Source: an uncultured bacterium (lineage in GTDB: Bacteria > SAR324 > NAC60-12). From it: a stretch of 64,000 nucleotides of DNA. Positions 1 to 64,000 of this stretch are shown in pieces (the first letter of the stretch is position 1; every line of letters starts with the position of its first letter). Under the pieces are notes generated by a model, which did no database searches, was not told where the DNA came from, and worked only from the letters and a program-made list of their open reading frames with translations. Position numbers and translations under genes: made by a program. The DNA lies in assembly GCA_965662235.1 (NCBI GenBank), contig CBFIGY010000015.1:3641-67640 (forward strand), in the 5' to 3' direction.

Positions 1-1280
1 GTGGCTAGGGAGAGGGCACAGGGGCAGGCAATGATCAGGACCGCCATGGCGTTCATCAGGGCGTGCTCCGGACTCGAGGTTGTCTGCCAGACCCAAATGA
101 AGGTGGCTGCCGCGACTGCGGTGATGCCGAGCACAAAGTAACGGGCCAGCCGGTCGGCTAGGACTCGGATGCGGGGCTTGCTGGAGAGCGCGTCTTCCAC
201 CCGCCGGATGATCCGGGCCAGGGTCGATTCAGCCGCCGCCTTGCGAACCTGATACCGAAGGACGCCATCTTGGCAGATGCTCCCGCTGCTCAGTTGCGCG
301 CCCGGCTGCTTGTTGACCGGCAAGGGTTCGCCTGTCAGGTGCGACTCATCCACGAGCGCCTCCCCTTCGAGGACCTCGCCGTCTGCGGCAACGCGTTCCC
401 CAGGTTGCACTTCAAGGACCCAGCCGGGAAGGATGTCCTCCAACGCGGCTTCCTGGCGTTGATCTCCGTCGATTCGGGTGACGGAAAAGGGCATCAGGTT
501 CTGAAAGGCGCGTCCTTGGTTGAGGATCTTGCGGATGCCGAGTTGCTCCAGGTACTTGCCAATGGAGAGGAACGCGATGAACATCGCGACCGCTTCAAAG
601 TACGTGTTCCCGCTCCGGACCAACGCGGCATAGGTGCTGTAGAGGTAGATCAGGGTGGTGCTGAAGGCAACCTGGAAGTCCATGCCCAGAGAACCCAGCT
701 TGAGGTCCCGCCACGCGCCACGAAAGAAGGGCACTCCAGAGTAGAACAGCACCGGAGTTGCCAGGGCAAAGCTTGCGAGGTTGAGGAGGTCTTCGTGCCG
801 TTGCTCCATGCCCGTAAAGTACCCGGCGTACTGCGCAATGGCGATCCACATCAGGTTCATGGCCCCGAAGATGGCCAGCATGAGTTGCGGGAAGCGTTCT
901 CGCGTTTGGGTCTCTTCCTGGTCCAACCCAGGCAGCACCAGCGGCTGAGGTCGGGCGTCATAACCCGCGCTCTGGATCGCGTCAATGATGCGGTCCAGGC
1001 CCGTCTGGGCTTCATCCCAAACAAGCTTGGTGCGGTGGGTGCTGTAGTTCAGGTCTGCTTCCAGCACTCCGGGGTGAGACTGGAGGACCTTCTCAACGGT
1101 GTGCGAGCACCCGGCGCAGCGGATGCCTTCTAGGAGCAGCGACACAGAAGCCTTGCCGTCTGGACGAGGCTCAAGGTAGTTGCGACGGAAGGCTTCAGTG
1201 GTGAAGTCCGGAAGCGTGGGCCGCGATGATGCAGCCGCGCCGGACCTCAACCCTGGAGCGGGACAGGCAGTGGCTTCCAT
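1..1280 (-). CDS. ccoI: P1B-type heavy-metal (copper) translocating ATPase, CcoI/FixI-like. N-terminal part only; the gene runs off the left window edge.
   Basis: Own translation of the minus strand from the ATG at 1280: MEATACPAPG...LLLEGIRCAGCSHTVEKVL (HMA domain with CxxC). It continues to ...AVLIIACPCALSLA (CPC transmembrane motif) at the window edge. It is absent from the ORF track because there is no stop codon in the window. It sits directly after ccoG-ccoH. Confidence 0.85.
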   Translation of the reverse strand, partial: MEATACPAPGLRSGAAASSRPTLPDFTTEAFRRNYLEPRPDGKASVSLLLEGIRCAGCSHTVEKVLQSHPGVLEADLNYSTHRTKLVWDEAQTGLDRIIDAIQSAGYDARPQPLVLPGLDQEETQTRERFPQLMLAIFGAMNLMWIAIAQYAGYFTGMEQRHEDLLNLASFALATPVLFYSGVPFFRGAWRDLKLGSLGMDFQVAFSTTLIYLYSTYAALVRSGNTYFEAVAMFIAFLSIGKYLEQLGIRKILNQGRAFQNLMPFSVTRIDGDQRQEAALEDILPGWVLEVQPGERVAADGEVLEGEALVDESHLTGEPLPVNKQPGAQLSSGSICQDGVLRYQVRKAAAESTLARIIRRVEDALSSKPRIRVLADRLARYFVLGITAVAAATFIWVWQTTSSPEHALMNAMAVLIIACPCALSLA

Positions 1281-1286
1281 GAAACC

Positions 1287-2123
1287 TCAGTTGCGGGAGT
1301 TCTGGAGCTTGGCGATGCGGGTTCGGGAGTTGTAGTAGGCTGAAGGCACAAAACCCTTCTCATCCGCGACTTCAACAAGGTGCGTCCGGGTGACCTCGAG
1401 GTCACCAACCGTGATGTCAAGCCGCAGGAGCCAGACGCCAGGGGCCGGAAGGGTGACCTCTGCTGTAAAAACACCATTGGTGCCCATGAGCGCGCCCACC
1501 GGTTGGTCGTCCTGATTGGTGGCTTCGCGGGTTACCAAGAGGTTCACGGAGGCGTCTGTGACCGGGGCGCCCTGTTGCGTCAGGGTGAAGGTCCAGTGGT
1601 TGGGGCCCAGCTGTGCCGGTGTTTCGGGCGTCACTTGGTAGCCCTGCTGATCAAAGGCGGTAGACATCTGGATCAGGTCGTTGATGTTTTCATCGACCCA
1701 CTGGTACCGTCCGTCGATGCGGTTGTCGAACTCCACCGGGTAGTCCACAACGGCAATCTTGATGGTCAGGCCAACCAGGCTGGTAAAGGCTACCAGGACG
1801 GCGGTGATGCCCCAACCCCACGCGTTCCTGCGCAGGCTTCCTGCAGGAGTCGAGGGGGCAGGGGAAGACAGAGGGTAGCTATCAGGCATGATCGTCTCCT
1901 GGTTTGGGAAAAAAAGAAGCCGGGTTTTGTGGAAAAAAGTCCTGAGCTGCTGACGGAGCCACGCTCCGAACTGACGGAGCAGCAGCAGGGCGCTGGAGGC
2001 GGCGAGTCCAATGCCTCCCCAAAACTGCGGGGAGAGCAGCTCGTCGGGGATGCCGGCAAAGTGATGCGCCCAAGCCACCGAGGCACTCAGCAGCAATAGC
2101 GTCGTCAGGGCGGCGTGCTTCAT
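1287..2123 (-). CDS. ccoH: FixH/CcoH-family protein with a 78-aa N-terminal extension (signal-like segment plus an extra TM helix)
   Basis: RRNAWGWGITAVLVAFTSLVGL resembles the FixH NPWPW-TM motif. The C-terminal half looks like the FixH/YtkA Ig-like module (GVFTAEVTLPAPGVWLLRLDI). The start ATG overlaps the ccoG stop (ATGA at 2120..2123). An in-frame internal ATG at 1889 has a strong SD (AGGAGAcgatcATG). Confidence 0.7.
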   Translation of the reverse strand: MKHAALTTLLLLSASVAWAHHFAGIPDELLSPQFWGGIGLAASSALLLLRQFGAWLRQQLRTFFHKTRLLFFPNQETIMPDSYPLSSPAPSTPAGSLRRNAWGWGITAVLVAFTSLVGLTIKIAVVDYPVEFDNRIDGRYQWVDENINDLIQMSTAFDQQGYQVTPETPAQLGPNHWTFTLTQQGAPVTDASVNLLVTREATNQDDQPVGALMGTNGVFTAEVTLPAPGVWLLRLDITVGDLEVTRTHLVEVADEKGFVPSAYYNSRTRIAKLQNSRN

Positions 2124-3562
2124 TCTTTGAGTTGGCGCGGCATGTTGACCTCCTTGTCGGGAGGAAAGATGAACACGGAGTTCTTCACCGTTGCCACAGC
2201 CTCAGGGGCATCCACGGCATAGGCCCGCAGCTTGATGGGCAGCGAGGTGTTCCGGGACGCGTTCTCAACCAGCATCTGGTTGGTGCTCAAGATCACCACC
2301 TTGCGGCTCCGGCCTTCTGCAAGGATTTTGAAGGGCTTATCGGGACGGAGGATCTCCACGCCGTCTAGTCCTTCGACTTGAAGCATGAAGTCGTGAGGCT
2401 GGTCATCAATGTTGGTCACAAGGACCACGTAGTGATTCTCGACCCGCAGGCCATCATCCTTGACGCTGTAAAGTTCCGTGGTCCGGTTGACGTTCAGCAG
2501 CAGCGTTTCTCGGTTCCCTCCGCGGTAGACGAGGAAGGCCGAGATGGAGACCAGGACGAGCAAGTAGATCCACACCCGGGGACGGAAGAAGTTGATGGGC
2601 TGCCCCGCAAACTTCTTTTCGCTTGCCCAGTGCACCAGGTTGGGCTTGTTGAGCCGCGCCATCACCGGCTCACAGGCGTCCACGCACTCAAGGCAGGAGA
2701 TGCAGGCGAGCTGCAGGCCTTCTCGGATGTCGATGCCCGCCGGACACACGCGCACACAAGCTTCGCAGCCGGTGCAGTCGCCAGAGGCGTCCTTCTGCTT
2801 TTGCTTGTTCTTGGCTCCTCGAGAGCCATCGGAATTGTCTCCACGACCCTGATCGTAGATGGCGACCGGCGTGTCCCCGTCAAACAGAACCGTCTGAATC
2901 CGGGCGTACGGGCATGCGTAGCGGCAGAACCGCTCCGCAATCCAGGTGATGTCAATGAGGAAGAAACCGGCAAATCCGAGCCAGAATCCAAGGAGCAGCA
3001 CGTGTTCCTGAGGCTCATGGAGCAGGAGGTCAAAAAATTCGTAGGGACTGACAAAGAACCACATCAGGTTGGCTGAAGCGAGCAGCATCAGGGGCGTCAG
3101 CATCAAGATGCCGAGGCCAAACTTGACGCGTTCCAGGGGCTTCTTCAGCTTGAGAGGACGATTCTTGATGTGCCACTTGCGCAGGCCGAGGATTTTTCCC
3201 TGAATGAGGTCCCGGTAGAGGGAGCGGAACATCGTTTGCGGGCACCCCCACCCACACCAAACCCGTCCTCCCAAGGCGGTGATCAGGAAAATTCCGACAA
3301 AGAAGAGGATCAGAACCAGCGGAATCAGATAGAGTTCCTGCATGTCGTAAACGATGCCCAGCAGGTGAAACTCCAAGTGGAGGAAGGACATCATGAAGAG
3401 CTGGTTCCCGTTGATCTGGATGAACGGCACCGCGAGGGTAAACAGCGCAATGGCCACGAAGGCACGGTGACGAATTTTATGGAAGGGAATCCGGGAGAGG
3501 GAGGCTGGAGCGGAAACGTCGAAACGCGACGTCCGCTCCGATGATCGGAGCGGAGAATTCAT
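2120..3562 (-). CDS. ccoG: CcoG/FixG/RdxB 4Fe-4S ferredoxin-type cbb3 assembly protein (cupric reductase family)
   Basis: Polytopic N-terminus. Cys clusters CGWGCPQ, CRYACPYARIQ, CTGCEACVRVCP and CISCLECVDACE. Position in the ccoGHI order. Confidence 0.9.
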   Translation of the reverse strand: MNSPLRSSERTSRFDVSAPASLSRIPFHKIRHRAFVAIALFTLAVPFIQINGNQLFMMSFLHLEFHLLGIVYDMQELYLIPLVLILFFVGIFLITALGGRVWCGWGCPQTMFRSLYRDLIQGKILGLRKWHIKNRPLKLKKPLERVKFGLGILMLTPLMLLASANLMWFFVSPYEFFDLLLHEPQEHVLLLGFWLGFAGFFLIDITWIAERFCRYACPYARIQTVLFDGDTPVAIYDQGRGDNSDGSRGAKNKQKQKDASGDCTGCEACVRVCPAGIDIREGLQLACISCLECVDACEPVMARLNKPNLVHWASEKKFAGQPINFFRPRVWIYLLVLVSISAFLVYRGGNRETLLLNVNRTTELYSVKDDGLRVENHYVVLVTNIDDQPHDFMLQVEGLDGVEILRPDKPFKILAEGRSRKVVILSTNQMLVENASRNTSLPIKLRAYAVDAPEAVATVKNSVFIFPPDKEVNMPRQLKE

Positions 3563-3579
3563 GCAATCATTGAGTCAAG

Positions 3580-4302
3580 TTAGGCCGCTTCGGCATCTAC
3601 CGTAAGCGTGCCACATTGTTGGTTAACCGGCACCGCAATATCAATGCGCTTGGGCTTGGGAAGGTTCAGGGAGTTCATGATGTTGACAAACTCAGACTCC
3701 GTTTTGCCTCCTCCAATTCGCGGATTCAGCTGCTTCTCCTCCCCAATGGTGGAAACGGTGAAACCTCGGTAGTCGTGTCCAGGGTACACCTTGGTCGCCT
3801 CCGGGAGCGTGAAGAGCTGCTCGGTGATGCTGCTGTACAGCTTCGACGGATCTCCCTGCTGGAAGTCCGTACGACCGCAGCTGCGAATGAAGAGGGAGTC
3901 TCCTGTGAAGACCATGTCTTCGGCCAGGAAACTGGTGCAGGCGTCCGTGTGTCCCGGAGTCGCCAGGGCCTTGATTTCAAAGCGCCCGACCTGGACGGAT
4001 TCGCCATCGGCGATGAGGACATCGGCACAGCCAACACCTGCCGGACGCCCCACCACGGTCTGGGCTCCCGTCTTGGCACGCAGGTCTCCTGCTCCCGTGA
4101 CGTGATCCGCGTGGACATGGGTGTCCAGAATGTAGTTCAGCTTGAGGCCTTTGTCAGCAACCAGCTGCAGGTCGCGCTCCACCTGCTCCTTGACAGGGTC
4201 GATCAACGCCGCATCCTTGGTCTCAGGATCCCAGACCAGGTAGGTGTAGGTCCAGGTTTCGTAGTCGAAGAGTTGCTCAACAGCGAGTTTGGCTTGGCTC
4301 AT
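3580..4302 (-). CDS. MBL-fold persulfide (sulfur) dioxygenase, ETHE1-like
   Basis: Motifs THVHADH, TPGHTDAC, GDSLFIRSCGRTDFQQGD and YPGHDY. About 240 aa. SD AGGAGA lies upstream of the ATG. Confidence 0.8.
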   Translation of the reverse strand: MSQAKLAVEQLFDYETWTYTYLVWDPETKDAALIDPVKEQVERDLQLVADKGLKLNYILDTHVHADHVTGAGDLRAKTGAQTVVGRPAGVGCADVLIADGESVQVGRFEIKALATPGHTDACTSFLAEDMVFTGDSLFIRSCGRTDFQQGDPSKLYSSITEQLFTLPEATKVYPGHDYRGFTVSTIGEEKQLNPRIGGGKTESEFVNIMNSLNLPKPKRIDIAVPVNQQCGTLTVDAEAA

Positions 4303-4373
4303 AAGGATTCTCCTAGAGGGGTCTCAGACCGAGTTAATATTTGAGAAACAAAATATGCGAATATTTTAATGAA

Positions 4374-4389
4374 GTTTCTCAGGAGAAAC
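4374..4389. promoter_or_regulatory. Perfect 16-bp palindrome GTTTCTCAGGAGAAAC in an AT-rich spacer (operator or stem-loop)
   Basis: Read directly from the sequence. A further GAGAAAC copy is at 4343..4349 and a second palindrome AAATATgcgaATATTT is at 4351..4366. It lies 10 nt after the stop of the 4400..5920 gene and upstream of the dioxygenase gene. Confidence 0.3.
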
Positions 4390-4399
4390 ATACGTAATT

Positions 4400-5920
4400 C
4401 TACTCAGTCAGCTGGTGTTCCAGTTGCGAGACCCAGTCGTGCTCGGTCTCCAGAAGGGTGGCGTTCTCCCAGGGAGTCCAGTTCTGTTGCTGCTGTGGCA
4501 GGAGGTCGACAGTGGCATCTGAAGCATCCTGTGTGCGGCGCTGCAAGCGTTCCCGGAGGTGAGCCTCTGGAGCCGTACAGACCAGCCGGTGCACCGTGAA
4601 TCCCTGCAGGGCATCAAGGGCGGCCCGATGTTCCGGACGCAAAAAGGTGGCATCCAGCACGACAGAAACACCGACGTTCAGCAGGGCTTGAGCGGTGCTG
4701 ATCAAGGTGGCGTACGTTTGTTCCGTGAAGGCTGGCGTATAAAGCTCAGCTCCTCCAGGCGTCAGCGGGCTCTGTCCGGCAAGGTGCTTCCGGATGGCGT
4801 CAGAGCGCAGGTGCACAGCGCCTTGGTGCCGAGCCAGCCAACGGCCCACGGTGCTCTTGCCGGATCCGGACAGGCCTGCGACCACATAAGCGGTTGGGGG
4901 CGCAGGTGAGATCCAGGATTGGGCAAGATCGAGGAAAGCGCGGGTTTGCTGCCGAAAGCCCTGACGCTCCTGTGGACTCAGGGTGGTGTTGTGAATGGAG
5001 TAGGATTTGATCTTGGCCCGGACACAGGCCCGCAGGCTGATGTAGAACGGCAGCAACGCGCTCCCAGCAAAGTCTCCGGAGTGTTCCAGCCAGGTACTGT
5101 AGAAGGCAAACGCCAGGTCCTGTCGGTTCCGGATGAGCAGGTCACAGACCATAAAAGCGGCATCATACTGCACATCCGTGCTCCGAATGGAGCGGCTGAA
5201 CTCAATGCAGTCAAAGGGCACGGACTCCCCTTCGAGCCAGCAGACGTTGTTAAGGTGCAGGTCACCGTGGCACTCCCGGATGAGTCCCCGGGTCCCACGT
5301 TCCTTGAGCGGCAGCTGGTGGGTTTCCAGAAAGGCGAGCTGAAACGCTTCGATTTGCTCCAGTAGCTGGACTGGAAACACCTCTCCGGCGTGTGATGCCA
5401 GGTCCCGGAAGTTGTCCTGAGCGAGCGAGCGGAGGGCTGAGGCAGAGCCGTACGAGGCCACTTCCGCATCAGTAGGAGCCTCGTGTTGCCAAAGCGCAAG
5501 GCGGTGTCCTAGGTCCTCAAGGTGAGCGGCCTCCAAGGCGCCGTGCTCCAGCATCACACGAAAGAGGCTTTCCTGCGGGAACTCTTTCATCTGAACGACG
5601 TAGTCTTCCGGAGGAATGGGGCTGGTTTCGGTCAGGACCCGGAAGCCGTCGGCGGTGCGGCTGACAGGCAGCACGGCCTGATAGAGAGAAGGAGCGAAGT
5701 GTCGGTTCAGGCGCAGCTCATCCTCACAGGCCGCCTTGCGCTGAGCCAAGGTGGAGAAGTCGAGGAACCCGAAGTCCACGGGCTTCTTGAGCTTGTACGC
5801 GTAAGGGCCGGTAAGAAAGACCCAGGCCACATGTGTCTGGATGAGGCGGATGGGCTGACGAACGGGGTGCGGATACGCTCCCGGAGACGTCAAGGCTTGG
5901 ACCAGTTCCGGAGGAGGCAT
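4400..5920 (-). CDS. Two-domain protein: N-terminal aminoglycoside-phosphotransferase/protein-kinase-like fold plus C-terminal P-loop (AAA/nucleotide-kinase-like) domain
   Basis: Kinase-like catalytic loop CHGDLHLNNV. C-terminal Walker A GLSGSGKST. This architecture is usually auto-annotated as 'bifunctional aminoglycoside phosphotransferase/ATP-binding protein'. Confidence 0.75.
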   Translation of the reverse strand: MPPPELVQALTSPGAYPHPVRQPIRLIQTHVAWVFLTGPYAYKLKKPVDFGFLDFSTLAQRKAACEDELRLNRHFAPSLYQAVLPVSRTADGFRVLTETSPIPPEDYVVQMKEFPQESLFRVMLEHGALEAAHLEDLGHRLALWQHEAPTDAEVASYGSASALRSLAQDNFRDLASHAGEVFPVQLLEQIEAFQLAFLETHQLPLKERGTRGLIRECHGDLHLNNVCWLEGESVPFDCIEFSRSIRSTDVQYDAAFMVCDLLIRNRQDLAFAFYSTWLEHSGDFAGSALLPFYISLRACVRAKIKSYSIHNTTLSPQERQGFRQQTRAFLDLAQSWISPAPPTAYVVAGLSGSGKSTVGRWLARHQGAVHLRSDAIRKHLAGQSPLTPGGAELYTPAFTEQTYATLISTAQALLNVGVSVVLDATFLRPEHRAALDALQGFTVHRLVCTAPEAHLRERLQRRTQDASDATVDLLPQQQQNWTPWENATLLETEHDWVSQLEHQLTE

Positions 5921-5979
5921 AGGCGAGAGGGGTCACCCAGGACGCCGCAAGCGCCCTGGTGTCAAGAGAGGAGGAGGCC

Positions 5980-6129
5980 CTAGCGGCTGCTGTCCGGGGC
6001 GTCGACGGTGTAGTAGTTGGTGGCTTGTTCCTGCTGAACCACCAGGGCTTCATACCCCAGAATGCCGAGGCAGCTCACTAGCACCACGACCAGCAGCAGG
6101 TATCCGAACAGTCCGTGAAGTCCAAACAT
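5980..6129 (-). CDS. 49-aa single-pass membrane peptide immediately after ccoP (possible extra cbb3 subunit or assembly peptide)
   Basis: Own translation: MFGLHGLFGYLLLVVVLVSCLGILGYEALVVQQEQATNYYTVDAPDSSR*. The ATG lies 11 nt after the ccoP stop. It is below the ORF-track length cut-off. Confidence 0.4.
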   Translation of the reverse strand: MFGLHGLFGYLLLVVVLVSCLGILGYEALVVQQEQATNYYTVDAPDSSR

Positions 6130-6140
6130 AATGGGTTCTC

Positions 6141-7034
6141 TCAGTTGAGTTCTGTGGAAACAAAGGCTCCGAGCGCCTGATACTGGATGTCGCTGAGGGT
6201 GCCTTCTGCAGCAAAGCTGGGCATATTCCCAATGTAACCGGCCTTGCCATGTTGCAGGATGCGGACGATGTCATTTGCAGACCCGTAGGTGGTCAGGTCC
6301 TTGGCAAAGTTCGGGATGTTCCCAGCAGGGCCCATGCCCTTTCCGTCCATGCCGTGACAGGCCATGCAGGTGGCATTGAAGATGGCTTGTCCAGCGGCCG
6401 GGTCTCCGGCAGCCGGAGTTCGCCCAGCCAGCTGGATGACGTAGGCCGAGACGTTGGCGATGTTCTGTTCCAGGTTTTCCTGCCCAAACATGGCAGCAAT
6501 GGTCGGCGCCTGCGGGGGCATGGAAGGCGTCATGTAGCCCAGCCCCTTGGAGCCATTGTGGATGACGTAGGAGACGTGCTTCTCCGTTCCAAACTCAATC
6601 AGGTTGGCGGCCACGCCATTTTGTCCCTCACCGGTGTAGCCGTGACACGCGACACACTTAGCATTGAAGAGGGATTCGCCCATGGCAACTAGGGTATCGT
6701 GGTCGGCATTGGCCCAGTTCTGGTCAAACTTTTCTTTGTAGGTGGCCACTTCCGCATCGTACTGCTGCTCCTGGGTCCAGTCCCAGATGGGGAAGCCCAT
6801 CATGACGTACCAGAAGGAGAACCCGATCAGGCTGATCATGATCAGGTGGAGTCCGAACGGGGTCGCATTCAGGCCTTCGGCGATGCCGTCAAAGGTGTGG
6901 CTGTCGGTGGCTTCCAGACCCTTGGAACGCATCCGTCCCTGGATGAAGTAAATCAAAATGGCCACCGACGCGATGGTCACCAGGGAGATCACCACCGTGA
7001 TCTGGGTCGCGGCGTCGTTGAACATTGCCCACAT
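6141..7034 (-). CDS. ccoP: cbb3-type cytochrome c oxidase subunit III (diheme)
   Basis: N-terminal TM helices and two CxxCH motifs (CVACHG, CMACHG). Follows ccoO/ccoQ. GAGGAG SD. Confidence 0.9.
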   Translation of the reverse strand: MWAMFNDAATQITVVISLVTIASVAILIYFIQGRMRSKGLEATDSHTFDGIAEGLNATPFGLHLIMISLIGFSFWYVMMGFPIWDWTQEQQYDAEVATYKEKFDQNWANADHDTLVAMGESLFNAKCVACHGYTGEGQNGVAANLIEFGTEKHVSYVIHNGSKGLGYMTPSMPPQAPTIAAMFGQENLEQNIANVSAYVIQLAGRTPAAGDPAAGQAIFNATCMACHGMDGKGMGPAGNIPNFAKDLTTYGSANDIVRILQHGKAGYIGNMPSFAAEGTLSDIQYQALGAFVSTELN

Positions 7035-7062
7035 AAACTACTCCTCAGTCAGTTGCAAAAAG

Positions 7063-7242
7063 TCAGGTGGCAGAACGGGGAGGTTCTCGCCCTTCAAATG
7101 GTTCTTCGTGGAAGATCAACTCGCCGCGACGCTCAATGCGTTGGCCCCGGGCCACCGAGCCGTAGAGGTACCAGAGGAAGCCGTAGAGGCTGATGCCCAT
7201 GAATGTGGTAAAGACCACGTATAACCACTGTCTCCAATCCAT
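7063..7242 (-). CDS. ccoQ: CcoQ/FixQ-like small membrane subunit (59 aa)
   Basis: Own translation: MDWRQWLYVVFTTFMGISLYGFLWYLYGSVARGQRIERRGELIFHEEPFEGREPPRSAT*. One TM helix. Located between ccoO and ccoP, as ccoQ is in canonical operons. Not in the ORF track (under 60 aa). Confidence 0.55.
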   Translation of the reverse strand: MDWRQWLYVVFTTFMGISLYGFLWYLYGSVARGQRIERRGELIFHEEPFEGREPPRSAT

Positions 7243-7251
7243 TCAGCCTCC

Positions 7252-7944
7252 TTACTTGAGTTTGTTGAGGTAGGCAATCAAGGCGACCACGTCCTTGACG
7301 TCTCCTTGAGCGTAGGCGTCCTTGACCCCTTGGTCCTTCATCATTTCGACAATGGGGCCGGCTTCTTCAAGGATGAGCTTCTGGGTCTGCTCTAGGGTTT
7401 TTCCTGATTGCGGGTTGTCGCCCTGGTCGTAAGGCACCCCAAAGATGTCCCGAACGGTGACCATTTCGGCGTGCACGGTGCCAACGTCCACACTGTCTTC
7501 AAAGAACCAGGGGAAGTTGGGCATGTTGGAGCCTGGGCTGACGGCACGGGCGTTCTTGAAGTGAGCCTCATGCCAGTCGGTGGTGCGGTAGTTCCCGACC
7601 CGGTGTAGGTCCGGACCCGTCCGGCGGGAGCCCCAGAGAAACGGCCGGTCGTAGGCATATTCTCCGGAGACGGAGTAGGCGCCGTAGCGGTCTGTCTCAG
7701 CCTTGAAGGGGCGAATCAGCTGGGAGTGGCAGGCGTTGCAGCTCTCCCGGATGTACACCTGCCGTCCTGCCAACTGCAGCGCGGAGTAGGGCTTGAGTCC
7801 GGCCACCGGGCGGGCGTTTTCCGTGAAGGAAGGGATCACCTCGACGATGCCGCCGATGATGATCAGGACGAAGATGCTGACCCCCATCAGCAACGGGTGC
7901 TTCTCAATGATCTCAAAAATTGAGCCTGTTTGTTTTTCCTGCAT
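7252..7944 (-). CDS. ccoO: cbb3-type cytochrome c oxidase subunit II (monoheme)
   Basis: N-terminal TM anchor and a single CNACHSQLIRPF heme motif. About 230 aa. Adjacent to ccoN. Confidence 0.92.
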   Translation of the reverse strand: MQEKQTGSIFEIIEKHPLLMGVSIFVLIIIGGIVEVIPSFTENARPVAGLKPYSALQLAGRQVYIRESCNACHSQLIRPFKAETDRYGAYSVSGEYAYDRPFLWGSRRTGPDLHRVGNYRTTDWHEAHFKNARAVSPGSNMPNFPWFFEDSVDVGTVHAEMVTVRDIFGVPYDQGDNPQSGKTLEQTQKLILEEAGPIVEMMKDQGVKDAYAQGDVKDVVALIAYLNKLK

Positions 7945-7975
7945 GGTCGTTCACTCGTTGAATGAAAATCCGGGT

Positions 7976-9442
7976 TCAGGCGACCTGTGCCGAGGCAGCA
8001 GGGGCATCTTCCGAGGAAGTCAGCTGGGCTTCCGGGGCTTTCTTGATCGTCATCCCAATGTTGTACATGAACATCAGGAAGCCGCTGAGGTAGAGGGTTC
8101 CTCCCACGGCCCGCAGGCTCCAGTACGGCACCATCGCCCGGACGGTGTCCAAGAAGCTGTAGGCCAGGTTGCCGAACTGATCCGTGGTTCGCCACATGGA
8201 GCCCTGCGTGATGCCGGCAATCCACATGCTGGTGAAGTAGAACACAATGCCCAGGGTCTGCACCCAAAACTGGTTTTCTGCCAGCTTGACGGAGTAAAGA
8301 CGGGTGTTGTACATGCGTGGTGTCATGTGATAAATCGCGCCCATGATCGTGAAGCCCACCCAACCAAGTGCGCCGTTGTGAACGTGTCCGACAATCCAGT
8401 CCGTGAAGTGGGCAATGGCGTTCACCGACTTGATCGCCTGCACTGGACCCTCAAGGGTCGCAAAGCCGTAGAAGGTGCTCCCGATGACCAGCAGCTTGGC
8501 AATGGGGTCAGTCTTGAGCTGCTCCCACTTGCCGGACATCGTCAACAGGAGGTTCACCATGGAGCCCCAAGACGGAATGATCAGGACCAGGGAGAAGACC
8601 ATGCCCAGAGTCTGGACCCAGTCAGGAACCGTGGAGTAAATAAGGTGGTGCGGACCCGCCCAGAGGTAGACGAAGATCAGGCCCCAGAAGGACCACAGCG
8701 ACAGGCGGTAGGAGTAAACCGGTTGGTTGGCCTGCTTCGGGATGAAGTAGTAGGAGATGGCAATGATCGGCACCGTCAGCACGAAGGCCACGGCGTTGTG
8801 CCCAAACCACCACTGCACCTGCGCATCATTGGTGCCCGCATACATGGAAACGGAATGCCAGAACTTGCCGGTGCCGGTGACAAACCAGGTCGGTACTGCC
8901 AAGCCGTTGAAGAGGTACAGCATGCCCACGCCCAAGAAGCTGGCCATGAAGTACCACAGCGACACATAGAGCGTTTTTTCCTTCCGAGCCCCGAGCATGG
9001 CAAACATGTGAGCGCCCCACATCAGCCACATCACGACCACCACCACGTCCAGCCACCAGGGCAGCTCATGGTACTCTTTGGAGGACGAGTGTCCGGCCAT
9101 CAGGGTGTAGGCCGCCAGCACAATGATGAGGTTGAACGTCGCCAAGTGCGCCTTGGCCAGTCCCGGAAGGACCATGCGGATCTTCAGCACCCGCTGAGAC
9201 ACGTAATACCAGGCCGCAAAGATCCCGGAGAGCGTAAAGCCAAAGATGACGGCGTTGGTGTGCAACGGCCGCAGGCGGTTGAAGCTCAACCAGGGAAGGT
9301 CGGCGTTCAGCTCCGGAAAGACCAACTCAAATGCGAGGGTCAGTCCGACACTCATGCCGACAACGCCCCACAACAGGGCCGATAAAACAAATCCTTTGGC
9401 TACTGAGTAGTCGTATTCGGTAAAGGATTGCGTGGAATTCAT
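7976..9442 (-). CDS. ccoN: cbb3-type cytochrome c oxidase subunit I
   Basis: 12-TM heme-copper oxidase fold. His ligand motifs WWFGHNAVAF, WAGPHHLIY and GHVHNGALGW. GGAGA SD. Confidence 0.95.
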   Translation of the reverse strand: MNSTQSFTEYDYSVAKGFVLSALLWGVVGMSVGLTLAFELVFPELNADLPWLSFNRLRPLHTNAVIFGFTLSGIFAAWYYVSQRVLKIRMVLPGLAKAHLATFNLIIVLAAYTLMAGHSSSKEYHELPWWLDVVVVVMWLMWGAHMFAMLGARKEKTLYVSLWYFMASFLGVGMLYLFNGLAVPTWFVTGTGKFWHSVSMYAGTNDAQVQWWFGHNAVAFVLTVPIIAISYYFIPKQANQPVYSYRLSLWSFWGLIFVYLWAGPHHLIYSTVPDWVQTLGMVFSLVLIIPSWGSMVNLLLTMSGKWEQLKTDPIAKLLVIGSTFYGFATLEGPVQAIKSVNAIAHFTDWIVGHVHNGALGWVGFTIMGAIYHMTPRMYNTRLYSVKLAENQFWVQTLGIVFYFTSMWIAGITQGSMWRTTDQFGNLAYSFLDTVRAMVPYWSLRAVGGTLYLSGFLMFMYNIGMTIKKAPEAQLTSSEDAPAASAQVA

Positions 9443-9665
9443 GACGCGTCTCCAACGGTGAAACGGGTTAAAATGTACCCGCCTACTCTAGGGGGATGCC
9501 CCCGGATCGACCATCGGTAAATCTACGAAACAAACTGATGCAGAAAAGAGAAACCTCTCATGAACTGGTGAATGTTCCGGGGTCTGGTACGCTGAAAGGA
9601 GGCCGTTTGCCGGGTTCCGCAACTGCGCGAAACCTCGGTGCACCGAGATCAACAATGAGGTGGGA

Positions 9666-10340
9666 ATGAGGTTACTGCTCCTAGAGGATGAACAAAAGGT
9701 CGCAGAGTTTGTGCAGAAGGGCATGGAGGAAGCCGGCTTTGTCGTGGAACGCGTGGAGCGCGGTGAAGACGCCTTGAGCCTGGCGCTGACGGAAGACTTT
9801 GACGTGGCCGTGCTCGACGTCATGGTTCCCGGTGTGGACGGCTTGACGGTCATCCGTAAGCTACGGGAATCGCAAAACCGGCTTCCGGTGCTGGTTCTGA
9901 GCGCCAAGCACACGCTGGAAGACCGGGTGGCGGGACTGGAGCAGGGGGCGGATGACTACCTGGTGAAGCCCTTTTCCTTCACGGAACTCCTGGTCCGGGT
10001 GCAGGCGCTCATCCGGCGATCCTCCCAGAAGGCAGAGCCCACCTCCCTGCGCTTTGCCGACCTAGAAATGAACCTCCTCAGCCGCGAGGTCAAACGGTCT
10101 GGACAGAGCCTCAGCCTGCAACCTCGGGAGTTCAGTCTGCTGGAGTACTTCCTGCGGCATCCGGAACGGGTGCTCTCCAAAACGTTCATCCTGGAACACG
10201 TGTGGGGGTACGACTTTGATCCGCAGACCAATGTGGTGGATGTGCTGGTCTCACGGCTCCGGAGCAAGGTGGACAAGGACTTTGACACCAAGCTGATCCA
10301 TACGCTCCGGGGGGTAGGATATGTTCTTAAGCAGAGCTAA
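9666..10340 (+). CDS. OmpR-family response regulator, heavy-metal (CusR/CopR)-like
   Basis: Receiver domain (VAVLDVMVPGVDG, LSAK, YLVKPF) plus winged helix (LQPREFSLLEYFLRHPERVLSK). The ATG at 9666 with a GAGG SD is preferred over the GTG at 9660. Confidence 0.9.
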   Translation: MRLLLLEDEQKVAEFVQKGMEEAGFVVERVERGEDALSLALTEDFDVAVLDVMVPGVDGLTVIRKLRESQNRLPVLVLSAKHTLEDRVAGLEQGADDYLVKPFSFTELLVRVQALIRRSSQKAEPTSLRFADLEMNLLSREVKRSGQSLSLQPREFSLLEYFLRHPERVLSKTFILEHVWGYDFDPQTNVVDVLVSRLRSKVDKDFDTKLIHTLRGVGYVLKQS

Positions 10341-11796
10341 GCGGCTCTGGCCTCGGAGCCTCCGGGCTCGGTTTACCATCCTGGGCGCCGTCCTGTTTCT
10401 CATCGCAACCGTCTTTATCGTCTTCTTCTCCGCCTTTTTGCTGCACCGGGAGTTTGAGTCCCGCGTTCAGGAGGCCGTCCTGGGGCAGCTGGACCGCTAC
10501 GCGGCCTTCAACCGTCAGTCACCGGTACGCCTCCTCCGGACCCTAGAACGCGAGCATGAGCAGAACCGGCTCCGTGGCACCTGGGTCCGCTGGCAAAACG
10601 TGTCCGGGGTCCTTTGGGAAACGATCCCGGCCGACTGGGAGCAGGACCGCGAGGCCCTGGAGTCGGTGCTGGTGGTGCACCTCAAGTCCGGAGACGACTG
10701 GAGCCGTGCCACCCGGCAGCGTTATGAGCTTCCGGACTGGGCCAGCGTTGATGAAGACCACCACCCCATCCAGTTCGAGGAAGAGCTGCTGATGGCGTCT
10801 CGACTGCTTCCGGATGGCTCGGTGCTGGTTGTTGGGGAATCGCTGGCTCGGTTTCAGGTCTTCATCCAGGTGTTTGGGCGGAGCATCTTCCGGGGCGTGT
10901 TGATCATTGGCAGCTTCAGTGTGCTGGTGGGGTGGTGGCTGTCACGACGCTTGGTGCGTCCTCTGCGGAACCTGGTCCGGACCACTGAGACTGTGGCTTC
11001 AGGAACCCTCAGTGCGCGAGTGCCGGAACCGGATAGCACGGGTGAGCTGGAAGAACTGACCCAGCTCTTCAACCGCATGCTCGACCGCATTGAACGACTG
11101 GTCAGCACCATGAACGAGTCCCTCGACAATGTTGCCCACGACCTGCGGACCCCGCTCACCAAGATCCGGGCTTCGGTGGAATCGGTGCTTCAGCGCCCGG
11201 ACCCGAGTGCCGAGGAACTGCGGGAGGCGCTGATGGACACAGCAGAGGAAGCCGAGAAGATCGGGACGCTCCTCAATGCGCTCATGAACCTTGCTGAAGC
11301 GCAGGCCGGAACCCTGAAGCTGCAGAAGCGGACCGTGGACCTTCGGCAGATTGCAGAAGAGGTTTATGGGCTCTATGAAATGCTCTCTGAAGAACAAGGG
11401 GTGACGCTGGTTCTGGAGCGGCCCGACGTGCCCGTGAACGTTGAGGCCGACCCCATCCGACTCCGGCAGGCCGTGGCCAACCTAGTGGACAATGCTCTGA
11501 AGTTTACGGAAACAGGGGGCCTGACCACCCTCTCGGTAGCGATGACAGCGACAGGAGCTCAATTGGTGGTGACCGACACAGGGGTTGGCATTCCTCCGGA
11601 AGACCAGCCGCGTATTTTTGAGCGACTCTACCGGGCGGACAAGAGTCGTGCAACCCAGGGGCTTGGTTTGGGGCTCAGCCTAGTGCAGGCGATTGTCCGG
11701 GCGCATGAGGGAACCATTCAGGTGAAAAGCGTTCCCGGAGAGGGCAGTCGGTTCTGTCTGGAGTTGCCCCTTTCAGCGCAGGTTCTTCCGGGGTAA
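10321..11796 (+). CDS. Sensor histidine kinase, heavy-metal sensor (CusS/CopS)-like
   Basis: Two TM helices flank a roughly 150-aa periplasmic domain. HAMP domain, H-box NVAHDLRTPL, N-box VDNALKF, G-boxes DTGVGI and GLGLGLS. Overlaps the regulator gene by 20 nt. Confidence 0.88.
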   Translation: MFLSRAKRLWPRSLRARFTILGAVLFLIATVFIVFFSAFLLHREFESRVQEAVLGQLDRYAAFNRQSPVRLLRTLEREHEQNRLRGTWVRWQNVSGVLWETIPADWEQDREALESVLVVHLKSGDDWSRATRQRYELPDWASVDEDHHPIQFEEELLMASRLLPDGSVLVVGESLARFQVFIQVFGRSIFRGVLIIGSFSVLVGWWLSRRLVRPLRNLVRTTETVASGTLSARVPEPDSTGELEELTQLFNRMLDRIERLVSTMNESLDNVAHDLRTPLTKIRASVESVLQRPDPSAEELREALMDTAEEAEKIGTLLNALMNLAEAQAGTLKLQKRTVDLRQIAEEVYGLYEMLSEEQGVTLVLERPDVPVNVEADPIRLRQAVANLVDNALKFTETGGLTTLSVAMTATGAQLVVTDTGVGIPPEDQPRIFERLYRADKSRATQGLGLGLSLVQAIVRAHEGTIQVKSVPGEGSRFCLELPLSAQVLPG

Positions 11797-11806
11797 GGAG
11801 GCGCTT

Positions 11807-12331
11807 TTGCTTGCAGACTTCCCCGGGTTTGCCTATAACAGGGCCCTTTGTGAGCGGTCCTCAATGAGGATGGCAAGCGCGAACCACGATCACCCCTTCT
11901 TGAGAGTGTGGATGAAAACCGTATGGGTGTCAGGCCTGCTGCTGCTGGCTGTGCACGTGTCTCCCCTGTGGGCCAACGATGCTGCGGCAGAGGCCTTCCA
12001 GGAGTACTTGGATTTTGCGACCTATGAAGCGGGCATCATGGTGCCTCAGCAGCTGACGAAGGAAATTTTTGAGTCAGCGACCTTTGTGGACACGCGGGAC
12101 CTAGCGCAGTATGAACAGGAGCACATTCCGGGTGCCCGGCACATCGAATGGCGCGAGCTGGTTTCTCGCCGGGAGGAACTGCCCGCGGACGGGCTGGTGG
12201 TGCTGTACTGCAATACCGGAAGCCTCTCTGCGCAAGGGGCCTTTGCCCTGAGGGTGCTGGGACAGGAAAATGTAGTGGTCCTGCAAACCGGACTCATTGG
12301 TTGGAAAGCCGACGCGCCTTATCGTCCCTGA
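11807..12331 (+). CDS. Rhodanese-domain sulfurtransferase, probably periplasmic
   Basis: Active-site loop LYCNTGSLSAQGA. The start is uncertain: the track uses a TTG at 11807, while the ATG at 11912 gives the signal-like MKTVWVSGLLLLAVHVSPLWA. Confidence 0.75.
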   Translation: MLADFPGFAYNRALCERSSMRMASANHDHPFLRVWMKTVWVSGLLLLAVHVSPLWANDAAAEAFQEYLDFATYEAGIMVPQQLTKEIFESATFVDTRDLAQYEQEHIPGARHIEWRELVSRREELPADGLVVLYCNTGSLSAQGAFALRVLGQENVVVLQTGLIGWKADAPYRP

Positions 12332-12363
12332 AAAATGGGCGAACGCTTAATGTGAATCCGTTC

Positions 12364-12391
12364 TTCACACAGCGTTAACACGTTCTTAACA
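12364..12391 (+). promoter_or_regulatory. Pho-box-like array: TTCACA-N5-TTAACA-N5-TTAACA (three direct repeats, 11-bp periodicity)
   Basis: Read directly: repeats at 12364..12369, 12375..12380 and 12386..12391, about 90 bp upstream of the pstS-like ATG. Tandem hexamers one helical turn apart are typical of PhoB/PhoP (OmpR-family) sites. Confidence 0.45.
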
Positions 12392-12480
12392 AAAGCCCTC
12401 TATCGTGGTTATCTCATGCAGATGCATGAGGAGAGCAACACGCTGTTGCCTGAATTCACAACCTCGACGAGAGCATTTCT

Positions 12481-13452
12481 ATGATCCGCAAGTTTGCTGC
12501 AGTGGCTGCTGGTGCCCTGCTCCTCTCTACCGCCGCTCAGGCTCGTGACCAGATCCAGATTGTGGGATCGTCCACCGTGTACCCGTTCACCACCATTGTG
12601 GCTGAAAAGCTGGGGCAAAAAGGCTTCAAAACGCCGATTGTGGAAAGCACCGGAACCGGCGGCGGCATGAAGCTGTTCTGCGCCGGCGTCGGCCCGAACT
12701 TCCCGGACATGACCAACGCGTCCCGCGCCATCAAGGGTTCCGAAAAGGAACTGTGCGCCAGCAACGGTGTCACGGACATCATTGAACTCCAGGTGGGGAA
12801 CGACGGCATCGCGTTCGCCAACAGCGTGAAGGCGCAGAAGCTGAACTTCACCGCGGAGCAGCTGTGGATGGCCATGGCAGAAAAAGGCCCGAAGCCCACC
12901 CGCTGGAACGAGATTGACCCGGCGCTGCCGAATGTTGAAATCAAGATCCTGGCACCGCCTCCCACCTCCGGAACCCGCGACGCTTGGAACTCCCTCATCA
13001 TGAGCAAGGGCTGCGACTCGGCGGTCAAGAGTGCTGACAAGGACGAGTGCGAGCTCTTCCGCGAAGATGGCGCCGTTGAAGAAGCCGGTGAGAACGACAC
13101 CCTGATCGTGAACCGCCTTGTGGCTGATCCGGAAGCCTTCGGCATCTTCGGCTTCAGCTTCTTGGACCAGAACCAGGACCGCATCCAGGGTTCTTCCATC
13201 AATGGCGTTGACATCAGCCTCGACACCATCCAGACCTACGAGTACCCGATCGCCCGCCCGCTCTTCTTCTACGTCAAGAAGGCGCACATTGGTGTGATCC
13301 CGGGCATGAAGGAAATGCTGGACGAGTACGTCAGCGACGCAGCCACCGGTGAGTACGGCTACCTCGGTGACGCTGGCCTGGTGCCGCACTCTGCAGCCAA
13401 AGAAGCTGAGATGCGCAAGCGCGTTCAGGCTCTGACCACACTGAGCATGTAA
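12481..13452 (+). CDS. pstS: PstS-family periplasmic phosphate-binding protein (orphan; no pstCAB adjacent)
   Basis: Signal peptide MIRKFAAVAAGALLLSTAAQA. IVGSSTVYPF, ESTGTGGG and PPPTSGTRD are typical of type-2 PBP phosphate binders. Confidence 0.85.
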   Translation: MIRKFAAVAAGALLLSTAAQARDQIQIVGSSTVYPFTTIVAEKLGQKGFKTPIVESTGTGGGMKLFCAGVGPNFPDMTNASRAIKGSEKELCASNGVTDIIELQVGNDGIAFANSVKAQKLNFTAEQLWMAMAEKGPKPTRWNEIDPALPNVEIKILAPPPTSGTRDAWNSLIMSKGCDSAVKSADKDECELFREDGAVEEAGENDTLIVNRLVADPEAFGIFGFSFLDQNQDRIQGSSINGVDISLDTIQTYEYPIARPLFFYVKKAHIGVIPGMKEMLDEYVSDAATGEYGYLGDAGLVPHSAAKEAEMRKRVQALTTLSM

Positions 13453-13460
13453 GCTCTTCG

Positions 13461-13486
13461 GGGTGGCAGGTCCTCTGCCACCCTTT
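13461..13486 (+). terminator. Rho-independent terminator after pstS
   Basis: GGGTGGCAG-gtcct-CTGCCACCC followed by TTT, beginning 9 nt after the stop codon. Confidence 0.6.
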
Positions 13487-13631
13487 CCCTCCGCCCTCGG
13501 GGCTCCGCACACGCCTTTCTTCCTTCAAACTCCTTTCTCACAAGCCACTCTCCCGCTCGTTCTTCTTGCAGGTGTGGGGGAACCTTTGCATGCTAGCAAG
13601 CAGCTGCGCCCCAACCCTTTGTGAGAACAAC

Positions 13632-14075
13632 ATGACCTTTTGGAAGCCCCTTCTGCTGGGATCCCTGGCCCTAAGCCTTTCCAGCTGCCTTGTCTTGCCT
13701 CAAACGGAACCGAAGGCTCAGGACTGCGAACTGGCCACACGGAGCTGGACGCTGACGGTGGTGAACGCGGATGTTGACGCCCAAGTGACCCTGAACGAGA
13801 TGCAGCGGCTTTCGGCGTCTGACTGCGATCGTCCGGAGTGCCTGATCCTAGTGGCACCGGCCTTGGCGGTTTCAGCCGGGTCTGCCATTGTTTCCGGATC
13901 GGTGATGGTCGTGGGGAACTCACTGCACTGGTTGGAGCGTCAGGGACGCTGTGACGACAGCACCACCCGACAGGCCGTGAGCGTCATGCGAGGCTCACTG
14001 GAGTCAGTCGGCGGGTGGGTGCTGGAGACGGGAGGAGACGTGATGGACTGGTTTCAGGAGCAGGCAGGGCTCTAA
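13632..14075 (+). CDS. Small lipoprotein, unknown function (147 aa)
   Basis: MTFWKPLLLGSLALSLSSC lipobox when started at the ATG at 13632 (the track start at 13566 lacks a signal). Its end overlaps the convergent cytochrome gene by 4 nt. Confidence 0.6.
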   Translation: MTFWKPLLLGSLALSLSSCLVLPQTEPKAQDCELATRSWTLTVVNADVDAQVTLNEMQRLSASDCDRPECLILVAPALAVSAGSAIVSGSVMVVGNSLHWLERQGRCDDSTTRQAVSVMRGSLESVGGWVLETGGDVMDWFQEQAGL

Positions 14076-15415
14076 GGCTCCTTGCCGTGCTGAATCTTGG
14101 GCCAGTAGGTCTCGAAGTTGAAGCTGGGGGAGTGACTGCCGACGTGACACGAGGTGCAGGCATTTGTAGCCACCTGTGGCATCTTGACCGCCTCCGGATT
14201 GGCCAAGTGGGCCCGGGCGGGTCCGTGGCAGTTTTCACACTGAACGTTCATCAGGTGCGGTGTGAGCTGAGGGCTGAGGAATCCATTTTTGCCCACAAAC
14301 GCCTGCACCTCAGGAGAAAGTGAGCTTCCGGAGGTGGGCTGCCACGGCTTCAGGCCGACAACATGGCATTCCAAGCACTCCGGATCAAAGTGCTTTCCCT
14401 TGGCTTCCAGAGTGGCAAAGGCGTGTGCGTGTCGGCTGCCCTTCCAGACCTTGGCTGCTTCAGCATGGCAGGCTTCACAGACCGCGGCTCCGACAAAAGG
14501 TGACTGCTGCTGCTGTTGCTCCATGCGGTCGAGATTGGTGAAGAACAGTTCCTTGACGCGGTCATCATACCGCTGGAACGCTTGGGTGAGCTGCGGATCA
14601 TCCGGAACACTGCGCCTGAGCCAGTCCACGCCAAACTGAGGCGTGGCCGTGACCTCGCCCGTGGCCTGAAACTGTTGCGTATCCGCCTGCCATACTCCCT
14701 GCAGCAGCCCCTGTCCCTTGGTAGGAATCATCGCCACGGTTCCGGCCTCGGTTGTCCGGGTCATCACCTGCTTCAACTCATCTGCGTTGGTGCTTCCAGA
14801 GAGAATCAGGTCAAACTGCCCGGACTGCTGAAACTGCATCAGCTCGGCGTCGGTTCCGCGAAACAGAAGGATTTCATATGCATCGGAGCGTGTCCACTGT
14901 TCCAGCGCTTGGGCCACACCATGGACCGCGGGCGCCTCATTCTCATTCTGATAGATCAGCGTAGGGGACAAGAAACCGCGGACCCGCGCCGGAGTGCCCT
15001 GGAGCTCCAGCTGAACTTCCTGTTGAAAGGGCAGGGTCCCGTTTTGGTTGCTGAGGAAGTACGGCAGGTCTTCTGCGAGCGCGTCGAGGCCATAGAGCCA
15101 CTCGTTGGGCCCGACCAGGATCACACTCGGGCCCATCTGCCGGAGCGCGGTGTGAAGCACCTCCACCTTGAGGTTCCCCTGCTCCGAGGGCTCCGGAAAG
15201 TTGTTGCCGAGGTCCAGGTACACCACCGGTCCAGAGGCCTGCTTCTGTTGCAGGAAGGTGGCCCGCCGGAGCAAACCGCCCATGTCCCCTTCTTCCGCAC
15301 AGCCGCAGGGTTTGATCTCCCCCCGTAGGTCTCCGGACATGATCAGATCCGCTCCGAAGAGGGGAACCGTTGTCAGCAGAAAAAGGCCGAAGGCACTGAC
15401 CAGTTGGCGGATCAT
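14072..15415 (-). CDS. Periplasmic tetraheme c-type cytochrome (c554-like C-terminal module) with a roughly 300-aa N-terminal metallophosphatase-like domain that appears degenerate
   Basis: Signal peptide. Four CxxCH motifs: CEACH, CLECH, CENCH, CTSCH. The N-terminus reads SGDLRGEIKPCGC where active metallophosphatases carry D-x-H-G. Confidence 0.85.
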   Translation of the reverse strand: MIRQLVSAFGLFLLTTVPLFGADLIMSGDLRGEIKPCGCAEEGDMGGLLRRATFLQQKQASGPVVYLDLGNNFPEPSEQGNLKVEVLHTALRQMGPSVILVGPNEWLYGLDALAEDLPYFLSNQNGTLPFQQEVQLELQGTPARVRGFLSPTLIYQNENEAPAVHGVAQALEQWTRSDAYEILLFRGTDAELMQFQQSGQFDLILSGSTNADELKQVMTRTTEAGTVAMIPTKGQGLLQGVWQADTQQFQATGEVTATPQFGVDWLRRSVPDDPQLTQAFQRYDDRVKELFFTNLDRMEQQQQQSPFVGAAVCEACHAEAAKVWKGSRHAHAFATLEAKGKHFDPECLECHVVGLKPWQPTSGSSLSPEVQAFVGKNGFLSPQLTPHLMNVQCENCHGPARAHLANPEAVKMPQVATNACTSCHVGSHSPSFNFETYWPKIQHGKEP

Positions 15416-16692
15416 TCGTATTCAGAAACGCAAAGAAGTTCTCGGAACGATACCAGCCCGTCTCCTGCCACACTGTCTTCCTGATCGAGGTCATTCATGT
15501 TGCTGACACCGGTGGCAATGCTGGGGAGCGCGGCTTCATAGCTGAAGGTGTAGCCGGATGCCGACTTGTAGACCTTCCGGAGGCTGGTAATCGTTGGACC
15601 TATGTTTGTGGTCGGTGCGATGATGTTAGGATCGACATTATTCTGAATCTCTGTCAGAGGCACAAGGTTGCGCTGCCTTCCCCCAGTCAGTTCGGCAAGC
15701 GTCGTTGAGTTGTCTGCCGAGTTCTTGGTGACAAAGAAGACTTTGTCGAACTCATCGGTTGCCGTGCAAGCAGTACCGTTTTTCCTCTCCAGGCCATTGT
15801 CAAGGGGCTGAGTCGATTCCAGCAGATCCGTCCGGAAGGAGCTGTCTGCAGCAACGCCCATTTCAGCAAAGTCGCTATTGAGAGACTCCGTTGCTGTCAC
15901 AATGCTGGTAGCCAAACCGGTTGAAAGGTCCGCGTTGATCGCCTGAGTCAAGTCAGTGACATTGTCAACCTTCAAGAAAGCAATCATGGTGCTGGGGGTT
16001 CCGAGAGGACAGCTCCCCTGAATAAGAGAGGCATTATCGACATAATCACCGTAATCCGTACCAAACGGAACACACTGAGCGCCATTTTGAACGTAGCGGG
16101 TCCCATTGATGACGACCTCGAAGGTGGCATTATCGATGGAAAGCACCGGGATCGTGACATTGTTCAGGCTTCCGGCACCGGTGAAGTTATCAATCTCCGT
16201 ATTGGAGATGTCTCCATCTCGGGGAGATCGGTCCATGGTCCCATAGACGGTGTAAAGCAGGTCTGCGAGGTTGGCAAACATAGACACTTCACAGTCTCCG
16301 TTGGCGCAGCTTCGGCTTCCGGTGCGCTTGACCGCGTTGGTGGTGCAGCGGCTGCTTGACGTAATGTTGTCGGAGCCAACAAGGCACAACGCGTTGGTAA
16401 TGTACTTGCGGTTGCCTGCACTATAGTCTGTCGCGTTGTCGAGGTTTTGGATATTCAGCGCCGTATTGAGGTTGTCCGTGGCCCCCTCCTTCAGGAGGTT
16501 GCTCACCGTAATGCCCGCCTTCCCCAAGTAGGCGCTGGCTTTTTCGTAGTTGGTGCAGTCACCGGCGATGACCGCGTCAAACTGAGAGTTGTCTAGGTCG
16601 ATGCTGCAGCCGGCAGCCGTTTCCTGAGACTCTCCGCAGGCCGTGAGGAGGAGGGTCGCTCCGGCAAGAAGGAGAAGAAGTGAACGTTTCAT
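15412..16692 (-). CDS. Lipoprotein, unknown function; Asn/Thr/Ser/Asp-rich, multiple Cys, low GC
   Basis: MKRSLLLLLAGATLLLTAC lipobox. ATGA overlap with the downstream cytochrome gene. Hand-counted 60-nt stretches reach only about 43% GC. Confidence 0.75.
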   Translation of the reverse strand: MKRSLLLLLAGATLLLTACGESQETAAGCSIDLDNSQFDAVIAGDCTNYEKASAYLGKAGITVSNLLKEGATDNLNTALNIQNLDNATDYSAGNRKYITNALCLVGSDNITSSSRCTTNAVKRTGSRSCANGDCEVSMFANLADLLYTVYGTMDRSPRDGDISNTEIDNFTGAGSLNNVTIPVLSIDNATFEVVINGTRYVQNGAQCVPFGTDYGDYVDNASLIQGSCPLGTPSTMIAFLKVDNVTDLTQAINADLSTGLATSIVTATESLNSDFAEMGVAADSSFRTDLLESTQPLDNGLERKNGTACTATDEFDKVFFVTKNSADNSTTLAELTGGRQRNLVPLTEIQNNVDPNIIAPTTNIGPTITSLRKVYKSASGYTFSYEAALPSIATGVSNMNDLDQEDSVAGDGLVSFRELLCVSEYE

Positions 16693-16712
16693 GCGAGTAC
16701 CAAGCTAGAGAG

Positions 16713-18389
16713 TCAGGTTTCCGGAGTCGGCGTGGTGGCATCTTCTGAAGCCTCTTCTGGCAGAGGAGGAAGTTCCTCAGCAGGAGGCGCAATCACGGCG
16801 TCAATCTGGTAGCGGGTGACCACATCAAGGGTGGCCAGGCTTTCGACCATGGGCCCGACTTCTTCCGGATACAGCGGGTAAGCGGCCAAGAGGGCGTGCA
16901 GGTAGCGACGTTGCAGATCCAGCCCATTGGCGGCATCCACCTGCTCACGAAGCACATCCAGCAGCGGGCCCGGACTCAGACGCTGCGCCTGGAGCGAGGG
17001 GTACACGTGCGCCACCAGCTCGAGTTGCTGCAGCAGTGCCAAGCGAACCACTTCCGGCGTCTCGGAAAGTTCAAGGTCCTGATGGAGACGGTCGAGGGCT
17101 TGGAGCACCTGGGTGAGCACGTTGGGATCGTCAAAGCGGTAACCACGCTCAAGTGCCGGAACAAGGATCTGCTCCACCACGCCTCGCTTGGTCATGGCTT
17201 CATCGTCATAGCCAGCCAGCGGAAAGGCCAGCAGGGTGGAAGAGGTGGCACTGCCTCGCTGTCCCGTTTGCTGCCGCGTCAACTCCTCCTGAAGGACGGC
17301 GTCCCAGTGCGTGAGCAGGAAAATGGTGGGCTGCAGCTCCAGCTCCGTCAGCATTCCTGAAGAGGGCACAGGCGGTTGCGTTGCCGGGTAGCCATAGAGC
17401 TGCATGCGCTCCTGCATGGCGCTGATCATCTGTCGCAGTTCCGACGGAATTTCTTCGTCGGGAATCCACTCCTCCTGCACCAGGCGGTCGAAGGCCTCCT
17501 GACGAGCCGGACTGAGGCCGAAGCGATGAGTCTCTCCTGTCAAGAGAGCAATCTGCGCCCGGACCCACAGGGGCAGGTCATTGTTACGCAGGATGTCCCG
17601 AAGTTGCTTCCAGACGGTTTCCTTCAGGTCCTCAGAGTCCCCCTGCCACTCCTTCTTCTCCGCAGGCTCTTCGCTGGCCAGCATGTCGCCAGCTTTCTCG
17701 CGGATGCTGTCGGAGCAGACACTGTCAGGACACTTGTCCATGGCCATGTTGCCCCACTGCTCAATGTCCTTGCGGATTCCCTCGTCACAGATGTCGACAG
17801 GGCAGCGGTCGAGGGTGGGAAGAGCGGTGAAGAAGCGTTTCAGACTGGAAGCGGCTTCTGCCTGGAGGGCAACTTCCCATTCCGGAAGGTGCTCCACGAC
17901 GTACTCAATGGCGTCCATCCGTTGGTCAACTTCGACCCCAAAGCGCATGGGCTGATCATCGACCATCTCCTCAAATCCCAACTCGCCTGTGGTGACATCA
18001 AACACGCCCTTGAGGGCGGCGACCTTGAGGTGTGCTGGCCACTCGGGTGACTCTAGGATGTCGGAGATGCGGGAAAGGCTGCGGTCCCGGACGTCCCCAT
18101 CGTCACTGCCAAAGGCCATGAAGGCGAGGGCCCGGACGGCGATTTCTCGCTTGCCGACATCGTCCATGTATTTCGAAATCCAGCGGGCCTCCTTGAGGGC
18201 GCTGACCTTTTGCTGAACGGAGCCATCGTAGGCTTCATACTTCAGCAGTTCCATTTGGGCCTGAAGCTCCTCGTAGCTGGAGCTCTGTTCAAAGGTCAGG
18301 TACGTCAGGCGTCCCTGAGTGGTGCATCCGGCCAGCATCAGCAGGACGGCAGCGATGACGGTCAGTTTGTTCATCATTCGTCTCCTCAT
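16713..18389 (-). CDS. Large acidic, mostly helical lipoprotein (HEAT-like segments), unknown function
   Basis: NKLTVIAAVLLMLAGC lipobox. Tandem CPVDICDEGIRK / CPDSVCSDSIRE motif. 4-nt gap to the upstream barrel gene. Confidence 0.75.
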   Translation of the reverse strand: MRRRMMNKLTVIAAVLLMLAGCTTQGRLTYLTFEQSSSYEELQAQMELLKYEAYDGSVQQKVSALKEARWISKYMDDVGKREIAVRALAFMAFGSDDGDVRDRSLSRISDILESPEWPAHLKVAALKGVFDVTTGELGFEEMVDDQPMRFGVEVDQRMDAIEYVVEHLPEWEVALQAEAASSLKRFFTALPTLDRCPVDICDEGIRKDIEQWGNMAMDKCPDSVCSDSIREKAGDMLASEEPAEKKEWQGDSEDLKETVWKQLRDILRNNDLPLWVRAQIALLTGETHRFGLSPARQEAFDRLVQEEWIPDEEIPSELRQMISAMQERMQLYGYPATQPPVPSSGMLTELELQPTIFLLTHWDAVLQEELTRQQTGQRGSATSSTLLAFPLAGYDDEAMTKRGVVEQILVPALERGYRFDDPNVLTQVLQALDRLHQDLELSETPEVVRLALLQQLELVAHVYPSLQAQRLSPGPLLDVLREQVDAANGLDLQRRYLHALLAAYPLYPEEVGPMVESLATLDVVTRYQIDAVIAPPAEELPPLPEEASEDATTPTPET

Positions 18390-18393
18390 GTGG

Positions 18394-19518
18394 TCAGAAT
18401 ATCAGTCCGGCCTGGAAGGCCCAGCGTTTGTCTTCTTTTTCTCCGGCATAACTGCCGATCTCTTCAGAGTATTGTGCAAAATCGAGCTTCAGTTTCCAGA
18501 GGTTAAGCGACAGGCCCCAGCTGCTGTAGGGACCATTGCGTCCCAGCCGGAAGGAGACCAGGTGGTGACCGTTGTTGAGCTTCTCCCACCCCACCTCGGC
18601 GCCCAGCTTGAGGTTCCGTTGGGTGAGGAACGAATCGCTCAGCCCCTGTGCGCCCGTGAGGTCCAAGTAGTCGGCAGCGAGGATGAAGTCAAAGCCTTGA
18701 AACTCGGATTCAGTGGCAATACCGGTGTTGATGGTCATGGGAACCTCTCCGGCGTTGCCGAAGTTCAGGCCTCCTAGGTTTTGGATGCTCAGGGCCACCT
18801 TGGGAGAAAGGTTGTGAAACTCCTCTAGGTGGTAGGTTGCGCCCAAGTCGGGAGCAAAGGCGAGTTTGTTGTCGCCAATGGCCTCAATCTCCTTTTGAGC
18901 CTGATCCGTGTCTTCATTGAGGGTTGCAATGACGGCGGGATCAGAGAGACGGAAGTCCTGGTTGTAGACACCGACTCGCTGCACCAGCTTGCCACCGACA
19001 CCAACATCCAGCTGGTGGTCCAGAAAACTGAACCCGACGCCGGCTGCCAATCCTCCCTGCACATAAGCGGTTCCGTGCAGGTAGGGGAAGACGGGGTTCC
19101 GGACCTGGAAGTCGAAAAGGGTGTTGCTGAAGAGCGCCCATCCAAACCGAGAGTTGACAAAGGACGGTAGGTTGACGCCGGCTTCGACGTGAATGTTCTT
19201 GCCGGTGATTTGCCCCAAGCCATCAATGTCCGTGTTGTCCGCATCCACGCTTCCTTCCAGCCCCCCTGAAGAAACGTTGCTGGCGACATTCACCGAGGCA
19301 AACTCAAAGATGTTGTACATCACGGAACGCAGACCGGCGGGGTTGTAGAACAACACCGACTCGTCGTTGGCCGCAGCGGTAAAGGCGTTTCCCATGCCAC
19401 GGGCACGGATGCTTTCTTTGACAAAAGCCGCTTCTTTGGCGGAAGCAACCGTTGCTCCCATGAGCACAAGAAGTCCACTGAGGAGGAGCTTCCGGGTCGG
19501 TTTCCAAGTCATGTGCAA
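18394..19518 (-). CDS. Outer-membrane beta-barrel protein, PorV/FadL-like family
   Basis: Signal peptide ending VASA. N-terminal GMGNAFTAAANDESVLFYNPAGL motif, as seen in PorV/PorQ/UPF0164-type barrels. C-terminal ...FQAGLIF with a terminal Phe. An ATG at 19512 is an alternative to the TTG at 19518. Confidence 0.7.
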   Translation of the reverse strand: MHMTWKPTRKLLLSGLLVLMGATVASAKEAAFVKESIRARGMGNAFTAAANDESVLFYNPAGLRSVMYNIFEFASVNVASNVSSGGLEGSVDADNTDIDGLGQITGKNIHVEAGVNLPSFVNSRFGWALFSNTLFDFQVRNPVFPYLHGTAYVQGGLAAGVGFSFLDHQLDVGVGGKLVQRVGVYNQDFRLSDPAVIATLNEDTDQAQKEIEAIGDNKLAFAPDLGATYHLEEFHNLSPKVALSIQNLGGLNFGNAGEVPMTINTGIATESEFQGFDFILAADYLDLTGAQGLSDSFLTQRNLKLGAEVGWEKLNNGHHLVSFRLGRNGPYSSWGLSLNLWKLKLDFAQYSEEIGSYAGEKEDKRWAFQAGLIF

Positions 19519-19533
19519 AAGGTCGGGATAGGG

Positions 19534-19773
19534 TTAGGAGGGCTTTTGGGAGTAAAAGAGGTCTTGCGAGAACTGAATCAGGCGCTGCTGGATTTGCTCA
19601 TGTGACTCTTCCGGATACTGATCCTGAAAGATCGTGAAGCCCAACATGTTCCAGGCCACCAGGCCTTCCTCCAAATCCAGTCCGTTTTCATCCATCAGAT
19701 GCAAGAAGTCCCGAACCGTCTGCTCGACTCGGATGCGTCGTTTGAATTCGTCAAGGGGGGCTGAATCACTCAT
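19534..19773 (-). CDS. Hypothetical acidic 79-aa cytoplasmic protein; first gene of the envelope operon
   Basis: ORF with an AGGA SD and no signal peptide. 15-nt gap to the barrel gene. I recognise no motif. Confidence 0.5.
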   Translation of the reverse strand: MSDSAPLDEFKRRIRVEQTVRDFLHLMDENGLDLEEGLVAWNMLGFTIFQDQYPEESHEQIQQRLIQFSQDLFYSQKPS

Positions 19774-19823
19774 AAAAATCCTGAAGAAGCAGAGGCTGCC
19801 CCGAAAGCAACCTCCGCAGGGGG

Positions 19824-21188
19824 TTAAGCCGCAACAGAGGGCAGGCCTGCCAGCGCCATGGCCAGCTCCTGCTCATCGTAATTGCGGTCTTCTAGTTTGC
19901 CGGCAAAGTAGTCCGTGTACGCCTGCATGTCGAAGTGTCCATGCCCACAGAGGTTGAAGAGGATCGCCTTGGAGGTCCCCTCTTCCTTGCAGCGCAGGGC
20001 TTCGTCAATGGCGCCTTTGACCGCATGGTTGGCTTCTGGAGCAGGCAGGATGCCCTCGGTTCGTCCGAAGAGCACCCCGGCCTCAAAGCAGGCGTTCTGG
20101 TGATACGCGACAGCCTCCAACAGACCCAACTCCTTGATGTGACTGATCATCGGAGCCATGCCGTGATAACGGAGGCCCCCGGCGTGGAATCCGGGAGGAA
20201 CAAAAGTGGACCCCAGGGTGTGCATCTTCACCATGGGCGCCAGGTGCACGGTGTCTCCAAAGTCATAGGCGTACTTGCCTCGGGTGAGGCTGGGGCAGGC
20301 CGCTGGTTCCACTGCCAGCACCTTGACCTCCTGACCACCGCGGAGTTGGGCGCCGAGGAAAGGAAAGACGAGTCCCGCAAAGTTGGACCCTCCTCCGGTG
20401 CAGCCCACGACGACGTCCGGATAGTCATTGGCCATTTCCATCTGCTGGATGGCCTCAATGCCGGTGACGGTCTGGTGCAGGAGGACGTGGTTGAGGACGC
20501 TGCCGAGGGCGTACTTGGTGTCGTCATTCAAGGCCGCGACTTCCACCGCTTCCGAGATCGCGATGCCGAGGCTTCCGGTGGAGTCCGGGTTCTTTTCCAG
20601 GATTGCCCGTCCAGCCTGCGTTTTGTCAGAAGGAGACGGTGTGCAGCGGGCGCCAAAGGCTTCCATCATGGCCTTGCGGTAGGGCTTCTGTTGGAAGCTG
20701 ACCTTGACCATGAAGACCTCAATGTCGATTCCAAACACCCCTCCGGCAAAGGCAAGGGACGATCCCCACTGGCCGGCTCCGGTTTCTGTGGCGATCTTGG
20801 TCACCCCGGCCTGCTGGTTGTAAAAAGCCTGGGGCACCGCCGTGTTGGGCTTGTGGCTCCCGGTGGGACTCACCCCCTCATACTTGTAGTAGATGCGGGC
20901 CGGCGTATCGAGCGCCTTCTCCAACCGCCGAGCCCGGAACAGTGGAGAGGGACGCCACTGGCGGTACACCTCGCGGACCGGCTCCGGAATCTCAATCTCG
21001 CGCTCCGTGCTCACCTCCTGAAGGATCAGGTCCATCGGAAACAGCGGGGCTAGGTCGTCCGGACCAATCGGTTGCTGCGTGCCCGGATGCAGCGGGGGCG
21101 GAGGCAGCGACGGCAGGTCGGCAGCAAGGTTGTACCAGGATTTGGGCATCTGCTCTTCAGAGAGCAGGTACTTGACGGGCTCGTTCAT
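19824..21188 (-). CDS. trpB2: TrpB-like PLP-dependent enzyme (tryptophan synthase beta, type 2), stand-alone
   Basis: [19 protein letters not shown] (PLP lysine). About 454 aa with the long N-terminus typical of TrpB2. The ATG at 21188 with a GGAGA SD is preferred to the TTG at 21194. Confidence 0.85.
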
Positions 21189-21228
21189 GATCAATCTCCA
21201 GTAGGAATCAAGTCAGGGCGGTTTCGCA

Positions 21229-22227
21229 TCAGTGCAGACGGACGACCACGCGTCCTCGCTGCTGCCCCTGCAGAATTTTATCAATCTCTGGGAACAGGGT
21301 GTCGAGTGTGCATTCGAGGGTGAGGGCCTCAAGCTGCTCCAGTTTCCAGTCTGAAGCCAGGCGACTCCAGATCGTCTGCCGCAGAGGCATGGGGGTCTCT
21401 TGCGAGTCCACTCCCAGCAACGAAACGCCCCGAAGGATAAACGGGAATACGGAGGTTGGCAAGTCGGGGGAGCCGACCAGTCCGGTAGCAGCCACGGCCC
21501 CTCCGCGTTTGGTGCCCTTGAGGAGAGTCGCCAAGGTGTTGCCGCCCACGGTGTCTACCGCACCCGCCCACCGCTCCTTGAGCAGCGGACGTCCAGAGTC
21601 GTCATCAGCGTCTTCTCGGGAAATCAGCCCTGCTGCGCCCAACTGCTTGAGAAAGGCTTCTTCCTGCGGCTTTCCGGTGGCAGCAATGACGGAAAATCCC
21701 GCTTTGGCCAGCAGCGCAACAGAGACGCTGCCGACGCCTCCCGTGGAGCCGGTCACCACCGCCTCGCCTTGATCCGGAGACACGCCATTCTGTTCCAGCA
21801 GGTGGACAGACAGGGCGGCCGTGTAGCCTGCGGTTCCGTAGATCATGGCTTCCCTCAGGCTCAGGCCACTCGGGAGCGGCACCACCCATGCGGCAGGAAC
21901 CCGAATGTACTCGCTGAACCCTCCGGAAGTGTTCATGCCGAGGTCGTAGCTGGTGACAATGACCTCGTCCCCTTCCTGAAAGGCATCACTGCTGCTGGCA
22001 GCCACCACGCCGGAAGCATCAATTCCCGGGGTGTGGGGGTACTTCCGGGTGACTCCTCGGTTGCCAATGGAAGACAGACCGTCCTTGTAGTTCAGGGAAG
22101 AGTAGTGCACCCGAACCAGAACCTCCCCTTCAGGCAGGTCGGTCAGGGACCGCTCCACGATCTCTCGGGTGAAGGTTTTGTCTTCATTTTCAGTAACAAG
22201 CATGGCTCGGAAGTTCGTGTCCGTCAT
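21229..22227 (-). CDS. acuI: YhdH/AcuI-family NADPH:quinone oxidoreductase / acrylyl-CoA reductase (MDR superfamily)
   Basis: VRVHYSSLNYKDGLS...YPHTPGIDASGVV and GSTGGVGS nucleotide-binding motifs. 332 aa. Confidence 0.85.
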   Translation of the reverse strand: MTDTNFRAMLVTENEDKTFTREIVERSLTDLPEGEVLVRVHYSSLNYKDGLSSIGNRGVTRKYPHTPGIDASGVVAASSSDAFQEGDEVIVTSYDLGMNTSGGFSEYIRVPAAWVVPLPSGLSLREAMIYGTAGYTAALSVHLLEQNGVSPDQGEAVVTGSTGGVGSVSVALLAKAGFSVIAATGKPQEEAFLKQLGAAGLISREDADDDSGRPLLKERWAGAVDTVGGNTLATLLKGTKRGGAVAATGLVGSPDLPTSVFPFILRGVSLLGVDSQETPMPLRQTIWSRLASDWKLEQLEALTLECTLDTLFPEIDKILQGQQRGRVVVRLH

Positions 22228-22287
22228 TTGTGCGACTCCGTTAGGTTCAGTGGGAAGTGAAGGGTTGCAGGAAGTGAAAGGAAGCGC

Positions 22288-22623
22288 CTAGGGGGTGTGA
22301 TGCGGAAACTCGACCACGTCAGCAAGCGCCTCCAGGTCGTCTTCATCACAAGAGAGCATCTCGGTTTCGTCTTCACTGAGGTGGAAGAGGAGCATCGGCC
22401 CAAAGCAATCCACACCGTTGAAACGCCAGGGCGTTTGTCGTTCCTGAAGCTCGCCCTCGCCGTCGATGTAGCCGTGCAGGGACCCATTGATTTGGACCAG
22501 ATCCGTGGCATCACAACGGAGGAGGTCACAGAGCGTTTCCAGATCCAGTGTGGCTTCAAACAGGTCGATGCTTGGGGTGTCAGGATCAATGAGAATCCAG
22601 TTACCGTGCTGCAGGAAACTCAT
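22288..22623 (-). CDS. Hypothetical acidic 111-aa protein (possibly DUF3846-like)
   Basis: ORF only. The weak resemblance to DUF3846 is from memory and is not verified. Confidence 0.45.
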   Translation of the reverse strand: MSFLQHGNWILIDPDTPSIDLFEATLDLETLCDLLRCDATDLVQINGSLHGYIDGEGELQERQTPWRFNGVDCFGPMLLFHLSEDETEMLSCDEDDLEALADVVEFPHHTP

Positions 22624-22679
22624 GTTCTGACTTTCAGGTGGAGCACGGGGATTTTACGATGCAGCGTGAAAGGAGATGC

Positions 22680-23138
22680 ATGGAGAAAGAAACAATCACA
22701 ATTTACACGGACGGCGCCTGTTCCCCGAATCCCGGAAAGGGAGGCTGGGGCGCGGTGCTGTTGGCACCAGAGCGTGGGCTCCGCAAGGAGCTCTCCGGGG
22801 CAGAGCCCGATTCCACCAACAACCGCATGGAACTCATGGCAGCCATCGAGGGCCTGAGAGCGCTCCGCAAGCCGTGCCGGGTGACCGTGTTCACGGACTC
22901 TCAGTACCTCCGGAATGCCTTTGAGCAGTACTGGATCCGGTCGTGGCAGCAGAAGAATTGGAAGACTGCCGCCGGAAAAGCGGTTGCCAACCAAGATCTC
23001 TGGAAGGCGCTTCTGGAACTCACTCGCCAGCATGAAGTGACCTGGAAGTGGGTCAAGGCCCATGATGGCAACCCTGAAAACGAGCGTGCCGACGCGCTGG
23101 CGGTGGCGGCCCGGAAGTCGCTGAGTGGTGCCGCTTAG
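22680..23138 (+). CDS. rnhA: Ribonuclease HI
   Basis: IYTDGACSPNPGKGGWGAVL, NNRMELMAAIEGL, TDSQY and WVKAHDGNPENERADALA (DEDD residues). The ATG at 22680 has an AGGAG SD. Confidence 0.9.
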   Translation: MEKETITIYTDGACSPNPGKGGWGAVLLAPERGLRKELSGAEPDSTNNRMELMAAIEGLRALRKPCRVTVFTDSQYLRNAFEQYWIRSWQQKNWKTAAGKAVANQDLWKALLELTRQHEVTWKWVKAHDGNPENERADALAVAARKSLSGAA

Positions 23139-23659
23139 AGCCGTTCGCGGATGAGCCCAATCATGGTCTGGATCTGGGCTTCACTCAACTGACCATCAAC
23201 GCTGAAGAGCACCGATCCGTCGCGATCGAACACGAGGACGTCGTTGCTGTCGTCAGCAAGCCCCCACTCTTCCACCAGCACCTTCTGGTAGTCCCGGACG
23301 TAGGTGGTGTTGGGGTAGTCTTCCTGCTTGCTTTCCAGCTTCACCTGAATCACCGCATTGGGAAGCCACGTGGCGGCCATGTTGACCACCGCCACCGAGC
23401 CGTACTGACTCCGGTCGAAGTTTTCTGCGCTCAGGGCCTCAGACGCTGCGTTGTTCAGGTCACTTTCATCCGGGTCGGCATAAAACAGAACGTGCACCTT
23501 CCCCCGCAACTCGTCACTGCTCCACGTGCCTCCGGTGACCCGCTCCCCTCGCTCGCCCTCCAGCACAATTCGGGGCGGGATCTCTCCAACCGGGAGTTCG
23601 GCGTGAGCCACTAGGGGGAGCCCCATTAGTAGCCATCCGAGCCATCTGCGATGCTTCAT
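23135..23659 (-). CDS. ytfJ: YtfJ-family periplasmic protein
   Basis: Signal MKHRRWLGWLLMGLPLVAHA. The layout matches E. coli YtfJ as I recall it (GKV-VL...; VLVFDRDGSV...DGQLSEAQIQ). The ATG at 23659 has a GGAGG SD; the longer track ORF to 23866 is Arg/Lys-rich with no signal. Confidence 0.7.
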   Translation of the reverse strand: MKHRRWLGWLLMGLPLVAHAELPVGEIPPRIVLEGERGERVTGGTWSSDELRGKVHVLFYADPDESDLNNAASEALSAENFDRSQYGSVAVVNMAATWLPNAVIQVKLESKQEDYPNTTYVRDYQKVLVEEWGLADDSNDVLVFDRDGSVLFSVDGQLSEAQIQTMIGLIRERL

Positions 23660-23894
23660 GTTCCTCCACAGGTGAATGCGAACTAAAATCAGCCTGCCAT
23701 TACGCCAAATCTCAACTCGATCCGCCAGCGGTTTTTTTGGACGCTTCCTGGATTCGACATAGCGGGAGGCGGCTTCGGCTTTATTTTTCCGCCGGAGTCT
23801 CATAAGGTTTCTGCACTTTCGCCTCCGGATTATTTGGCTGGAGCCCCCCATCTTGTAGCCAGCCACAACCCCCTTTTCTGATAGGAGAGATTCA

Positions 23895-25490
23895 ATGACT
23901 GAGGGAATTCAGATCACCGGAACCATGCATGCTGGTTTTGAAAGCATTCTGACCCCGGAGGCTCAGGCCTTTTTGGTGATGCTGCACCGCAAGTTCAACA
24001 CCCGTCGCCAAGAGCTTTTGGCACGCCGTCAGCAGATTCAGCAGGCCATTCGAAACGGGCAGTACCCGACCTTTCTGGAAGAAACCCGCTCGGTTCGCGA
24101 AGACGACTGGCAAGTCGCCCCCATTCCAGAAGACCTGCAGGACCGGCGCTGTGAAATCACCGGACCGGTGGATGCCAAGATGATGATCAATGCGCTCAAT
24201 TCAGGCGCCAAGGTCTTCATGGCAGACCTGGAGGACTCAAACACCCCGAACTGGTACAACCAGATCCAGGGGCAGCTGAACCTCATTGCGGCTCATGAGC
24301 GGACTCTGCAGTTTGACAGTCCTGAAGGCAAGGCCTACCGCCTCAAGGAAGACGGACTGGCGGTGCTTGTGGTACGTCCCCGAGGCTGGCACCTTGAGGA
24401 AAAGCACATCCTCATCGACGGCGAAGTGGCCTCCGGTTCACTGGTGGACGCCGGCCTCTACCTCTTCCACAATGCTCAGCGGACCCTTGGCAAGGGCACA
24501 GGCCCCTACTTCTACCTGCCGAAGATGGAAAACCACCTAGAGGCTCGCCTGTGGAACGAGGTCTTTGTTGCGGCTCAGGAAGCCTTAGGTGTTCCTCAGG
24601 GATCCGTCAAAGCGACCGTGCTGATTGAAACAATTCTGGCGCCGTTTGAGATGGAAGAGATCATCTACGAACTCCGGGAACACATGGCCGGCCTCAATGC
24701 CGGACGCTGGGACTACATGTTCAGCACCATCAAGAAGTTCAGCGAAGATCCCGAATTCCTCTGGCCTGATCGGGCTCAGGTGACCATGACGGCGCCGCTC
24801 ATGCGGGCGTACACGGAACTGCTGGTGCGCTCCTGTCACAAGCACGGCGCCCACGCCATCGGTGGCATGGCGGCCTTCATTCCCAGTCGCCGGGATGAAG
24901 AGGTCAACAAGGTCGCGCTGGCGAAGGTCCGTGAAGACAAGCAGCGTGAAGCTGGAGACGGCTTCGACGGTTCCTGGGTGGCGCACCCGGACCTGGTTCC
25001 CGTCTGCACCGAAGTCTTTTCTGCTGCCTTTGAGCCCGGACGCGTCAACCAGAAGCAGCGCATGCGGGAAGACGTGCAGGTGACTCCCGAGATGCTCCTG
25101 AACTTCAAGATCCCCGGAGGCATCATCACCGAGGCCGGCGTCCGGAACAACATCAGCGTTGGCATCCAGTACATTGAGGCCTGGCTCAAGGGCAACGGGG
25201 CCGTGGCCATCTTTAACCTGATGGAAGATGCGGCAACGGCTGAAATCTCCCGGGCCCAGCTGTGGCAATGGATTCGGCATCCGGAAGGGAAGCTGGAGGA
25301 TGGCCGCAAGGTGACTGTGGAGATGGTCCGCTCCATGATTCCGGAAGAGCTGGCGAAGATTCAGGAAGCTTACGGAGAGCACTACGACGAGGCATCCTTC
25401 CAAAACGCCGCTCAGCTGCTGGATGATTTGGCCACAGCAGAGGCGTTTGAGGACTTCCTGACCCTTCGAGCCTACGCTCAACTGGACTGA
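23895..25490 (+). CDS. aceB: Malate synthase A
   Basis: 531 aa, collinear with malate synthase A (…[30 protein letters not shown]…, …GRWDYMFS…, …GGMAAFIPS…). Confidence 0.92.
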
Positions 25491-25501
25491 CGGTTCGCAA
25501 G

Positions 25502-25540
25502 GAGGGGGACTTCTGCCTCCCCCTCTCTGGGGTTCTTTTT
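25502..25540 (+). terminator. Possible terminator after aceB
   Basis: GAGGGGG (25502..25508) pairs with CCCCCTC (25519..25525) across a 10-nt loop. A T5 run at 25536..25540 is somewhat distant from the stem. Confidence 0.35.
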
Positions 25541-26812
25541 ATGTTTCACGAGATTAAACGAAGCGATTGGGCTCTGATTGCCCTAGTTCTTTTGTTCGGG
25601 CTGGTTTTTTCCGGCGTCGCCTTTGATATTGTCCTCCGAGTGGGGGAACAGCGAGGTGGCCGTGCGGCAGACGCCATGAGCAACGCCGGGTTTGTGTTGG
25701 GTTCCGGGGTGCTGATGACCCTGATCCTGAGCACCTACCTCGGGCTCAACGCCCGGCAGAATCACCTCCTCCGGGCCCGGGAACGGTCACTGCACCAGGC
25801 CAAGGGGTTGCTAGAGGACATCATGCTCCACACGCCTCACGGACTGGCGGTCGCATCGGAGCAGGGACAGGTTCAGCAAGCGAACCCTGCTTTTTCCCAA
25901 ATCTTCGACCAGGTGGACGCGATTGGGACGTCTCTGTTCCAGCTGCTTCGACTTTCAGAAGAGCAGGTGCAGGACCTCACTCAGGCAGACACCCCGCATC
26001 CTCTGCAGGCCTCGCTCCGGGTTCCGGCCCACGGGGAACGCAGTGAGCAGAGCCTCGAATTTTCCCTCCAGCGCCTGAAGCTGGGGGAGGAAGAGGACAG
26101 CCTGATTGTTGCGCATGTGTTTGATGTGACTGCCCGCAGGCTCCTGGAGGCCCGAGTTCACCAGGCGGATCGCATGGAGGAACTGGGACGGCTGGTGAAC
26201 GAGATTGCTCATAAACTCAACACCCCGCTCGGGGCGATCACCAACAACGTTGAGTTGCTGGAGATGCGCATCGACCGCGGAGATACCACCGGACTGAAGA
26301 AGCAGGCCCAGCGCATCCTGACGGCTGCTGAGGAAGGCGCTGCCTACGTCCGGAAGCTCCGGGAACTGCCAACGCTGCAGGAGGAACTGGCTCCGACGGA
26401 ACAGACGGTGCTCGCGGTGGCGGTGCTGGAAGACGTGCTGGAGCAGATCCACGGGTTCCTGCTCGGCAAACAGGTGCTGGTGCAGCGTAACTACAACATC
26501 AACGATGAACGCCTGATCCGCTGTCACGACGGCATTCTGCGCAAAACCCTGAGCGCTCTGCTGGTGCGGGCGGTGTTGAAGGTGGAAGCCCATCCGGAGC
26601 GACTCCTGACCCTAGAGCTTCCTCTGCATCCGGATGAGGTCACCCTGGAACTCCACTACACCGACCCGACGTCGCCTCCTCCGGAACCAGCGTCTCCGGA
26701 CTTGGAACTGCTGGCCCACCAAGAGGCCATCCGGCACCTCGGAGGCGAGCTGACGGAGCGTTCCGAGGCCCAACACACCTGTCTCTCCCTTCGACTTCCC
26801 CTCTCTGCCTGA
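25541..26812 (+). CDS. Membrane histidine-kinase-like protein with a degenerate ATP-binding domain
   Basis: Two N-terminal TM helices and H-box EIAHKLNTPLGAI. I could not find N/G1/G2 boxes; the expected DxGxG region reads HYTDPTSPPPEP. There is no adjacent response regulator. Confidence 0.6.
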   Translation: MFHEIKRSDWALIALVLLFGLVFSGVAFDIVLRVGEQRGGRAADAMSNAGFVLGSGVLMTLILSTYLGLNARQNHLLRARERSLHQAKGLLEDIMLHTPHGLAVASEQGQVQQANPAFSQIFDQVDAIGTSLFQLLRLSEEQVQDLTQADTPHPLQASLRVPAHGERSEQSLEFSLQRLKLGEEEDSLIVAHVFDVTARRLLEARVHQADRMEELGRLVNEIAHKLNTPLGAITNNVELLEMRIDRGDTTGLKKQAQRILTAAEEGAAYVRKLRELPTLQEELAPTEQTVLAVAVLEDVLEQIHGFLLGKQVLVQRNYNINDERLIRCHDGILRKTLSALLVRAVLKVEAHPERLLTLELPLHPDEVTLELHYTDPTSPPPEPASPDLELLAHQEAIRHLGGELTERSEAQHTCLSLRLPLSA

Positions 26813-26924
26813 ACCCTGCCGCCTCCTGCGGTGTGAAAAACCGCGTGAGGCTTCTGCGGCTCGCCATACTTTTTGCACGTAGGTTTCCTCACCGATCAAC
26901 GGATCGGCTGAATTTCGGTTTCGG

Positions 26925-26953
26925 TTTACACACCCTAGGCCGTTCGCTATAAT
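26925..26953 (+). promoter_or_regulatory. Near-consensus sigma70 promoter TTTACA-N17-TATAAT
   Basis: -35 at 26925..26930, -10 at 26948..26953, 48 nt upstream of the BI-1 ATG. Confidence 0.5.
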
Positions 26954-27000
26954 TCTCTCATTGTTTTGCCAAGGCAACCTTTAGCTTGATAAGGAGCAAC

Positions 27001-27690
27001 ATGCGTTTTGGAAATCCCCAATCCCTGGCTTACGGAGCCGTGCCCGCTTCGTCCGTTTCCGTACAGGAGCGCCTGGTCTTCCTCAAGAAGGTCTATGGCC
27101 TCCTCGGGGCTTCGCTGCTGACGGCAACCGTCGGGGCCTACCTGGCCAGCGGACCGCTGTTTGAAGTGATGATGAGGCTGCACATGCCGCTCTTCCTGCT
27201 GGAAATCGGCCTGATCTTCTTTGCCTCCTACGCCGCGCGCAAACCCGGCCTGAACATGATTGCGCTCTTCAGCTTTACCTTTGTTTCAGGGCTGACGCTG
27301 GGGCCGATCTTGGGGCTGTACATCATGGGCGGAAAGTCCACGGTCATTGCAGAAGCCTTTGCGCTGACCACAGTGGTGTTTTTTGGACTGAGCGCCTACG
27401 TCGTCTTTTCCCGGAAGGACTTCAGCTTCATGGGCGGGTTCTTGATGACAGGACTGATCATCTTAGTGGTCGGCAGCCTCATCAACATGTTTGTGGGCAG
27501 CTCCATGGGGTCCTTCCTCATCTCTGGAGTGGCAGTGTTCCTGTTCAGTGGCTTCATTCTCTATGACACCTCGAACATCCTTCGGAACTACAGCACAGAA
27601 GACTACGTCAGCGCGACCTTGGCGCTGTACCTTGACATCCTCAACCTCTTCATTGCGCTGCTCAACATTCTGGGCTTGAGCCGCGACTGA
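27001..27690 (+). CDS. Bax-inhibitor-1/YccA-family membrane protein
   Basis: Seven predicted TM helices and a C-terminal ILYDTSNIL...DILNLFIALLNILG pattern. The ATG at 27001 has an AAGGAG SD; the track start is a TTG at 26986. Confidence 0.88.
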   Translation: MRFGNPQSLAYGAVPASSVSVQERLVFLKKVYGLLGASLLTATVGAYLASGPLFEVMMRLHMPLFLLEIGLIFFASYAARKPGLNMIALFSFTFVSGLTLGPILGLYIMGGKSTVIAEAFALTTVVFFGLSAYVVFSRKDFSFMGGFLMTGLIILVVGSLINMFVGSSMGSFLISGVAVFLFSGFILYDTSNILRNYSTEDYVSATLALYLDILNLFIALLNILGLSRD

Positions 27691-27699
27691 CCCCCCGCA

Positions 27700-30288
27700 A
27701 TGCGGCGCTTTGCCTGGGGATTCCTCTTCAGCCTCCTGGGGCTACCGCTGGTCGGAGTACTGGCGCTGGCCCTAGGGCTTTCCCTGACCTACCAAGACGC
27801 CCTGCTCGACTTTGAGCAAGCGGTGGAAGCGATCTCGACCAACACCATCCTGCTGGACACGGAGGGGAAGCCGTTCCATACCCTGCACAGCGGGGAACGT
27901 CGGCAGGTGGTGGAACGTCGTGAGACCGGACGCTGGATGCAGCTCAGTGTCTTGGCGGCAGAAGACACCCGCTTCTTTCACCACCGGGGCGTGGACCCCA
28001 TCCGGATCCTCTCCGCCCTGTGGGTGAACCTGCGCCATGGAGAGGTCAAGCAGGGAGCCAGTACCATCACCCAGCAGCTGGTCAAGGTCCTCCTCCTCAG
28101 TCCGGAGCGAACGTGGACCCGTAAGGTCCGGGAGGCCCTCATTTCCATTTCGCTGGAGTGGAAGTACGACAAGACCGATATCCTCGAAGCCTACCTCAAC
28201 ACCATCTACCTCGGACACGGCAACTATGGAGTCGAGCAAGCGGCCCAGAGTTACTTCCGCAAGCACGCCGCTGAATTGACCATTGGCGAGGCAAGCCTGC
28301 TGGGGGGCATCATCCGCCGCCCCGAATTTTACCTCAAGGTCCCCAACAACCTCCCCGAAAAGAGCGAATTTTATCCCCAGTCGGCGCTGCTGGAAGCCCT
28401 GAACCGCCGTGAGTTGGTCCTCCGAGAAATGGCCCGTCAGCGCTGGATTACAGCAGAACAGTGGCGGGAAGTCCGGGAGGAAAAGCTCCAGGTGCACCTC
28501 CCCAAGCGTTTTAGTGGCAGCGGGGCATACTTCATTCAAGAGGTGGTCAAGCGTCTGAAGAACAACCACAACCTGGCGCAGGTGTATGGAGGTGGGTATC
28601 GGGTGTACACGACCTACAATCCGGAGCTTCAGGAGTTGGCTGAAGCCGCCACACACTCCATTTACGAAGGCGACACGCCGCACTCTGCACAGGTGGCACT
28701 GGTGTCAATGGAGCCCAAGACCGGGTTTGTGCGGGCCCTGGTCGGAGGTCGGGATTTTGGGGAGTCTGAATTCAATCGGGCGGTCCAGGCGTTGCGGCAA
28801 CCAGGATCGTCGTTTAAGCCGACGCTCTATGCCACAGCCCTAGAAAAGAGCTTTGCCCCCAACAACGTTTTTAAGGATGAGCCCCTGGTGTATGAATGGG
28901 TGGACGACCTAGGCCTGACCAGCTTCTATTCGCCCGGGAATGCCGATGGCAAGTTTGGGAAGGAGCGGACCTGGCTGGGACGAAACGGGGTGGAGTACAC
29001 AACCGATCACATGACCCTAGCCAAGGCCCTGGAACGCTCCGTGAATACGGTCGCGGTGCAGGTGCTGGATCAACTCGGCATTGGTCCTCTGACTCAGCAG
29101 GCCAAAAAGGTGGGCCTGGAGGTTGATGGAAAGATGGGACTCTGCATCGCGCTCGGTTGTTCCGGAACCACGTTGCTGGACCTCACCACGTCTTACACCC
29201 CCTTTGCGAACGGCGGCATTGCGCGACGTCCGGTTTTCATTACCCGCATTGAGGATTTTACCGGCAATATCGTTTACAAGTATGAAGCCGACCCGGGCAT
29301 TCAGGCCTATTCACCATGGACCGCACACCTGATGAATGAAATGCTCCGCCGTGTGGTTCTAAAGGGCACCGGCCGCAACGCCCAGTGGGGCAACAGAGAT
29401 GTTCCCATCGCTGGGAAAACCGGCACCAACACCGATGGGCGGGACGCCTGGTTCGTTGGCTACACACCTGAACTGGTCACGGGGGTCTGGATTGGCAAAG
29501 ACGACAACACCGCTATGCCGTGGGAGCAGGGTGGACGAACCCCCGCTCGCATCTGGCGACGGTACAGCAAACCGGCTCTGCAACTGGTACCGCCACAGGA
29601 ATTTCCAGAACCACCGGAGCACGCCTTGATGCCCACCTGCTCTGTGAGTGGAAAGCTGGCCACCCAAAACTGTCCGGATGTGGAGTACTACTCCTACCAG
29701 CTGGACGCACTGCCAACCGAATACTGCACAGAGCATCCGGGCTTCCCCCTGAAGCACCTGGTCTCCATGGACGATACGCCCGTTGCCGAACTGCCGGATG
29801 CGCTCGTTCCGGAAGACGCCACTGTGGCTCAGCCGGAAGTGCTTCAAGACGCGGGACGCTTCCCCGCTCCGGAAACCCTTGCCCGGCCGCTCCCGGCTGT
29901 CCCGGAAGTGGCACTGGAGCCCAGCCCACCGGCGTCGGAGTGGCGTCCGGACGCGGCACCTGGAGAGGCGCGTGTGCTTCCAGAACCGACTCCTCGGTTC
30001 CGGGACGTTCCGGTGACAGAGCCTGAATTCTCTGCTCAGCCCACCTCTCAGGAGCGTACGAGTCGCTTCCGGGATGTTCCCACGCCGGAGCCAGAAGCAT
30101 CGACCCTTTCAGATGCCGCTGCCGATCCGGACTGGCGGGTGCCGCAGGATCCGGATGTGCCCATTTTTGAGCTGGAACCTGCCTCCGGGTCTCGGCGAAA
30201 CTCGTCAGAAGGAGGACGTTTCCTGGATCTACCTGAAGTCTTCAATACCCCCTACTCGTCCAACCGCGGAGCCCTGCCCTCTCGTTGA
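27700..30288 (+). CDS. Class A penicillin-binding protein (glycosyltransferase plus transpeptidase) with a roughly 170-aa Pro/Glu-rich C-terminal tail
   Basis: GT51 motifs EDTRFFHHRGVD, GASTITQQLVK and RKVREA. Transpeptidase motifs SSFKP, SVN and KTGT. The tail contains RFRDVP twice. Confidence 0.9.
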   Translation: MRRFAWGFLFSLLGLPLVGVLALALGLSLTYQDALLDFEQAVEAISTNTILLDTEGKPFHTLHSGERRQVVERRETGRWMQLSVLAAEDTRFFHHRGVDPIRILSALWVNLRHGEVKQGASTITQQLVKVLLLSPERTWTRKVREALISISLEWKYDKTDILEAYLNTIYLGHGNYGVEQAAQSYFRKHAAELTIGEASLLGGIIRRPEFYLKVPNNLPEKSEFYPQSALLEALNRRELVLREMARQRWITAEQWREVREEKLQVHLPKRFSGSGAYFIQEVVKRLKNNHNLAQVYGGGYRVYTTYNPELQELAEAATHSIYEGDTPHSAQVALVSMEPKTGFVRALVGGRDFGESEFNRAVQALRQPGSSFKPTLYATALEKSFAPNNVFKDEPLVYEWVDDLGLTSFYSPGNADGKFGKERTWLGRNGVEYTTDHMTLAKALERSVNTVAVQVLDQLGIGPLTQQAKKVGLEVDGKMGLCIALGCSGTTLLDLTTSYTPFANGGIARRPVFITRIEDFTGNIVYKYEADPGIQAYSPWTAHLMNEMLRRVVLKGTGRNAQWGNRDVPIAGKTGTNTDGRDAWFVGYTPELVTGVWIGKDDNTAMPWEQGGRTPARIWRRYSKPALQLVPPQEFPEPPEHALMPTCSVSGKLATQNCPDVEYYSYQLDALPTEYCTEHPGFPLKHLVSMDDTPVAELPDALVPEDATVAQPEVLQDAGRFPAPETLARPLPAVPEVALEPSPPASEWRPDAAPGEARVLPEPTPRFRDVPVTEPEFSAQPTSQERTSRFRDVPTPEPEASTLSDAAADPDWRVPQDPDVPIFELEPASGSRRNSSEGGRFLDLPEVFNTPYSSNRGALPSR

Positions 30289-30297
30289 GAATCAAGC

Positions 30298-32139
30298 ATG
30301 CGTGTCTTCTTGTTGTTGCTGGTGAGCCTCAGTGTGCTCAGCTGTTCCGGCCCCCGGCCTGAGGGGCCAGCAGAGGTTTCTGCGGATCGAGGCATCCGCC
30401 GCACGGCTCCAGACCCGAGCGAGCGAGTCGCTTTGGTGCTGGGAAATGCCGAATACTCAGCGAGTCCTCTGAAGAACCCGGTGAATGACGCCCGCGCCAT
30501 GGCGGCTTTGCTGGAAGAGGCTCAGTTTGAAGTCCAGCTTCTGGAAAATGCCACCTACGCCCAGATGGAGGATGCCCTTCATGCCTTTGGGCAGAAGCTG
30601 AGCCGCGCTCGGGTGGCGCTGTTTTACTACGCTGGACACGGGGTGCAGTCGCAGGGACGGAACTACCTGATGCCGGTCGACGCATCGGTGCAGAAACCGC
30701 ATGAGCTGCGTTACCAGACTCTGGAATTAGGCCGCATCCTGGAAACCATGGAAAGTGCCGGAAGCGCCACGAATCTGGTCATTCTGGACGCCTGCCGCAA
30801 CAACCCCTTCGAGTCGGCATGGCGCTCTGAGCAGCGCGGATTGGCACCGGTCCGAGCGCCCGGAGGAACCTTTGTGGCCTTTGCGACAGCTCCGGGAGAG
30901 GTTGCAGCAGACGGCTCCGGACAGCATGGGCTTTATACCGAGGCCCTCCTGCAGAACCTCCGCACGCCCGGAGTTCCGGTGGAGTTGGCGTTCAAGCGGG
31001 TTCGGCAAGACGTGTTGCAGGCCAGCAATCAGCAGCAAATCCCCTGGGATCAATCGTCCTTGACCACGGACTTTCGCTTCTTTCCGGGTGCGGCGCCTCC
31101 TGAGATCGCTGAGGTGCCTGAGCCTGTGGTTGTGTGTGACGAACCGTGCCAGCAGCAGCGGTTGACATCCATGCGGGCCGAGTTCAAGGAGCTTCGGGAG
31201 CGGGAGTTGGAGCGCCCAGAGGCGGCCGAACTGGTCCGGCGCTGGCAGGCGTTTCTGCAGACGCATCAAGGGCGTTCCGCTTCAGTGACAGAAGAAAACA
31301 CGATGCGCGCCAAGGCCCGGAAGCAGCTCGCCTTCTGGAAGCAGGAACAACAGGCCCTCCAGTCGAATGAAGACCAGAAGCGCCAGCAGTGGCGTCAAGG
31401 GGTCTGGACGGAGCCCGCGACCCGGATGGATTTTGTTGCAGTGGAAGGAGACCCCTTCTTCCGTTTGGGAGACCTGCTGGCCGACCAACCTCAGTGGGAA
31501 GAGGTGGCGGTTCCACGCTTCTGGATGTCCCGTTACGAGGTGACCTTGGCGCAGTGGGAGGCGGTGATGAAGAGCCCTGCGGAAGCTCCTCCTGCAGACT
31601 CCGTTCAGGACTGGGTCAAGCAGACCCTCCGGAAGGGCTGGGAGAGCGCTAAGCAGGTGGCGCAGCAGTACCTTCCCGAAAAACAGATCCCGGTTGTCGG
31701 CAAGACGTCTTCAGAAATTGCCGATTTTCTCTCTCGCCTCAATGCGCTGCATCCGGAAGGGCCGGAAATCCGCCTTCCCACTGCAGCAGAATGGGAGTAC
31801 GCCTGCCGAGAAGGAGGACGGCGGACTCGATTTGGTACAGGAAAGATGACCATTAGTTTGTATGACGCTAATTTTCAACCCGAGGCGAAACGCCCTGCTT
31901 TTGTCCTAGGTCCCGGACGTGAGGACACGAAGCTGGCGCCCGTCGGTTCGTATGAGCCCAATGCCCTCGGCCTTTATGACCTCAGCGGCAATGCCGCGGA
32001 GTGGGTGGACGGTTTGGATCAGCTGCGTGGGGGCAGCTTTCAGGATGGCGGAGCCGCGTTGCAGTGTGCCGCGTTGCAGCAAGGACGCCTGTGGGGGCGA
32101 GATCAGACGGCTGGCATCCGACTGGTGAGAGGGTACTGA
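30298..32139 (+). CDS. Lipoprotein with an N-terminal caspase (peptidase C14) domain and a C-terminal FGE/SUMF1-like domain
   Basis: Lipobox LSVLSC. Caspase dyad YYAGHG (His114) and ILDACRNNPF (Cys166). The FGE-like region has FWMSRYEVT, RLPTAAEWEYACREGG, YDLSGNAAEWV and RGGSF. Confidence 0.85.
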   Translation: MRVFLLLLVSLSVLSCSGPRPEGPAEVSADRGIRRTAPDPSERVALVLGNAEYSASPLKNPVNDARAMAALLEEAQFEVQLLENATYAQMEDALHAFGQKLSRARVALFYYAGHGVQSQGRNYLMPVDASVQKPHELRYQTLELGRILETMESAGSATNLVILDACRNNPFESAWRSEQRGLAPVRAPGGTFVAFATAPGEVAADGSGQHGLYTEALLQNLRTPGVPVELAFKRVRQDVLQASNQQQIPWDQSSLTTDFRFFPGAAPPEIAEVPEPVVVCDEPCQQQRLTSMRAEFKELRERELERPEAAELVRRWQAFLQTHQGRSASVTEENTMRAKARKQLAFWKQEQQALQSNEDQKRQQWRQGVWTEPATRMDFVAVEGDPFFRLGDLLADQPQWEEVAVPRFWMSRYEVTLAQWEAVMKSPAEAPPADSVQDWVKQTLRKGWESAKQVAQQYLPEKQIPVVGKTSSEIADFLSRLNALHPEGPEIRLPTAAEWEYACREGGRRTRFGTGKMTISLYDANFQPEAKRPAFVLGPGREDTKLAPVGSYEPNALGLYDLSGNAAEWVDGLDQLRGGSFQDGGAALQCAALQQGRLWGRDQTAGIRLVRGY

Positions 32140-32925
32140 ATGACAGAATCCATTGACCCTGCTCAGCAGCCGGAAGCATGGCTGGAAGCTCACTACTCTG
32201 AACTGGAGAAAGTGGTCCGGCACCTCTGCGACCGCAAACGCCTTTGGGGAGACGAGGCCGAGGAGTTTCAGAGCCTCGCGCGCCTGCACTTTGTGGAACG
32301 CGACTACGCCGTCATCCGGGAACTGGGCCAGGTGCAGTCGGTCCAGTCATTCCTCTACGCGGTGCTGTCCCGGTTGCTGGTCGATTACATCCGGCAACGT
32401 AAGGGCCGGTTCCGCCCGTCTCGCAAGGCCGAGGGCCAGGGCGAGATCGCGGTTTTGCTGGAACGGATGGTCCTGGAGCAGCGCCTGACCCTGGAAGAGG
32501 CCTTTCAGTCCCTGACCATCACCCACCAACGGGACCTCAGCCGTCAGGCGTTTCAGGAACTTTGCAACACCTTGGACCTGCAGCGGGGGCGTCCGGAACT
32601 GCAGAGCCTGGAGGAGCCGGAGCTCCTGCCGGCTGCAGAAGCCTCTGTGGAAGAGCTGGCCTTTGTCACGCCTCGGGTGCTCCTGGAGCCTGCTCTGGCT
32701 GAGCTGGAGGCGCTGCAGGAAGGACTCAGCTCTGAGGATCGTTTGCTGCTGGAGTGGCGCTTCCGGGACCAACTCTCCATCAGTGAAATTGCGCGGGTGC
32801 TGAAGATCACTCGCTACCATGCGGAGACCTCCCTCCAGCGTCTGCTGCTGCGTTTGCGAGAACGCCTGCTGGAACAGGGACTTGACGAAGATCACTTGCG
32901 ACAGCTCTTGCGTTTGCTTGGATAA
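32140..32925 (+). CDS. Sigma-70 family, ECF-like sigma factor, unusually long (261 aa)
   Basis: Region-2-like AEEFQSL...SFLYAVLSRLLVDYIRQRKG. Region-4 HTH LSISEIARVLKITRYHAETSLQRLLLRLRERL. About 80 aa lie between them. The ATG abuts the caspase gene stop (TGAATG). Confidence 0.7.
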   Translation: MTESIDPAQQPEAWLEAHYSELEKVVRHLCDRKRLWGDEAEEFQSLARLHFVERDYAVIRELGQVQSVQSFLYAVLSRLLVDYIRQRKGRFRPSRKAEGQGEIAVLLERMVLEQRLTLEEAFQSLTITHQRDLSRQAFQELCNTLDLQRGRPELQSLEEPELLPAAEASVEELAFVTPRVLLEPALAELEALQEGLSSEDRLLLEWRFRDQLSISEIARVLKITRYHAETSLQRLLLRLRERLLEQGLDEDHLRQLLRLLG

Positions 32926-33005
32926 TCCTATCGTTTATTTTGAAAACCTGTGGATCGTCCGTCCAGACCAAGTGAAGGTAACAACCCCAATGTTTTGGGC
33001 GGCTG

Positions 33006-33950
33006 ATGGAGATTGGATTTATGTTGAATGATTGCCCCTCAACCCAGACGATGGCCAACTTTTCGGATGGCACCCTTCCGGAAACCGAGCACCGCAAGGT
33101 GGTCGATCACCTGGCCGCATGTCGAGACTGTTCCGAGTGGATGGCGGTGCTGATGGAGACCAAGGAGGCGCTCCCGCATCTGTTCCAGGAGGAAGCGGAG
33201 TCCCAAGTGGCTCCGGTGGTGAAACTCCCGCCGGCGAACAAGCGTCGCCCAGCGCCAAACCGTTCCTTCCAGTGGAAGCCCCTCTTGGTTGCCGCGTCGA
33301 TTTCAGTGGTCGCCGGACTGAGCCTGCTGAGCGCCTTCTCCGGAGGCCCCAAGCTGGAAGGCATGGGCGCAGCCGCTGTTGCCGAACGACTCCGGAACCT
33401 GCCGGCCCCAGTGGAGTCGGTTCCAGAAGAGACGATGATGGCGTTTTCCAGCACCACGACTCCTGCACAGTCCGCCTTCACAACCGGATTGCTGATGACG
33501 CGTTCAACGCACTACCTCGTGAACCACGAACTCAAGGCCGCGGCAGCGACCTTTGAGCAGCTGGAGCAACTCAATCTCAATCCGACCCTCAACCGCCAAC
33601 TCTACGTCTGGAAGACCTGGGCCAAGCAAACGCGCGATGCCTCGTATGCCCTTCCTCCGGAGGTGGAGCACTGGGAAGGACGCTTTGCTTCAGATGCTGA
33701 GCGCCCCTACCTGCACCTCGGAGAACTGGCGGAAGGAAGCCGCATTGCGATTCTGCACCAGGATCAGAGCTTCTTCCGGGACCTCCCAATGCGGACCCTC
33801 CGAGCAGAACTGGAGGACGCCCAGGCGCTGCCAGGTGTTTTCCGAAGCTTGGAAACATTGGAACTGCTGGCACTTTCGCCCAACCCGACCGACCACCAGT
33901 GGCAAGAGGCGGATGAAGCCGTCCGAGACCTCATCCTGCTCTTCCAATGA
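33006..33950 (+). CDS. Single-pass anti-sigma factor with a zf-HC2 (ZAS) motif and a roughly 200-aa periplasmic domain
   Basis: HLAACRDC fits HxxxCxxC. TM helix WKPLLVAASISVVAGLSLLSAF. It directly follows the sigma gene. An alternative ATG is at 33021. Confidence 0.65.
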   Translation: MEIGFMLNDCPSTQTMANFSDGTLPETEHRKVVDHLAACRDCSEWMAVLMETKEALPHLFQEEAESQVAPVVKLPPANKRRPAPNRSFQWKPLLVAASISVVAGLSLLSAFSGGPKLEGMGAAAVAERLRNLPAPVESVPEETMMAFSSTTTPAQSAFTTGLLMTRSTHYLVNHELKAAAATFEQLEQLNLNPTLNRQLYVWKTWAKQTRDASYALPPEVEHWEGRFASDAERPYLHLGELAEGSRIAILHQDQSFFRDLPMRTLRAELEDAQALPGVFRSLETLELLALSPNPTDHQWQEADEAVRDLILLFQ

Positions 33951-35695
33951 AAACCCTGGTCTTCTGGAGCCTGCTGACGCTGAAGATCGCCTGTGTTGCG
34001 GTTTGGTTGCTGGTCTCGCTTGGAGTGGCGCTGGCGCAGTCGGACCCCCGAGCACACGCCGCTTGGTGGGTGGAACAGCACGGGGCTTTGGAAGAAGCCT
34101 CGGTTCCAGAAGCCGCTCGGGTCCGGAAGGTTTTTGACCGTGTGGTCCATGTGGCCGACAAACGCGCCGGACGCTGGCCCCAGTTGGTTCTACTCCGCTC
34201 TCAACGCCCTCCCCTCGCCCTTTCGCTGCCTGACGGTTCCGTGCTCCTCAATCACGCGGCCCTGAATTTCCTCTATCAAGTAGACAATCCGGAGCTCGGA
34301 GACACCCGTGCCGCGTTTGTGCTGGGACACGAACTGGCGCACCTCGCACAGGATGACTTCTGGCAGGCAGAAGCCTTTGCGGCCTCTCAGGCAAATCCCC
34401 AGTGGGAGCAGTCGGTAGAAGACTGGCTGAAGGGAACGCAGCAGGCAGACACTCCAATCCTGAGGGAACTGCAAGCTGACGCCTATGGGCTCATCTACTC
34501 CGTCCAGGCGGGTTTTGCAGCAGGACCGGTGCTGGATGAAGGTGCCCGCTTTTTTGCCGATTGGGCGTCACAGTCACGGATGCATCCGCACGCCGGCACC
34601 CACCCTCCGGATGCGACCCGTGCCGCGATCCTTCAGGCGTCGCTGCACCAGGTCCGAGCGGTGCAGGACTGGTTCGACTTCGGAACCCTGCTTCTGCAGA
34701 TTGGGCGCTTGGAAGATGCGCGGGTGCTGCTGGAGGAGTACCAGCGTCGCTTCCCCGGACGCGCAGTGCTCAACAACCTGGGCGTGGTGGCGTATCAGCA
34801 GGCGATGGGGCAACTTGCGGCCTGCAATCCGGTGCTGCCGCTCTCCATGATGACGTCCCTGCTTGTCGACACGGAAACCCGAGGGGCTGGAACCCGTCAG
34901 GGGTTGCACAACTGCCTCAAGGAGGAAGCGGTGCAACGTGGCTTCCAAGATGCCGCCCGCTACTTTGAAGAAGCCAGCCAGCGGGATCCGGACTACGTTC
35001 CGGCATGGAGCAACCTCGCTTCTGTAAGGCTTTGGAAGGGAGACGCTTCAGGCGCAATGAGCGCCGCGGATGAGGCCCTGAAGCGGGACGCAACGCTTCC
35101 GGAAGCGCTCAACCTGAAGGCGCTGGCGCTCTACCGCTTTGGGGTCCAGACCGGAATCGACACTGCTGACCGTGCTCTGAAGGTGCTGGAAATTCTGCAA
35201 CGCCGCTATCCCGACTATGCTCCGGCGTCCTACAACCGGGCGGTGCTGCTGACGGAACGCCAGCGCTCAGCAGCGGCTCAGGAGGCATGGCAGCAGGCGC
35301 TTGAACAACCGCTTCCGGTGGCGTATGCCCAGCACGTCCGAGAACAGCTGGGCCGTCCTGCGGCTGCTCCGGCTCCGGTGCGAGCTCAGGTTCCGGCGCC
35401 CATCGCCCTCGGCTCCAGCTCATCTGAATCCGGAACCGTCACTCAACGCCTGCGTCTGGGCAGCTTCCGGGCGTCCGTTTCTGTTCAGGAAGACCTGCGG
35501 ATTCTGCGTCTGGGACGTTCTGTGGAGCTGATTCAGCAGGCTCATCCCGACCTCGACCCAATAACCCTTCCGCGTCCCAAGCTCCGGCACCGCCTTCCTT
35601 CCGGAGAGCTGTGGCTCTATGAGGACTTTGCCCTAGAGCTCCGGGACGGTCTCAGCCACCGTGCTTGGTGGTTTGCCCCTCAGGACCGTTCCTGA
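33947..35695 (+). CDS. Secreted HExxH metalloprotease-like protein with TPR repeats (BepA-like M48 plus TPR layout)
   Basis: N-terminal signal/anchor. FVLGHELAHLAQDDFW zinc motif. TPR-like repeats in the central region. ATGA overlap with the anti-sigma gene. Confidence 0.7.
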   Translation: MKTLVFWSLLTLKIACVAVWLLVSLGVALAQSDPRAHAAWWVEQHGALEEASVPEAARVRKVFDRVVHVADKRAGRWPQLVLLRSQRPPLALSLPDGSVLLNHAALNFLYQVDNPELGDTRAAFVLGHELAHLAQDDFWQAEAFAASQANPQWEQSVEDWLKGTQQADTPILRELQADAYGLIYSVQAGFAAGPVLDEGARFFADWASQSRMHPHAGTHPPDATRAAILQASLHQVRAVQDWFDFGTLLLQIGRLEDARVLLEEYQRRFPGRAVLNNLGVVAYQQAMGQLAACNPVLPLSMMTSLLVDTETRGAGTRQGLHNCLKEEAVQRGFQDAARYFEEASQRDPDYVPAWSNLASVRLWKGDASGAMSAADEALKRDATLPEALNLKALALYRFGVQTGIDTADRALKVLEILQRRYPDYAPASYNRAVLLTERQRSAAAQEAWQQALEQPLPVAYAQHVREQLGRPAAAPAPVRAQVPAPIALGSSSSESGTVTQRLRLGSFRASVSVQEDLRILRLGRSVELIQQAHPDLDPITLPRPKLRHRLPSGELWLYEDFALELRDGLSHRAWWFAPQDRS

Positions 35696-35824
35696 CGTTG
35701 GTTCCTGCCGCAATCTTTTGATTTTTTCTCCAGCTTCTTGCATCGTTGTGGCTCAGCTTTCACAGGTGCGTCCTGTGACCCTCAGAGAGGGATCCTTCTG
35801 ACTGATTTGCCTCAAGCCATCACC

Positions 35825-36451
35825 ATGCCTGACACGCCTCGTTTGCTCATCACCTGCCTGGACCTCGAAGGGGTTCTGATTCCAGAAATCTGGTTAGGCC
35901 TCGCCGACCGAACCGGTCTGGAGGATCTTCGCCTGACCACGCGTGACCTTGCGGATTATGACGAGCTGATGCAGCACCGGTTGCGGGTCTGTGAGCAGCA
36001 TGGGCTGGGACTTCCGGACATCCAGAAGGTCGTGGAAACCATGGCACCGATGCCCGGCGCCGTTGAGTTCCTCCGCTGGCTCAAGACCAAGGGCGAGGTG
36101 GTGATCCTCTCAGACACCTTCCGCGAGTTTGTGGAACCGCTGCTGCCGCAGCTGGAGCACCCGACCCTCTTCTGTCATTCCCTAGAGGTGGAGCCTTCGG
36201 GCAGGATTGCCAACTACTGCCTGCGCCTGCAGGACCAGAAGCGCAAGGCCGTCGAAGCCTTCCGGAGCCTGAACTTTCAGGTGGTGTCTGCCGGTGATTC
36301 CTATAACGACATTTCCATGCTCCAAGCCTCCCACTGGGGACTGCTCTTCCGTCCTGCAGAAAAAGTGGTGGCTGAGTATCCTGAATTTCCGGTGACCACC
36401 GATTACGCTGGCCTCCAGGCAGAGCTGTCCAAGCTTCCGGGCTATGCGTAA
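35825..36451 (+). CDS. thrH: ThrH-type phosphoserine phosphatase / homoserine phosphotransferase (HAD family)
   Basis: Collinear with Pseudomonas ThrH as I recall it: CLDLEGVLIPEIW, VVILSDTF and AGDSYNDISML. The ATG at 35825 removes a non-homologous 29-aa leader. Confidence 0.8.
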   Translation: MPDTPRLLITCLDLEGVLIPEIWLGLADRTGLEDLRLTTRDLADYDELMQHRLRVCEQHGLGLPDIQKVVETMAPMPGAVEFLRWLKTKGEVVILSDTFREFVEPLLPQLEHPTLFCHSLEVEPSGRIANYCLRLQDQKRKAVEAFRSLNFQVVSAGDSYNDISMLQASHWGLLFRPAEKVVAEYPEFPVTTDYAGLQAELSKLPGYA

Positions 36452-37247
36452 ACCCTCTCGAAGCCCTCGTTCCGGAGGCAAACCCGCAGCACGGGGACGC
36501 CGTCCAGGCGCGCCTCGGAGCCGTGAAGAAGTGCTCTACGGCATCCAACCCATTGCAGAAGCCCTCCAGCATCGTCTCCGTCCCCTCGAAGCGCTGTTGG
36601 TGAAGAGTGGAGCGCGCAACTCACGGATTGAGGAGCTGGTGCATCAGGCACAGGCGCTTCAGCTACCGGTCCGCTCAGTGGAAGGCCGTGAGCTGGACCA
36701 GCGGTGTCCGGGTGCAGTGCATCAGGGCGTGGTGCTGGAGTGTGGGGAGCGGGAGACCCTAGAGGCGGAGGCCCTGCCTGACGCACGTCGGCAGCCGTAT
36801 CCGGTCCTCATGGCGTTGGATCAGGTGGAAGATCCGCACAACCTTGGAGCCATTTTGCGGACCTGTGGCTTCTTTGGTGTCGACGCGCTCGTGATGCCCC
36901 GAGACCATGCACCACCGCTTGGGGGAGTGGTCGCCAAAAGTTCCACCGGCGTGTCCGAGTGGTTCCCGATCCTCAAGGTGCCGAACCTGCACCGTTTCCT
37001 GACCCAACAGCAGCAAGCTGGTTACTGGGTGGTTGGGTTGGACATGAATGGTGCCGAGCCGCTGACAGCGCTTCAACGGGACCGAGCGCTGATTCTGGTG
37101 ATGGGAAACGAAGGGCAGGGACTGAGGCCACTGACGCGACAGACGTGTGACTGGGCGGTGCAGATTTCCGGAAGCGGGGCTGTGGAATCATTGAACGTCA
37201 GCAACGCTGCTGCGATTACTCTGCATCAGGTCTTTCGGGAAGCGTAA
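36444..37247 (+). CDS. rlmB: 23S rRNA (guanosine-2'-O)-methyltransferase RlmB (SpoU/TrmH family)
   Basis: LDQVEDPHNLGAILRTCGFFGVDALV, LVMGNEGQGLR and ESLNVSNAAAITL. Confidence 0.85.
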   Translation: MRKPSRSPRSGGKPAARGRRPGAPRSREEVLYGIQPIAEALQHRLRPLEALLVKSGARNSRIEELVHQAQALQLPVRSVEGRELDQRCPGAVHQGVVLECGERETLEAEALPDARRQPYPVLMALDQVEDPHNLGAILRTCGFFGVDALVMPRDHAPPLGGVVAKSSTGVSEWFPILKVPNLHRFLTQQQQAGYWVVGLDMNGAEPLTALQRDRALILVMGNEGQGLRPLTRQTCDWAVQISGSGAVESLNVSNAAAITLHQVFREA

Positions 37248-38673
37248 CTGCACGGACCTCCGTTTCCACAGTTCCATCTGGGAGGTGAATCTCCAGCCGC
37301 TCCCCGACCTGAACGTCTTGGGCGTGCCGCAGCGCCTTGCGGTTGGGCTTCCGAACCATGGCATATCCGCGCTGCACCTGAGCCAGTGGACTGAGGTGCT
37401 GCAGCGCTTCCGCATGGGCGCTGAGCTGTTGCTTCCGGCGGGTGAGGTCTTGCTGCAGCGCCCGCTCCAGACGAACCTGCAACTGCTGGAGGTACGGGGT
37501 GAGGTCCCGGAGGTGCTGCTGAGGCGCCAGCACCCGGAGGGTCTGATCTGCCTGCTGCAACCGCAGCTGCCGTCGTTCGTGCTGACGAGCCCAGGTTGCC
37601 TGCAACCGGCCTTCGAGGTCGTCCACCCGCTGCTGATAAAACGCAATGGCTCGTTCCGGGGAGGCGATTCGGTACTGAAGCTGCTGAACACGTTCCTGAG
37701 CCCGCTGCGTTTGACGCTCCAAGGACCGGATGAGCTGATTCTGCAGCTCGTTGACGGTGTAGAGCAGATCTGCCCGACGCGGCACCGCCTGTTCCATGGC
37801 TGCAGAAGGCGTTGGAGCCCGGACGTCTGCAACGAAGTCGGCAATGGTGTAGTCGGTTTCGTGACCGACCGCTGAGATGATCGGTAACGGCATCTCAAAG
37901 ATGGCCCGCGCCAGTTGCTCATCGTTGAAGGCCCAGAGGTCTTCCAACGACCCGCCTCCTCGTCCGCAGATGACGACGTCGACTCCCAACTCCTGATGAT
38001 GCTCCGCAAAGAACCGGAGGCCGGCGAGCAGCTCCGGAATGGCTCGGTCGCCCTGCACAGAGGCGGGATAGAGCAGCACCGGAATGCCGGGGAAGCGGCG
38101 GTTCAGCACCGTCCACATGTCATGAATGACGGCTCCGGTCTGAGAGGTGACAATGCCAATCCGGTTGGGCAGAAAGGGAAGGGGCCGCTTGTGTCGGTCG
38201 TCAAAGAGGCCCTCACGCTGGAGCCGGTTCCGGAGCTGCTCAAACGCCAGCTGGAGCGCCCCCACGCCCTTGGGTTCCAGTGAAGAAGCCTGAAGCTGGT
38301 ACTCGCCCCGTGGGCCATAGACGCTCACACTGCCCCGAACCACCACCTCCAAACCATGCTCCGGACGAAACGGCAGGCGTGCTGCCGCGTTCCGGAACAT
38401 CACCACCCGAATCTGTGCCTGCGTGTCCTTGAGCGTGAAGTAGAGGTGCCCGGACGACGCCCGGGTGAGGTTAGAAATTTCGCCCTCCACCATCACGCCC
38501 CGGAACTTTCCCTCTAGGACAAAACGGATCTGCTGTGTCAGTTCAGCCACCGTCAGAGGCTGCGGAGGCGAAGGGGGCGGCGGGGGCTCTGACGGAGGAG
38601 TGGGTTCCGGAGTGCGGGGCTCCGTTTCCACAATGAACGGAATGCTGGTTTGGTAGCTTTTCTTAGCGGGCAT
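37216..38673 (-). CDS. xseA: Exodeoxyribonuclease VII large subunit, with a Pro-rich N-terminal extension
   Basis: OB-fold start LTVAELTQQIRFVLEGKFRGVMVEGEISNL...GHLYFTLKD. Catalytic core and C-terminal coiled coil. Confidence 0.9.
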   Translation of the reverse strand: MPAKKSYQTSIPFIVETEPRTPEPTPPSEPPPPPSPPQPLTVAELTQQIRFVLEGKFRGVMVEGEISNLTRASSGHLYFTLKDTQAQIRVVMFRNAAARLPFRPEHGLEVVVRGSVSVYGPRGEYQLQASSLEPKGVGALQLAFEQLRNRLQREGLFDDRHKRPLPFLPNRIGIVTSQTGAVIHDMWTVLNRRFPGIPVLLYPASVQGDRAIPELLAGLRFFAEHHQELGVDVVICGRGGGSLEDLWAFNDEQLARAIFEMPLPIISAVGHETDYTIADFVADVRAPTPSAAMEQAVPRRADLLYTVNELQNQLIRSLERQTQRAQERVQQLQYRIASPERAIAFYQQRVDDLEGRLQATWARQHERRQLRLQQADQTLRVLAPQQHLRDLTPYLQQLQVRLERALQQDLTRRKQQLSAHAEALQHLSPLAQVQRGYAMVRKPNRKALRHAQDVQVGERLEIHLPDGTVETEVRAVTLPERPDAE

Positions 38674-40393
38674 TCCGGATTTCTGTCAGGCGGTTTTCAT
38701 AGTAGTCGCTTCCTGAAGGCGCCTGGGCGCGGGGGCTCTGATCAGCTAGGCGCAGCGCTTCCTGAGCAGCGTGCAGGGCCTGCTCATACAGCCCTTGCTG
38801 CCGGTACCCTTCAGCAAGAGTGTCCCAGATGAACGCCGCAGGCTGATGTGCCAGAGCCGTCTGAGCGAGCTGAATCGATTCCTCTAGGGCCTCCGGATCA
38901 TCGGCGCGGTTTTCGGCAAGGACCCAAGCTAGGTTGTTCAGGGTCCGGGGATCTTCTGGGGCCAGCTCCAGGGCCTGCCGGTAGTAGCGTTCGGCTTCTT
39001 CCAATTGCCCTTGAGAGTAAGCGAGGTCTCCGAGTTGCGTCAGGAATCCGGAATCTCGCGGAGAGAGGGATTCGTTGTGCTGCACGTACCAAGTGAGCCA
39101 CTGACGGATGCCCGCGTTGGAAGTGGCGTAGCTGTTGATGCCAATTGTGCAGAGCAGGGTCAGCACGCATCCGAACTGAATCCAGCGGACGCGCCGGTGG
39201 TGTGCGGAAACCTTCTCAGGTGCTTGGGCGCCTGCTTTGAGGAAGTTGAGGCGGTCGAGGATGCCGTAGTGATGCCAGTTGGGTTTTTCGGGGTCAATGC
39301 CATTGAGCCAGGCGACCTTCAGGAGCGCACGTCCCATGGGCTCCAGACCCACGCGTTCCAGCGCATTGCAGTCTGCCTGACGTTCGAAGTTGCGGCTCAG
39401 GAATCCCATTCCGAAGCGTAGGAACAGCAGCAGCGCGAGCACCGTGAAGCTCCCGTAGAAGACCGCAGGCAGTTCCCACTCCCCAAACCACTCGGTGACC
39501 GTCAGGGCCGCTGAGAGCAGCATCATGCCCTCCAGAAAGGCAAAGAACGCGAAGGCGTAAAAGAGCAGGTGCTGCTTGCGCAGGTGCCCGGCTTCATGGG
39601 CAATCACCGCTCGGAGTTCTTCTGGAGTGAGGGCGTTCAGCAGCTGTCGACTGATGAGCAGGTAACGGAGTCCGGGAAGGAGGCCCACGACGCCGGCGGT
39701 TGCGCTGGAAAGCAACTCCTCCGGCCAGATCAGTACCTTACGGACTGAGACGCCATTGACCCGCAGTTCTTCTTCAATGAGGGTGCGGCCTTCGCTTTCC
39801 GGAAGCGCCTCTAGGTTCCACGCCGTCATCATCACTGGAGGCGCGAGCGCAATCATCAGGACCAAGCTGCTCAGGGTGCTTAGAAGGAGTTCCCAGTTGA
39901 GGGGCAGGTCTCCGGTCCAAAGGGGCAACGCCGCCAGCCACAGGGCATGGACGCCGCCGAGCAGCAGCAAGGGGAGCTGCAGACGGAGGCTCCGGATCAG
40001 CCGGGGAGCATAGGCTTCATGACGGTGCTGAAGGGGCGTGAGGGCCAGACCGTCGAGGAGCCAGAAGTGGACAATGAGCAGCGCAAACGCCCAGCCATCC
40101 GGATTCCACCACCCCTGAAACGTGCCCTGCAGGCGCAGGTCCAGGGCTTCGGTGTAAATGGCCCCCAGCCAAGCAGAAAAGATCAGCAGGCGCTTGAGGT
40201 GCTGCTGCCGCTGCCGCGTCAGGGGCCGGCCTTCGAAAGACGCCTGTCCCAGCCAGAAGGCGAGGCCCAGGAGGATCAGCAGCGTCAGAGGCCAGGGGAG
40301 GTTCAGCCACGCCTCCGGGCGAATCGCGGTATCTTCCGTGAGCAACGACAGGCTGAGCGAGGCAAGGATGAGGGGAAGAAAGGGCAAGAACAT
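38663..40393 (-). CDS. Polytopic M48-family zinc metalloprotease with a C-terminal TPR domain
   Basis: Multiple TM helices, AHEAGHLRKQH (HExxH) and C-terminal TPR repeats (YSQGQLEEAERYYRQALELAPEDPRTLNNLAWVL). Its end overlaps the xseA start by 11 nt. Confidence 0.8.
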   Translation of the reverse strand: MFLPFLPLILASLSLSLLTEDTAIRPEAWLNLPWPLTLLILLGLAFWLGQASFEGRPLTRQRQQHLKRLLIFSAWLGAIYTEALDLRLQGTFQGWWNPDGWAFALLIVHFWLLDGLALTPLQHRHEAYAPRLIRSLRLQLPLLLLGGVHALWLAALPLWTGDLPLNWELLLSTLSSLVLMIALAPPVMMTAWNLEALPESEGRTLIEEELRVNGVSVRKVLIWPEELLSSATAGVVGLLPGLRYLLISRQLLNALTPEELRAVIAHEAGHLRKQHLLFYAFAFFAFLEGMMLLSAALTVTEWFGEWELPAVFYGSFTVLALLLFLRFGMGFLSRNFERQADCNALERVGLEPMGRALLKVAWLNGIDPEKPNWHHYGILDRLNFLKAGAQAPEKVSAHHRRVRWIQFGCVLTLLCTIGINSYATSNAGIRQWLTWYVQHNESLSPRDSGFLTQLGDLAYSQGQLEEAERYYRQALELAPEDPRTLNNLAWVLAENRADDPEALEESIQLAQTALAHQPAAFIWDTLAEGYRQQGLYEQALHAAQEALRLADQSPRAQAPSGSDYYENRLTEIRNAR

Positions 40394-40459
40394 GAAGGAC
40401 TCGTAACCGAAAACAGATTCAGGTATGGTTGTTACTTTTAACTTTCAATTCAGGAATAC

Positions 40460-41626
40460 ATGGACTCCTCACCTTCCAGCAATGTACACCATCTGACGAG
40501 CAACGATAAGCAGATTGTCTTGGTTGGAACCGCTCATATCTCTCAAGCCAGCGTGGATGAGGTCCGTGAAGTGATTCAGCACGAGGCGCCTGATGCCGTC
40601 TGCGTGGAGCTGTGTGCCTCCCGTCTGGAAGCAATCCGGAACCCGGATGCCTGGAAGAAGACGGACCTCTTTCAGATCATCAAGGAGGGAAAGACCTTCT
40701 TGCTGCTGGGCAACCTGCTGATGTCTTCCTTCCAGCGTCGCATTGGCAAGCAGTTGGGGGTGCAGCCGGGAGCTGAGATGCTGGAAGGCGTCCGGGCGGC
40801 AGAGTCGACAGGGGCGACCCTGGTGCTGGCAGATCGAGACGTCCGGACCACCCTGCAGCGCACCTGGCGTTCCCTGAAATTCTGGGACCGGACCAAGCTA
40901 CTGGGGCAGCTGGTGGCCAGCGTTTTTTCCAATGAAGAGGTCTCGGCCGACGAGATTGAAGCGATGAAGCAAGGGGACGCGCTGGCAGAAGCCATGGATG
41001 CACTGGCCAGTCAATCGCCCCACATCAAGCGTGTCATCATTGATGAGCGGGACGCGTACCTAGCGGAAAAGATCCGCAACGCTCCAGGTGAGAAGATTGT
41101 GGCAATCGTGGGGGCCGGGCATGTTCCCGGGATCCTGAAGCAGATTGACGAGGCCCACGACCTTGCCGAACTGGAGTACGTTCCGCCACCGTCCCGCTGG
41201 GGAAAGCTGCTGAGCTGGGGGCTTCCGCTACTGATTGTCGGGCTCATCGGTTACGGCTTCGTCGTTTCTGGACAAGACGCTAGTTTTGAGATGATTCAGC
41301 GCTGGTTCCTCATCAACGGGGCTCTTTCTGCAGTGGGGGTGCTGGCCGCATTCGGGCACCCACTGACGATCCTGACGGCGTTTGTGGCAGCACCGTTCAC
41401 GTCGCTGAACCCAATGATTGCCGCCGGCTGGGTCGCCGGACTGGTGGAGGCCTTTGTGCACAAGCCGAAGGTGGAGGACTTTGAGAGCCTCAATGAAGAC
41501 ATCACCACGCTCAAGGGCTTCTGGCGAAACAAGATCACCCGCATTTTGCTGGTGGTTGTCTTTGCCAACCTAGGGAGCAGCATCGGCACCTTCCTAGGCG
41601 GTTTCGCCGTGGCGAGCCTGCTCTAG
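40460..41626 (+). CDS. TraB/GumN-family protein with a C-terminal membrane domain
   Basis: VLVGTAHISQASVDEV...VCVELC...ERDAYLAEKI...VGAGHVPGI, followed by four TM helices. Confidence 0.85.
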   Translation: MDSSPSSNVHHLTSNDKQIVLVGTAHISQASVDEVREVIQHEAPDAVCVELCASRLEAIRNPDAWKKTDLFQIIKEGKTFLLLGNLLMSSFQRRIGKQLGVQPGAEMLEGVRAAESTGATLVLADRDVRTTLQRTWRSLKFWDRTKLLGQLVASVFSNEEVSADEIEAMKQGDALAEAMDALASQSPHIKRVIIDERDAYLAEKIRNAPGEKIVAIVGAGHVPGILKQIDEAHDLAELEYVPPPSRWGKLLSWGLPLLIVGLIGYGFVVSGQDASFEMIQRWFLINGALSAVGVLAAFGHPLTILTAFVAAPFTSLNPMIAAGWVAGLVEAFVHKPKVEDFESLNEDITTLKGFWRNKITRILLVVVFANLGSSIGTFLGGFAVASLL

Positions 41627-41629
41627 GCC

Positions 41630-44600
41630 TTAGTGGTCAAACGCGAGGCTTTGGAAGTAGAGCCCAAGGCGGGCTTGAGTGAAGGCGTGAGGGTCGTCCG
41701 GAGGCGTGAGGTCTTCCAGAAACCGAAAGGGCTCCCGAGGTAGGGAAAACTGAGGCCGACTGGGATCCAACTGACTCCGGATCCAGTCCTGGAACTTCTG
41801 GTTGAAGGCCTCGGGGTCACGCAGGAACGGGTGAGACGCCTGGGCGCCACTGGCGGAGTAGAGGAGGTCAAAGCGCTCCGTCTGCAGAGCCTGCACCACG
41901 GTTTCTAGGTACGCCTGTGCGGCAGAACGCAGCGGTACCTGAAACGTCCCATGCCCCGCTTCACCCCGCGAGAGCAGGTAGGCCTCCCGTGACGTGGTGT
42001 CCTGCAAACGTCCGGCAGCATGGAGGGTGACGAGTTCGAGAAACGGCAGCAGCCATTCCTTTTGTGCAGACGACTTCTTGGCCTCCAGAGCGCGCCGGAC
42101 CAGCTGAAGGCTGATGCGCGGTTGGTCTCCGTCGCACAGCCACCACCCGGATGCGCCGGAAAGCGTCACGTTGCTGATGACCAGTGGCGGTCCCAAAATC
42201 CATGCCTCTGGAGCGCGTTTCCACGCTTCCCGTTCCCACGCACTCAGCGGCCCCACGCTCAGTCGACGGGGCACCAGCTTCGGACCACCCGTCGGCTCAG
42301 ACCATTCCTGCACCTGTGCTTCCCACCGCTGCATCAGCCCCAGGTGCTGTTCCCGGAGCCCGTCCTGCAGCACACCCGGGGGAAGCTTCCCCCGTTGCTC
42401 CCATCGCTGAAACACCTGGCCATACGCCTCCTCCCAGCCCCTTGCGGACGTCAGGGCGTCGCCCAGTGCCTCCCGCAGCAAAAGGGTTTCTTCCAGAGCA
42501 TTGAGCTGAAACGGCTCCTGCTCAACGTCTGTCAGGTCCTCCTCATCAGAAGCGAGCCGCAGCGACCGCTGGGTCTGTGCAACCAGAGGGTTCTCCAGAA
42601 AACGCTTCAGCTGCCCAAGCGTCAGGTGAGTCGCCTGAGGCAGCGTGAAGGCTTCTGGATGCAAGGGAGCCGTCAGTTTGGCCGGAAGCTTTGTGTGAAG
42701 CAGGGAAAACAGCTCAGAACGTTCCGGAAGGGGCTGGGAGGCCTCCAGCTGCTGCCGAAGCACCTGGGCCCGTGCCTGATGAAAGGCGGAGAGGCTGAAC
42801 TGAGGGAAGTCGCCGTCCGCAAGAGGTTCCAGCTCCGGGAAGTAGCGCGGATCGTACGAGGTCAGGGGGAGCCGCTGCGGGAGCAGCCGATCCTTCAGGT
42901 AGCCGGTGTTGAGGGTCTCCAGCAGCAGCTCCACCAGAGAAGACGGCTGCTGCGGTTCTCCTTTCGAGTCCTGGTTGAGGTAGCTGAGGATCAGGCGGTC
43001 GCTGGTGGAAATCAGGGTTTCCAGAAACTGATAGTGGTCCCGTTCCATGGGGGAAACGTCTCCAATCAGCCGCCTCCGGAGGGTCTGGTCCTTGGTTCGA
43101 GGCACCGAAACGTCACGCAGGTCCAGCTGATCTTCCGGAGCCTTGGACGGGAAGGAGCCTTCTTGCAGTCCCAAAATGAAGACGACCCGAAACGGAATGG
43201 GCCGCATCGGCTGAAAGGGCGACACCGTCACCCCTTCGGCGAGGTAGTGACCTTGCTGAAAGCGGGTCCGTTCGTACTGCTGCATGAAGAATTCCAGCAC
43301 CAACGGGTAGCTCAGGGGGGCATCTTCCGTGGGCAACACTTCAAGGTGCGCAAAGGTCTGGGTGGTTTCGAGCAGCCGTTGGAAGGCCTCTTGGCCATAG
43401 TCGTCTTCAGGCCGCAGGTAGGTGCTGAAGAAGCGGTGGAGCAGCCGCGACCATTCACGCGCTGAAGCGTGATGGGTGGCCAAAAATCGCGCATCTGCGA
43501 GCAAAGACTGCAGAACCAGCTGAAACTGTGCGGCGCTGATGGCGTCCGCATCCCCAACGGTTCCGGGAACCCAGTCCTGGTCGTCCCAGGCAACAGATTC
43601 CTGGTCGGCCTCCAGGTAGCTCCCCAAAGCCAAGCGTTGAAAGCCCTGTTGCCAGTGATAGCGTTGTTCCGGAAGGTGGGCGTAGCCGTGTTCCTGAAAG
43701 TCTGCGGCGTCTTTGCCAAAGTAGATGCCCAGGTCCTCGCTCCACTGAACCCACGCCTCCGTGTCAAGGGCTTCTTCGCCCGAGGGCGTCTTCAGCACCT
43801 GGAGGAAGCAGGGATTCTGGAGCAGGCTCAGGACCTCACGACGGGAGAAGTCGCCTAGGCCGAGGTGCAGCAGCTGCCGAGCTGCTTCCATGAGGGCTCC
43901 AGACGCGCCGTGGTGCCCATCCACCAGGTGGTACGGAAGCCGATACAGCGAGCGAAAAACCTGCTCCAGTTCCCACTGGTACAAGCTGAGGTCTGGGGCA
44001 ATGACCGCAATTTCGTTGAAACGCAGGGGCTCCGGATGGGAAGAATCCTGGACCAGTTCCCAGATGCGGTTGGCCACCTGTTCCACCTCGCGGCGAACCG
44101 TCGGACAGCCGACGACCTCAAGGCTGCCATCTGCCGGAAGCATCAGTTGGGTGGCTCCGGAACGCTGAGGCTCCCGGACCAGAAGGTCGTGCTGCAGGTG
44201 CTGAAGGACGGTTCGTCCGGGAACACCATCGGGAGCGTCTACCTCAACAGAAGAGGCATCGGCTCCAAGGGGGTCCCGGAAGTGCGCAAAGAAGTCCCAA
44301 TCGCCCCAGCGGTTGAGCATGCGGATGTTCTCACGGCCCGGATAGCCCCATGCCTTCAGCAGCGGATGGTCGGGGTCGTTCCTGAGCAACTCCCCGGGGG
44401 CAAGGTCGTTCCAGGTGACTTGCGTCCGCCGGGCCTCATAGAGGTACTGAAACGCCTCCGGACGCTGCTTGAACTGTCGCCGTTGCTTCCAGTAGGGCTC
44501 CAGGTCCTCCCAGAACTCCATGCAGGGGTTGAGCGTGTAGACGCAGACCTCCCGGACCTGCTCCACCTGCTGCGTCAGCACCTTCTGGTGAAATGCGGAA

Positions 44601-45310
44601 AGGTAGGAAAACCCGAAGAGGTGCAGCTTGGGACGCAGGAGGGCCGGTTGCTGCTGCTGCCGGGGCTGCTGGTGCCATTCCTCAAAGAAACGGGGCAGGG
44701 TGCCCAGTTTCCGGACCTCGCCCTCGGTTTCAGCACGGGACGCATTGAAGCGGGCCACCAGTCCGGTTTCCCCAAACAGGCGGTTCCAGATTTCCTGCTG
44801 CCACGCTTCTAGGGGACGGGCGGATTCGGGCAGGCGGTATTCCTTTTTCCGCCAGAGCTGCAGCATGTCCTCTCGGTTGTACTCGTACTGCTGCATCAGG
44901 TGCGCGATCTTTTCGGCAAGCTGAAAGAGTCGTCGTTCCTGCGCCCGGACGGAGGCATTGGGGTCTTGCTGCAGAAACTGCCGGACGGGCGCCCAGAGCG
45001 GATTGGGATCGTCAGAGACGTCCCGGAGGAGGGCAATGAGGAGTCGCTGCAGCTGCAGGGTGGTGAGCGGCTGCCGACGCGTGGTGCCGAGGCCCTCCTG
45101 CAGCGTCTCCTGCAGCGCTTTTTCCAGCAGAACAAACCGGAAGTTGGCTGCCACACCCAGACGTTGCGCCAGCTGCAGAGAGAGCCACTTCTGCAGGCTA
45201 AAGTTCGGGACAGCAAGCACCTGAGGCTCAAAGGGATCGGTTCGCTCGAGCTGTTCGGCAAGAGGCGGAACCAGCAGGTCTAGGCGGTTGGCGTAGTGCA
45301 GCCGAGGCAT
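41630..45310 (-). CDS. recC: Exodeoxyribonuclease V gamma subunit (RecC)-like, 1226 aa; no recB/recD adjacent
   Basis: The N-terminus MPRLHYANRLDLLV...DPFEPQVLAVPNFSLQKWLSLQLAQRLGVAANFRF parallels E. coli RecC (YHSNRLDVL...DPFEPE...QWL...GIAAN). The length fits. Confidence 0.8.
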   Translation of the reverse strand: MPRLHYANRLDLLVPPLAEQLERTDPFEPQVLAVPNFSLQKWLSLQLAQRLGVAANFRFVLLEKALQETLQEGLGTTRRQPLTTLQLQRLLIALLRDVSDDPNPLWAPVRQFLQQDPNASVRAQERRLFQLAEKIAHLMQQYEYNREDMLQLWRKKEYRLPESARPLEAWQQEIWNRLFGETGLVARFNASRAETEGEVRKLGTLPRFFEEWHQQPRQQQQPALLRPKLHLFGFSYLSAFHQKVLTQQVEQVREVCVYTLNPCMEFWEDLEPYWKQRRQFKQRPEAFQYLYEARRTQVTWNDLAPGELLRNDPDHPLLKAWGYPGRENIRMLNRWGDWDFFAHFRDPLGADASSVEVDAPDGVPGRTVLQHLQHDLLVREPQRSGATQLMLPADGSLEVVGCPTVRREVEQVANRIWELVQDSSHPEPLRFNEIAVIAPDLSLYQWELEQVFRSLYRLPYHLVDGHHGASGALMEAARQLLHLGLGDFSRREVLSLLQNPCFLQVLKTPSGEEALDTEAWVQWSEDLGIYFGKDAADFQEHGYAHLPEQRYHWQQGFQRLALGSYLEADQESVAWDDQDWVPGTVGDADAISAAQFQLVLQSLLADARFLATHHASAREWSRLLHRFFSTYLRPEDDYGQEAFQRLLETTQTFAHLEVLPTEDAPLSYPLVLEFFMQQYERTRFQQGHYLAEGVTVSPFQPMRPIPFRVVFILGLQEGSFPSKAPEDQLDLRDVSVPRTKDQTLRRRLIGDVSPMERDHYQFLETLISTSDRLILSYLNQDSKGEPQQPSSLVELLLETLNTGYLKDRLLPQRLPLTSYDPRYFPELEPLADGDFPQFSLSAFHQARAQVLRQQLEASQPLPERSELFSLLHTKLPAKLTAPLHPEAFTLPQATHLTLGQLKRFLENPLVAQTQRSLRLASDEEDLTDVEQEPFQLNALEETLLLREALGDALTSARGWEEAYGQVFQRWEQRGKLPPGVLQDGLREQHLGLMQRWEAQVQEWSEPTGGPKLVPRRLSVGPLSAWEREAWKRAPEAWILGPPLVISNVTLSGASGWWLCDGDQPRISLQLVRRALEAKKSSAQKEWLLPFLELVTLHAAGRLQDTTSREAYLLSRGEAGHGTFQVPLRSAAQAYLETVVQALQTERFDLLYSASGAQASHPFLRDPEAFNQKFQDWIRSQLDPSRPQFSLPREPFRFLEDLTPPDDPHAFTQARLGLYFQSLAFDH

Positions 45311-45318
45311 GAGACGGG

Positions 45319-45672
45319 TCAGGCCTCCTCAAGCTGCCGGAAGAAGCACGTTGGAGCGCCCGTGTGGCAGGCGGGTCCGGTCTGCTGCACCCGGTAGATG
45401 AGGGTGTCAGCGTCGCAGTCCACCCAGATCGCTTCCACTCGCTGCACGTGTCCAGAAGTCTCCCCTTTCTTCCAGAAGGCTTGCCGGGAGCGGGACCAGT
45501 AGTGGCCCCAGCCTGTTTCCAGAGTCAGGCGCAGCGCGGCTTCGTTGACGTAGGCCAGCATGAGGACCTCGTTGGTGGCGCTGTCTTGAGCAATGACGGG
45601 GAGCAACCCGTCTTGCTTGGCAAAGTCCAGTTCAGCCAGAGAGACAGGGGTCAGCGGAGTGGAAGCGGTCAT
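45319..45672 (-). CDS. hisI: Phosphoribosyl-AMP cyclohydrolase
   Basis: [27 protein letters not shown] and [12 protein letters not shown]...GPACHTG..TCFF. The ATG at 45672 avoids a 50-nt overlap with the upstream gene. Confidence 0.88.
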
Positions 45673-45679
45673 GGAGGTG

Positions 45680-48052
45680 TTACTGAGGAACCAGGGTTTG
45701 GGTGTTTCCGGAGGTGGCTTCACGGCCAAAGGTCATAGGAAGATACTCCACATTGCGGTGAGGTTCAATCAAGTCGTCGTAGTGAGGGCTGAGGACGTTT
45801 CCGGACTGCCCGGTGGTGTGCATGAAGCGACTGGTGTTCCAGTCAGAGAGGTCGATGATCTGACGGTAGCTTGGACCCCAGTGCTGGGCATACCGTTCAT
45901 GCGGTTTGTAAGAGGCCACGTTGACGGTGTTGCGGTCGCCTCCGTTTTCGATGCTGCGGTGAAAGAAGGGCTTGAGGTACGGAACCTCACTGAAGGGCGT
46001 GTGTGGGTACTGGGTCTGATGCAAAGCCCCCCAACGCCATTCCTGCAGGTCGCGCCCCAGCCGGTTTTCCAGCTCAGCCAGAGCCTGATGCAGGGCCTGC
46101 TGCAGCATGTCCGTACAGGTTTCCCGGGGGGTGGTCTTGCGGTGATCGCACCAAAACCGTCCCTGCTCCGGATCGGTGAGGAGGTTGACCAAGAAGACCT
46201 CGTGGTTGCGCCGCGCAAGCTCCTCATAAAGCCGAGGCCCCACCTCATCCTCCAGCAGCACTGCGGTGAGGTGCGAGAGCCACGCTTCAAAGAGGCTGGC
46301 GGCAACGCTGTCTCGGGAAAGGTCTCCGTTCCACTCCTTCAGTAAAGCAAGGGCCTGCTGGTCTTGCTCAGAAGCAGCGGGCGTTTGCAGCAAGAGGGGC
46401 AGCAGTTTCGGGATCAGGGCGTTGTGCTGGTCGCCCTGGATGCGGGCCATGTCGTCAACGGTCAGTTTCTTTCCAGCCTGCAGGCGCTCCTGGAGCAGCT
46501 CCCGGATGCGCTCTGCCCGGTAGGGCGGCATCCAGTTGTTCGAGAGGTGGTAGGGGTAGAGGTCGGAAACGACCTTGTTGTTGGCTGTGACCACCCACCC
46601 TTCCGGAGGGTTGTACGCCTGAGGCAGTTGGTCGAAGGGAATCCAGTCGGTCCACTCGTAATCGTTGGACCATCCTGGCGCCGGAGTCCAGCCCTTGCCC
46701 TGCGACCGGATGGGAATGCGTCCGGGAGCGATGTAGCCGATGTTGCCCTGGCGGTCGGCATAGACAAAGTTTTGGCTGGGGGCAACGTACTGCCGGAGCG
46801 CGTCCCGGAACTCCGTCCAGTTCTCGGCCCAGAGGATGTCGGTGAAGGCATCAATGGTGGTGTCATCTGGATCCAGAGCGGTCCAACGCAGAGCCAGCGG
46901 TTCTGCGGTTTCAGTGACATCGCTGATCAGAGGACCATGCCGGGTGGCCCGGGCGGCCCAGAGGAAGGGCTGGTCCCGTCCCTTGACCAGGATGGGCTCT
47001 TCAGTGAGGGTCATCCGGTTCCAGGTTCCGTTGACAAGGTACTGATTGGGCTGGTCGGGGTTGATGCGCTCGCGGTAGAGGTCCTGAACGTCTGGGCCCA
47101 TGTTGGTGACCCCCCAGGCGATCTGGTCGTTGTGCCCAATGGGAACACCCGGAAGCCCAGGGAAGGTGGCTCCGGTGACGTGCAGGGTCGGTCCCTGAAG
47201 CTCGACGAGGTACCAGATGGAGGGAATACGGGTGCCGAGGTGCGGATCGTTGGCCAGCAACGGCAGCCCAGAGGCCGTCCACTTGCCGGATACCACCCAG
47301 TTGTTGCTCCCGACGTCAATGCCCCGGAGGCCCAGCTGGTCCTGAAGGAAGCTGTCTAGCGTCAGCAGTTCCTCCACGCTGGACGACGAGAGCCCTGCGA
47401 GGATGCTTGGCCCTTCTTCGGGATACTGGGGAAGCAGTTCCCGGGTGCGTTGGGGGCCCAGAAGTTCTTCCAGCCGGACCCGAAGAAGCTCCTGCGAGTA
47501 GTCGCCTCCGAGGTCCCAGGCCATCAGCTTCGCCCAAACGAGCGAGTCCACAGGCGTCCAGGGTTCCGGTTCAAACTGAAGCAGCTGAAACTCAATGGGC
47601 AGAACCGGAACCTCCTGGATCCAGGCGTTGACGCCGGCGATGTAGTGCTCAAACAGCGTCCGGGTCCGGGGCTTGAGGTGCGTCCAGGCTTCCTGAGCGG
47701 CCCGGCGGACTCCGAGGGTTCGGAGGAACTGGTCAATCTTGAGGGTCTTTTCTCCCAGGATTTCGCTCAGGCGCCCGGCGCCAACCCGGCGGTTCATTTC
47801 CATCTGCCAGAGCCGATCCTGGGCATGCACCCAGCCGAGGGCAAAGAAGGCGTCGTTGTCGCTTTGGGCAAAGATGTGGGGCACGCCTGCCGAGTCCCGG
47901 GTGATGTCAATGGGGCCCGAGAGGCCGTCGAGGGAGTAGGTGCCGGAGGAGCGGGGGAGGCTGAACCAGAGGTACCCTCCTCCGGCCAGTGCAGCAAGGA
48001 TGACAATCAGGATGCCATAGACCAGCATCCGTTTGAAGAAGCGCTTCAGCAT
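45680..48052 (-). CDS. Penicillin acylase-family Ntn hydrolase (possible acyl-homoserine-lactone acylase)
   Basis: 790 aa with an N-terminal anchor. The GSNNWVVSG site provides the Ser nucleophile of the beta chain. Overall collinearity with the PvdQ/QuiP/penicillin amidase family. Confidence 0.88.
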
Positions 48053-48226
48053 TTACCCCCCGGTCTTGAGTGCCTGCCGGACCTCTCTCCTCGGTCAAGA
48101 AGGGCGGTTTCCGTGAGATCCAGCAAGATTTCCTGCATTGAAGGCTCGCATGATCTCCGATAAAGTAAAAGCCTCATGCATCAATAATTCGCGAGCCTTC
48201 CGGTTTGCTCTACCTGAGAGAAAGAC

Positions 48227-48526
48227 ATGGATACTGTAGTATATTCAATGAAGCTGGTAAGCGGTGACGAACTCCTGGCTCGAGTTGCTTCTGAGGATGA
48301 CGAGTGGTTTGAGCTGGAGCAGCCCATGACCATTGCGATGACGCATCAGGGCATGGCGATTGTTCCTCTGCTGGCTCTGGCAAAGGAGCAGCCGCGCATC
48401 AAGGTCCGGAAGAACAACGTCATCGCCTACGCCGAGGCACACAGTGAATTTTCTGGCCGGTACCTAGAGGCGGTGACCGGAATCACCACGGTGCCCCCCA
48501 CCGGGATTGAACTGGCGTCTCGCTAA
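48227..48526 (+). CDS. Hypothetical 99-aa protein
   Basis: ORF with a purine-rich leader (gagagaaagacATG). I recognise no motif. Overlaps the convergent gene end by 4 nt. Confidence 0.4.
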   Translation: MDTVVYSMKLVSGDELLARVASEDDEWFELEQPMTIAMTHQGMAIVPLLALAKEQPRIKVRKNNVIAYAEAHSEFSGRYLEAVTGITTVPPTGIELASR

Positions 48527-49506
48527 CGCTGCCAGAACTCCGCTGCCAGCGGCGCATGCCGCATCAGCCCCAGGGCCTCCACCGCTTGCGGAAGCGAGGC
48601 CCACGGCACCCACACCCGCTCCACCTGCGGATGCGAGGCAACCGCCCAAACCCACAGCATTCGCGCTGAAGCCGTCCGGAGCTCCGGAGGCAAAAACGGC
48701 TTCAGGGCCCAGCGGAAGGGCTCCGTTTCGTTCCACAGCTGCTGCTGCAGTTCCGCTCGCCGCGACAGGAACAGGAGCCGCAGTTCCTGAAACAGGGCGT
48801 CTTCCGCATGCCGCACCCGCGGTTCTTCCTGAACCTGCGTCTCCCGCAGGTACTGCAGCAGTTCCGGAATCAGAATCCCTGCCATGAAATCATCCCAGTC
48901 GGTCACCCGCTGACACGACGCCTGCCCGGCTTCCAGCAACTCAAAGTAACGGCTTCCTAGGTCGGTAACGGTCCGGGCATCGCGCTCCTCCAGCAGGTAC
49001 CGCAGCTGCGTCCCGTAAACGGCGCTGGGGGCGGCAGGAGCCGGATCGGCTTCGAGGTAGTGGGTGCTGGGGTGCAGGAGCACCTCCGGATGCTCCGGAT
49101 GCCACTGAGGGGTCAGGTCTTCAGGAAGCAGCCAACTGGCGTCAGAAAGAAGGAAATCGAGAGGAGCCCCCAGCACCTGCTCTGCTAGGTACCGGAAGGT
49201 TGCAGCCAGGTGCGTTTTCTGGGGCAGACCGATCGTGCCGATTTGGGTGCCAGCCAAGAGGCCTTCCTGCAGGAGCGGAACCGGCTCGGCAAGAGAGAGT
49301 TCGGCAGGCGCCTCGAGGTGGATGAGCAGCTGCTGCCCACCGAGGCGTCCGAGGTCCGGAAGAACGTGCAGCAGCGAACGAGCATTTGAAAGCCCCACAT
49401 ACAGGCCCATCCGAAAGGCGGTCGCGTCTCGGCGCCAGAAGGTGTGGTAACCCAGCCGCTGAGAAATCTGTTCGGTGGTTTCTGCAGCGGAGGGCCCACG
49501 ACTCAT
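48523..49506 (-). CDS. Hypothetical 327-aa protein; last gene of the hexuronate/sulfatase string
   Basis: ORF starting 14 nt after the uxuB stop on the same strand. No signal peptide and no motif I can name. Confidence 0.55.
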   Translation of the reverse strand: MSRGPSAAETTEQISQRLGYHTFWRRDATAFRMGLYVGLSNARSLLHVLPDLGRLGGQQLLIHLEAPAELSLAEPVPLLQEGLLAGTQIGTIGLPQKTHLAATFRYLAEQVLGAPLDFLLSDASWLLPEDLTPQWHPEHPEVLLHPSTHYLEADPAPAAPSAVYGTQLRYLLEERDARTVTDLGSRYFELLEAGQASCQRVTDWDDFMAGILIPELLQYLRETQVQEEPRVRHAEDALFQELRLLFLSRRAELQQQLWNETEPFRWALKPFLPPELRTASARMLWVWAVASHPQVERVWVPWASLPQAVEALGLMRHAPLAAEFWQR

Positions 49507-49520
49507 GGAAAGAGGTCCGG

Positions 49521-50966
49521 TTAGGGGAGAAAGTTTTGCTCAAACGTGGCAATGAGGGCTTCGGTAAAAGGCGCATCACTTGCCAGGTCGCGGCCAAAGA
49601 CTTCCTGAACCTGCAACAGCGCCCGGACGTAATCGGGCAGGCGGTCGGGGATCAGAGAATCAGCTTGACGGAACCCGGACTGTTCCGCAAGCACCTGAAA
49701 ACGTTCTGCCAGAGGATCCTGGACGGTGAAGGGCTGGAGCTGACCATTGAGCCCGGTGACGTAACGCATCCAGGCGGCAATGGCTCGGGTGATTCCAGGC
49801 GCCGGACGTCCGGATGCCTGAAGGTCACGGAGGGTTCCGAGCAGTCGCTGAGGCAGCTTTTGTGACCCGTCCATGGCAATTTGATAGAGCCGGTGCTGCA
49901 GCGCAGGATTGGCGTATCGCTCCAGAAGCGCATCGCGGTAGGCCGGGAGGTCGGTGCCCGGAGGCAGGTGGAGGGTGGGGATGATTTCATGGTTCATCAG
50001 GTCACGGAGCATCGCCTCAAAACCGGGCGCCTGCACCGCGTCTGAAACGTATTCCAGCCCTGCCAGAAAACCCGTGTAGGCGAGGGTGGAGTGGGTGCCG
50101 TTGAGCATGCGGAGCTTCATGTGCTCAAAGGGCCGAACGTCGTCCACCATCTCTGCCCCCACAGCGTCCCACTGCGGACGTCCAGCGACAAAGTGATCCT
50201 CAATCACCCACTGTCGGAAACGTTCCCCCACCACAGAGCCCGCATCTGGACCTCCGAGCAAAGCCGCAACGGTTTCTCGGTCAGCGTCTGTGGTGGCCGG
50301 AACAATGCGGTCCACCATGGTGCATGGGAAGGACACGTTTTGCTCAATCCAGGCAGCGAGCTCAGGATCTCGTAGCATGGCCAGCTCAAGCGTCAGGCGC
50401 CGGACGACCTGTCCGTTTTCCGGAAGGTTGTCGCAGCAGAGAACGGTCACGCCTCCGGAGCCCTGTTGCTGACGCTGGGCCAGTCCCTGAACCAGGAAAC
50501 CCAGCGCGCTCTGAGGAGCTTCCGGGTGGGCAAGGTCCTGCACAATGTCTGGGTGCTGAGCATTGAGGCGTCCGGTGGCCGGATCGTGGCAATAGCCCTT
50601 TTCGGTGACCGTCAGGGAGATGATGCGGGTTCCGGAAGCTGCGAGACGTTCCAGCACACGTCCGGGAGCTTCTGGGGCAAAGAGCACCTCCTTGACCGCG
50701 CCGATGACGCGGATGAAGTCGCCGGAGCCATCGCGCTCCAGCAGGGTGTAAAGCCCCTCTTGCGGAGCAAGCTGGTCTCGGATGTCCGGACGCCGGAGGC
50801 TGACGCCGCAGATGCCCCAGTCGCCGCCAAAGCGCTCCAGGACTTCGTCGGTGTAGAGGGCCTGGTGTGCGCGGTGGAAGGCGCCAATGCCCAGGTGGAC
50901 GATGCCGATGCCAACCGCGTCTCGGTCGTAGCGGCGGCCAAAGTGTTGGTGCAGAGCAGAGGTCAT
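49521..50966 (-). CDS. uxuB: Mannitol-dehydrogenase-family fructuronate (D-mannonate) oxidoreductase
   Basis: VHLGIGAFHRAHQALYT, SLTVTEKGYC, FPCTMVDRIVPA, FRQWVIED, MKLRMLNGTHS and QIAMDGSQKLPQRLL track E. coli UxuB as I recall it. Adjacent to uxaC. Confidence 0.82.
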   Translation of the reverse strand: MTSALHQHFGRRYDRDAVGIGIVHLGIGAFHRAHQALYTDEVLERFGGDWGICGVSLRRPDIRDQLAPQEGLYTLLERDGSGDFIRVIGAVKEVLFAPEAPGRVLERLAASGTRIISLTVTEKGYCHDPATGRLNAQHPDIVQDLAHPEAPQSALGFLVQGLAQRQQQGSGGVTVLCCDNLPENGQVVRRLTLELAMLRDPELAAWIEQNVSFPCTMVDRIVPATTDADRETVAALLGGPDAGSVVGERFRQWVIEDHFVAGRPQWDAVGAEMVDDVRPFEHMKLRMLNGTHSTLAYTGFLAGLEYVSDAVQAPGFEAMLRDLMNHEIIPTLHLPPGTDLPAYRDALLERYANPALQHRLYQIAMDGSQKLPQRLLGTLRDLQASGRPAPGITRAIAAWMRYVTGLNGQLQPFTVQDPLAERFQVLAEQSGFRQADSLIPDRLPDYVRALLQVQEVFGRDLASDAPFTEALIATFEQNFLP

Positions 50967-50969
50967 GGT

Positions 50970-52382
50970 TCAGTCAAACAGGTAGGCTTTTTTGACAAGA
51001 CGGTAGGCCAGGTCGATGGCCACTTCACGGGCTTCGTCTTCAGGAAGCCGGTGCTCACAGACCAGTTCCGCCAGGAAACGGCAGTCGATGCGCCGGGCCA
51101 TGTCGTGCCGGGCCGGGATGGAAAGAAAGGCGCGGGTGTCGTCGTTGAACCCAACCGTGTTGTAGAAGCCTGCGGTTTCGGTGGTGTGCTTCCGGAAGCG
51201 CAGCATGCCTTCGGGGCTGTCATGGAACCACCAGGCTGGCCCCAGCTTGAGGATCGGGTAGTGTCCGGCAAGTGGCGCGAGTTCGCGGCTGTAGCTGGTT
51301 TCATCCAGCGTGAAGAGGATCAGGCTCAGGTTGGGCTCGTTGCCAAAGCGGTTGAGCAGCGGTTGCAGAGCGTGGACGTAGTCGGTGGGGGCAGGGATGT
51401 CGGCGCCCTTGTCGCGTCCAAAGCGCTGGTAGAGGGGCTGGTTGTGGTTCCGGAAGCAACCTGGGTGCAGCTGCATGACAAGGCCATCGTCCAGACTCAT
51501 CCGGGCCATCTCGGTCAGCAGCTGACCCCGGAACATTTCAGCATGCTTGCCGGTGAGCTGTCCTGCCAGCGCCCGGGAGAAGAGGCTTTCGCACTCAGCC
51601 GTCTCTAGGTTGGCAGTGACCGCGCTCGGGTGTCCGTGGTCGGTGGAGGTTGCCCCCATCTGCTTAAAGAACTCCCGGCGCTGCGCTAGGGCCTTCAGGT
51701 AGCCCGACCAGGTTCCGGTGTTTTCTCCGGTCAGGGCGCCCAGGGCTTCCACGTTTTGCACAAAGCCCTCAAACTCTGGATCGACCACGGGGTCGGGTCG
51801 GAAGGCCGTGACCACCTTTCCAGACCATCCGGACTGCTGGATTGCCTGGTGGTGGACCAGTTTGTCCAGCGGCGACTCGGTGGTGGCAAGGACCTCAATG
51901 TTGAAGCGCTCAAAGAGGGCCCGGGGCCGGAAGGCATCAGAGGCAAGGAGCGCGTTGACTTCGTCGTAAATGGCGTCTGCCGTTTCTGGCGTGAAGGGGG
52001 TTTCCACCCCGAGCACCTCATGAAGGGCGTGGTCGAACCACATCCGTGAAGGCGTGCCACGGAAGAGGTAGAAGTGCTCGGCAAAGCCTTGCCAGATCCG
52101 CCGCCGGTCCGACTCCACAGGGCTGCCGTCACGTGTCGGAATGCCGATGCTCTCAAGCGTCACGCCCTGGCTGTAGAGCATGCGGAAGAGGTAATGGTCG
52201 GGAATGAGAAAGAGGTCGGTGGCGTTGCTGAAGGGCTCATTGTTCGCAAACCACGACGGATCCGTGTGTCCATGGGGGCTGATGATCGGGAGGTCCTTGA
52301 CCTCCGCATACAGGCGCCGCGCCACGGCACGCTGGTCCGGATCAGAAGCAAAGAGACGGTCAGGGTGGTTGTACAGAGTCAT
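50970..52382 (-). CDS. uxaC: Glucuronate isomerase
   Basis: LPIISPHGHTDP near the N-terminus. 470 aa. Family-typical throughout. Confidence 0.92.
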   Translation of the reverse strand: MTLYNHPDRLFASDPDQRAVARRLYAEVKDLPIISPHGHTDPSWFANNEPFSNATDLFLIPDHYLFRMLYSQGVTLESIGIPTRDGSPVESDRRRIWQGFAEHFYLFRGTPSRMWFDHALHEVLGVETPFTPETADAIYDEVNALLASDAFRPRALFERFNIEVLATTESPLDKLVHHQAIQQSGWSGKVVTAFRPDPVVDPEFEGFVQNVEALGALTGENTGTWSGYLKALAQRREFFKQMGATSTDHGHPSAVTANLETAECESLFSRALAGQLTGKHAEMFRGQLLTEMARMSLDDGLVMQLHPGCFRNHNQPLYQRFGRDKGADIPAPTDYVHALQPLLNRFGNEPNLSLILFTLDETSYSRELAPLAGHYPILKLGPAWWFHDSPEGMLRFRKHTTETAGFYNTVGFNDDTRAFLSIPARHDMARRIDCRFLAELVCEHRLPEDEAREVAIDLAYRLVKKAYLFD

Positions 52383-52391
52383 GAAGGATCC

Positions 52392-53441
52392 TTAGGTTGG
52401 AATTCCGGCAAGTTGCAGTTCTTGCGCACGGTGGCACGAGACCCAATGGTTGGGAGACACCTCCTCCAGCGTGGGCACCTGCTGGCGACACTGGTCGGTG
52501 GCAAACGGACACCTGGGGTGAAAGTGACAGCCGGAGGGGGGATTCGCCGGACTCGGCACTTCTCCCTCCAGTGGCGTCATTTGGGAGCGGACGCGTGGGT
52601 CTGCGACCGGAACCGCTGACAGCAGCGCCGCCGTGTACGGGTGCCGTGGTGCCTGAAACAGCTCCTCACTTGGCGCCGTTTCCACGATCTTCCCCACGTA
52701 CATGACCGCCACCCGGTCGCTGATGTGCTTCACCACGCTCAGGTCATGAGCAACAAATAGGTAAGTCAGCTTGAGCTGCTCCTGAAGTTCGAGCATGAGG
52801 TTGAGCACCTGCGCCTGCACCGACACGTCCAGGGCTGAGACCGGCTCATCGGCAACCACCAGCCGCGGATGCAGGGCCAGGGCCCGAGCGATGACAATCC
52901 GCTGACGCTGCCCGCCACTGAAGGCATGCGGAAAACGCTGCATGTACTCCGGACGCAACCCCACCAGACGCAATAGTTCCGCAACCCGGTCCGCCCGCTC
53001 CTGTCGGTTGGTGACACCGTTGACCAGCATGGGCTCCCCAACGAGGTCAAAGAGGTTCATCCGCGGATTGAGTGAGGCAAATGGATCCTGAAAGATCATC
53101 TGCATTTCACGCCGCAGGGGCCGGACTTCTTCTGGCGTCAGCTTGGCCACATCCACCAGCGTCCCCTCTTTTTTACGGAACCAGACCTCGCCGTCTGTGG
53201 GCGTCACCGCCCGGAGTAGGCATCGGGAAGTGGTGGTTTTGCCGCATCCGCTTTCCCCCACTAGCCCTAGGGTTTCGCCCTCGTTGAGGAAGAAGGTGAC
53301 ATCGTCCACAGACTTAACGTGCCCAACGGTTTTCTTAATGAACCCCTTGCGGATGGGGTAGTACTTCTTCAGGTTCCGGACCTCAAGGAGCCGTTCTGGT
53401 TGCATGGTGAAGGAGGTCGGGGTTGGAGAGTCAGGAGGCAT
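52392..53441 (-). CDS. Opp/Dpp-type ABC transporter ATP-binding protein (F-type)
   Basis: Walker [10 protein letters not shown], signature FSGGQRQR, Walker [14 protein letters not shown]-terminal oligopeptide-type extension with CHFHPRCP. Confidence 0.9.
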
Positions 53442-54447
53442 CCACCTCCTTGTGGTGCAGGAAGCAGCTGACGGTCTGCTCCGTTTGAACCGGCTTCAGC
53501 GCCGGGACCTGCTCGTTGCAGACCCCAGAAAGCGCCTCTGGGCAACGCTGGAAGAAGGGACAGCCTTTGGGACGGTTGAAGGGGTGCGGAATGGATCCTT
53601 CAATGGTCGGCAACGGCGTCCGGTGAGCCGTGGTCAGCTTCGGAATCGATTGCAGCAAGGCGCGGGTGTAGGGGTGCTGGGGATTGTGGAAAATGGCGTC
53701 GACGGGTCCGGTTTCCATGACCCGACCGAGGTACATCACAACCACGTCGTCGGCCAGCTGAGCAATGACCCCCAGGTCATGGGTGATGAAGATGATGGCG
53801 GTGTTGTGCTGCTGCTGGAGCTTCCGGAGCAGGCTCAGCACCTGGGCTTGAGTGGTGACATCAATGGCGGTTGTGGGCTCATCGGCAATCAACAGAGTCG
53901 GGTCGCAGGTCAGGGCCATGCCAATCATGGCACGCTGCCGGAGGCCTCCGCTGAGTTCCCAGGAGTAGCGTTCCATGGCGCTTTCCGGATGCGGAACTCC
54001 CACTTCCCGAAGTCGCTCAATCACCTGCTGGTGGGCGTCTTTCTTGGAAAGCGGCCGGTGCAGCATCAGGGCTTCCGTCAGCTGGTGCCCAATGGTGTGA
54101 ACCGGACTGAAGGCGGCCATGGGTTCTTGAGGAATGAGCGCAATTTCGTCGCCTCGGATGGCCCGCATCTGTGAGCCTCGGGCGTTGAGCTGAGCCAAGT
54201 CGAGTGGTGCGCCGGCCTGCCGGGACTGGAACCAGATCTCGCCACTGGCGACCTCTCCGGGAGGTTCGATCAACCGGAGGATGGACTTGATGGTCGCACT
54301 CTTGCCGCATCCGCTTTCGCCCACAATGCCCAGCACGCGTCCGGGCTGTACATCGAAACTGACACCATCCACGGCCTTGACGGTGCCTTCATCTAGGTTG
54401 AAAACCGTCCGCAGGTTCCGGACGGAAAGAAGAGGAGTCGTGCTCAT
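53431..54447 (-). CDS. Opp/Dpp-type ABC transporter ATP-binding protein (D-type)
   Basis: Started at the ATG at 54447 ([12 protein letters not shown]...). [30 protein letters not shown]. The track ORF to 54840 is an artefactual upstream extension over the permease gene. Confidence 0.88.
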
Positions 54448-54455
54448 GTCCGGGC

Positions 54456-55607
54456 TCAGCTGTAAGGATCGGCGGCATCCCGGAGTCCGTCTCCGAGGAT
54501 GTTGAGGGCCAGCACGGTGATGATCACCGCCAGTCCCGGAAGCAGCAGCCACGGCGCCAGCGCAATGGACTGCAGGTTCTGAGCTTCCTGAAGCAGCACC
54601 CCCCAGCTGATGGCCGGAGGCCGGAGGCCCAGTCCGAGGAAGCTGAGGAAGGTCTCGTTGATGATCATGACCGGAATGGCGAGGGTGCTGGTGGCAATGA
54701 TGTGACTGGTGAAGGTGGGCAGCATGTGCCGGAAGATGATGCGCATCTGGCTGCATCCGGCGAGGTGAGCCGCCATGACAAAGTCCTCCTCCCGCATCGA
54801 AAGAAAACGTCCCCGCACCTCTCGCCCCAAGGTGGTCCACCCGAGCAGAGAGAGGATGAGGGTGATGGCAAAGTACGTCTGCTCCACCGTCCAGTCTCGA
54901 GGGAGCGCTGCAGTCAGTGCCATCCAGATGGGAATGGGAGGCAGGGACTGCAGGATCTCAATCAGTCGCTGGATCACGAGGTCGATCCAGCCGCCGTAGT
55001 AGCCCGAAATGCCTCCGAGGAGGATGCCCAGCACAATGCTGAGCAGCACCGAGACCAGTCCAATGGAAAGCGACACCCGGGTGCCATGCATCAAGCGAGA
55101 CCACTGATCCCGGCCCAGACGATCTGTTCCCAGCAGGTGAAAGGTCTGACGAGAGCTGAGGGATTCAACTCCAATCAGGTGCCGGTTGGTGGTGAACAGT
55201 CCCAGCACTTCATACTCGTACCCCTGCGCAAACAGCGTCAGTGGAATGATCTTCGATTCATCTGGAACCCACTCCATCTTCAAGGTGGTCCGGTTCCGTT
55301 TCCCCTTCAGCGGAACCGCGTGCAGCTGCAGCTTCCCGTCATGGAAGAGGTGGATGCCCTGCACCGGCATGAAGGACTTCCGGGCGCTGGTCTTGTTGGG
55401 GTCCTGCAGACTGAAGAAGTCTGGAACCAGCGCAATCAGGGCCACAACAATGAGGATCCAGCCACTGATGAGCGCCAGCTTGTGCTTCTTGAAACGCCAC
55501 CACACCAGCTTCCAATTGGGAGCCAGGTCAATGGCCTCTTCCGCCTGAAGCGGTTCTTCGGGACGAGACGCCGAGGGGGGAGGCGAAGGAGAGGACGACA
55601 CAGTCAT
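54456..55607 (-). CDS. Opp/Dpp-type ABC transporter permease (C-type)
   Basis: Six TM helices and the family loop MAAHLAGCSQMRIIFRHMLP. The ATG at 55607 avoids overlap with the sulfatase gene. Confidence 0.85.
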   Translation of the reverse strand: MTVSSSPSPPPSASRPEEPLQAEEAIDLAPNWKLVWWRFKKHKLALISGWILIVVALIALVPDFFSLQDPNKTSARKSFMPVQGIHLFHDGKLQLHAVPLKGKRNRTTLKMEWVPDESKIIPLTLFAQGYEYEVLGLFTTNRHLIGVESLSSRQTFHLLGTDRLGRDQWSRLMHGTRVSLSIGLVSVLLSIVLGILLGGISGYYGGWIDLVIQRLIEILQSLPPIPIWMALTAALPRDWTVEQTYFAITLILSLLGWTTLGREVRGRFLSMREEDFVMAAHLAGCSQMRIIFRHMLPTFTSHIIATSTLAIPVMIINETFLSFLGLGLRPPAISWGVLLQEAQNLQSIALAPWLLLPGLAVIITVLALNILGDGLRDAADPYS

Positions 55608-55629
55608 GAAGCAAGAAGAGTGAAAAAGT

Positions 55630-57120
55630 TCAAAGGGGCATCCCGGCTTGGTGCCAGCCATCGAGGGTGGCGCGACGGCGGCTCCAGGTGTCAGCGGGAT
55701 ACGGGCGGTCCCAGTTCCGCTGGTGTCCGGGGTGATCAGGAGTCAGGGTCATGTACGGGTACGACTTTTCCTGGTGCCCATCGGTCAGGCCCTGCATCAG
55801 GTGCCGGAAGAGCGCGGCGTCTAGGTCCTGCTGCAGCGGAGCCAGAGCTGGGTCGCCCCAGCGGTTGTGCTGCTCCTGGGGATCGGCTTCTAGGTCGTGC
55901 AGCGTCACCAGTCCATTTTTGTAACGCGAGAGCTTCCAGGAATCCTGCAGGAGCATCGTGCCAACTCCAGTGGCGCCGAGTAGGTGAGTCCGGGATGTTG
56001 CCGTGGCGTCCTGAGGAAGGGGAACCGAGTCCTGCGTGCTGGCAGAAACGCCGGCCTGCTCAAGGAAAGTGGCAAACAGGTCGGTCAGGGACACCAGTGC
56101 CTGAGAGCGTCCGGGCGTGTAGGCCGAGCCGCGGACCAGCAGAGGAATGCGCAGGGACGGTTCATAAAAGAGGGCCTTGCCCACGAGGTCAAAGTCTCCG
56201 AGAAAGTCTCCATGGTCGGAGGCAAAGACAATGAGGGTTTCTCGAGAATCGTCCCGTTGCTCCAACGCCTCCAGAAGGCGTCCCACCTGCTGGTCAATGA
56301 TCTCAATCAGGCCCAAGTAGTGCCGTCGGATGCGAGCCTTGGCTGCTTCAGGAAACTCCCGAAAGTCCGCCTGAGCAGAGCCGGTGAGGTGCGATTGAAC
56401 GAATCCGGGGCGGAACTGCTCGGAATCCGCGGTGCCGGGCACAGCTCTGGGGACGTCCCGGTCCTGAACCCGATCCAGCACTTCCTGAGGTGGATTGTAT
56501 GGGTCATGAGGACCGGCAAAAGCCACCCAGAGGAAAAACGGTTCCTCAGCCGGGGCTTGCTGAAGGAAATCCACGGCCCGGTCGCCAATCCAGACGTCCA
56601 CCTGGTGTTCCAGAGGAATGGGGCTGATGGACGCCATTCGTCCTTCGCGGTACTCCGGTTCTTCTGGGCCTGCGAGCTTGCGGAGTCCGTGAGTCGCAAG
56701 GTAGTCTGCGTAATCATCCTGAATGTGCAGGTGCCGCTTGTCCTCCGCGATCCAACGGTGCTGAAACCCCTCTGGGCGGTCCCAGGGAATAAAGTGCATC
56801 TTGCCAATGGCCTCTGTATGGTACCCCTGTTGCGCAAGCAGCGTCGCTAGGGTAGGAAGGCCACAGGCATCATGATCGGGCCGGAGCCAGTAGTTGTTGG
56901 TCAATACTCCGGTGGAGAGCGCGTTGTGTCCGGTCAGCAATGATGCCCGGGCAGGAATGCAGATCGGGGATGGCGAGTAGGCACGTTCAAAGACCAGACT
57001 CTGGGCTGCCAACCGATCCAGGTGTGGCGTTTGCGCAAAGGAGGCCCCGGCGTACCCCAGAAAGTCGGGACGCAGCTGATCGGGCATCAAGAAGAGGATG
57101 TTCGGAGGCGCCGACGTCAT
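55630..57120 (-). CDS. Cys-type sulfatase (arylsulfatase family), no signal peptide
   Basis: NILFLMPDQLRPD followed by SPSPICIPARASLLTGH, matching the C-x-P-x-R-x4-TG formylglycine motif. Its ATG overlaps the upstream permease stop (ATGA at 57117..57120). Confidence 0.88.
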   Translation of the reverse strand: MTSAPPNILFLMPDQLRPDFLGYAGASFAQTPHLDRLAAQSLVFERAYSPSPICIPARASLLTGHNALSTGVLTNNYWLRPDHDACGLPTLATLLAQQGYHTEAIGKMHFIPWDRPEGFQHRWIAEDKRHLHIQDDYADYLATHGLRKLAGPEEPEYREGRMASISPIPLEHQVDVWIGDRAVDFLQQAPAEEPFFLWVAFAGPHDPYNPPQEVLDRVQDRDVPRAVPGTADSEQFRPGFVQSHLTGSAQADFREFPEAAKARIRRHYLGLIEIIDQQVGRLLEALEQRDDSRETLIVFASDHGDFLGDFDLVGKALFYEPSLRIPLLVRGSAYTPGRSQALVSLTDLFATFLEQAGVSASTQDSVPLPQDATATSRTHLLGATGVGTMLLQDSWKLSRYKNGLVTLHDLEADPQEQHNRWGDPALAPLQQDLDAALFRHLMQGLTDGHQEKSYPYMTLTPDHPGHQRNWDRPYPADTWSRRRATLDGWHQAGMPL

Positions 57121-58106
57121 TCATCCTCCAGACGGATCCGGGGGTCCAGCCACGCCAGCAGGATGTCGGAGATCAGGGTTCCGACCACGGCCAGCATCAT
57201 GTAGAAGAGGATGATGGTGCCCGCAAGGAACATGTCCTGGCTGATGAGGGCCCGGAGCAGCATCGGCCCGATGGTGGGCAGGTTCATCACCGTAGCGACG
57301 ATCACGCTTCCGGAGAAGATCAAGGGCAGGTACCAGCCGATGGTGCTCACCAGCGGATTCAGAGCCAGCCGAACCGGATACTTGAGGACGAGGCTCCACT
57401 CCGACATGCCCTTGGCCCGGGCCATTTCCATGTAAGGCTTCTTCAGCTCGTCCAGCAGGTTGGCCCGCATGACCCGGGCGAGTCGGGCGGTGCCGTCGAG
57501 TCCGAGGATGACCACCGGGAGCCAAAGGTGCTTGAGGAGGTCAATGACCCGCTCTGTGCTCCAGGGGGCGTCGACGTACTCCGCGGAAAAGAGTCCGGTC
57601 ACACTGACGCCGTAGTACTTGAACGCGATCCACATCAGCACCAGCGCGGTCATGAAGGTGGGGGTTGCAACCCCGATGTAGTTAAAAATCGTAAAGAAGT
57701 AATCCAGCAACGAGTACTTGCGGGTGGCCGAAAGGATGCCAATGGGAATGGCAATGGCCCAGGTAAACAAGAAGGTCCCGAGCCCGAGCGCCAGGGTCAG
57801 CCCCATGCGTTCGCCAATCAGCTCGCTGATGGGACGTTGCCAGTCAAGGGAGACGCCGAGGTCTCCGGTCAGCATGCGACTCATCCAGCGGAAGTACTGC
57901 ATGTACATGGGCTGGTCGAGTCCGTAAAGGGCGCGTAGGGCGTCAATCTGAGCCCGTTCCATGGACGATCCGGACGCGGCCAGCTCAGCGATGTAGCTGG
58001 TCAGGAAGTCCCCCGGAGGCGCCTGGATGAGCGCGAAGGCGATGATGGAGAAGATGAGCAGCAGAAACGGCAGCAGCAGGAGCCGCTTGATGATGTAGTA
58101 CAGCAT
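57117..58106 (-). CDS. Opp/Dpp-type ABC transporter permease (B-type)
   Basis: Six TM helices and MARAKGMSEWSLVLKYPVRLAL, typical of DppB/OppB. Confidence 0.9.
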   Translation of the reverse strand: MLYYIIKRLLLLPFLLLIFSIIAFALIQAPPGDFLTSYIAELAASGSSMERAQIDALRALYGLDQPMYMQYFRWMSRMLTGDLGVSLDWQRPISELIGERMGLTLALGLGTFLFTWAIAIPIGILSATRKYSLLDYFFTIFNYIGVATPTFMTALVLMWIAFKYYGVSVTGLFSAEYVDAPWSTERVIDLLKHLWLPVVILGLDGTARLARVMRANLLDELKKPYMEMARAKGMSEWSLVLKYPVRLALNPLVSTIGWYLPLIFSGSVIVATVMNLPTIGPMLLRALISQDMFLAGTIILFYMMLAVVGTLISDILLAWLDPRIRLEDE

Positions 58107-58123
58107 TCCGGGAAGTGCCCGAT

Positions 58124-58153
58124 GAAGAAAACCGGAGCCCCGAAAGGCTCCGG
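58124..58153 (-). terminator. Intra-operon stem-loop / partial terminator after the binding-protein gene
   Basis: Minus strand reads CCGGAGCC-tttcgg-GGCTCCGG followed by TTTTCTTC, between the SBP stop (58195) and the permease start (58106). Confidence 0.5.
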
Positions 58154-58194
58154 AAGAGGAGGCCCCTTCTGCTCATGAAGAGGCCTGAACGGTG

Positions 58195-60108
58195 TTACTT
58201 GGTGAAGAAGTACTGCTCCAGTCGCGTGTCTCCCGGCGTCCGCAGCGGCCAGTCGTTTCCGGCAACTTCCGGAACGTTCCGGAGGTTGTCGTTGGCGACC
58301 AGCACCCCTTGGATCATCGGGGTCATGCCGACGGTGCCGATTTCCCAAACGTTGTCCGCCCAGATGCGGAACAGCTCCTGAGCCAGAGCGACCTGTCGGT
58401 TGCGCCCCGAGGTCTTGGCTTCATCAATGATGTCCACCAAGCGCTTGATCTCAGCAGGCGGTGCCTGTCCTTCCTTGCCACCGGACGCGTACCACTTGGC
58501 AACAAGCGGGGCAAAGGTCAGGGCAGGGTCGCTGCGGGGGTCAAACTTCGGCTGTCCGCTGAAGGGGAATCCGGTGGTGTCCTCGTTCCAGATTTCCGCC
58601 ATCAGCTCGTTGGCCGGACGCATGGCAAAGTGCTGAGCACGCTCCCGAACCTCAACGTGGGCCTTGACGCCCACCTCTGCCCAGTTTTCCACAATCAGCT
58701 GCGCAATGTCGGTCCAGGCGCCAAACTGCGGCACCACGCTGATTTCAATGTCCAGTGTCTGACCATTGGGCAGCGTGCGGAAGCCCTGAGCATCCTTGTT
58801 GGGCAGAATGGAGTCGAGGATCTGGTTCGACTGGTTGGGGTTCAACTCCGTGTAGCGGAACGCGTACTCATCCCCCGGATAGTAAGGATGGAACGGAGCC
58901 GGAACTCCTTGGCGTGACTCGCCCAGGCCAAAGAAGGCGAGTTCCTTGATGGCCTCACGGTCGATGGCGTGTGAGAGGGCGATCCGGAACTGCTTGTTGC
59001 GGAAAAGCTCTCCCTCGGGTCCCTGCCAGGTCTGGTTAAACATCACCACGGCGTCTGAGCCTCCGAACGTCGGCCAGGTGACCACTCGGTAGTTCGCGTT
59101 CCCTTCGTTCTCCTTGAGCACCGGGTAGCTGCTCATGTTGATGTGACGTCCCTGGAAGTCGATCTCTCCAGCCACAGCGGCCAGGTTGAGGGCTTCCTTG
59201 TCCGCGTAGAAGGTGAAGCGGATCTCATCGATGTACGGCAGCTGGTTGCCTTCCGGATCCACGCCAACGAAGTAGGGGTTGCGCTTGATGGTGAACACCT
59301 TGTCCGAGACGGTGGTGCCATCTGGAACCCAGGCAGCCATTCCCGGGCGGTTGCCGCTCAGGTGAGGCAGGGCTTCCACGGCAAACAGTTGCGTCCAGGT
59401 ATCAAACCCGGCGGCCTGCACCTTCTGGTTCAGGTCAGCCTGAGAGGCATACTTGGGGTGGAACTGCTTGAGGTAGTGCTCTGGCACAAACACGAGGTTG
59501 CTGATCGACTTGTCTGCACCGTCTAGGTTGGCCATGTTCAGCAGGAACGCTGTGTTCGGCTGCTTGAAGGTCCACTTGACAAGGTAGTCGGTGAGCTTCT
59601 CAACGGTGGCAGTGGAGCCGTCGTCGTTCTTCATCCAGCCAACGCCTCCGGGCATCAGCTCGTCATTCAGCAGAATGTCGTTGTACCAGAAGAGGATGTC
59701 ATCGGCGGTGAAGGGCTGACCGTCTGACCACTTTGCTCCGGGACGCAGGCGAATGATCCACTCGGTGAAGTCCGCATTGGACTCCCAGCCGGCGGCAATG
59801 TGCGGCACAATCTGGCTGCCGTCCGGGGCATAACGGACCAGAGCGTCGTAGACGGCCCGGGTGTAGTTGTTGTGGTCTCCAGGGCCTAGGAAGGCGCGAC
59901 GGAGGGTGCCTCCGTATTCCCCAATCTGATCAACGACGGGAAGCATGAGGGGAATTTCAGGAAGGCGCTCATTCAGCGGAGGCAGGTCGCCGGCCTTGAC
60001 ACGGGCAGCGAGCTCGGGAGCCTCCCCGGCTGAGGCGCTTCCGGCTCCCAGAAGAGCCGCCAGGCCCAAGGCCCCTAGCGATTTCAGGAGAGGAGAAGTC
60101 AGTTTCAT
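58195..60108 (-). CDS. Family-5 (peptide/oligosaccharide) ABC substrate-binding protein, 637 aa
   Basis: Signal peptide ...LLGAGSASA. Large cluster-C SBP fold with the motif ...RLRPGAKWSDGQPFTADDILFWY.... Confidence 0.9.
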   Translation of the reverse strand: MKLTSPLLKSLGALGLAALLGAGSASAGEAPELAARVKAGDLPPLNERLPEIPLMLPVVDQIGEYGGTLRRAFLGPGDHNNYTRAVYDALVRYAPDGSQIVPHIAAGWESNADFTEWIIRLRPGAKWSDGQPFTADDILFWYNDILLNDELMPGGVGWMKNDDGSTATVEKLTDYLVKWTFKQPNTAFLLNMANLDGADKSISNLVFVPEHYLKQFHPKYASQADLNQKVQAAGFDTWTQLFAVEALPHLSGNRPGMAAWVPDGTTVSDKVFTIKRNPYFVGVDPEGNQLPYIDEIRFTFYADKEALNLAAVAGEIDFQGRHINMSSYPVLKENEGNANYRVVTWPTFGGSDAVVMFNQTWQGPEGELFRNKQFRIALSHAIDREAIKELAFFGLGESRQGVPAPFHPYYPGDEYAFRYTELNPNQSNQILDSILPNKDAQGFRTLPNGQTLDIEISVVPQFGAWTDIAQLIVENWAEVGVKAHVEVRERAQHFAMRPANELMAEIWNEDTTGFPFSGQPKFDPRSDPALTFAPLVAKWYASGGKEGQAPPAEIKRLVDIIDEAKTSGRNRQVALAQELFRIWADNVWEIGTVGMTPMIQGVLVANDNLRNVPEVAGNDWPLRTPGDTRLEQYFFTK

Positions 60109-60155
60109 GTGTTGTCCTTGTTAGGGCTAGAACCAGTTCCAGCGTTGTTGAAACC

Positions 60156-60174
60156 ACGGTTGTCGCACAACCGT
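60156..60174. promoter_or_regulatory. Palindrome ACGGTTGT-cgc-ACAACCGT with a FadR/GntR-type core TTGT-N3-ACAA (candidate operator)
   Basis: Perfect 8-bp arms read directly from the sequence, located between the NagB-like gene and the SBP gene. It fits the t.GT-N3-AC.a consensus for FadR-subfamily GntR regulators. Confidence 0.35.
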
Positions 60175-60234
60175 CACCACGATTGGAGCCATGCTCCCAG
60201 GTCAGGTCATAGGCATCGTTTTCAGGGTTAGGGT

Positions 60235-61011
60235 TCAGAGAGAAAGTTGCGACGCAGAGTCCGGATCCAGGTAGAGCCGGGCGTGCGAGATGGTCCGGAG
60301 GATGGAGCCCGGATGGGCTTCCGTCACCGGAAGCGTCAGGCAGGCCTTCACGGCCTCAGCCTTGCGGGCTTCCGGGACAATGCAGAGGACGTGCTGAGGA
60401 GCCAGAAGCGCCGGAATGGTCAGGGTGATGGCGTGAGTGGGCACCTCTTCCAGCGAGCTGAAGTGCCCCTCGCCGACCTGCTGCCGGCGGCTGCTTTCGG
60501 CTAGGGCCACAACCTTGACCCAGCTGGGGTCGTCAAACCGAGCGTCCGGGGGATCATTGAAGGCGATGTGGCCATTTTCCCCAAAGCCCATGGCAACGAG
60601 GTCCACAGGGTACTGCCGCAGGAGGGCTTCGTAGTCCTGACACGCCTGCTCCGCCTGTTCCGGATCCCCCGGGACCGGGTGAAAGTTCCCGGGCTGGACG
60701 TGCCGAATGATGTGTTCCTCAAGAAAAAGCGGGAAGCTGGCGGAGTGCCCATAGGGCAGACCCAGGTACTCATCCATGTGAAAGACCCGGATGCGGGACC
60801 AATCGAGCCCGTCCTGATCCCTCAGCGCATGCAGAAAGGTCAGCTGCGAGTTTCCGGTGGCAAGGATGACGTTGGCGGCTCCTCGGGCGTCTAGGGCGTC
60901 ACGGAGGATGCGGAACGCGTCCTGAGCTGCGGCAGCACCCATGGCCGCATTGTCCGCATGCACCTCCACCGGCAGGTGATCAACTTGAAAGGTTTGGACG
61001 GGAACAGGCAT
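60235..61011 (-). CDS. Glucosamine-6-phosphate deaminase/isomerase (NagB)-family protein
   Basis: ILATGNSQLTFLHAL and FHMDEYLG motifs. 258 aa. Confidence 0.8.
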   Translation of the reverse strand: MPVPVQTFQVDHLPVEVHADNAAMGAAAAQDAFRILRDALDARGAANVILATGNSQLTFLHALRDQDGLDWSRIRVFHMDEYLGLPYGHSASFPLFLEEHIIRHVQPGNFHPVPGDPEQAEQACQDYEALLRQYPVDLVAMGFGENGHIAFNDPPDARFDDPSWVKVVALAESSRRQQVGEGHFSSLEEVPTHAITLTIPALLAPQHVLCIVPEARKAEAVKACLTLPVTEAHPGSILRTISHARLYLDPDSASQLSL

Positions 61012-61018
61012 GTTGACG

Positions 61019-62206
61019 TTACTCCGAAAGGGATTCGAGCAGGCGGATCGAGTAGATCAGCGCGCGAGGAAGGTGAAAGGGGTCTTTGACCGGCAGGGTC
61101 TTCAGGTACGGCTCCCGGGGCACCCCGGTCCGGTCTAGGTTGTGAAACCAGTCTCCGTGCGGGTTGGGAAAGTGGGCAAAGGCGTAGTCGTGGACCTTCC
61201 AGTACCACTCCAAGGCCCACTCCTCGCGAGTGACGTGATAGGCCAGCAGCAGCGCCTGCAGACTTTCGGTGTGCGGCCACCAGATCTTCGCCTGCGGTTC
61301 ATGCCAGGCGGGAGGGCCTCCATTCGGGTGACAGGCGAGGAAGAGTCCGCCGTACTCAGAGTCCCAGCCCTTTTCCAGGTGCCAACGGATTGCCTCCATT
61401 GCCAGCTGCTGTCGGTCGCGGTTGCCGTGGTAGCGGTAGATGCGTTCCATGAACCACATGCTCTCAACGGCGTGTCCCGGAATGAACGTCTGGCCGATGT
61501 CGCTGGAATCAAGCGCTCCTCCGGGACGGACGAACTCGTGCAGCAGCTCCTCTTCTGGACGCAGGTGCTGGGTCATGACGCGTTCCGCCAGTTCCAGAGC
61601 GCGGGCCAGCACCTCTTCGTTTCCAGAGACCACCCCGAGCTCATGGAAGACGAGGGCGAACATCATCAACGGTCCATGTGACTGAAAGCCTTCCGGAATT
61701 GGGTGAGGCTGCGTGGGGAAGGAGCCGTGGTCGTCCAGCAGGGGGCTGGCGTGCTGAAACGCTTCCAGCGCCGTCTGCAGGGCACCGGAATCGCCTGTGG
61801 CCTGAGCGTATGCTGTGAGCCCGTAGATGCAGAATCCGTCGACGTAGAGGCTCTGTGGCGCAAGGGCCGGGGTCCCGTCAGCGTGCAGGCTGAAGTACCA
61901 ATCGCCGTTTGCGTCACGTCCGTATTGCTGAAGGAAGCGGGCAATCGGATGGGCGAGTTCCAACCATTTGGGGTCGCCATCGTGTTCTGTGAAGAGGGTG
62001 CTGAAGACCCACAGCGCCCGCCCTTGAGACCAGAGGAACTTGTCGGTGGAGACCAGGGTGCCGTCGTCCCGGACGCAGTTGTTCAGGCCTCCGTGCTCCG
62101 GGTCGATGCAACGGAGCCAGAAGGGCAGCACCTGTTGGTGCAGGTGCTCGTGGTAGAAGTCTCGCAGCTCGGAAAAGTTCATCCGGGTCATGGGCAACGG
62201 ACTCAT
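61019..62206 (-). CDS. AGE-family (N-acylglucosamine 2-epimerase-like) epimerase/isomerase
   Basis: 395 aa (alpha/alpha)6-barrel type sequence: FWLRCIDPEHGG, KFLWSQGRALWVFS, WWPHTESLQALLLAY. Its ATG overlaps the PhyH stop (ATGA). Confidence 0.82.
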   Translation of the reverse strand: MSPLPMTRMNFSELRDFYHEHLHQQVLPFWLRCIDPEHGGLNNCVRDDGTLVSTDKFLWSQGRALWVFSTLFTEHDGDPKWLELAHPIARFLQQYGRDANGDWYFSLHADGTPALAPQSLYVDGFCIYGLTAYAQATGDSGALQTALEAFQHASPLLDDHGSFPTQPHPIPEGFQSHGPLMMFALVFHELGVVSGNEEVLARALELAERVMTQHLRPEEELLHEFVRPGGALDSSDIGQTFIPGHAVESMWFMERIYRYHGNRDRQQLAMEAIRWHLEKGWDSEYGGLFLACHPNGGPPAWHEPQAKIWWPHTESLQALLLAYHVTREEWALEWYWKVHDYAFAHFPNPHGDWFHNLDRTGVPREPYLKTLPVKDPFHLPRALIYSIRLLESLSE

Positions 62207-63105
62207 GAGGCTTCAGAGGCGAGGGAGGGGAGTCTGGGGGGAATGCTCCGGTCCTCCTGCTCGCCCATCCAGCCTACGTCACCACTGTCCTGAAAGCGCC
62301 GGGCGCCGACTTCCAGGATCGCAGCATCCGGAACCGGATGCAGGGGAGTGTAGCGGGGATGCCGTGATTCCTTGTAAGGATTGTTCCGGGCGGCGTTGTA
62401 GCAGCAGATCATCGCCCAGCGTGGATGCTCCGAGCGGTTCTGGTCAGAACGGTGGAGGAGGTTGCAGTGAAAGAACAACGTGTCCCCCGGATGCAGCTCG
62501 GCATAGACGCGTTCAAACTGCTGGAGCGCAACCTCAACGCGTTCCAGATCTGCGCCCGCCTGTTCTCCCGTCAGCCCGTGATCCAAGCGCCCAAGGTGAT
62601 GGGTGCCCCGAAGCACCTGCAGGCAGCCGTTGGCCTGAGTGGCAGGGTCCACGGCGATCAAGGCGCTGGCCATGAGGGGCTGCAGGCAGCCGTAGTGGTA
62701 CCAGTATCCGTAATCCTGATGCCACTCCCAGGCGCCTCCGACCTTGGGATCCTTGAGGATCATTTTGGAGTGGTAGTGGTAGACCTCGCCTTCCAGCAGT
62801 TCTGTCATCCGCCCCACGAGTCGCTCACTCCGGGCAAACATCCCATAGACGCCCTCACCCGGATGGTTCCAGAGCGACAGCCGGACGGTCCCGCCTTCGG
62901 CATCCTGGCGTCCCTGACTGTGCGCCTCCAGAGCCTGGTCGGTTCGAGCCGTCTGACCAAGCAGCGCGATTTCTTCTGGACTGAAGAGCTGGCGTGCGAT
63001 CAGGAAGCCGTCACGCCGGAAAGCCTCACGCTCCGAGTCCGTCCACAGGGACGGAACGGGCGGCTGGGACAGGGGTGCGGGATCGGGGGACATGGGGGGC
63101 TCCAT
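62203..63105 (-). CDS. Phytanoyl-CoA dioxygenase (PhyH)-family Fe(II)/2-oxoglutarate oxygenase
   Basis: WEWHQDYGYW (HxD) and FFHCNLLHRSDQN (distal His). Started at the ATG at 63105; the track ORF to 63672 overlaps the GntR gene out of frame. Confidence 0.8.
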   Translation of the reverse strand: MEPPMSPDPAPLSQPPVPSLWTDSEREAFRRDGFLIARQLFSPEEIALLGQTARTDQALEAHSQGRQDAEGGTVRLSLWNHPGEGVYGMFARSERLVGRMTELLEGEVYHYHSKMILKDPKVGGAWEWHQDYGYWYHYGCLQPLMASALIAVDPATQANGCLQVLRGTHHLGRLDHGLTGEQAGADLERVEVALQQFERVYAELHPGDTLFFHCNLLHRSDQNRSEHPRWAMICCYNAARNNPYKESRHPRYTPLHPVPDAAILEVGARRFQDSGDVGWMGEQEDRSIPPRLPSLASEAS

Positions 63106-63112
63106 GTTGGGT

Positions 63113-63850
63113 TCAATTGACGAAGTACTCCTGAAACTCCTTGCGGACGCGCTGGAGGTCGATGAACACCGTGTTGAGGTGCGAGCGCATGGCCTCAACG
63201 GCTTTGGACTCGTTGCGCTCTCCAATCGCCTGCAAGACCTTGTTGTGCTCCTGAACGATTTCCAGTCGTCGCTCGCGGTAAGGAACCGACAGGCGCCGGA
63301 CGCGGTCCATGTGAGACTTGGCACTGTTGGTGATCTTCCAGAGCCGGGCCTTGTACCGGAGTTCGGCAATGGAGCGGTGAAACTGCTCATCAAGCTCAAA
63401 CAGTTCCTCAAAGTCTCCCAACTCCACCGCCTGCTCATACTGCTGCACCAGCCGCTCGGTGCGCTGCAGCCAGTCCGGAGAAGCCGTTTGTGCTGCGTAA
63501 CGGACTGTTGCCACTTCCATGGCTTCCCGAATGAACTGGCTCTCGTGTACCGCCTCCACGCTGATGCGGGACACGTAGGTTCCGGCCTGAGGGAAGATTT
63601 CCACCAGACCCTCATCCGCCAAGCGTAACAGCGCCTCGCGAATCGGGGTCCGGGAGACCTCCATCTGCTCACTCAACTCCCGCTCCTTGAGAATCTGTCC
63701 GGGCTTGAACTTGACCGAGACGATCGCTTGGTGCAGCAGCGCGTTGATCTGGGGCGCAATGGAGGCGCGGCGATCAATCTTGAAATCGAAGGCTTGGAAT
63801 TCCGTCACACAACTGACTTCTTTGACATGCTCCAAGATAGCTCGGGCCAA
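63113..63850 (-). CDS. GntR-family transcriptional regulator, FadR/FCD subfamily
   Basis: wHTH ERELSEQMEVSRTPIREALLRLADEGLVEI plus a helical FCD-type C-terminal domain. First gene of the catabolic string. TTG start as given by the track. Confidence 0.88.
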   Translation of the reverse strand: MARAILEHVKEVSCVTEFQAFDFKIDRRASIAPQINALLHQAIVSVKFKPGQILKERELSEQMEVSRTPIREALLRLADEGLVEIFPQAGTYVSRISVEAVHESQFIREAMEVATVRYAAQTASPDWLQRTERLVQQYEQAVELGDFEELFELDEQFHRSIAELRYKARLWKITNSAKSHMDRVRRLSVPYRERRLEIVQEHNKVLQAIGERNESKAVEAMRSHLNTVFIDLQRVRKEFQEYFVN

Positions 63851-63895
63851 CTCCCCAAGCGCTCCCTGTTTCCAGAGAGGTCCAATTGAAACTTT

Positions 63896-63923
63896 AATAT
63901 ATTAACGTTCTTCCAAGTGTCAA
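63896..63923 (-). promoter_or_regulatory. Sigma70-like promoter TTGACA-N16-TATATT for the GntR-headed string
   Basis: On the minus strand the -35 is at 63923..63918 and the -10 at 63901..63896. The -10 is embedded in the 12-bp palindrome TTAATATATTAA. Confidence 0.45.
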
Positions 63924-64000
63924 CAGGAAAACCAACAGGAGGAATCAGACAGGGCGTGGAGCGGCTCAGGAGGGCAGGAGGGACAGATCGAGGGAGGGAA

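Follow-up and report, generated by a model that had tools for sequence, protein, structure and literature searches.

A divergent sigma/anti-sigma pair flanked by a caspase-like lipoprotein and an M48-TPR metalloprotease: a possible envelope signalling module in an uncultured SAR324 bacterium

Sigma factors, their anti-sigma factors and caspase-fold proteases

Membrane-bound anti-sigma factors can undergo regulated intramembrane proteolysis, as exemplified by RseA, which is cut by DegS and then RseP, and by RsiW, which is cut by PrsW and then RasP. Caspase-fold proteases have also been connected with sigma factors. In Myxococcus xanthus, the ECF sigma factor DdvS is paired with DdvA, a transmembrane anti-sigma with a periplasmic TPR-CHAT region, the CHAT domain being proposed to act at site 1 (PMC11506125, PMC6061681). 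In the type III-E Craspase, Csx29, a protease of TPR-CHAT type, cleaves Csx30, the holder of the ECF sigma RpoE (CASP-sigma) (PMC10028731), and a type III-B CRISPR system of Haliangium ochraceum comprises a SAVED-CHAT/PCaspase/PCc-sigma cascade (bioRxiv 10.1101/2023.06.23.546230). Genes for CHAT, subtilase or carboxypeptidase proteins are neighbours of the actinobacterial ECF54 group (PMC8999054, PMC7826278). The view of the preliminary description of our locus, that an ECF pathway with such a protease was without described precedent, is thus outdated by DdvA, Craspase-Csx30-RpoE and PCaspase/PCc-sigma.

Here we analysed a 64,000-nucleotide stretch of DNA from an uncultured SAR324 bacterium (contig CBFIGY010000015.1; hereafter the window), in which a sigma/anti-sigma pair is flanked on both sides by secreted proteases, one of them caspase-like. 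As in canonical regulated proteolysis, the anti-sigma is a single-pass protein whose periplasmic domain would have to be cut away at site 1 to permit cleavage at site 2; however, the site-1 candidates are a C14 cysteine protease and an M48 metalloprotease rather than a DegS-type serine protease or PrsW. With DdvA the system shares a CHCC-type cytoplasmic zinc finger, a single TM helix, a flexible juxtamembrane linker and a periplasmic caspase-fold protease proposed to act at site 1 ahead of RseP. It differs in that the caspase, a C14-type lipoprotein that includes an FGE-like domain, is a protein of its own, whereas DdvA carries a CHAT domain fused to the anti-sigma; in having an M48-TPR metalloprotease as an additional partner; in a sigma with about 60 extra residues and no recognisable kinship to DdvS; and in lying outside any defence island. 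Craspase resembles the proposed module in that a sigma factor is freed when a caspase-fold protease cleaves the inhibitor bound to it, but it is a cytoplasmic system that is encoded with CRISPR and guided by RNA, Csx30 does not belong to the membrane ZAS proteins, and no genes of that system were found in the window system. The PCaspase system likewise encodes a true Peptidase_C14 with a sigma-70-like factor, together with a Ser/Thr kinase, and has two proteases in series; in contrast, it is cytoplasmic and cA3-triggered, lacks a membrane anti-sigma, an M48-TPR protein and export signals, and its PCaspase cuts the sigma itself. ECF54 has CHAT-domain proteases among its conserved neighbours and proteolytic control has been proposed for it, but it is actinobacterial and has no anti-sigma, unlike the window sigma family with its conserved ZAS anti-sigma. 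A literature search found no paper on a version with a periplasmic C14 plus an M48-TPR protein.

The gene string and its proteins

The gene anatomy, domain content, catalytic residues and topology signals were read directly from the window. Six plus-strand ORFs (26986-27690, 27700-30288, 30298-32139, 32140-32925, 33006-33950 and 33947-35695), with gaps of 9, 9, 0, 80 and -4 nt, were found on recount exactly in the order and with the spacing first reported. The ORFs are real, but the string described as having six genes has eight, since it runs on co-directionally into a HAD phosphatase (35738-36451) and then a SpoU methylase (36444-37247). A sigma-70-type promoter, TTTACA-17-TATAAT, stands 5' of the string (26925..26953, + strand); it matches the consensus at 11 of 12 positions and was rightly called near-consensus. 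Both hexamers and their spacing are kept at the related locus L001 and at the far more diverged L002 (TATACT), in flanks that differ from those of the window and, in L002, are otherwise dissimilar. Two start codons probably need moving. That of the first gene is probably the ATG at 27001, just 5' of which stands an AAGGAG ribosome-binding site, and that of the anti-sigma is probably the ATG at 33021 (MLNDCPS, as in L001 and L166), giving a sigma/anti-sigma gap of about 95 nt.

The first gene (27001..27690, +) encodes a BI-1/YccA-family polytopic membrane protein (Pfam Bax1-I, E 2e-53), which scores 114 bits against the 353 needed for the YccA equivalog. The second (27700..30288, +) encodes a class A penicillin-binding protein with a single N-terminal TM helix, Transgly (E 3e-55) and Transpeptidase (E 3e-28) domains and a Pro/Glu-rich C-terminal tail; it belongs to the PBP1A family (TIGR02074, 524 bits against a cut-off of 509). 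These two genes accompany the module solely in the narrow clade of the window and at 0 of about 240 other module loci, which leaves neither the suggested coupling to peptidoglycan synthesis nor the supposedly striking co-occurrence of BI-1 and caspase homologues with support. They would be envelope housekeeping genes that share the upstream promoter with the module in this lineage only. As the string includes unrelated genes (BI-1, PBP, HAD, SpoU), adjacency here is not functional in itself. The core unit is the last four of the six ORFs.

The core unit begins with a lipoprotein (30298..32139, +) in which a C14 caspase domain (Peptidase_C14, E 2e-42) is joined by a charged linker to a C-terminal FGE-like domain (FGE-sulfatase, E 7e-25). 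The catalytic dyad His114/Cys166 is intact; the best solved relative of the C14 domain is the MALT1 paracaspase, with which the dyad motifs YYAGHG and LDACR align. The signal peptide followed by Cys16 is kept in L001, L002 and P0008. The FGE-like domain lacks the FGE cysteine pair and has a single Cys after an RGGS motif; it may serve as a binding or sensor module with no enzyme role.

The caspase TGA abuts the ATG of the sigma gene (32140..32925, +), with 0-1 nt between them, in the window, L001, L002 and L085, an abutment common to the three lineages of the window clade. The product is a divergent sigma-70-family factor with extra helices in sigma2, a disordered linker and sigma4. HMM support for this assignment is weak (Sigma70_r4, E 1.5e-3; TIGR02937, 35.8 bits, under the cut-off of 42.9); its AlphaFold (AF2) model has a pLDDT of 82, and the top Foldseek matches are exclusively sigma-70-family structures. 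The family comprises at least 559 clusters and is called sigma-70 family by NCBI and JGI. In the sigma/anti-sigma spacer lies the conserved motif TTGAAAAyC-N8-GTCCGTCC (32940..32964, +), identical in the window, L001 and L166, the last of which has no upstream sigma gene. It was found nowhere else among 324 loci, and the window holds no second exact site. It is a candidate promoter or operator of the anti-sigma and M48-TPR genes.

The anti-sigma (33021..33950, +) has a zinc finger of the CHCC/HxxxCxxC type on the cytoplasmic side, a single TM helix (residues 90-113, numbered on the long ORF) and a helical periplasmic domain of about 200 aa. Its zf-HC2 score, 21.7 bits, is just below the cut-off of 22.2, which its relatives exceed, and the HxxxCxxC motif is present. 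Its gene overlaps by 4 nt the next one (33947..35695, +), which encodes a secreted zinc metalloprotease of M48-like type (Peptidase_M48 25.1 bits, cut-off 20.3) that also has TPR repeats, matched by the TPR profile, and a C-terminal domain. This protease carries an N-terminal signal or anchor and intact M48 catalytic residues, HELAH and E..AD being invariant among its relatives in other phyla; its family has 299 representative clusters at E<=1e-30. BepA is a periplasmic M48 protease of E. coli with a C-terminal TPR domain, and the two proteins are alike in the order M48 then TPR, in export and in an intact HExxH with downstream Glu. Orthology was nevertheless rejected: no NCBIfam BepA match was obtained, the Pfam M48 match is weak and partial, the window protein has an extra C-terminal domain, and it belongs to a separate family characteristically encoded right 3' of the anti-sigma gene. 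HMM searches hence bore out the domain assignments of the preliminary description, with zf-HC2 and the sigma profiles at the weak end, and the topology of the caspase, the anti-sigma and the M48-TPR protein agrees with that description; its labels "ECF-like" and "BepA-like" hold for architecture and for nothing beyond it.

Recurrence of caspase-fold genes beside the sigma/anti-sigma pair

Linkage of these genes was observed across phyla. In a sigma-anchored set of 77 loci with at least 5 kb downstream of the sigma-family gene, 53 had a CHAT-domain (caspase-fold) ORF at most 5 kb away, as a gene of its own or as part of the anti-sigma; all 67 CHAT ORFs of the sigma-anchored loci lay no more than 5 kb from the sigma gene and none in the 5-10 kb flanks. 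Among the long CHAT proteins, 21/61 were fused to a zinc-finger anti-sigma and 40/61 were separate with an N-terminal anchor; His and Cys were retained in 95-96% of these proteins. The homology of the window anti-sigma to the +1 anti-sigmas spans the entire protein, as does its homology to the fused ZAS-TPR-CHAT proteins, where it covers their N-terminal 290 aa; related anti-sigmas are either fused to TPR-CHAT or followed by it. Many of them have exactly the fused architecture of DdvA; the fused acidobacterial protein had no sequence match to any PDB chain. The sigma family, with its conserved ZAS anti-sigma, also occurs in Acidobacteriota, Gemmatimonadota, "Deltaproteobacteria" and other phyla, and some of its loci combine CHAT, C14 and a kinase.

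At M48-TPR-anchored loci, a family anti-sigma lay directly 5' of the M48-TPR gene in 37 of 59 cases, spanning SAR324, Nitrospirota, Planctomycetota, Desulfobacterota, Acidobacteriota and Gammaproteobacteria, which makes the M48-TPR protein a more constant partner of the anti-sigma than the C14 protein. A CHAT (17) or C14 (17) gene was within 8 kb at 32/79 of these loci, and at 18/35 when both flanks were at least 5 kb. Seven of the C14 proteins share 40-47% identity with the window C14 domain and have FYYAGHG and LDACRxNP in common with it; a signal peptide is seen at six of the seven N-termini (the ORF at L237 is over-extended upstream), and each gene is directly 3' of the M48-TPR gene or divergent from the sigma gene. 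Geobacter hydrogenophilus has in one string genes for the sigma, anti-sigma, an HtrA-like protein, M48-TPR, a trypsin-like protein, FGE and two C14 proteins. In many gammaproteobacterial loci the sigma partner is a different sigma-70-type protein.

The reverse control took C14 relatives as anchors: their 80 loci (1.07 Mb) gave 0 sigma, 0 anti-sigma, 1 M48-TPR and 2 CHAT genes; the enrichment over this control has Fisher p values of 2e-4 to 2e-20, which are only indicative given the non-independence of the loci. Taken as a class, C14-FGE proteins show no linkage to sigma factors, and the nearest homologue outside the window clade (42% identity) has an unrelated gene context, which counts against the module. 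Caspase-fold/sigma/anti-sigma linkage recurs in many phyla; the exact C14-FGE arrangement is confined to the three lineages of a narrow clade. The anti-sigma/M48-TPR pair of L166 has neither a sigma nor a caspase gene beside it, and sigma, anti-sigma and M48-TPR occur with no caspase-fold gene within 8-10 kb at L052/L183, L167, L169 and L203, so the caspase is dispensable in some systems.

A proposed mechanism and its alternatives

From these results, a mechanism may be proposed in which genes 3 to 6 of the string form one envelope signalling module with a clipped anti-sigma and a regulatory caspase-fold protease; we regard the chances for and against it as evenly balanced. With its zinc finger in the cytoplasm, the anti-sigma would keep the sigma bound at the membrane, while its helical periplasmic domain would be watched by two periplasmic proteases. 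Upon a signal, the periplasmic part would be clipped at site 1; an RseP-type protease whose gene lies elsewhere would then cut within the membrane and so free the sigma. The caspase-fold protease would regulate the site-1 step, either by cutting the anti-sigma itself or by activating, or being activated by, the M48-TPR protein. Regulated proteolysis of the anti-sigma is the most likely mechanism; which cleavages occur and in what order, what signal starts them and which genes make up the regulon are matters of inference. Recurrent CHAT/C14 adjacency at both sigma- and M48-TPR-anchored loci supports the caspase-to-sigma link by comparative genomics, and together with the full-length anti-sigma homology it backs the earlier suggestion that a periplasm-facing caspase-like protein belongs functionally with this sigma/anti-sigma pair, although gene linkage cannot tell a regulator from a regulated target.

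A first alternative, which is rather unlikely, gives the role of dedicated anti-sigma protease or sensor to the M48-TPR protein alone. The caspase-fold protein would then lie outside the trigger as an output or client: it would belong to the sigma regulon, or act as a periplasmic effector that depends on the module for its expression or maturation. The M48-TPR gene is the most constant neighbour, overlapping or abutting that of the anti-sigma, trios free of any CHAT or C14 gene occur, and the variable placement of C14/CHAT genes (upstream, downstream or divergent) is typical of regulon members beside ECF genes. However, the physical presence of the caspase-fold domain within the anti-sigma in 21/61 long CHAT proteins puts it on the sensor side, at least for CHAT-type relatives; most sigma-family loci have CHAT and lack M48-TPR, which is thus not a universal trigger; and in the window clade the caspase gene is upstream of the sigma gene and translationally coupled to it, not 3' of a sigma-dependent promoter.

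Mere operon packing, in which the C14-FGE protein works with PBP/BI-1 or alone and merely happens, in a single small clade, to be co-transcribed with a unit unrelated to it, appears improbable. The C14-FGE architecture is very common (7774 matches at E<=1e-10) and as a rule occurs apart from sigma factors; the string includes genes that clearly have nothing to do with one another, and the exact arrangement is limited to three lineages. Nevertheless, independent recruitment beside the module is seen for the same C14 subfamily in SAR324 and in several orders of Gammaproteobacteria, for FGE and C14 in Geobacter and for CHAT elsewhere, which is hard to put down to chance, and BI-1 and PBP are never found at those other loci. 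An anti-phage or programmed-death switch, with the caspase as a death effector unleashed by the sigma programme like CRISPR/CBASS-linked CHAT proteins and PCaspase, is very improbable: known sigma-linked caspase-fold proteases do act in defence (PMC11506125, PMC10028731, bioRxiv 10.1101/2023.06.23.546230) and the lipoprotein matches the PADLOC "caspase" model (E 1e-16), but this match is generic, PADLOC gave none for the sigma, anti-sigma or M48-TPR protein, the neighbourhood contains no CRISPR, CBASS or other defence gene and consists of housekeeping genes (malate synthase, exonuclease VII, RecC, SpoU), and all proteases here are predicted to be exported rather than cytoplasmic, so that the lysis switch first suggested finds no support, nor does a role in defence.

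The recurrence of a sigma/anti-sigma pair with secreted proteases in many phyla suggests an uncharacterised protease-triggered envelope signalling system.

Promoter, gene string and flanking genes

Six plus-strand open reading frames follow one another at 26986-35695, separated by the gaps of 9, 9, 0, 80 and -4 nt claimed in the preliminary description, and the promoter sequence that it placed ahead of them, TTTACA-17-TATAAT at 26925-26953, matches 11 of 12 consensus positions. Its hexamers and their spacing are kept in two relatives, one of which has otherwise unalignable flanks. The string of six holds with regard to the ORFs and gaps, but it is not closed, for the co-directional string extends into HAD and SpoU genes. 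HMM searches using Pfam and NCBIfam agreed with the proposed domain content: Bax1-I, Transgly/Transpeptidase, C14 with FGE, and M48 with TPR were matched, the sigma signal was weak, and zf-HC2 fell just short of its cut-off. The proposed topology is supported by hydropathy and by the N-termini of the caspase, the anti-sigma and the M48-TPR protein. Immediately upstream of the promoter, a gene at 25541-26812 (+) encodes a protein with PAS and HisKA domains and two N-terminal hydrophobic stretches; HATPase_c was not detected in it, so it could be a histidine kinase of degenerate or unusual type.

The first gene, BI-1 (27001-27690, its start probably being 27001), encodes a product with a Bax1-I match (E 2e-53) and six or more hydrophobic segments. 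Its earlier designation as BI-1/YccA is correct for the fold but not for the YccA equivalog, the NF007765 score of 114 bits being below the cut-off of 353. The class A PBP (27700-30288) was identified correctly: both Transgly and Transpeptidase are present, and TIGR02074 (PBP1A), whose cut-off is 508.75, is matched at 524.3 bits. The C-terminal ~200 amino acids of this PBP (29700-30288, +) form a low-complexity tail rich in Pro, Glu and Ala, with repeated 'RFRDVP(V)TEPE'-like segments, which no Pfam domain covers. If module denotes the last four genes of the string, none of the module loci from beyond the window clade has a homologue of BI-1 or of the PBP. The idea of a coupling to these two proteins, which accompany the module in the window clade only, was not borne out, and neither was that of a lysis switch.

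Properties of the four module proteins

The caspase-like lipoprotein (30298-32139) matches Peptidase_C14 (E 2e-42) and FGE-sulfatase (E 7e-25) in Pfam, and has a signal peptide followed by Cys16, a feature kept in three homologues. The closest solved relative of its C14 domain is the MALT1 paracaspase, and YYAGH114G and LDAC166R align with the MALT1 dyad motifs; judging by these residues, the protein has a caspase fold with a His114-Cys166 dyad and looks competent as an enzyme. The second domain is less straightforward. Catalysis by FGE needs two copper-binding Cys residues after RGGS (C336 and C341 in the human enzyme), while a single Cys follows RGGSF in the window protein, in its homologues from L001 and L002, and in P0008, the nearest C14-FGE homologue outside the window clade. 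The alignments to solved FGEs end before the region following RGGS. Hence, the FGE/SUMF1-like label is right about the FGE-sulfatase fold, but the catalytic Cys pair is missing. The PDB relatives of the domain are PorK/GldK, FGE and PvdO; it is similar to the non-enzymatic type represented by PorK/GldK and PvdO, and a binding or sensor role is likely.

The sigma factor (32140-32925) missed the curated HMM thresholds, with 35.8 bits for TIGR02937 (cut-off 42.9) and 18.4 bits (E 1.5e-3) for Sigma70_r4 (cut-off 24.1), and the Pfam search gave no Sigma70_r2 match. An AlphaFold (AF2) model built on 119 family sequences (pLDDT 82) has a helical domain at the N-terminus (residues 11-145) and an HTH domain at the C-terminus, with a disordered stretch (152-177) between them. 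When the model was compared with the PDB using Foldseek, every top match was a sigma-70-family protein (SigD, SigB, FliA, sigmaS, ECF sigH and sigL), the best being group 3 factors of similar length (SigD, SigB, FliA). A profile search retrieved at least 559 clusters, named 'sigma-70 family' or 'FliA' by NCBI and JGI, and some family members carry Pfam Sigma70_r2 and r4_2. On account of the structural matches and the naming of the family, the window protein is a sigma factor. As four extra helices (95-145) separate sigma2 from sigma4 in the model, the term 'ECF-like' is only approximate, although both domains expected of such a factor are there. The protein is not an orphan, as might have been supposed from single-sequence searches, which gave just 4 proteins and 1 genome locus; the alignment query revealed the family.

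Throughout this family, an invariant G(K/R)(W/F)RPS motif stands right after sigma2, and 12 loci have a gene for a Ser/Thr protein kinase immediately upstream of sigma (e.g. L014:8800-9828, a homologous locus). The motif and the kinase hint at control by phosphorylation; the Haliangium PCaspase locus likewise has a kinase.

The anti-sigma (33021-33950) is a protein of 309-314 aa with one TM helix, and its start is probably 33021, judging by the corresponding starts in the homologous loci L001 and L166. Its zf-HC2 score of 21.7 bits is just below the cut-off of 22.2, and its relatives score 23.8-28.4. The HxxxCxxC motif is present as HLAACRDC, and an invariant upstream Cys completes a CHCC set. 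With this N-terminal motif and the gene adjoining that of sigma, the assignment as a zinc-binding (ZAS) anti-sigma stands, and both zinc and sigma binding are predicted. Unlike DdvA-type proteins, it has no TPR-CHAT part. It aligns along its full length with anti-sigmas of ~300 aa and with the first 290 residues of fused proteins, and a MAFFT alignment of anti-sigmas across phyla has conserved periplasmic positions in addition to the CHCC zinc set. An AlphaFold model made without an alignment (pLDDT 44.6) was used for helix content only. Upstream of the gene, at 32940, lies the motif TTGAAAAyC-N8-GTCCGTCC, which may be a promoter for the anti-sigma and M48-TPR genes, and which is retained before the anti-sigma gene in L166 despite the absence of sigma there. 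A regulon search found no other exact site in the window or in 324 loci; sites with 3 mismatches occurred at chance level.

The M48-TPR protein (33947-35695) has an N-terminal signal or anchor, a Peptidase_M48 score of 25.1 bits (cut-off 20.3) and TPR matches in Pfam. The zinc-ligand motifs GHELAH and ELQADA (HExxH and E..AD) are the same in all five sequences compared, which come from different phyla, and with its zinc ligands intact the enzyme looks competent. Described earlier as BepA-like, it has the M48 ligands and the TPRs, but orthology to BepA was not upheld, no BepA model being among the NCBIfam matches. A further M48+TPR protein, distinct from the first and 576 aa long, is encoded 3 kb downstream on the opposite strand (38663-40393, -), with Peptidase_M48 at E 2e-13, weak HtpX matches and C-terminal TPRs; it is kept in L001 at 89% identity.

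Linkage of the module to caspase-fold proteases

Only a narrow clade has this exact order of genes. L001, a Deltaproteobacteria MAG (85% identical), is fully syntenic. A second lineage (L002, L003, L085), with 55% identity in the caspase and 62% in sigma, keeps BI-1, PBP, C14-FGE and sigma, and its caspase stop abuts the sigma ATG; the upstream genes differ, and sigma is followed by a convergent ORF, which we take by eye to be aminotransferase-like. L166, also a Deltaproteobacteria MAG, is at a similar distance from the window as the L002 lineage (anti-sigma 47%, M48-TPR 56% identity), and no sigma or caspase was found within 7 kb upstream of its anti-sigma/M48-TPR pair. This pair (L166:7000-9632) is isolated, preceded by TctA, ThuA and GFO-oxidoreductase genes. 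Conservation of the neighbourhood is of two kinds: the gene order is limited to this clade, but the linkage within the module recurs in many phyla.

The sigma alignment query yielded 259 genome and 131 metagenome loci, 80 of each being kept, mostly from Acidobacteriota and Gemmatimonadota. In the usual layout, sigma is followed by a zinc-finger anti-sigma of ~300 aa and then by a protein of ~1000-1100 aa composed of TPR and CHAT (Pfam, E 1e-70). The proposed link between caspase and sigma gained support across phyla, a CHAT ORF being present in 53 of the 77 sigma loci with at least 5 kb of downstream sequence; each of the 67 CHAT ORFs is within 5 kb of sigma, the outer 5-10 kb containing none. 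Among 61 long CHAT proteins, 21 have the zinc finger and TM helix fused before TPR-CHAT (the DdvA architecture) and the other 40 are separate, with an N-terminal hydrophobic anchor; 95-96% of the proteins retain one His and one Cys. Three sigma-anchored loci have a Peptidase_C14 gene divergent from sigma, and three have an M48-TPR homologue at +2 (23-36% identity over ~600 aa; HELAH and E..AD invariant). As judged by gene neighbourhood, this sigma/anti-sigma family is tied to caspase-fold proteases. The sigmas linked to M48-TPR were considered as the closest relatives of the window sigma and rejected, all members outside the clade having 27-38% identity. Fused ZAS/TM/TPR-CHAT proteins are common in MAGs of Acidobacteriota and Gemmatimonadota (L011:10825-14223 and ~20 other loci among L006-L164); for that of L011, the PDB sequence search matched nothing except synthetic TPRs.

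The same association was seen from the protease side. The M48-TPR family comprises 299 representative clusters at E<=1e-30 among 1.84 billion proteins, and with it as the anchor another 79 loci (0.96 Mb) were obtained, which belong to SAR324, Nitrospirota, Planctomycetota, Desulfobacterota, Geobacter, Acidobacteriota and numerous Gammaproteobacteria. The family anti-sigma ends at the M48-TPR start in 37 of the 59 loci with enough upstream sequence, and the sigma family is upstream in 31. By this gene context, M48-TPR appears as a distinct family linked to anti-sigma genes and as their dedicated partner. CHAT (17) or C14 (17) occurs within 8 kb in 32/79 loci, and in 18 of the 35 with both flanks of at least 5 kb. 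By comparison, the 80 listed loci anchored on C14 relatives of the window protein (1.07 Mb), which serve as a background and not a census, the L001 genome not being among them, contained 0 sigma, 0 anti-sigma, 1 M48-TPR and 2 CHAT. Fisher tests gave p values of 2e-4 to 2e-20, which are indicative only because the loci are phylogenetically related.

Seven C14 proteins near M48-TPR are 40-47% identical to the window C14 domain and share FYYAGHG and LDACRxNP; a signal peptide is found at six of their seven N-termini, and the L237 ORF is over-extended upstream. Their genes lie directly after M48-TPR in L185 and L237, and divergent from sigma in L195, L202, L215, L216 and L230. In Methylococcales, M48-TPR-anchored loci encode a Sel1-C14 protein of ~900 aa ~0.2-1 kb downstream. 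A protease-rich version of the module is found in a cultured organism, Geobacter hydrogenophilus DSM 13691 (L182:2905-17039, NZ_JAHCZI010000011, +), where sigma, ZAS anti-sigma, an HtrA-like Trypsin_2+PDZ protein and M48-TPR are followed by a second trypsin-like protease, a stand-alone FGE-sulfatase, C14 and C14-DUF4384.

The sigma partner in many gammaproteobacterial M48-TPR loci, such as L215:6000-6806 and L237:6002-6805, is a sigma-70 r2-containing protein of ~268 aa, and the anti-sigma there is without an obvious HxxxCxxC motif. This sigma could not be placed in the window's family by hhalign, and membership of the L215 protein was thus not demonstrable. The pairing of M48-TPR with a caspase is therefore wider than one sigma family.

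Possible mechanism and relation to known systems

Canonical anti-sigma proteolysis and the DdvA proposal (PMC11506125) suggest by analogy that the anti-sigma probably loses its periplasmic domain to a site-1 protease, after which an RseP-type enzyme would release sigma. Two functions can be envisaged for the C14-FGE lipoprotein, that of the site-1 enzyme itself or that of a partner acting with M48-TPR in a relay. Because the caspase-fold domain of the fused relatives belongs to the sensor side, we lean towards a regulatory role of this lipoprotein, the chances of which we consider evenly balanced. More tentatively, and at less than even confidence, a periplasmic two-protease relay (C14 or CHAT with M48-TPR) might gate the membrane-anchored anti-sigma as a widespread 'caspase cascade' of the bacterial envelope, from Acidobacteriota to Gammaproteobacteria, independent of CRISPR/CBASS defence.

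The main alternative, though an unlikely one, is that M48-TPR cuts the anti-sigma and the caspase is the output. Trios of sigma, anti-sigma and M48-TPR without a caspase-fold gene do exist, so the caspase is not always needed; however, the sensor-side position of the caspase-fold domain in the fused proteins speaks against this. Coincidental packing of the C14-FGE gene with the sigma module seems quite improbable to us: although the neighbourhood of P0008 (42% identity) contains no sigma, anti-sigma or M48-TPR, the linkage of caspase-fold genes to the sigma family recurs across phyla. A defence or death role is the least probable, a defence system having been ruled out for want of context: the neighbours of the string are housekeeping genes, and PADLOC gave only a generic 'caspase' match (E 1e-16) and nothing for sigma, anti-sigma, M48-TPR, BI-1 or PBP.

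Returning to a regulatory role for the lipoprotein, the closest characterised system is DdvA/DdvS (PMC11506125, PMC6061681), DdvA-like proteins having been reported only in some Myxococcota and one Comamonas (PMC11506125). In DdvA, TPR-CHAT is fused to ZAS-TM; the window anti-sigma is without the fusion, whereas relatives such as L011 have it. A PDB sequence search for DdvA/DdvS with the sigma profile, the window sigma and a fused acidobacterial ZAS-TPR-CHAT protein gave no match, hence relatedness to DdvS/DdvA is not demonstrable by sequence. Caspase-fold control of sigma has been described in the cytoplasm, for Craspase-Csx30-RpoE (PMC10028731) and SAVED-CHAT/PCaspase/PCc-sigma (bioRxiv 10.1101/2023.06.23.546230). 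ECF54 also has CHAT genes in its context (PMC8999054, PMC7826278), but it is actinobacterial and has no anti-sigma, unlike the window family with its ZAS anti-sigma, and was therefore rejected as the group of the window sigma. Full-text literature searches found no paper tying a periplasmic C14 or M48-TPR protease to an anti-sigma.

Although C14 caspases and CHAT proteases are plentiful in bacteria, to the best of our knowledge a substrate or physiological role is known for hardly any of them. Through gene linkage in many phyla they acquire a testable substrate candidate, the ZAS anti-sigma, and a readout, sigma-dependent transcription; cultured carriers, Geobacter hydrogenophilus DSM 13691 and Desulfamplus magnetovallimortis, make experiments feasible. 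The unproven DdvA idea that a caspase-fold domain is the site-1 protease would no longer be limited to a few myxobacteria but would apply to hundreds of genomes, and it would cover stand-alone C14 enzymes besides fused CHAT. The M48-TPR family, for its part, emerges as a new protease partner of anti-sigma factors. If true, the two-protease relay would be the first regulated-intramembrane-proteolysis pathway with a site-1 step dependent on a true C14 caspase.
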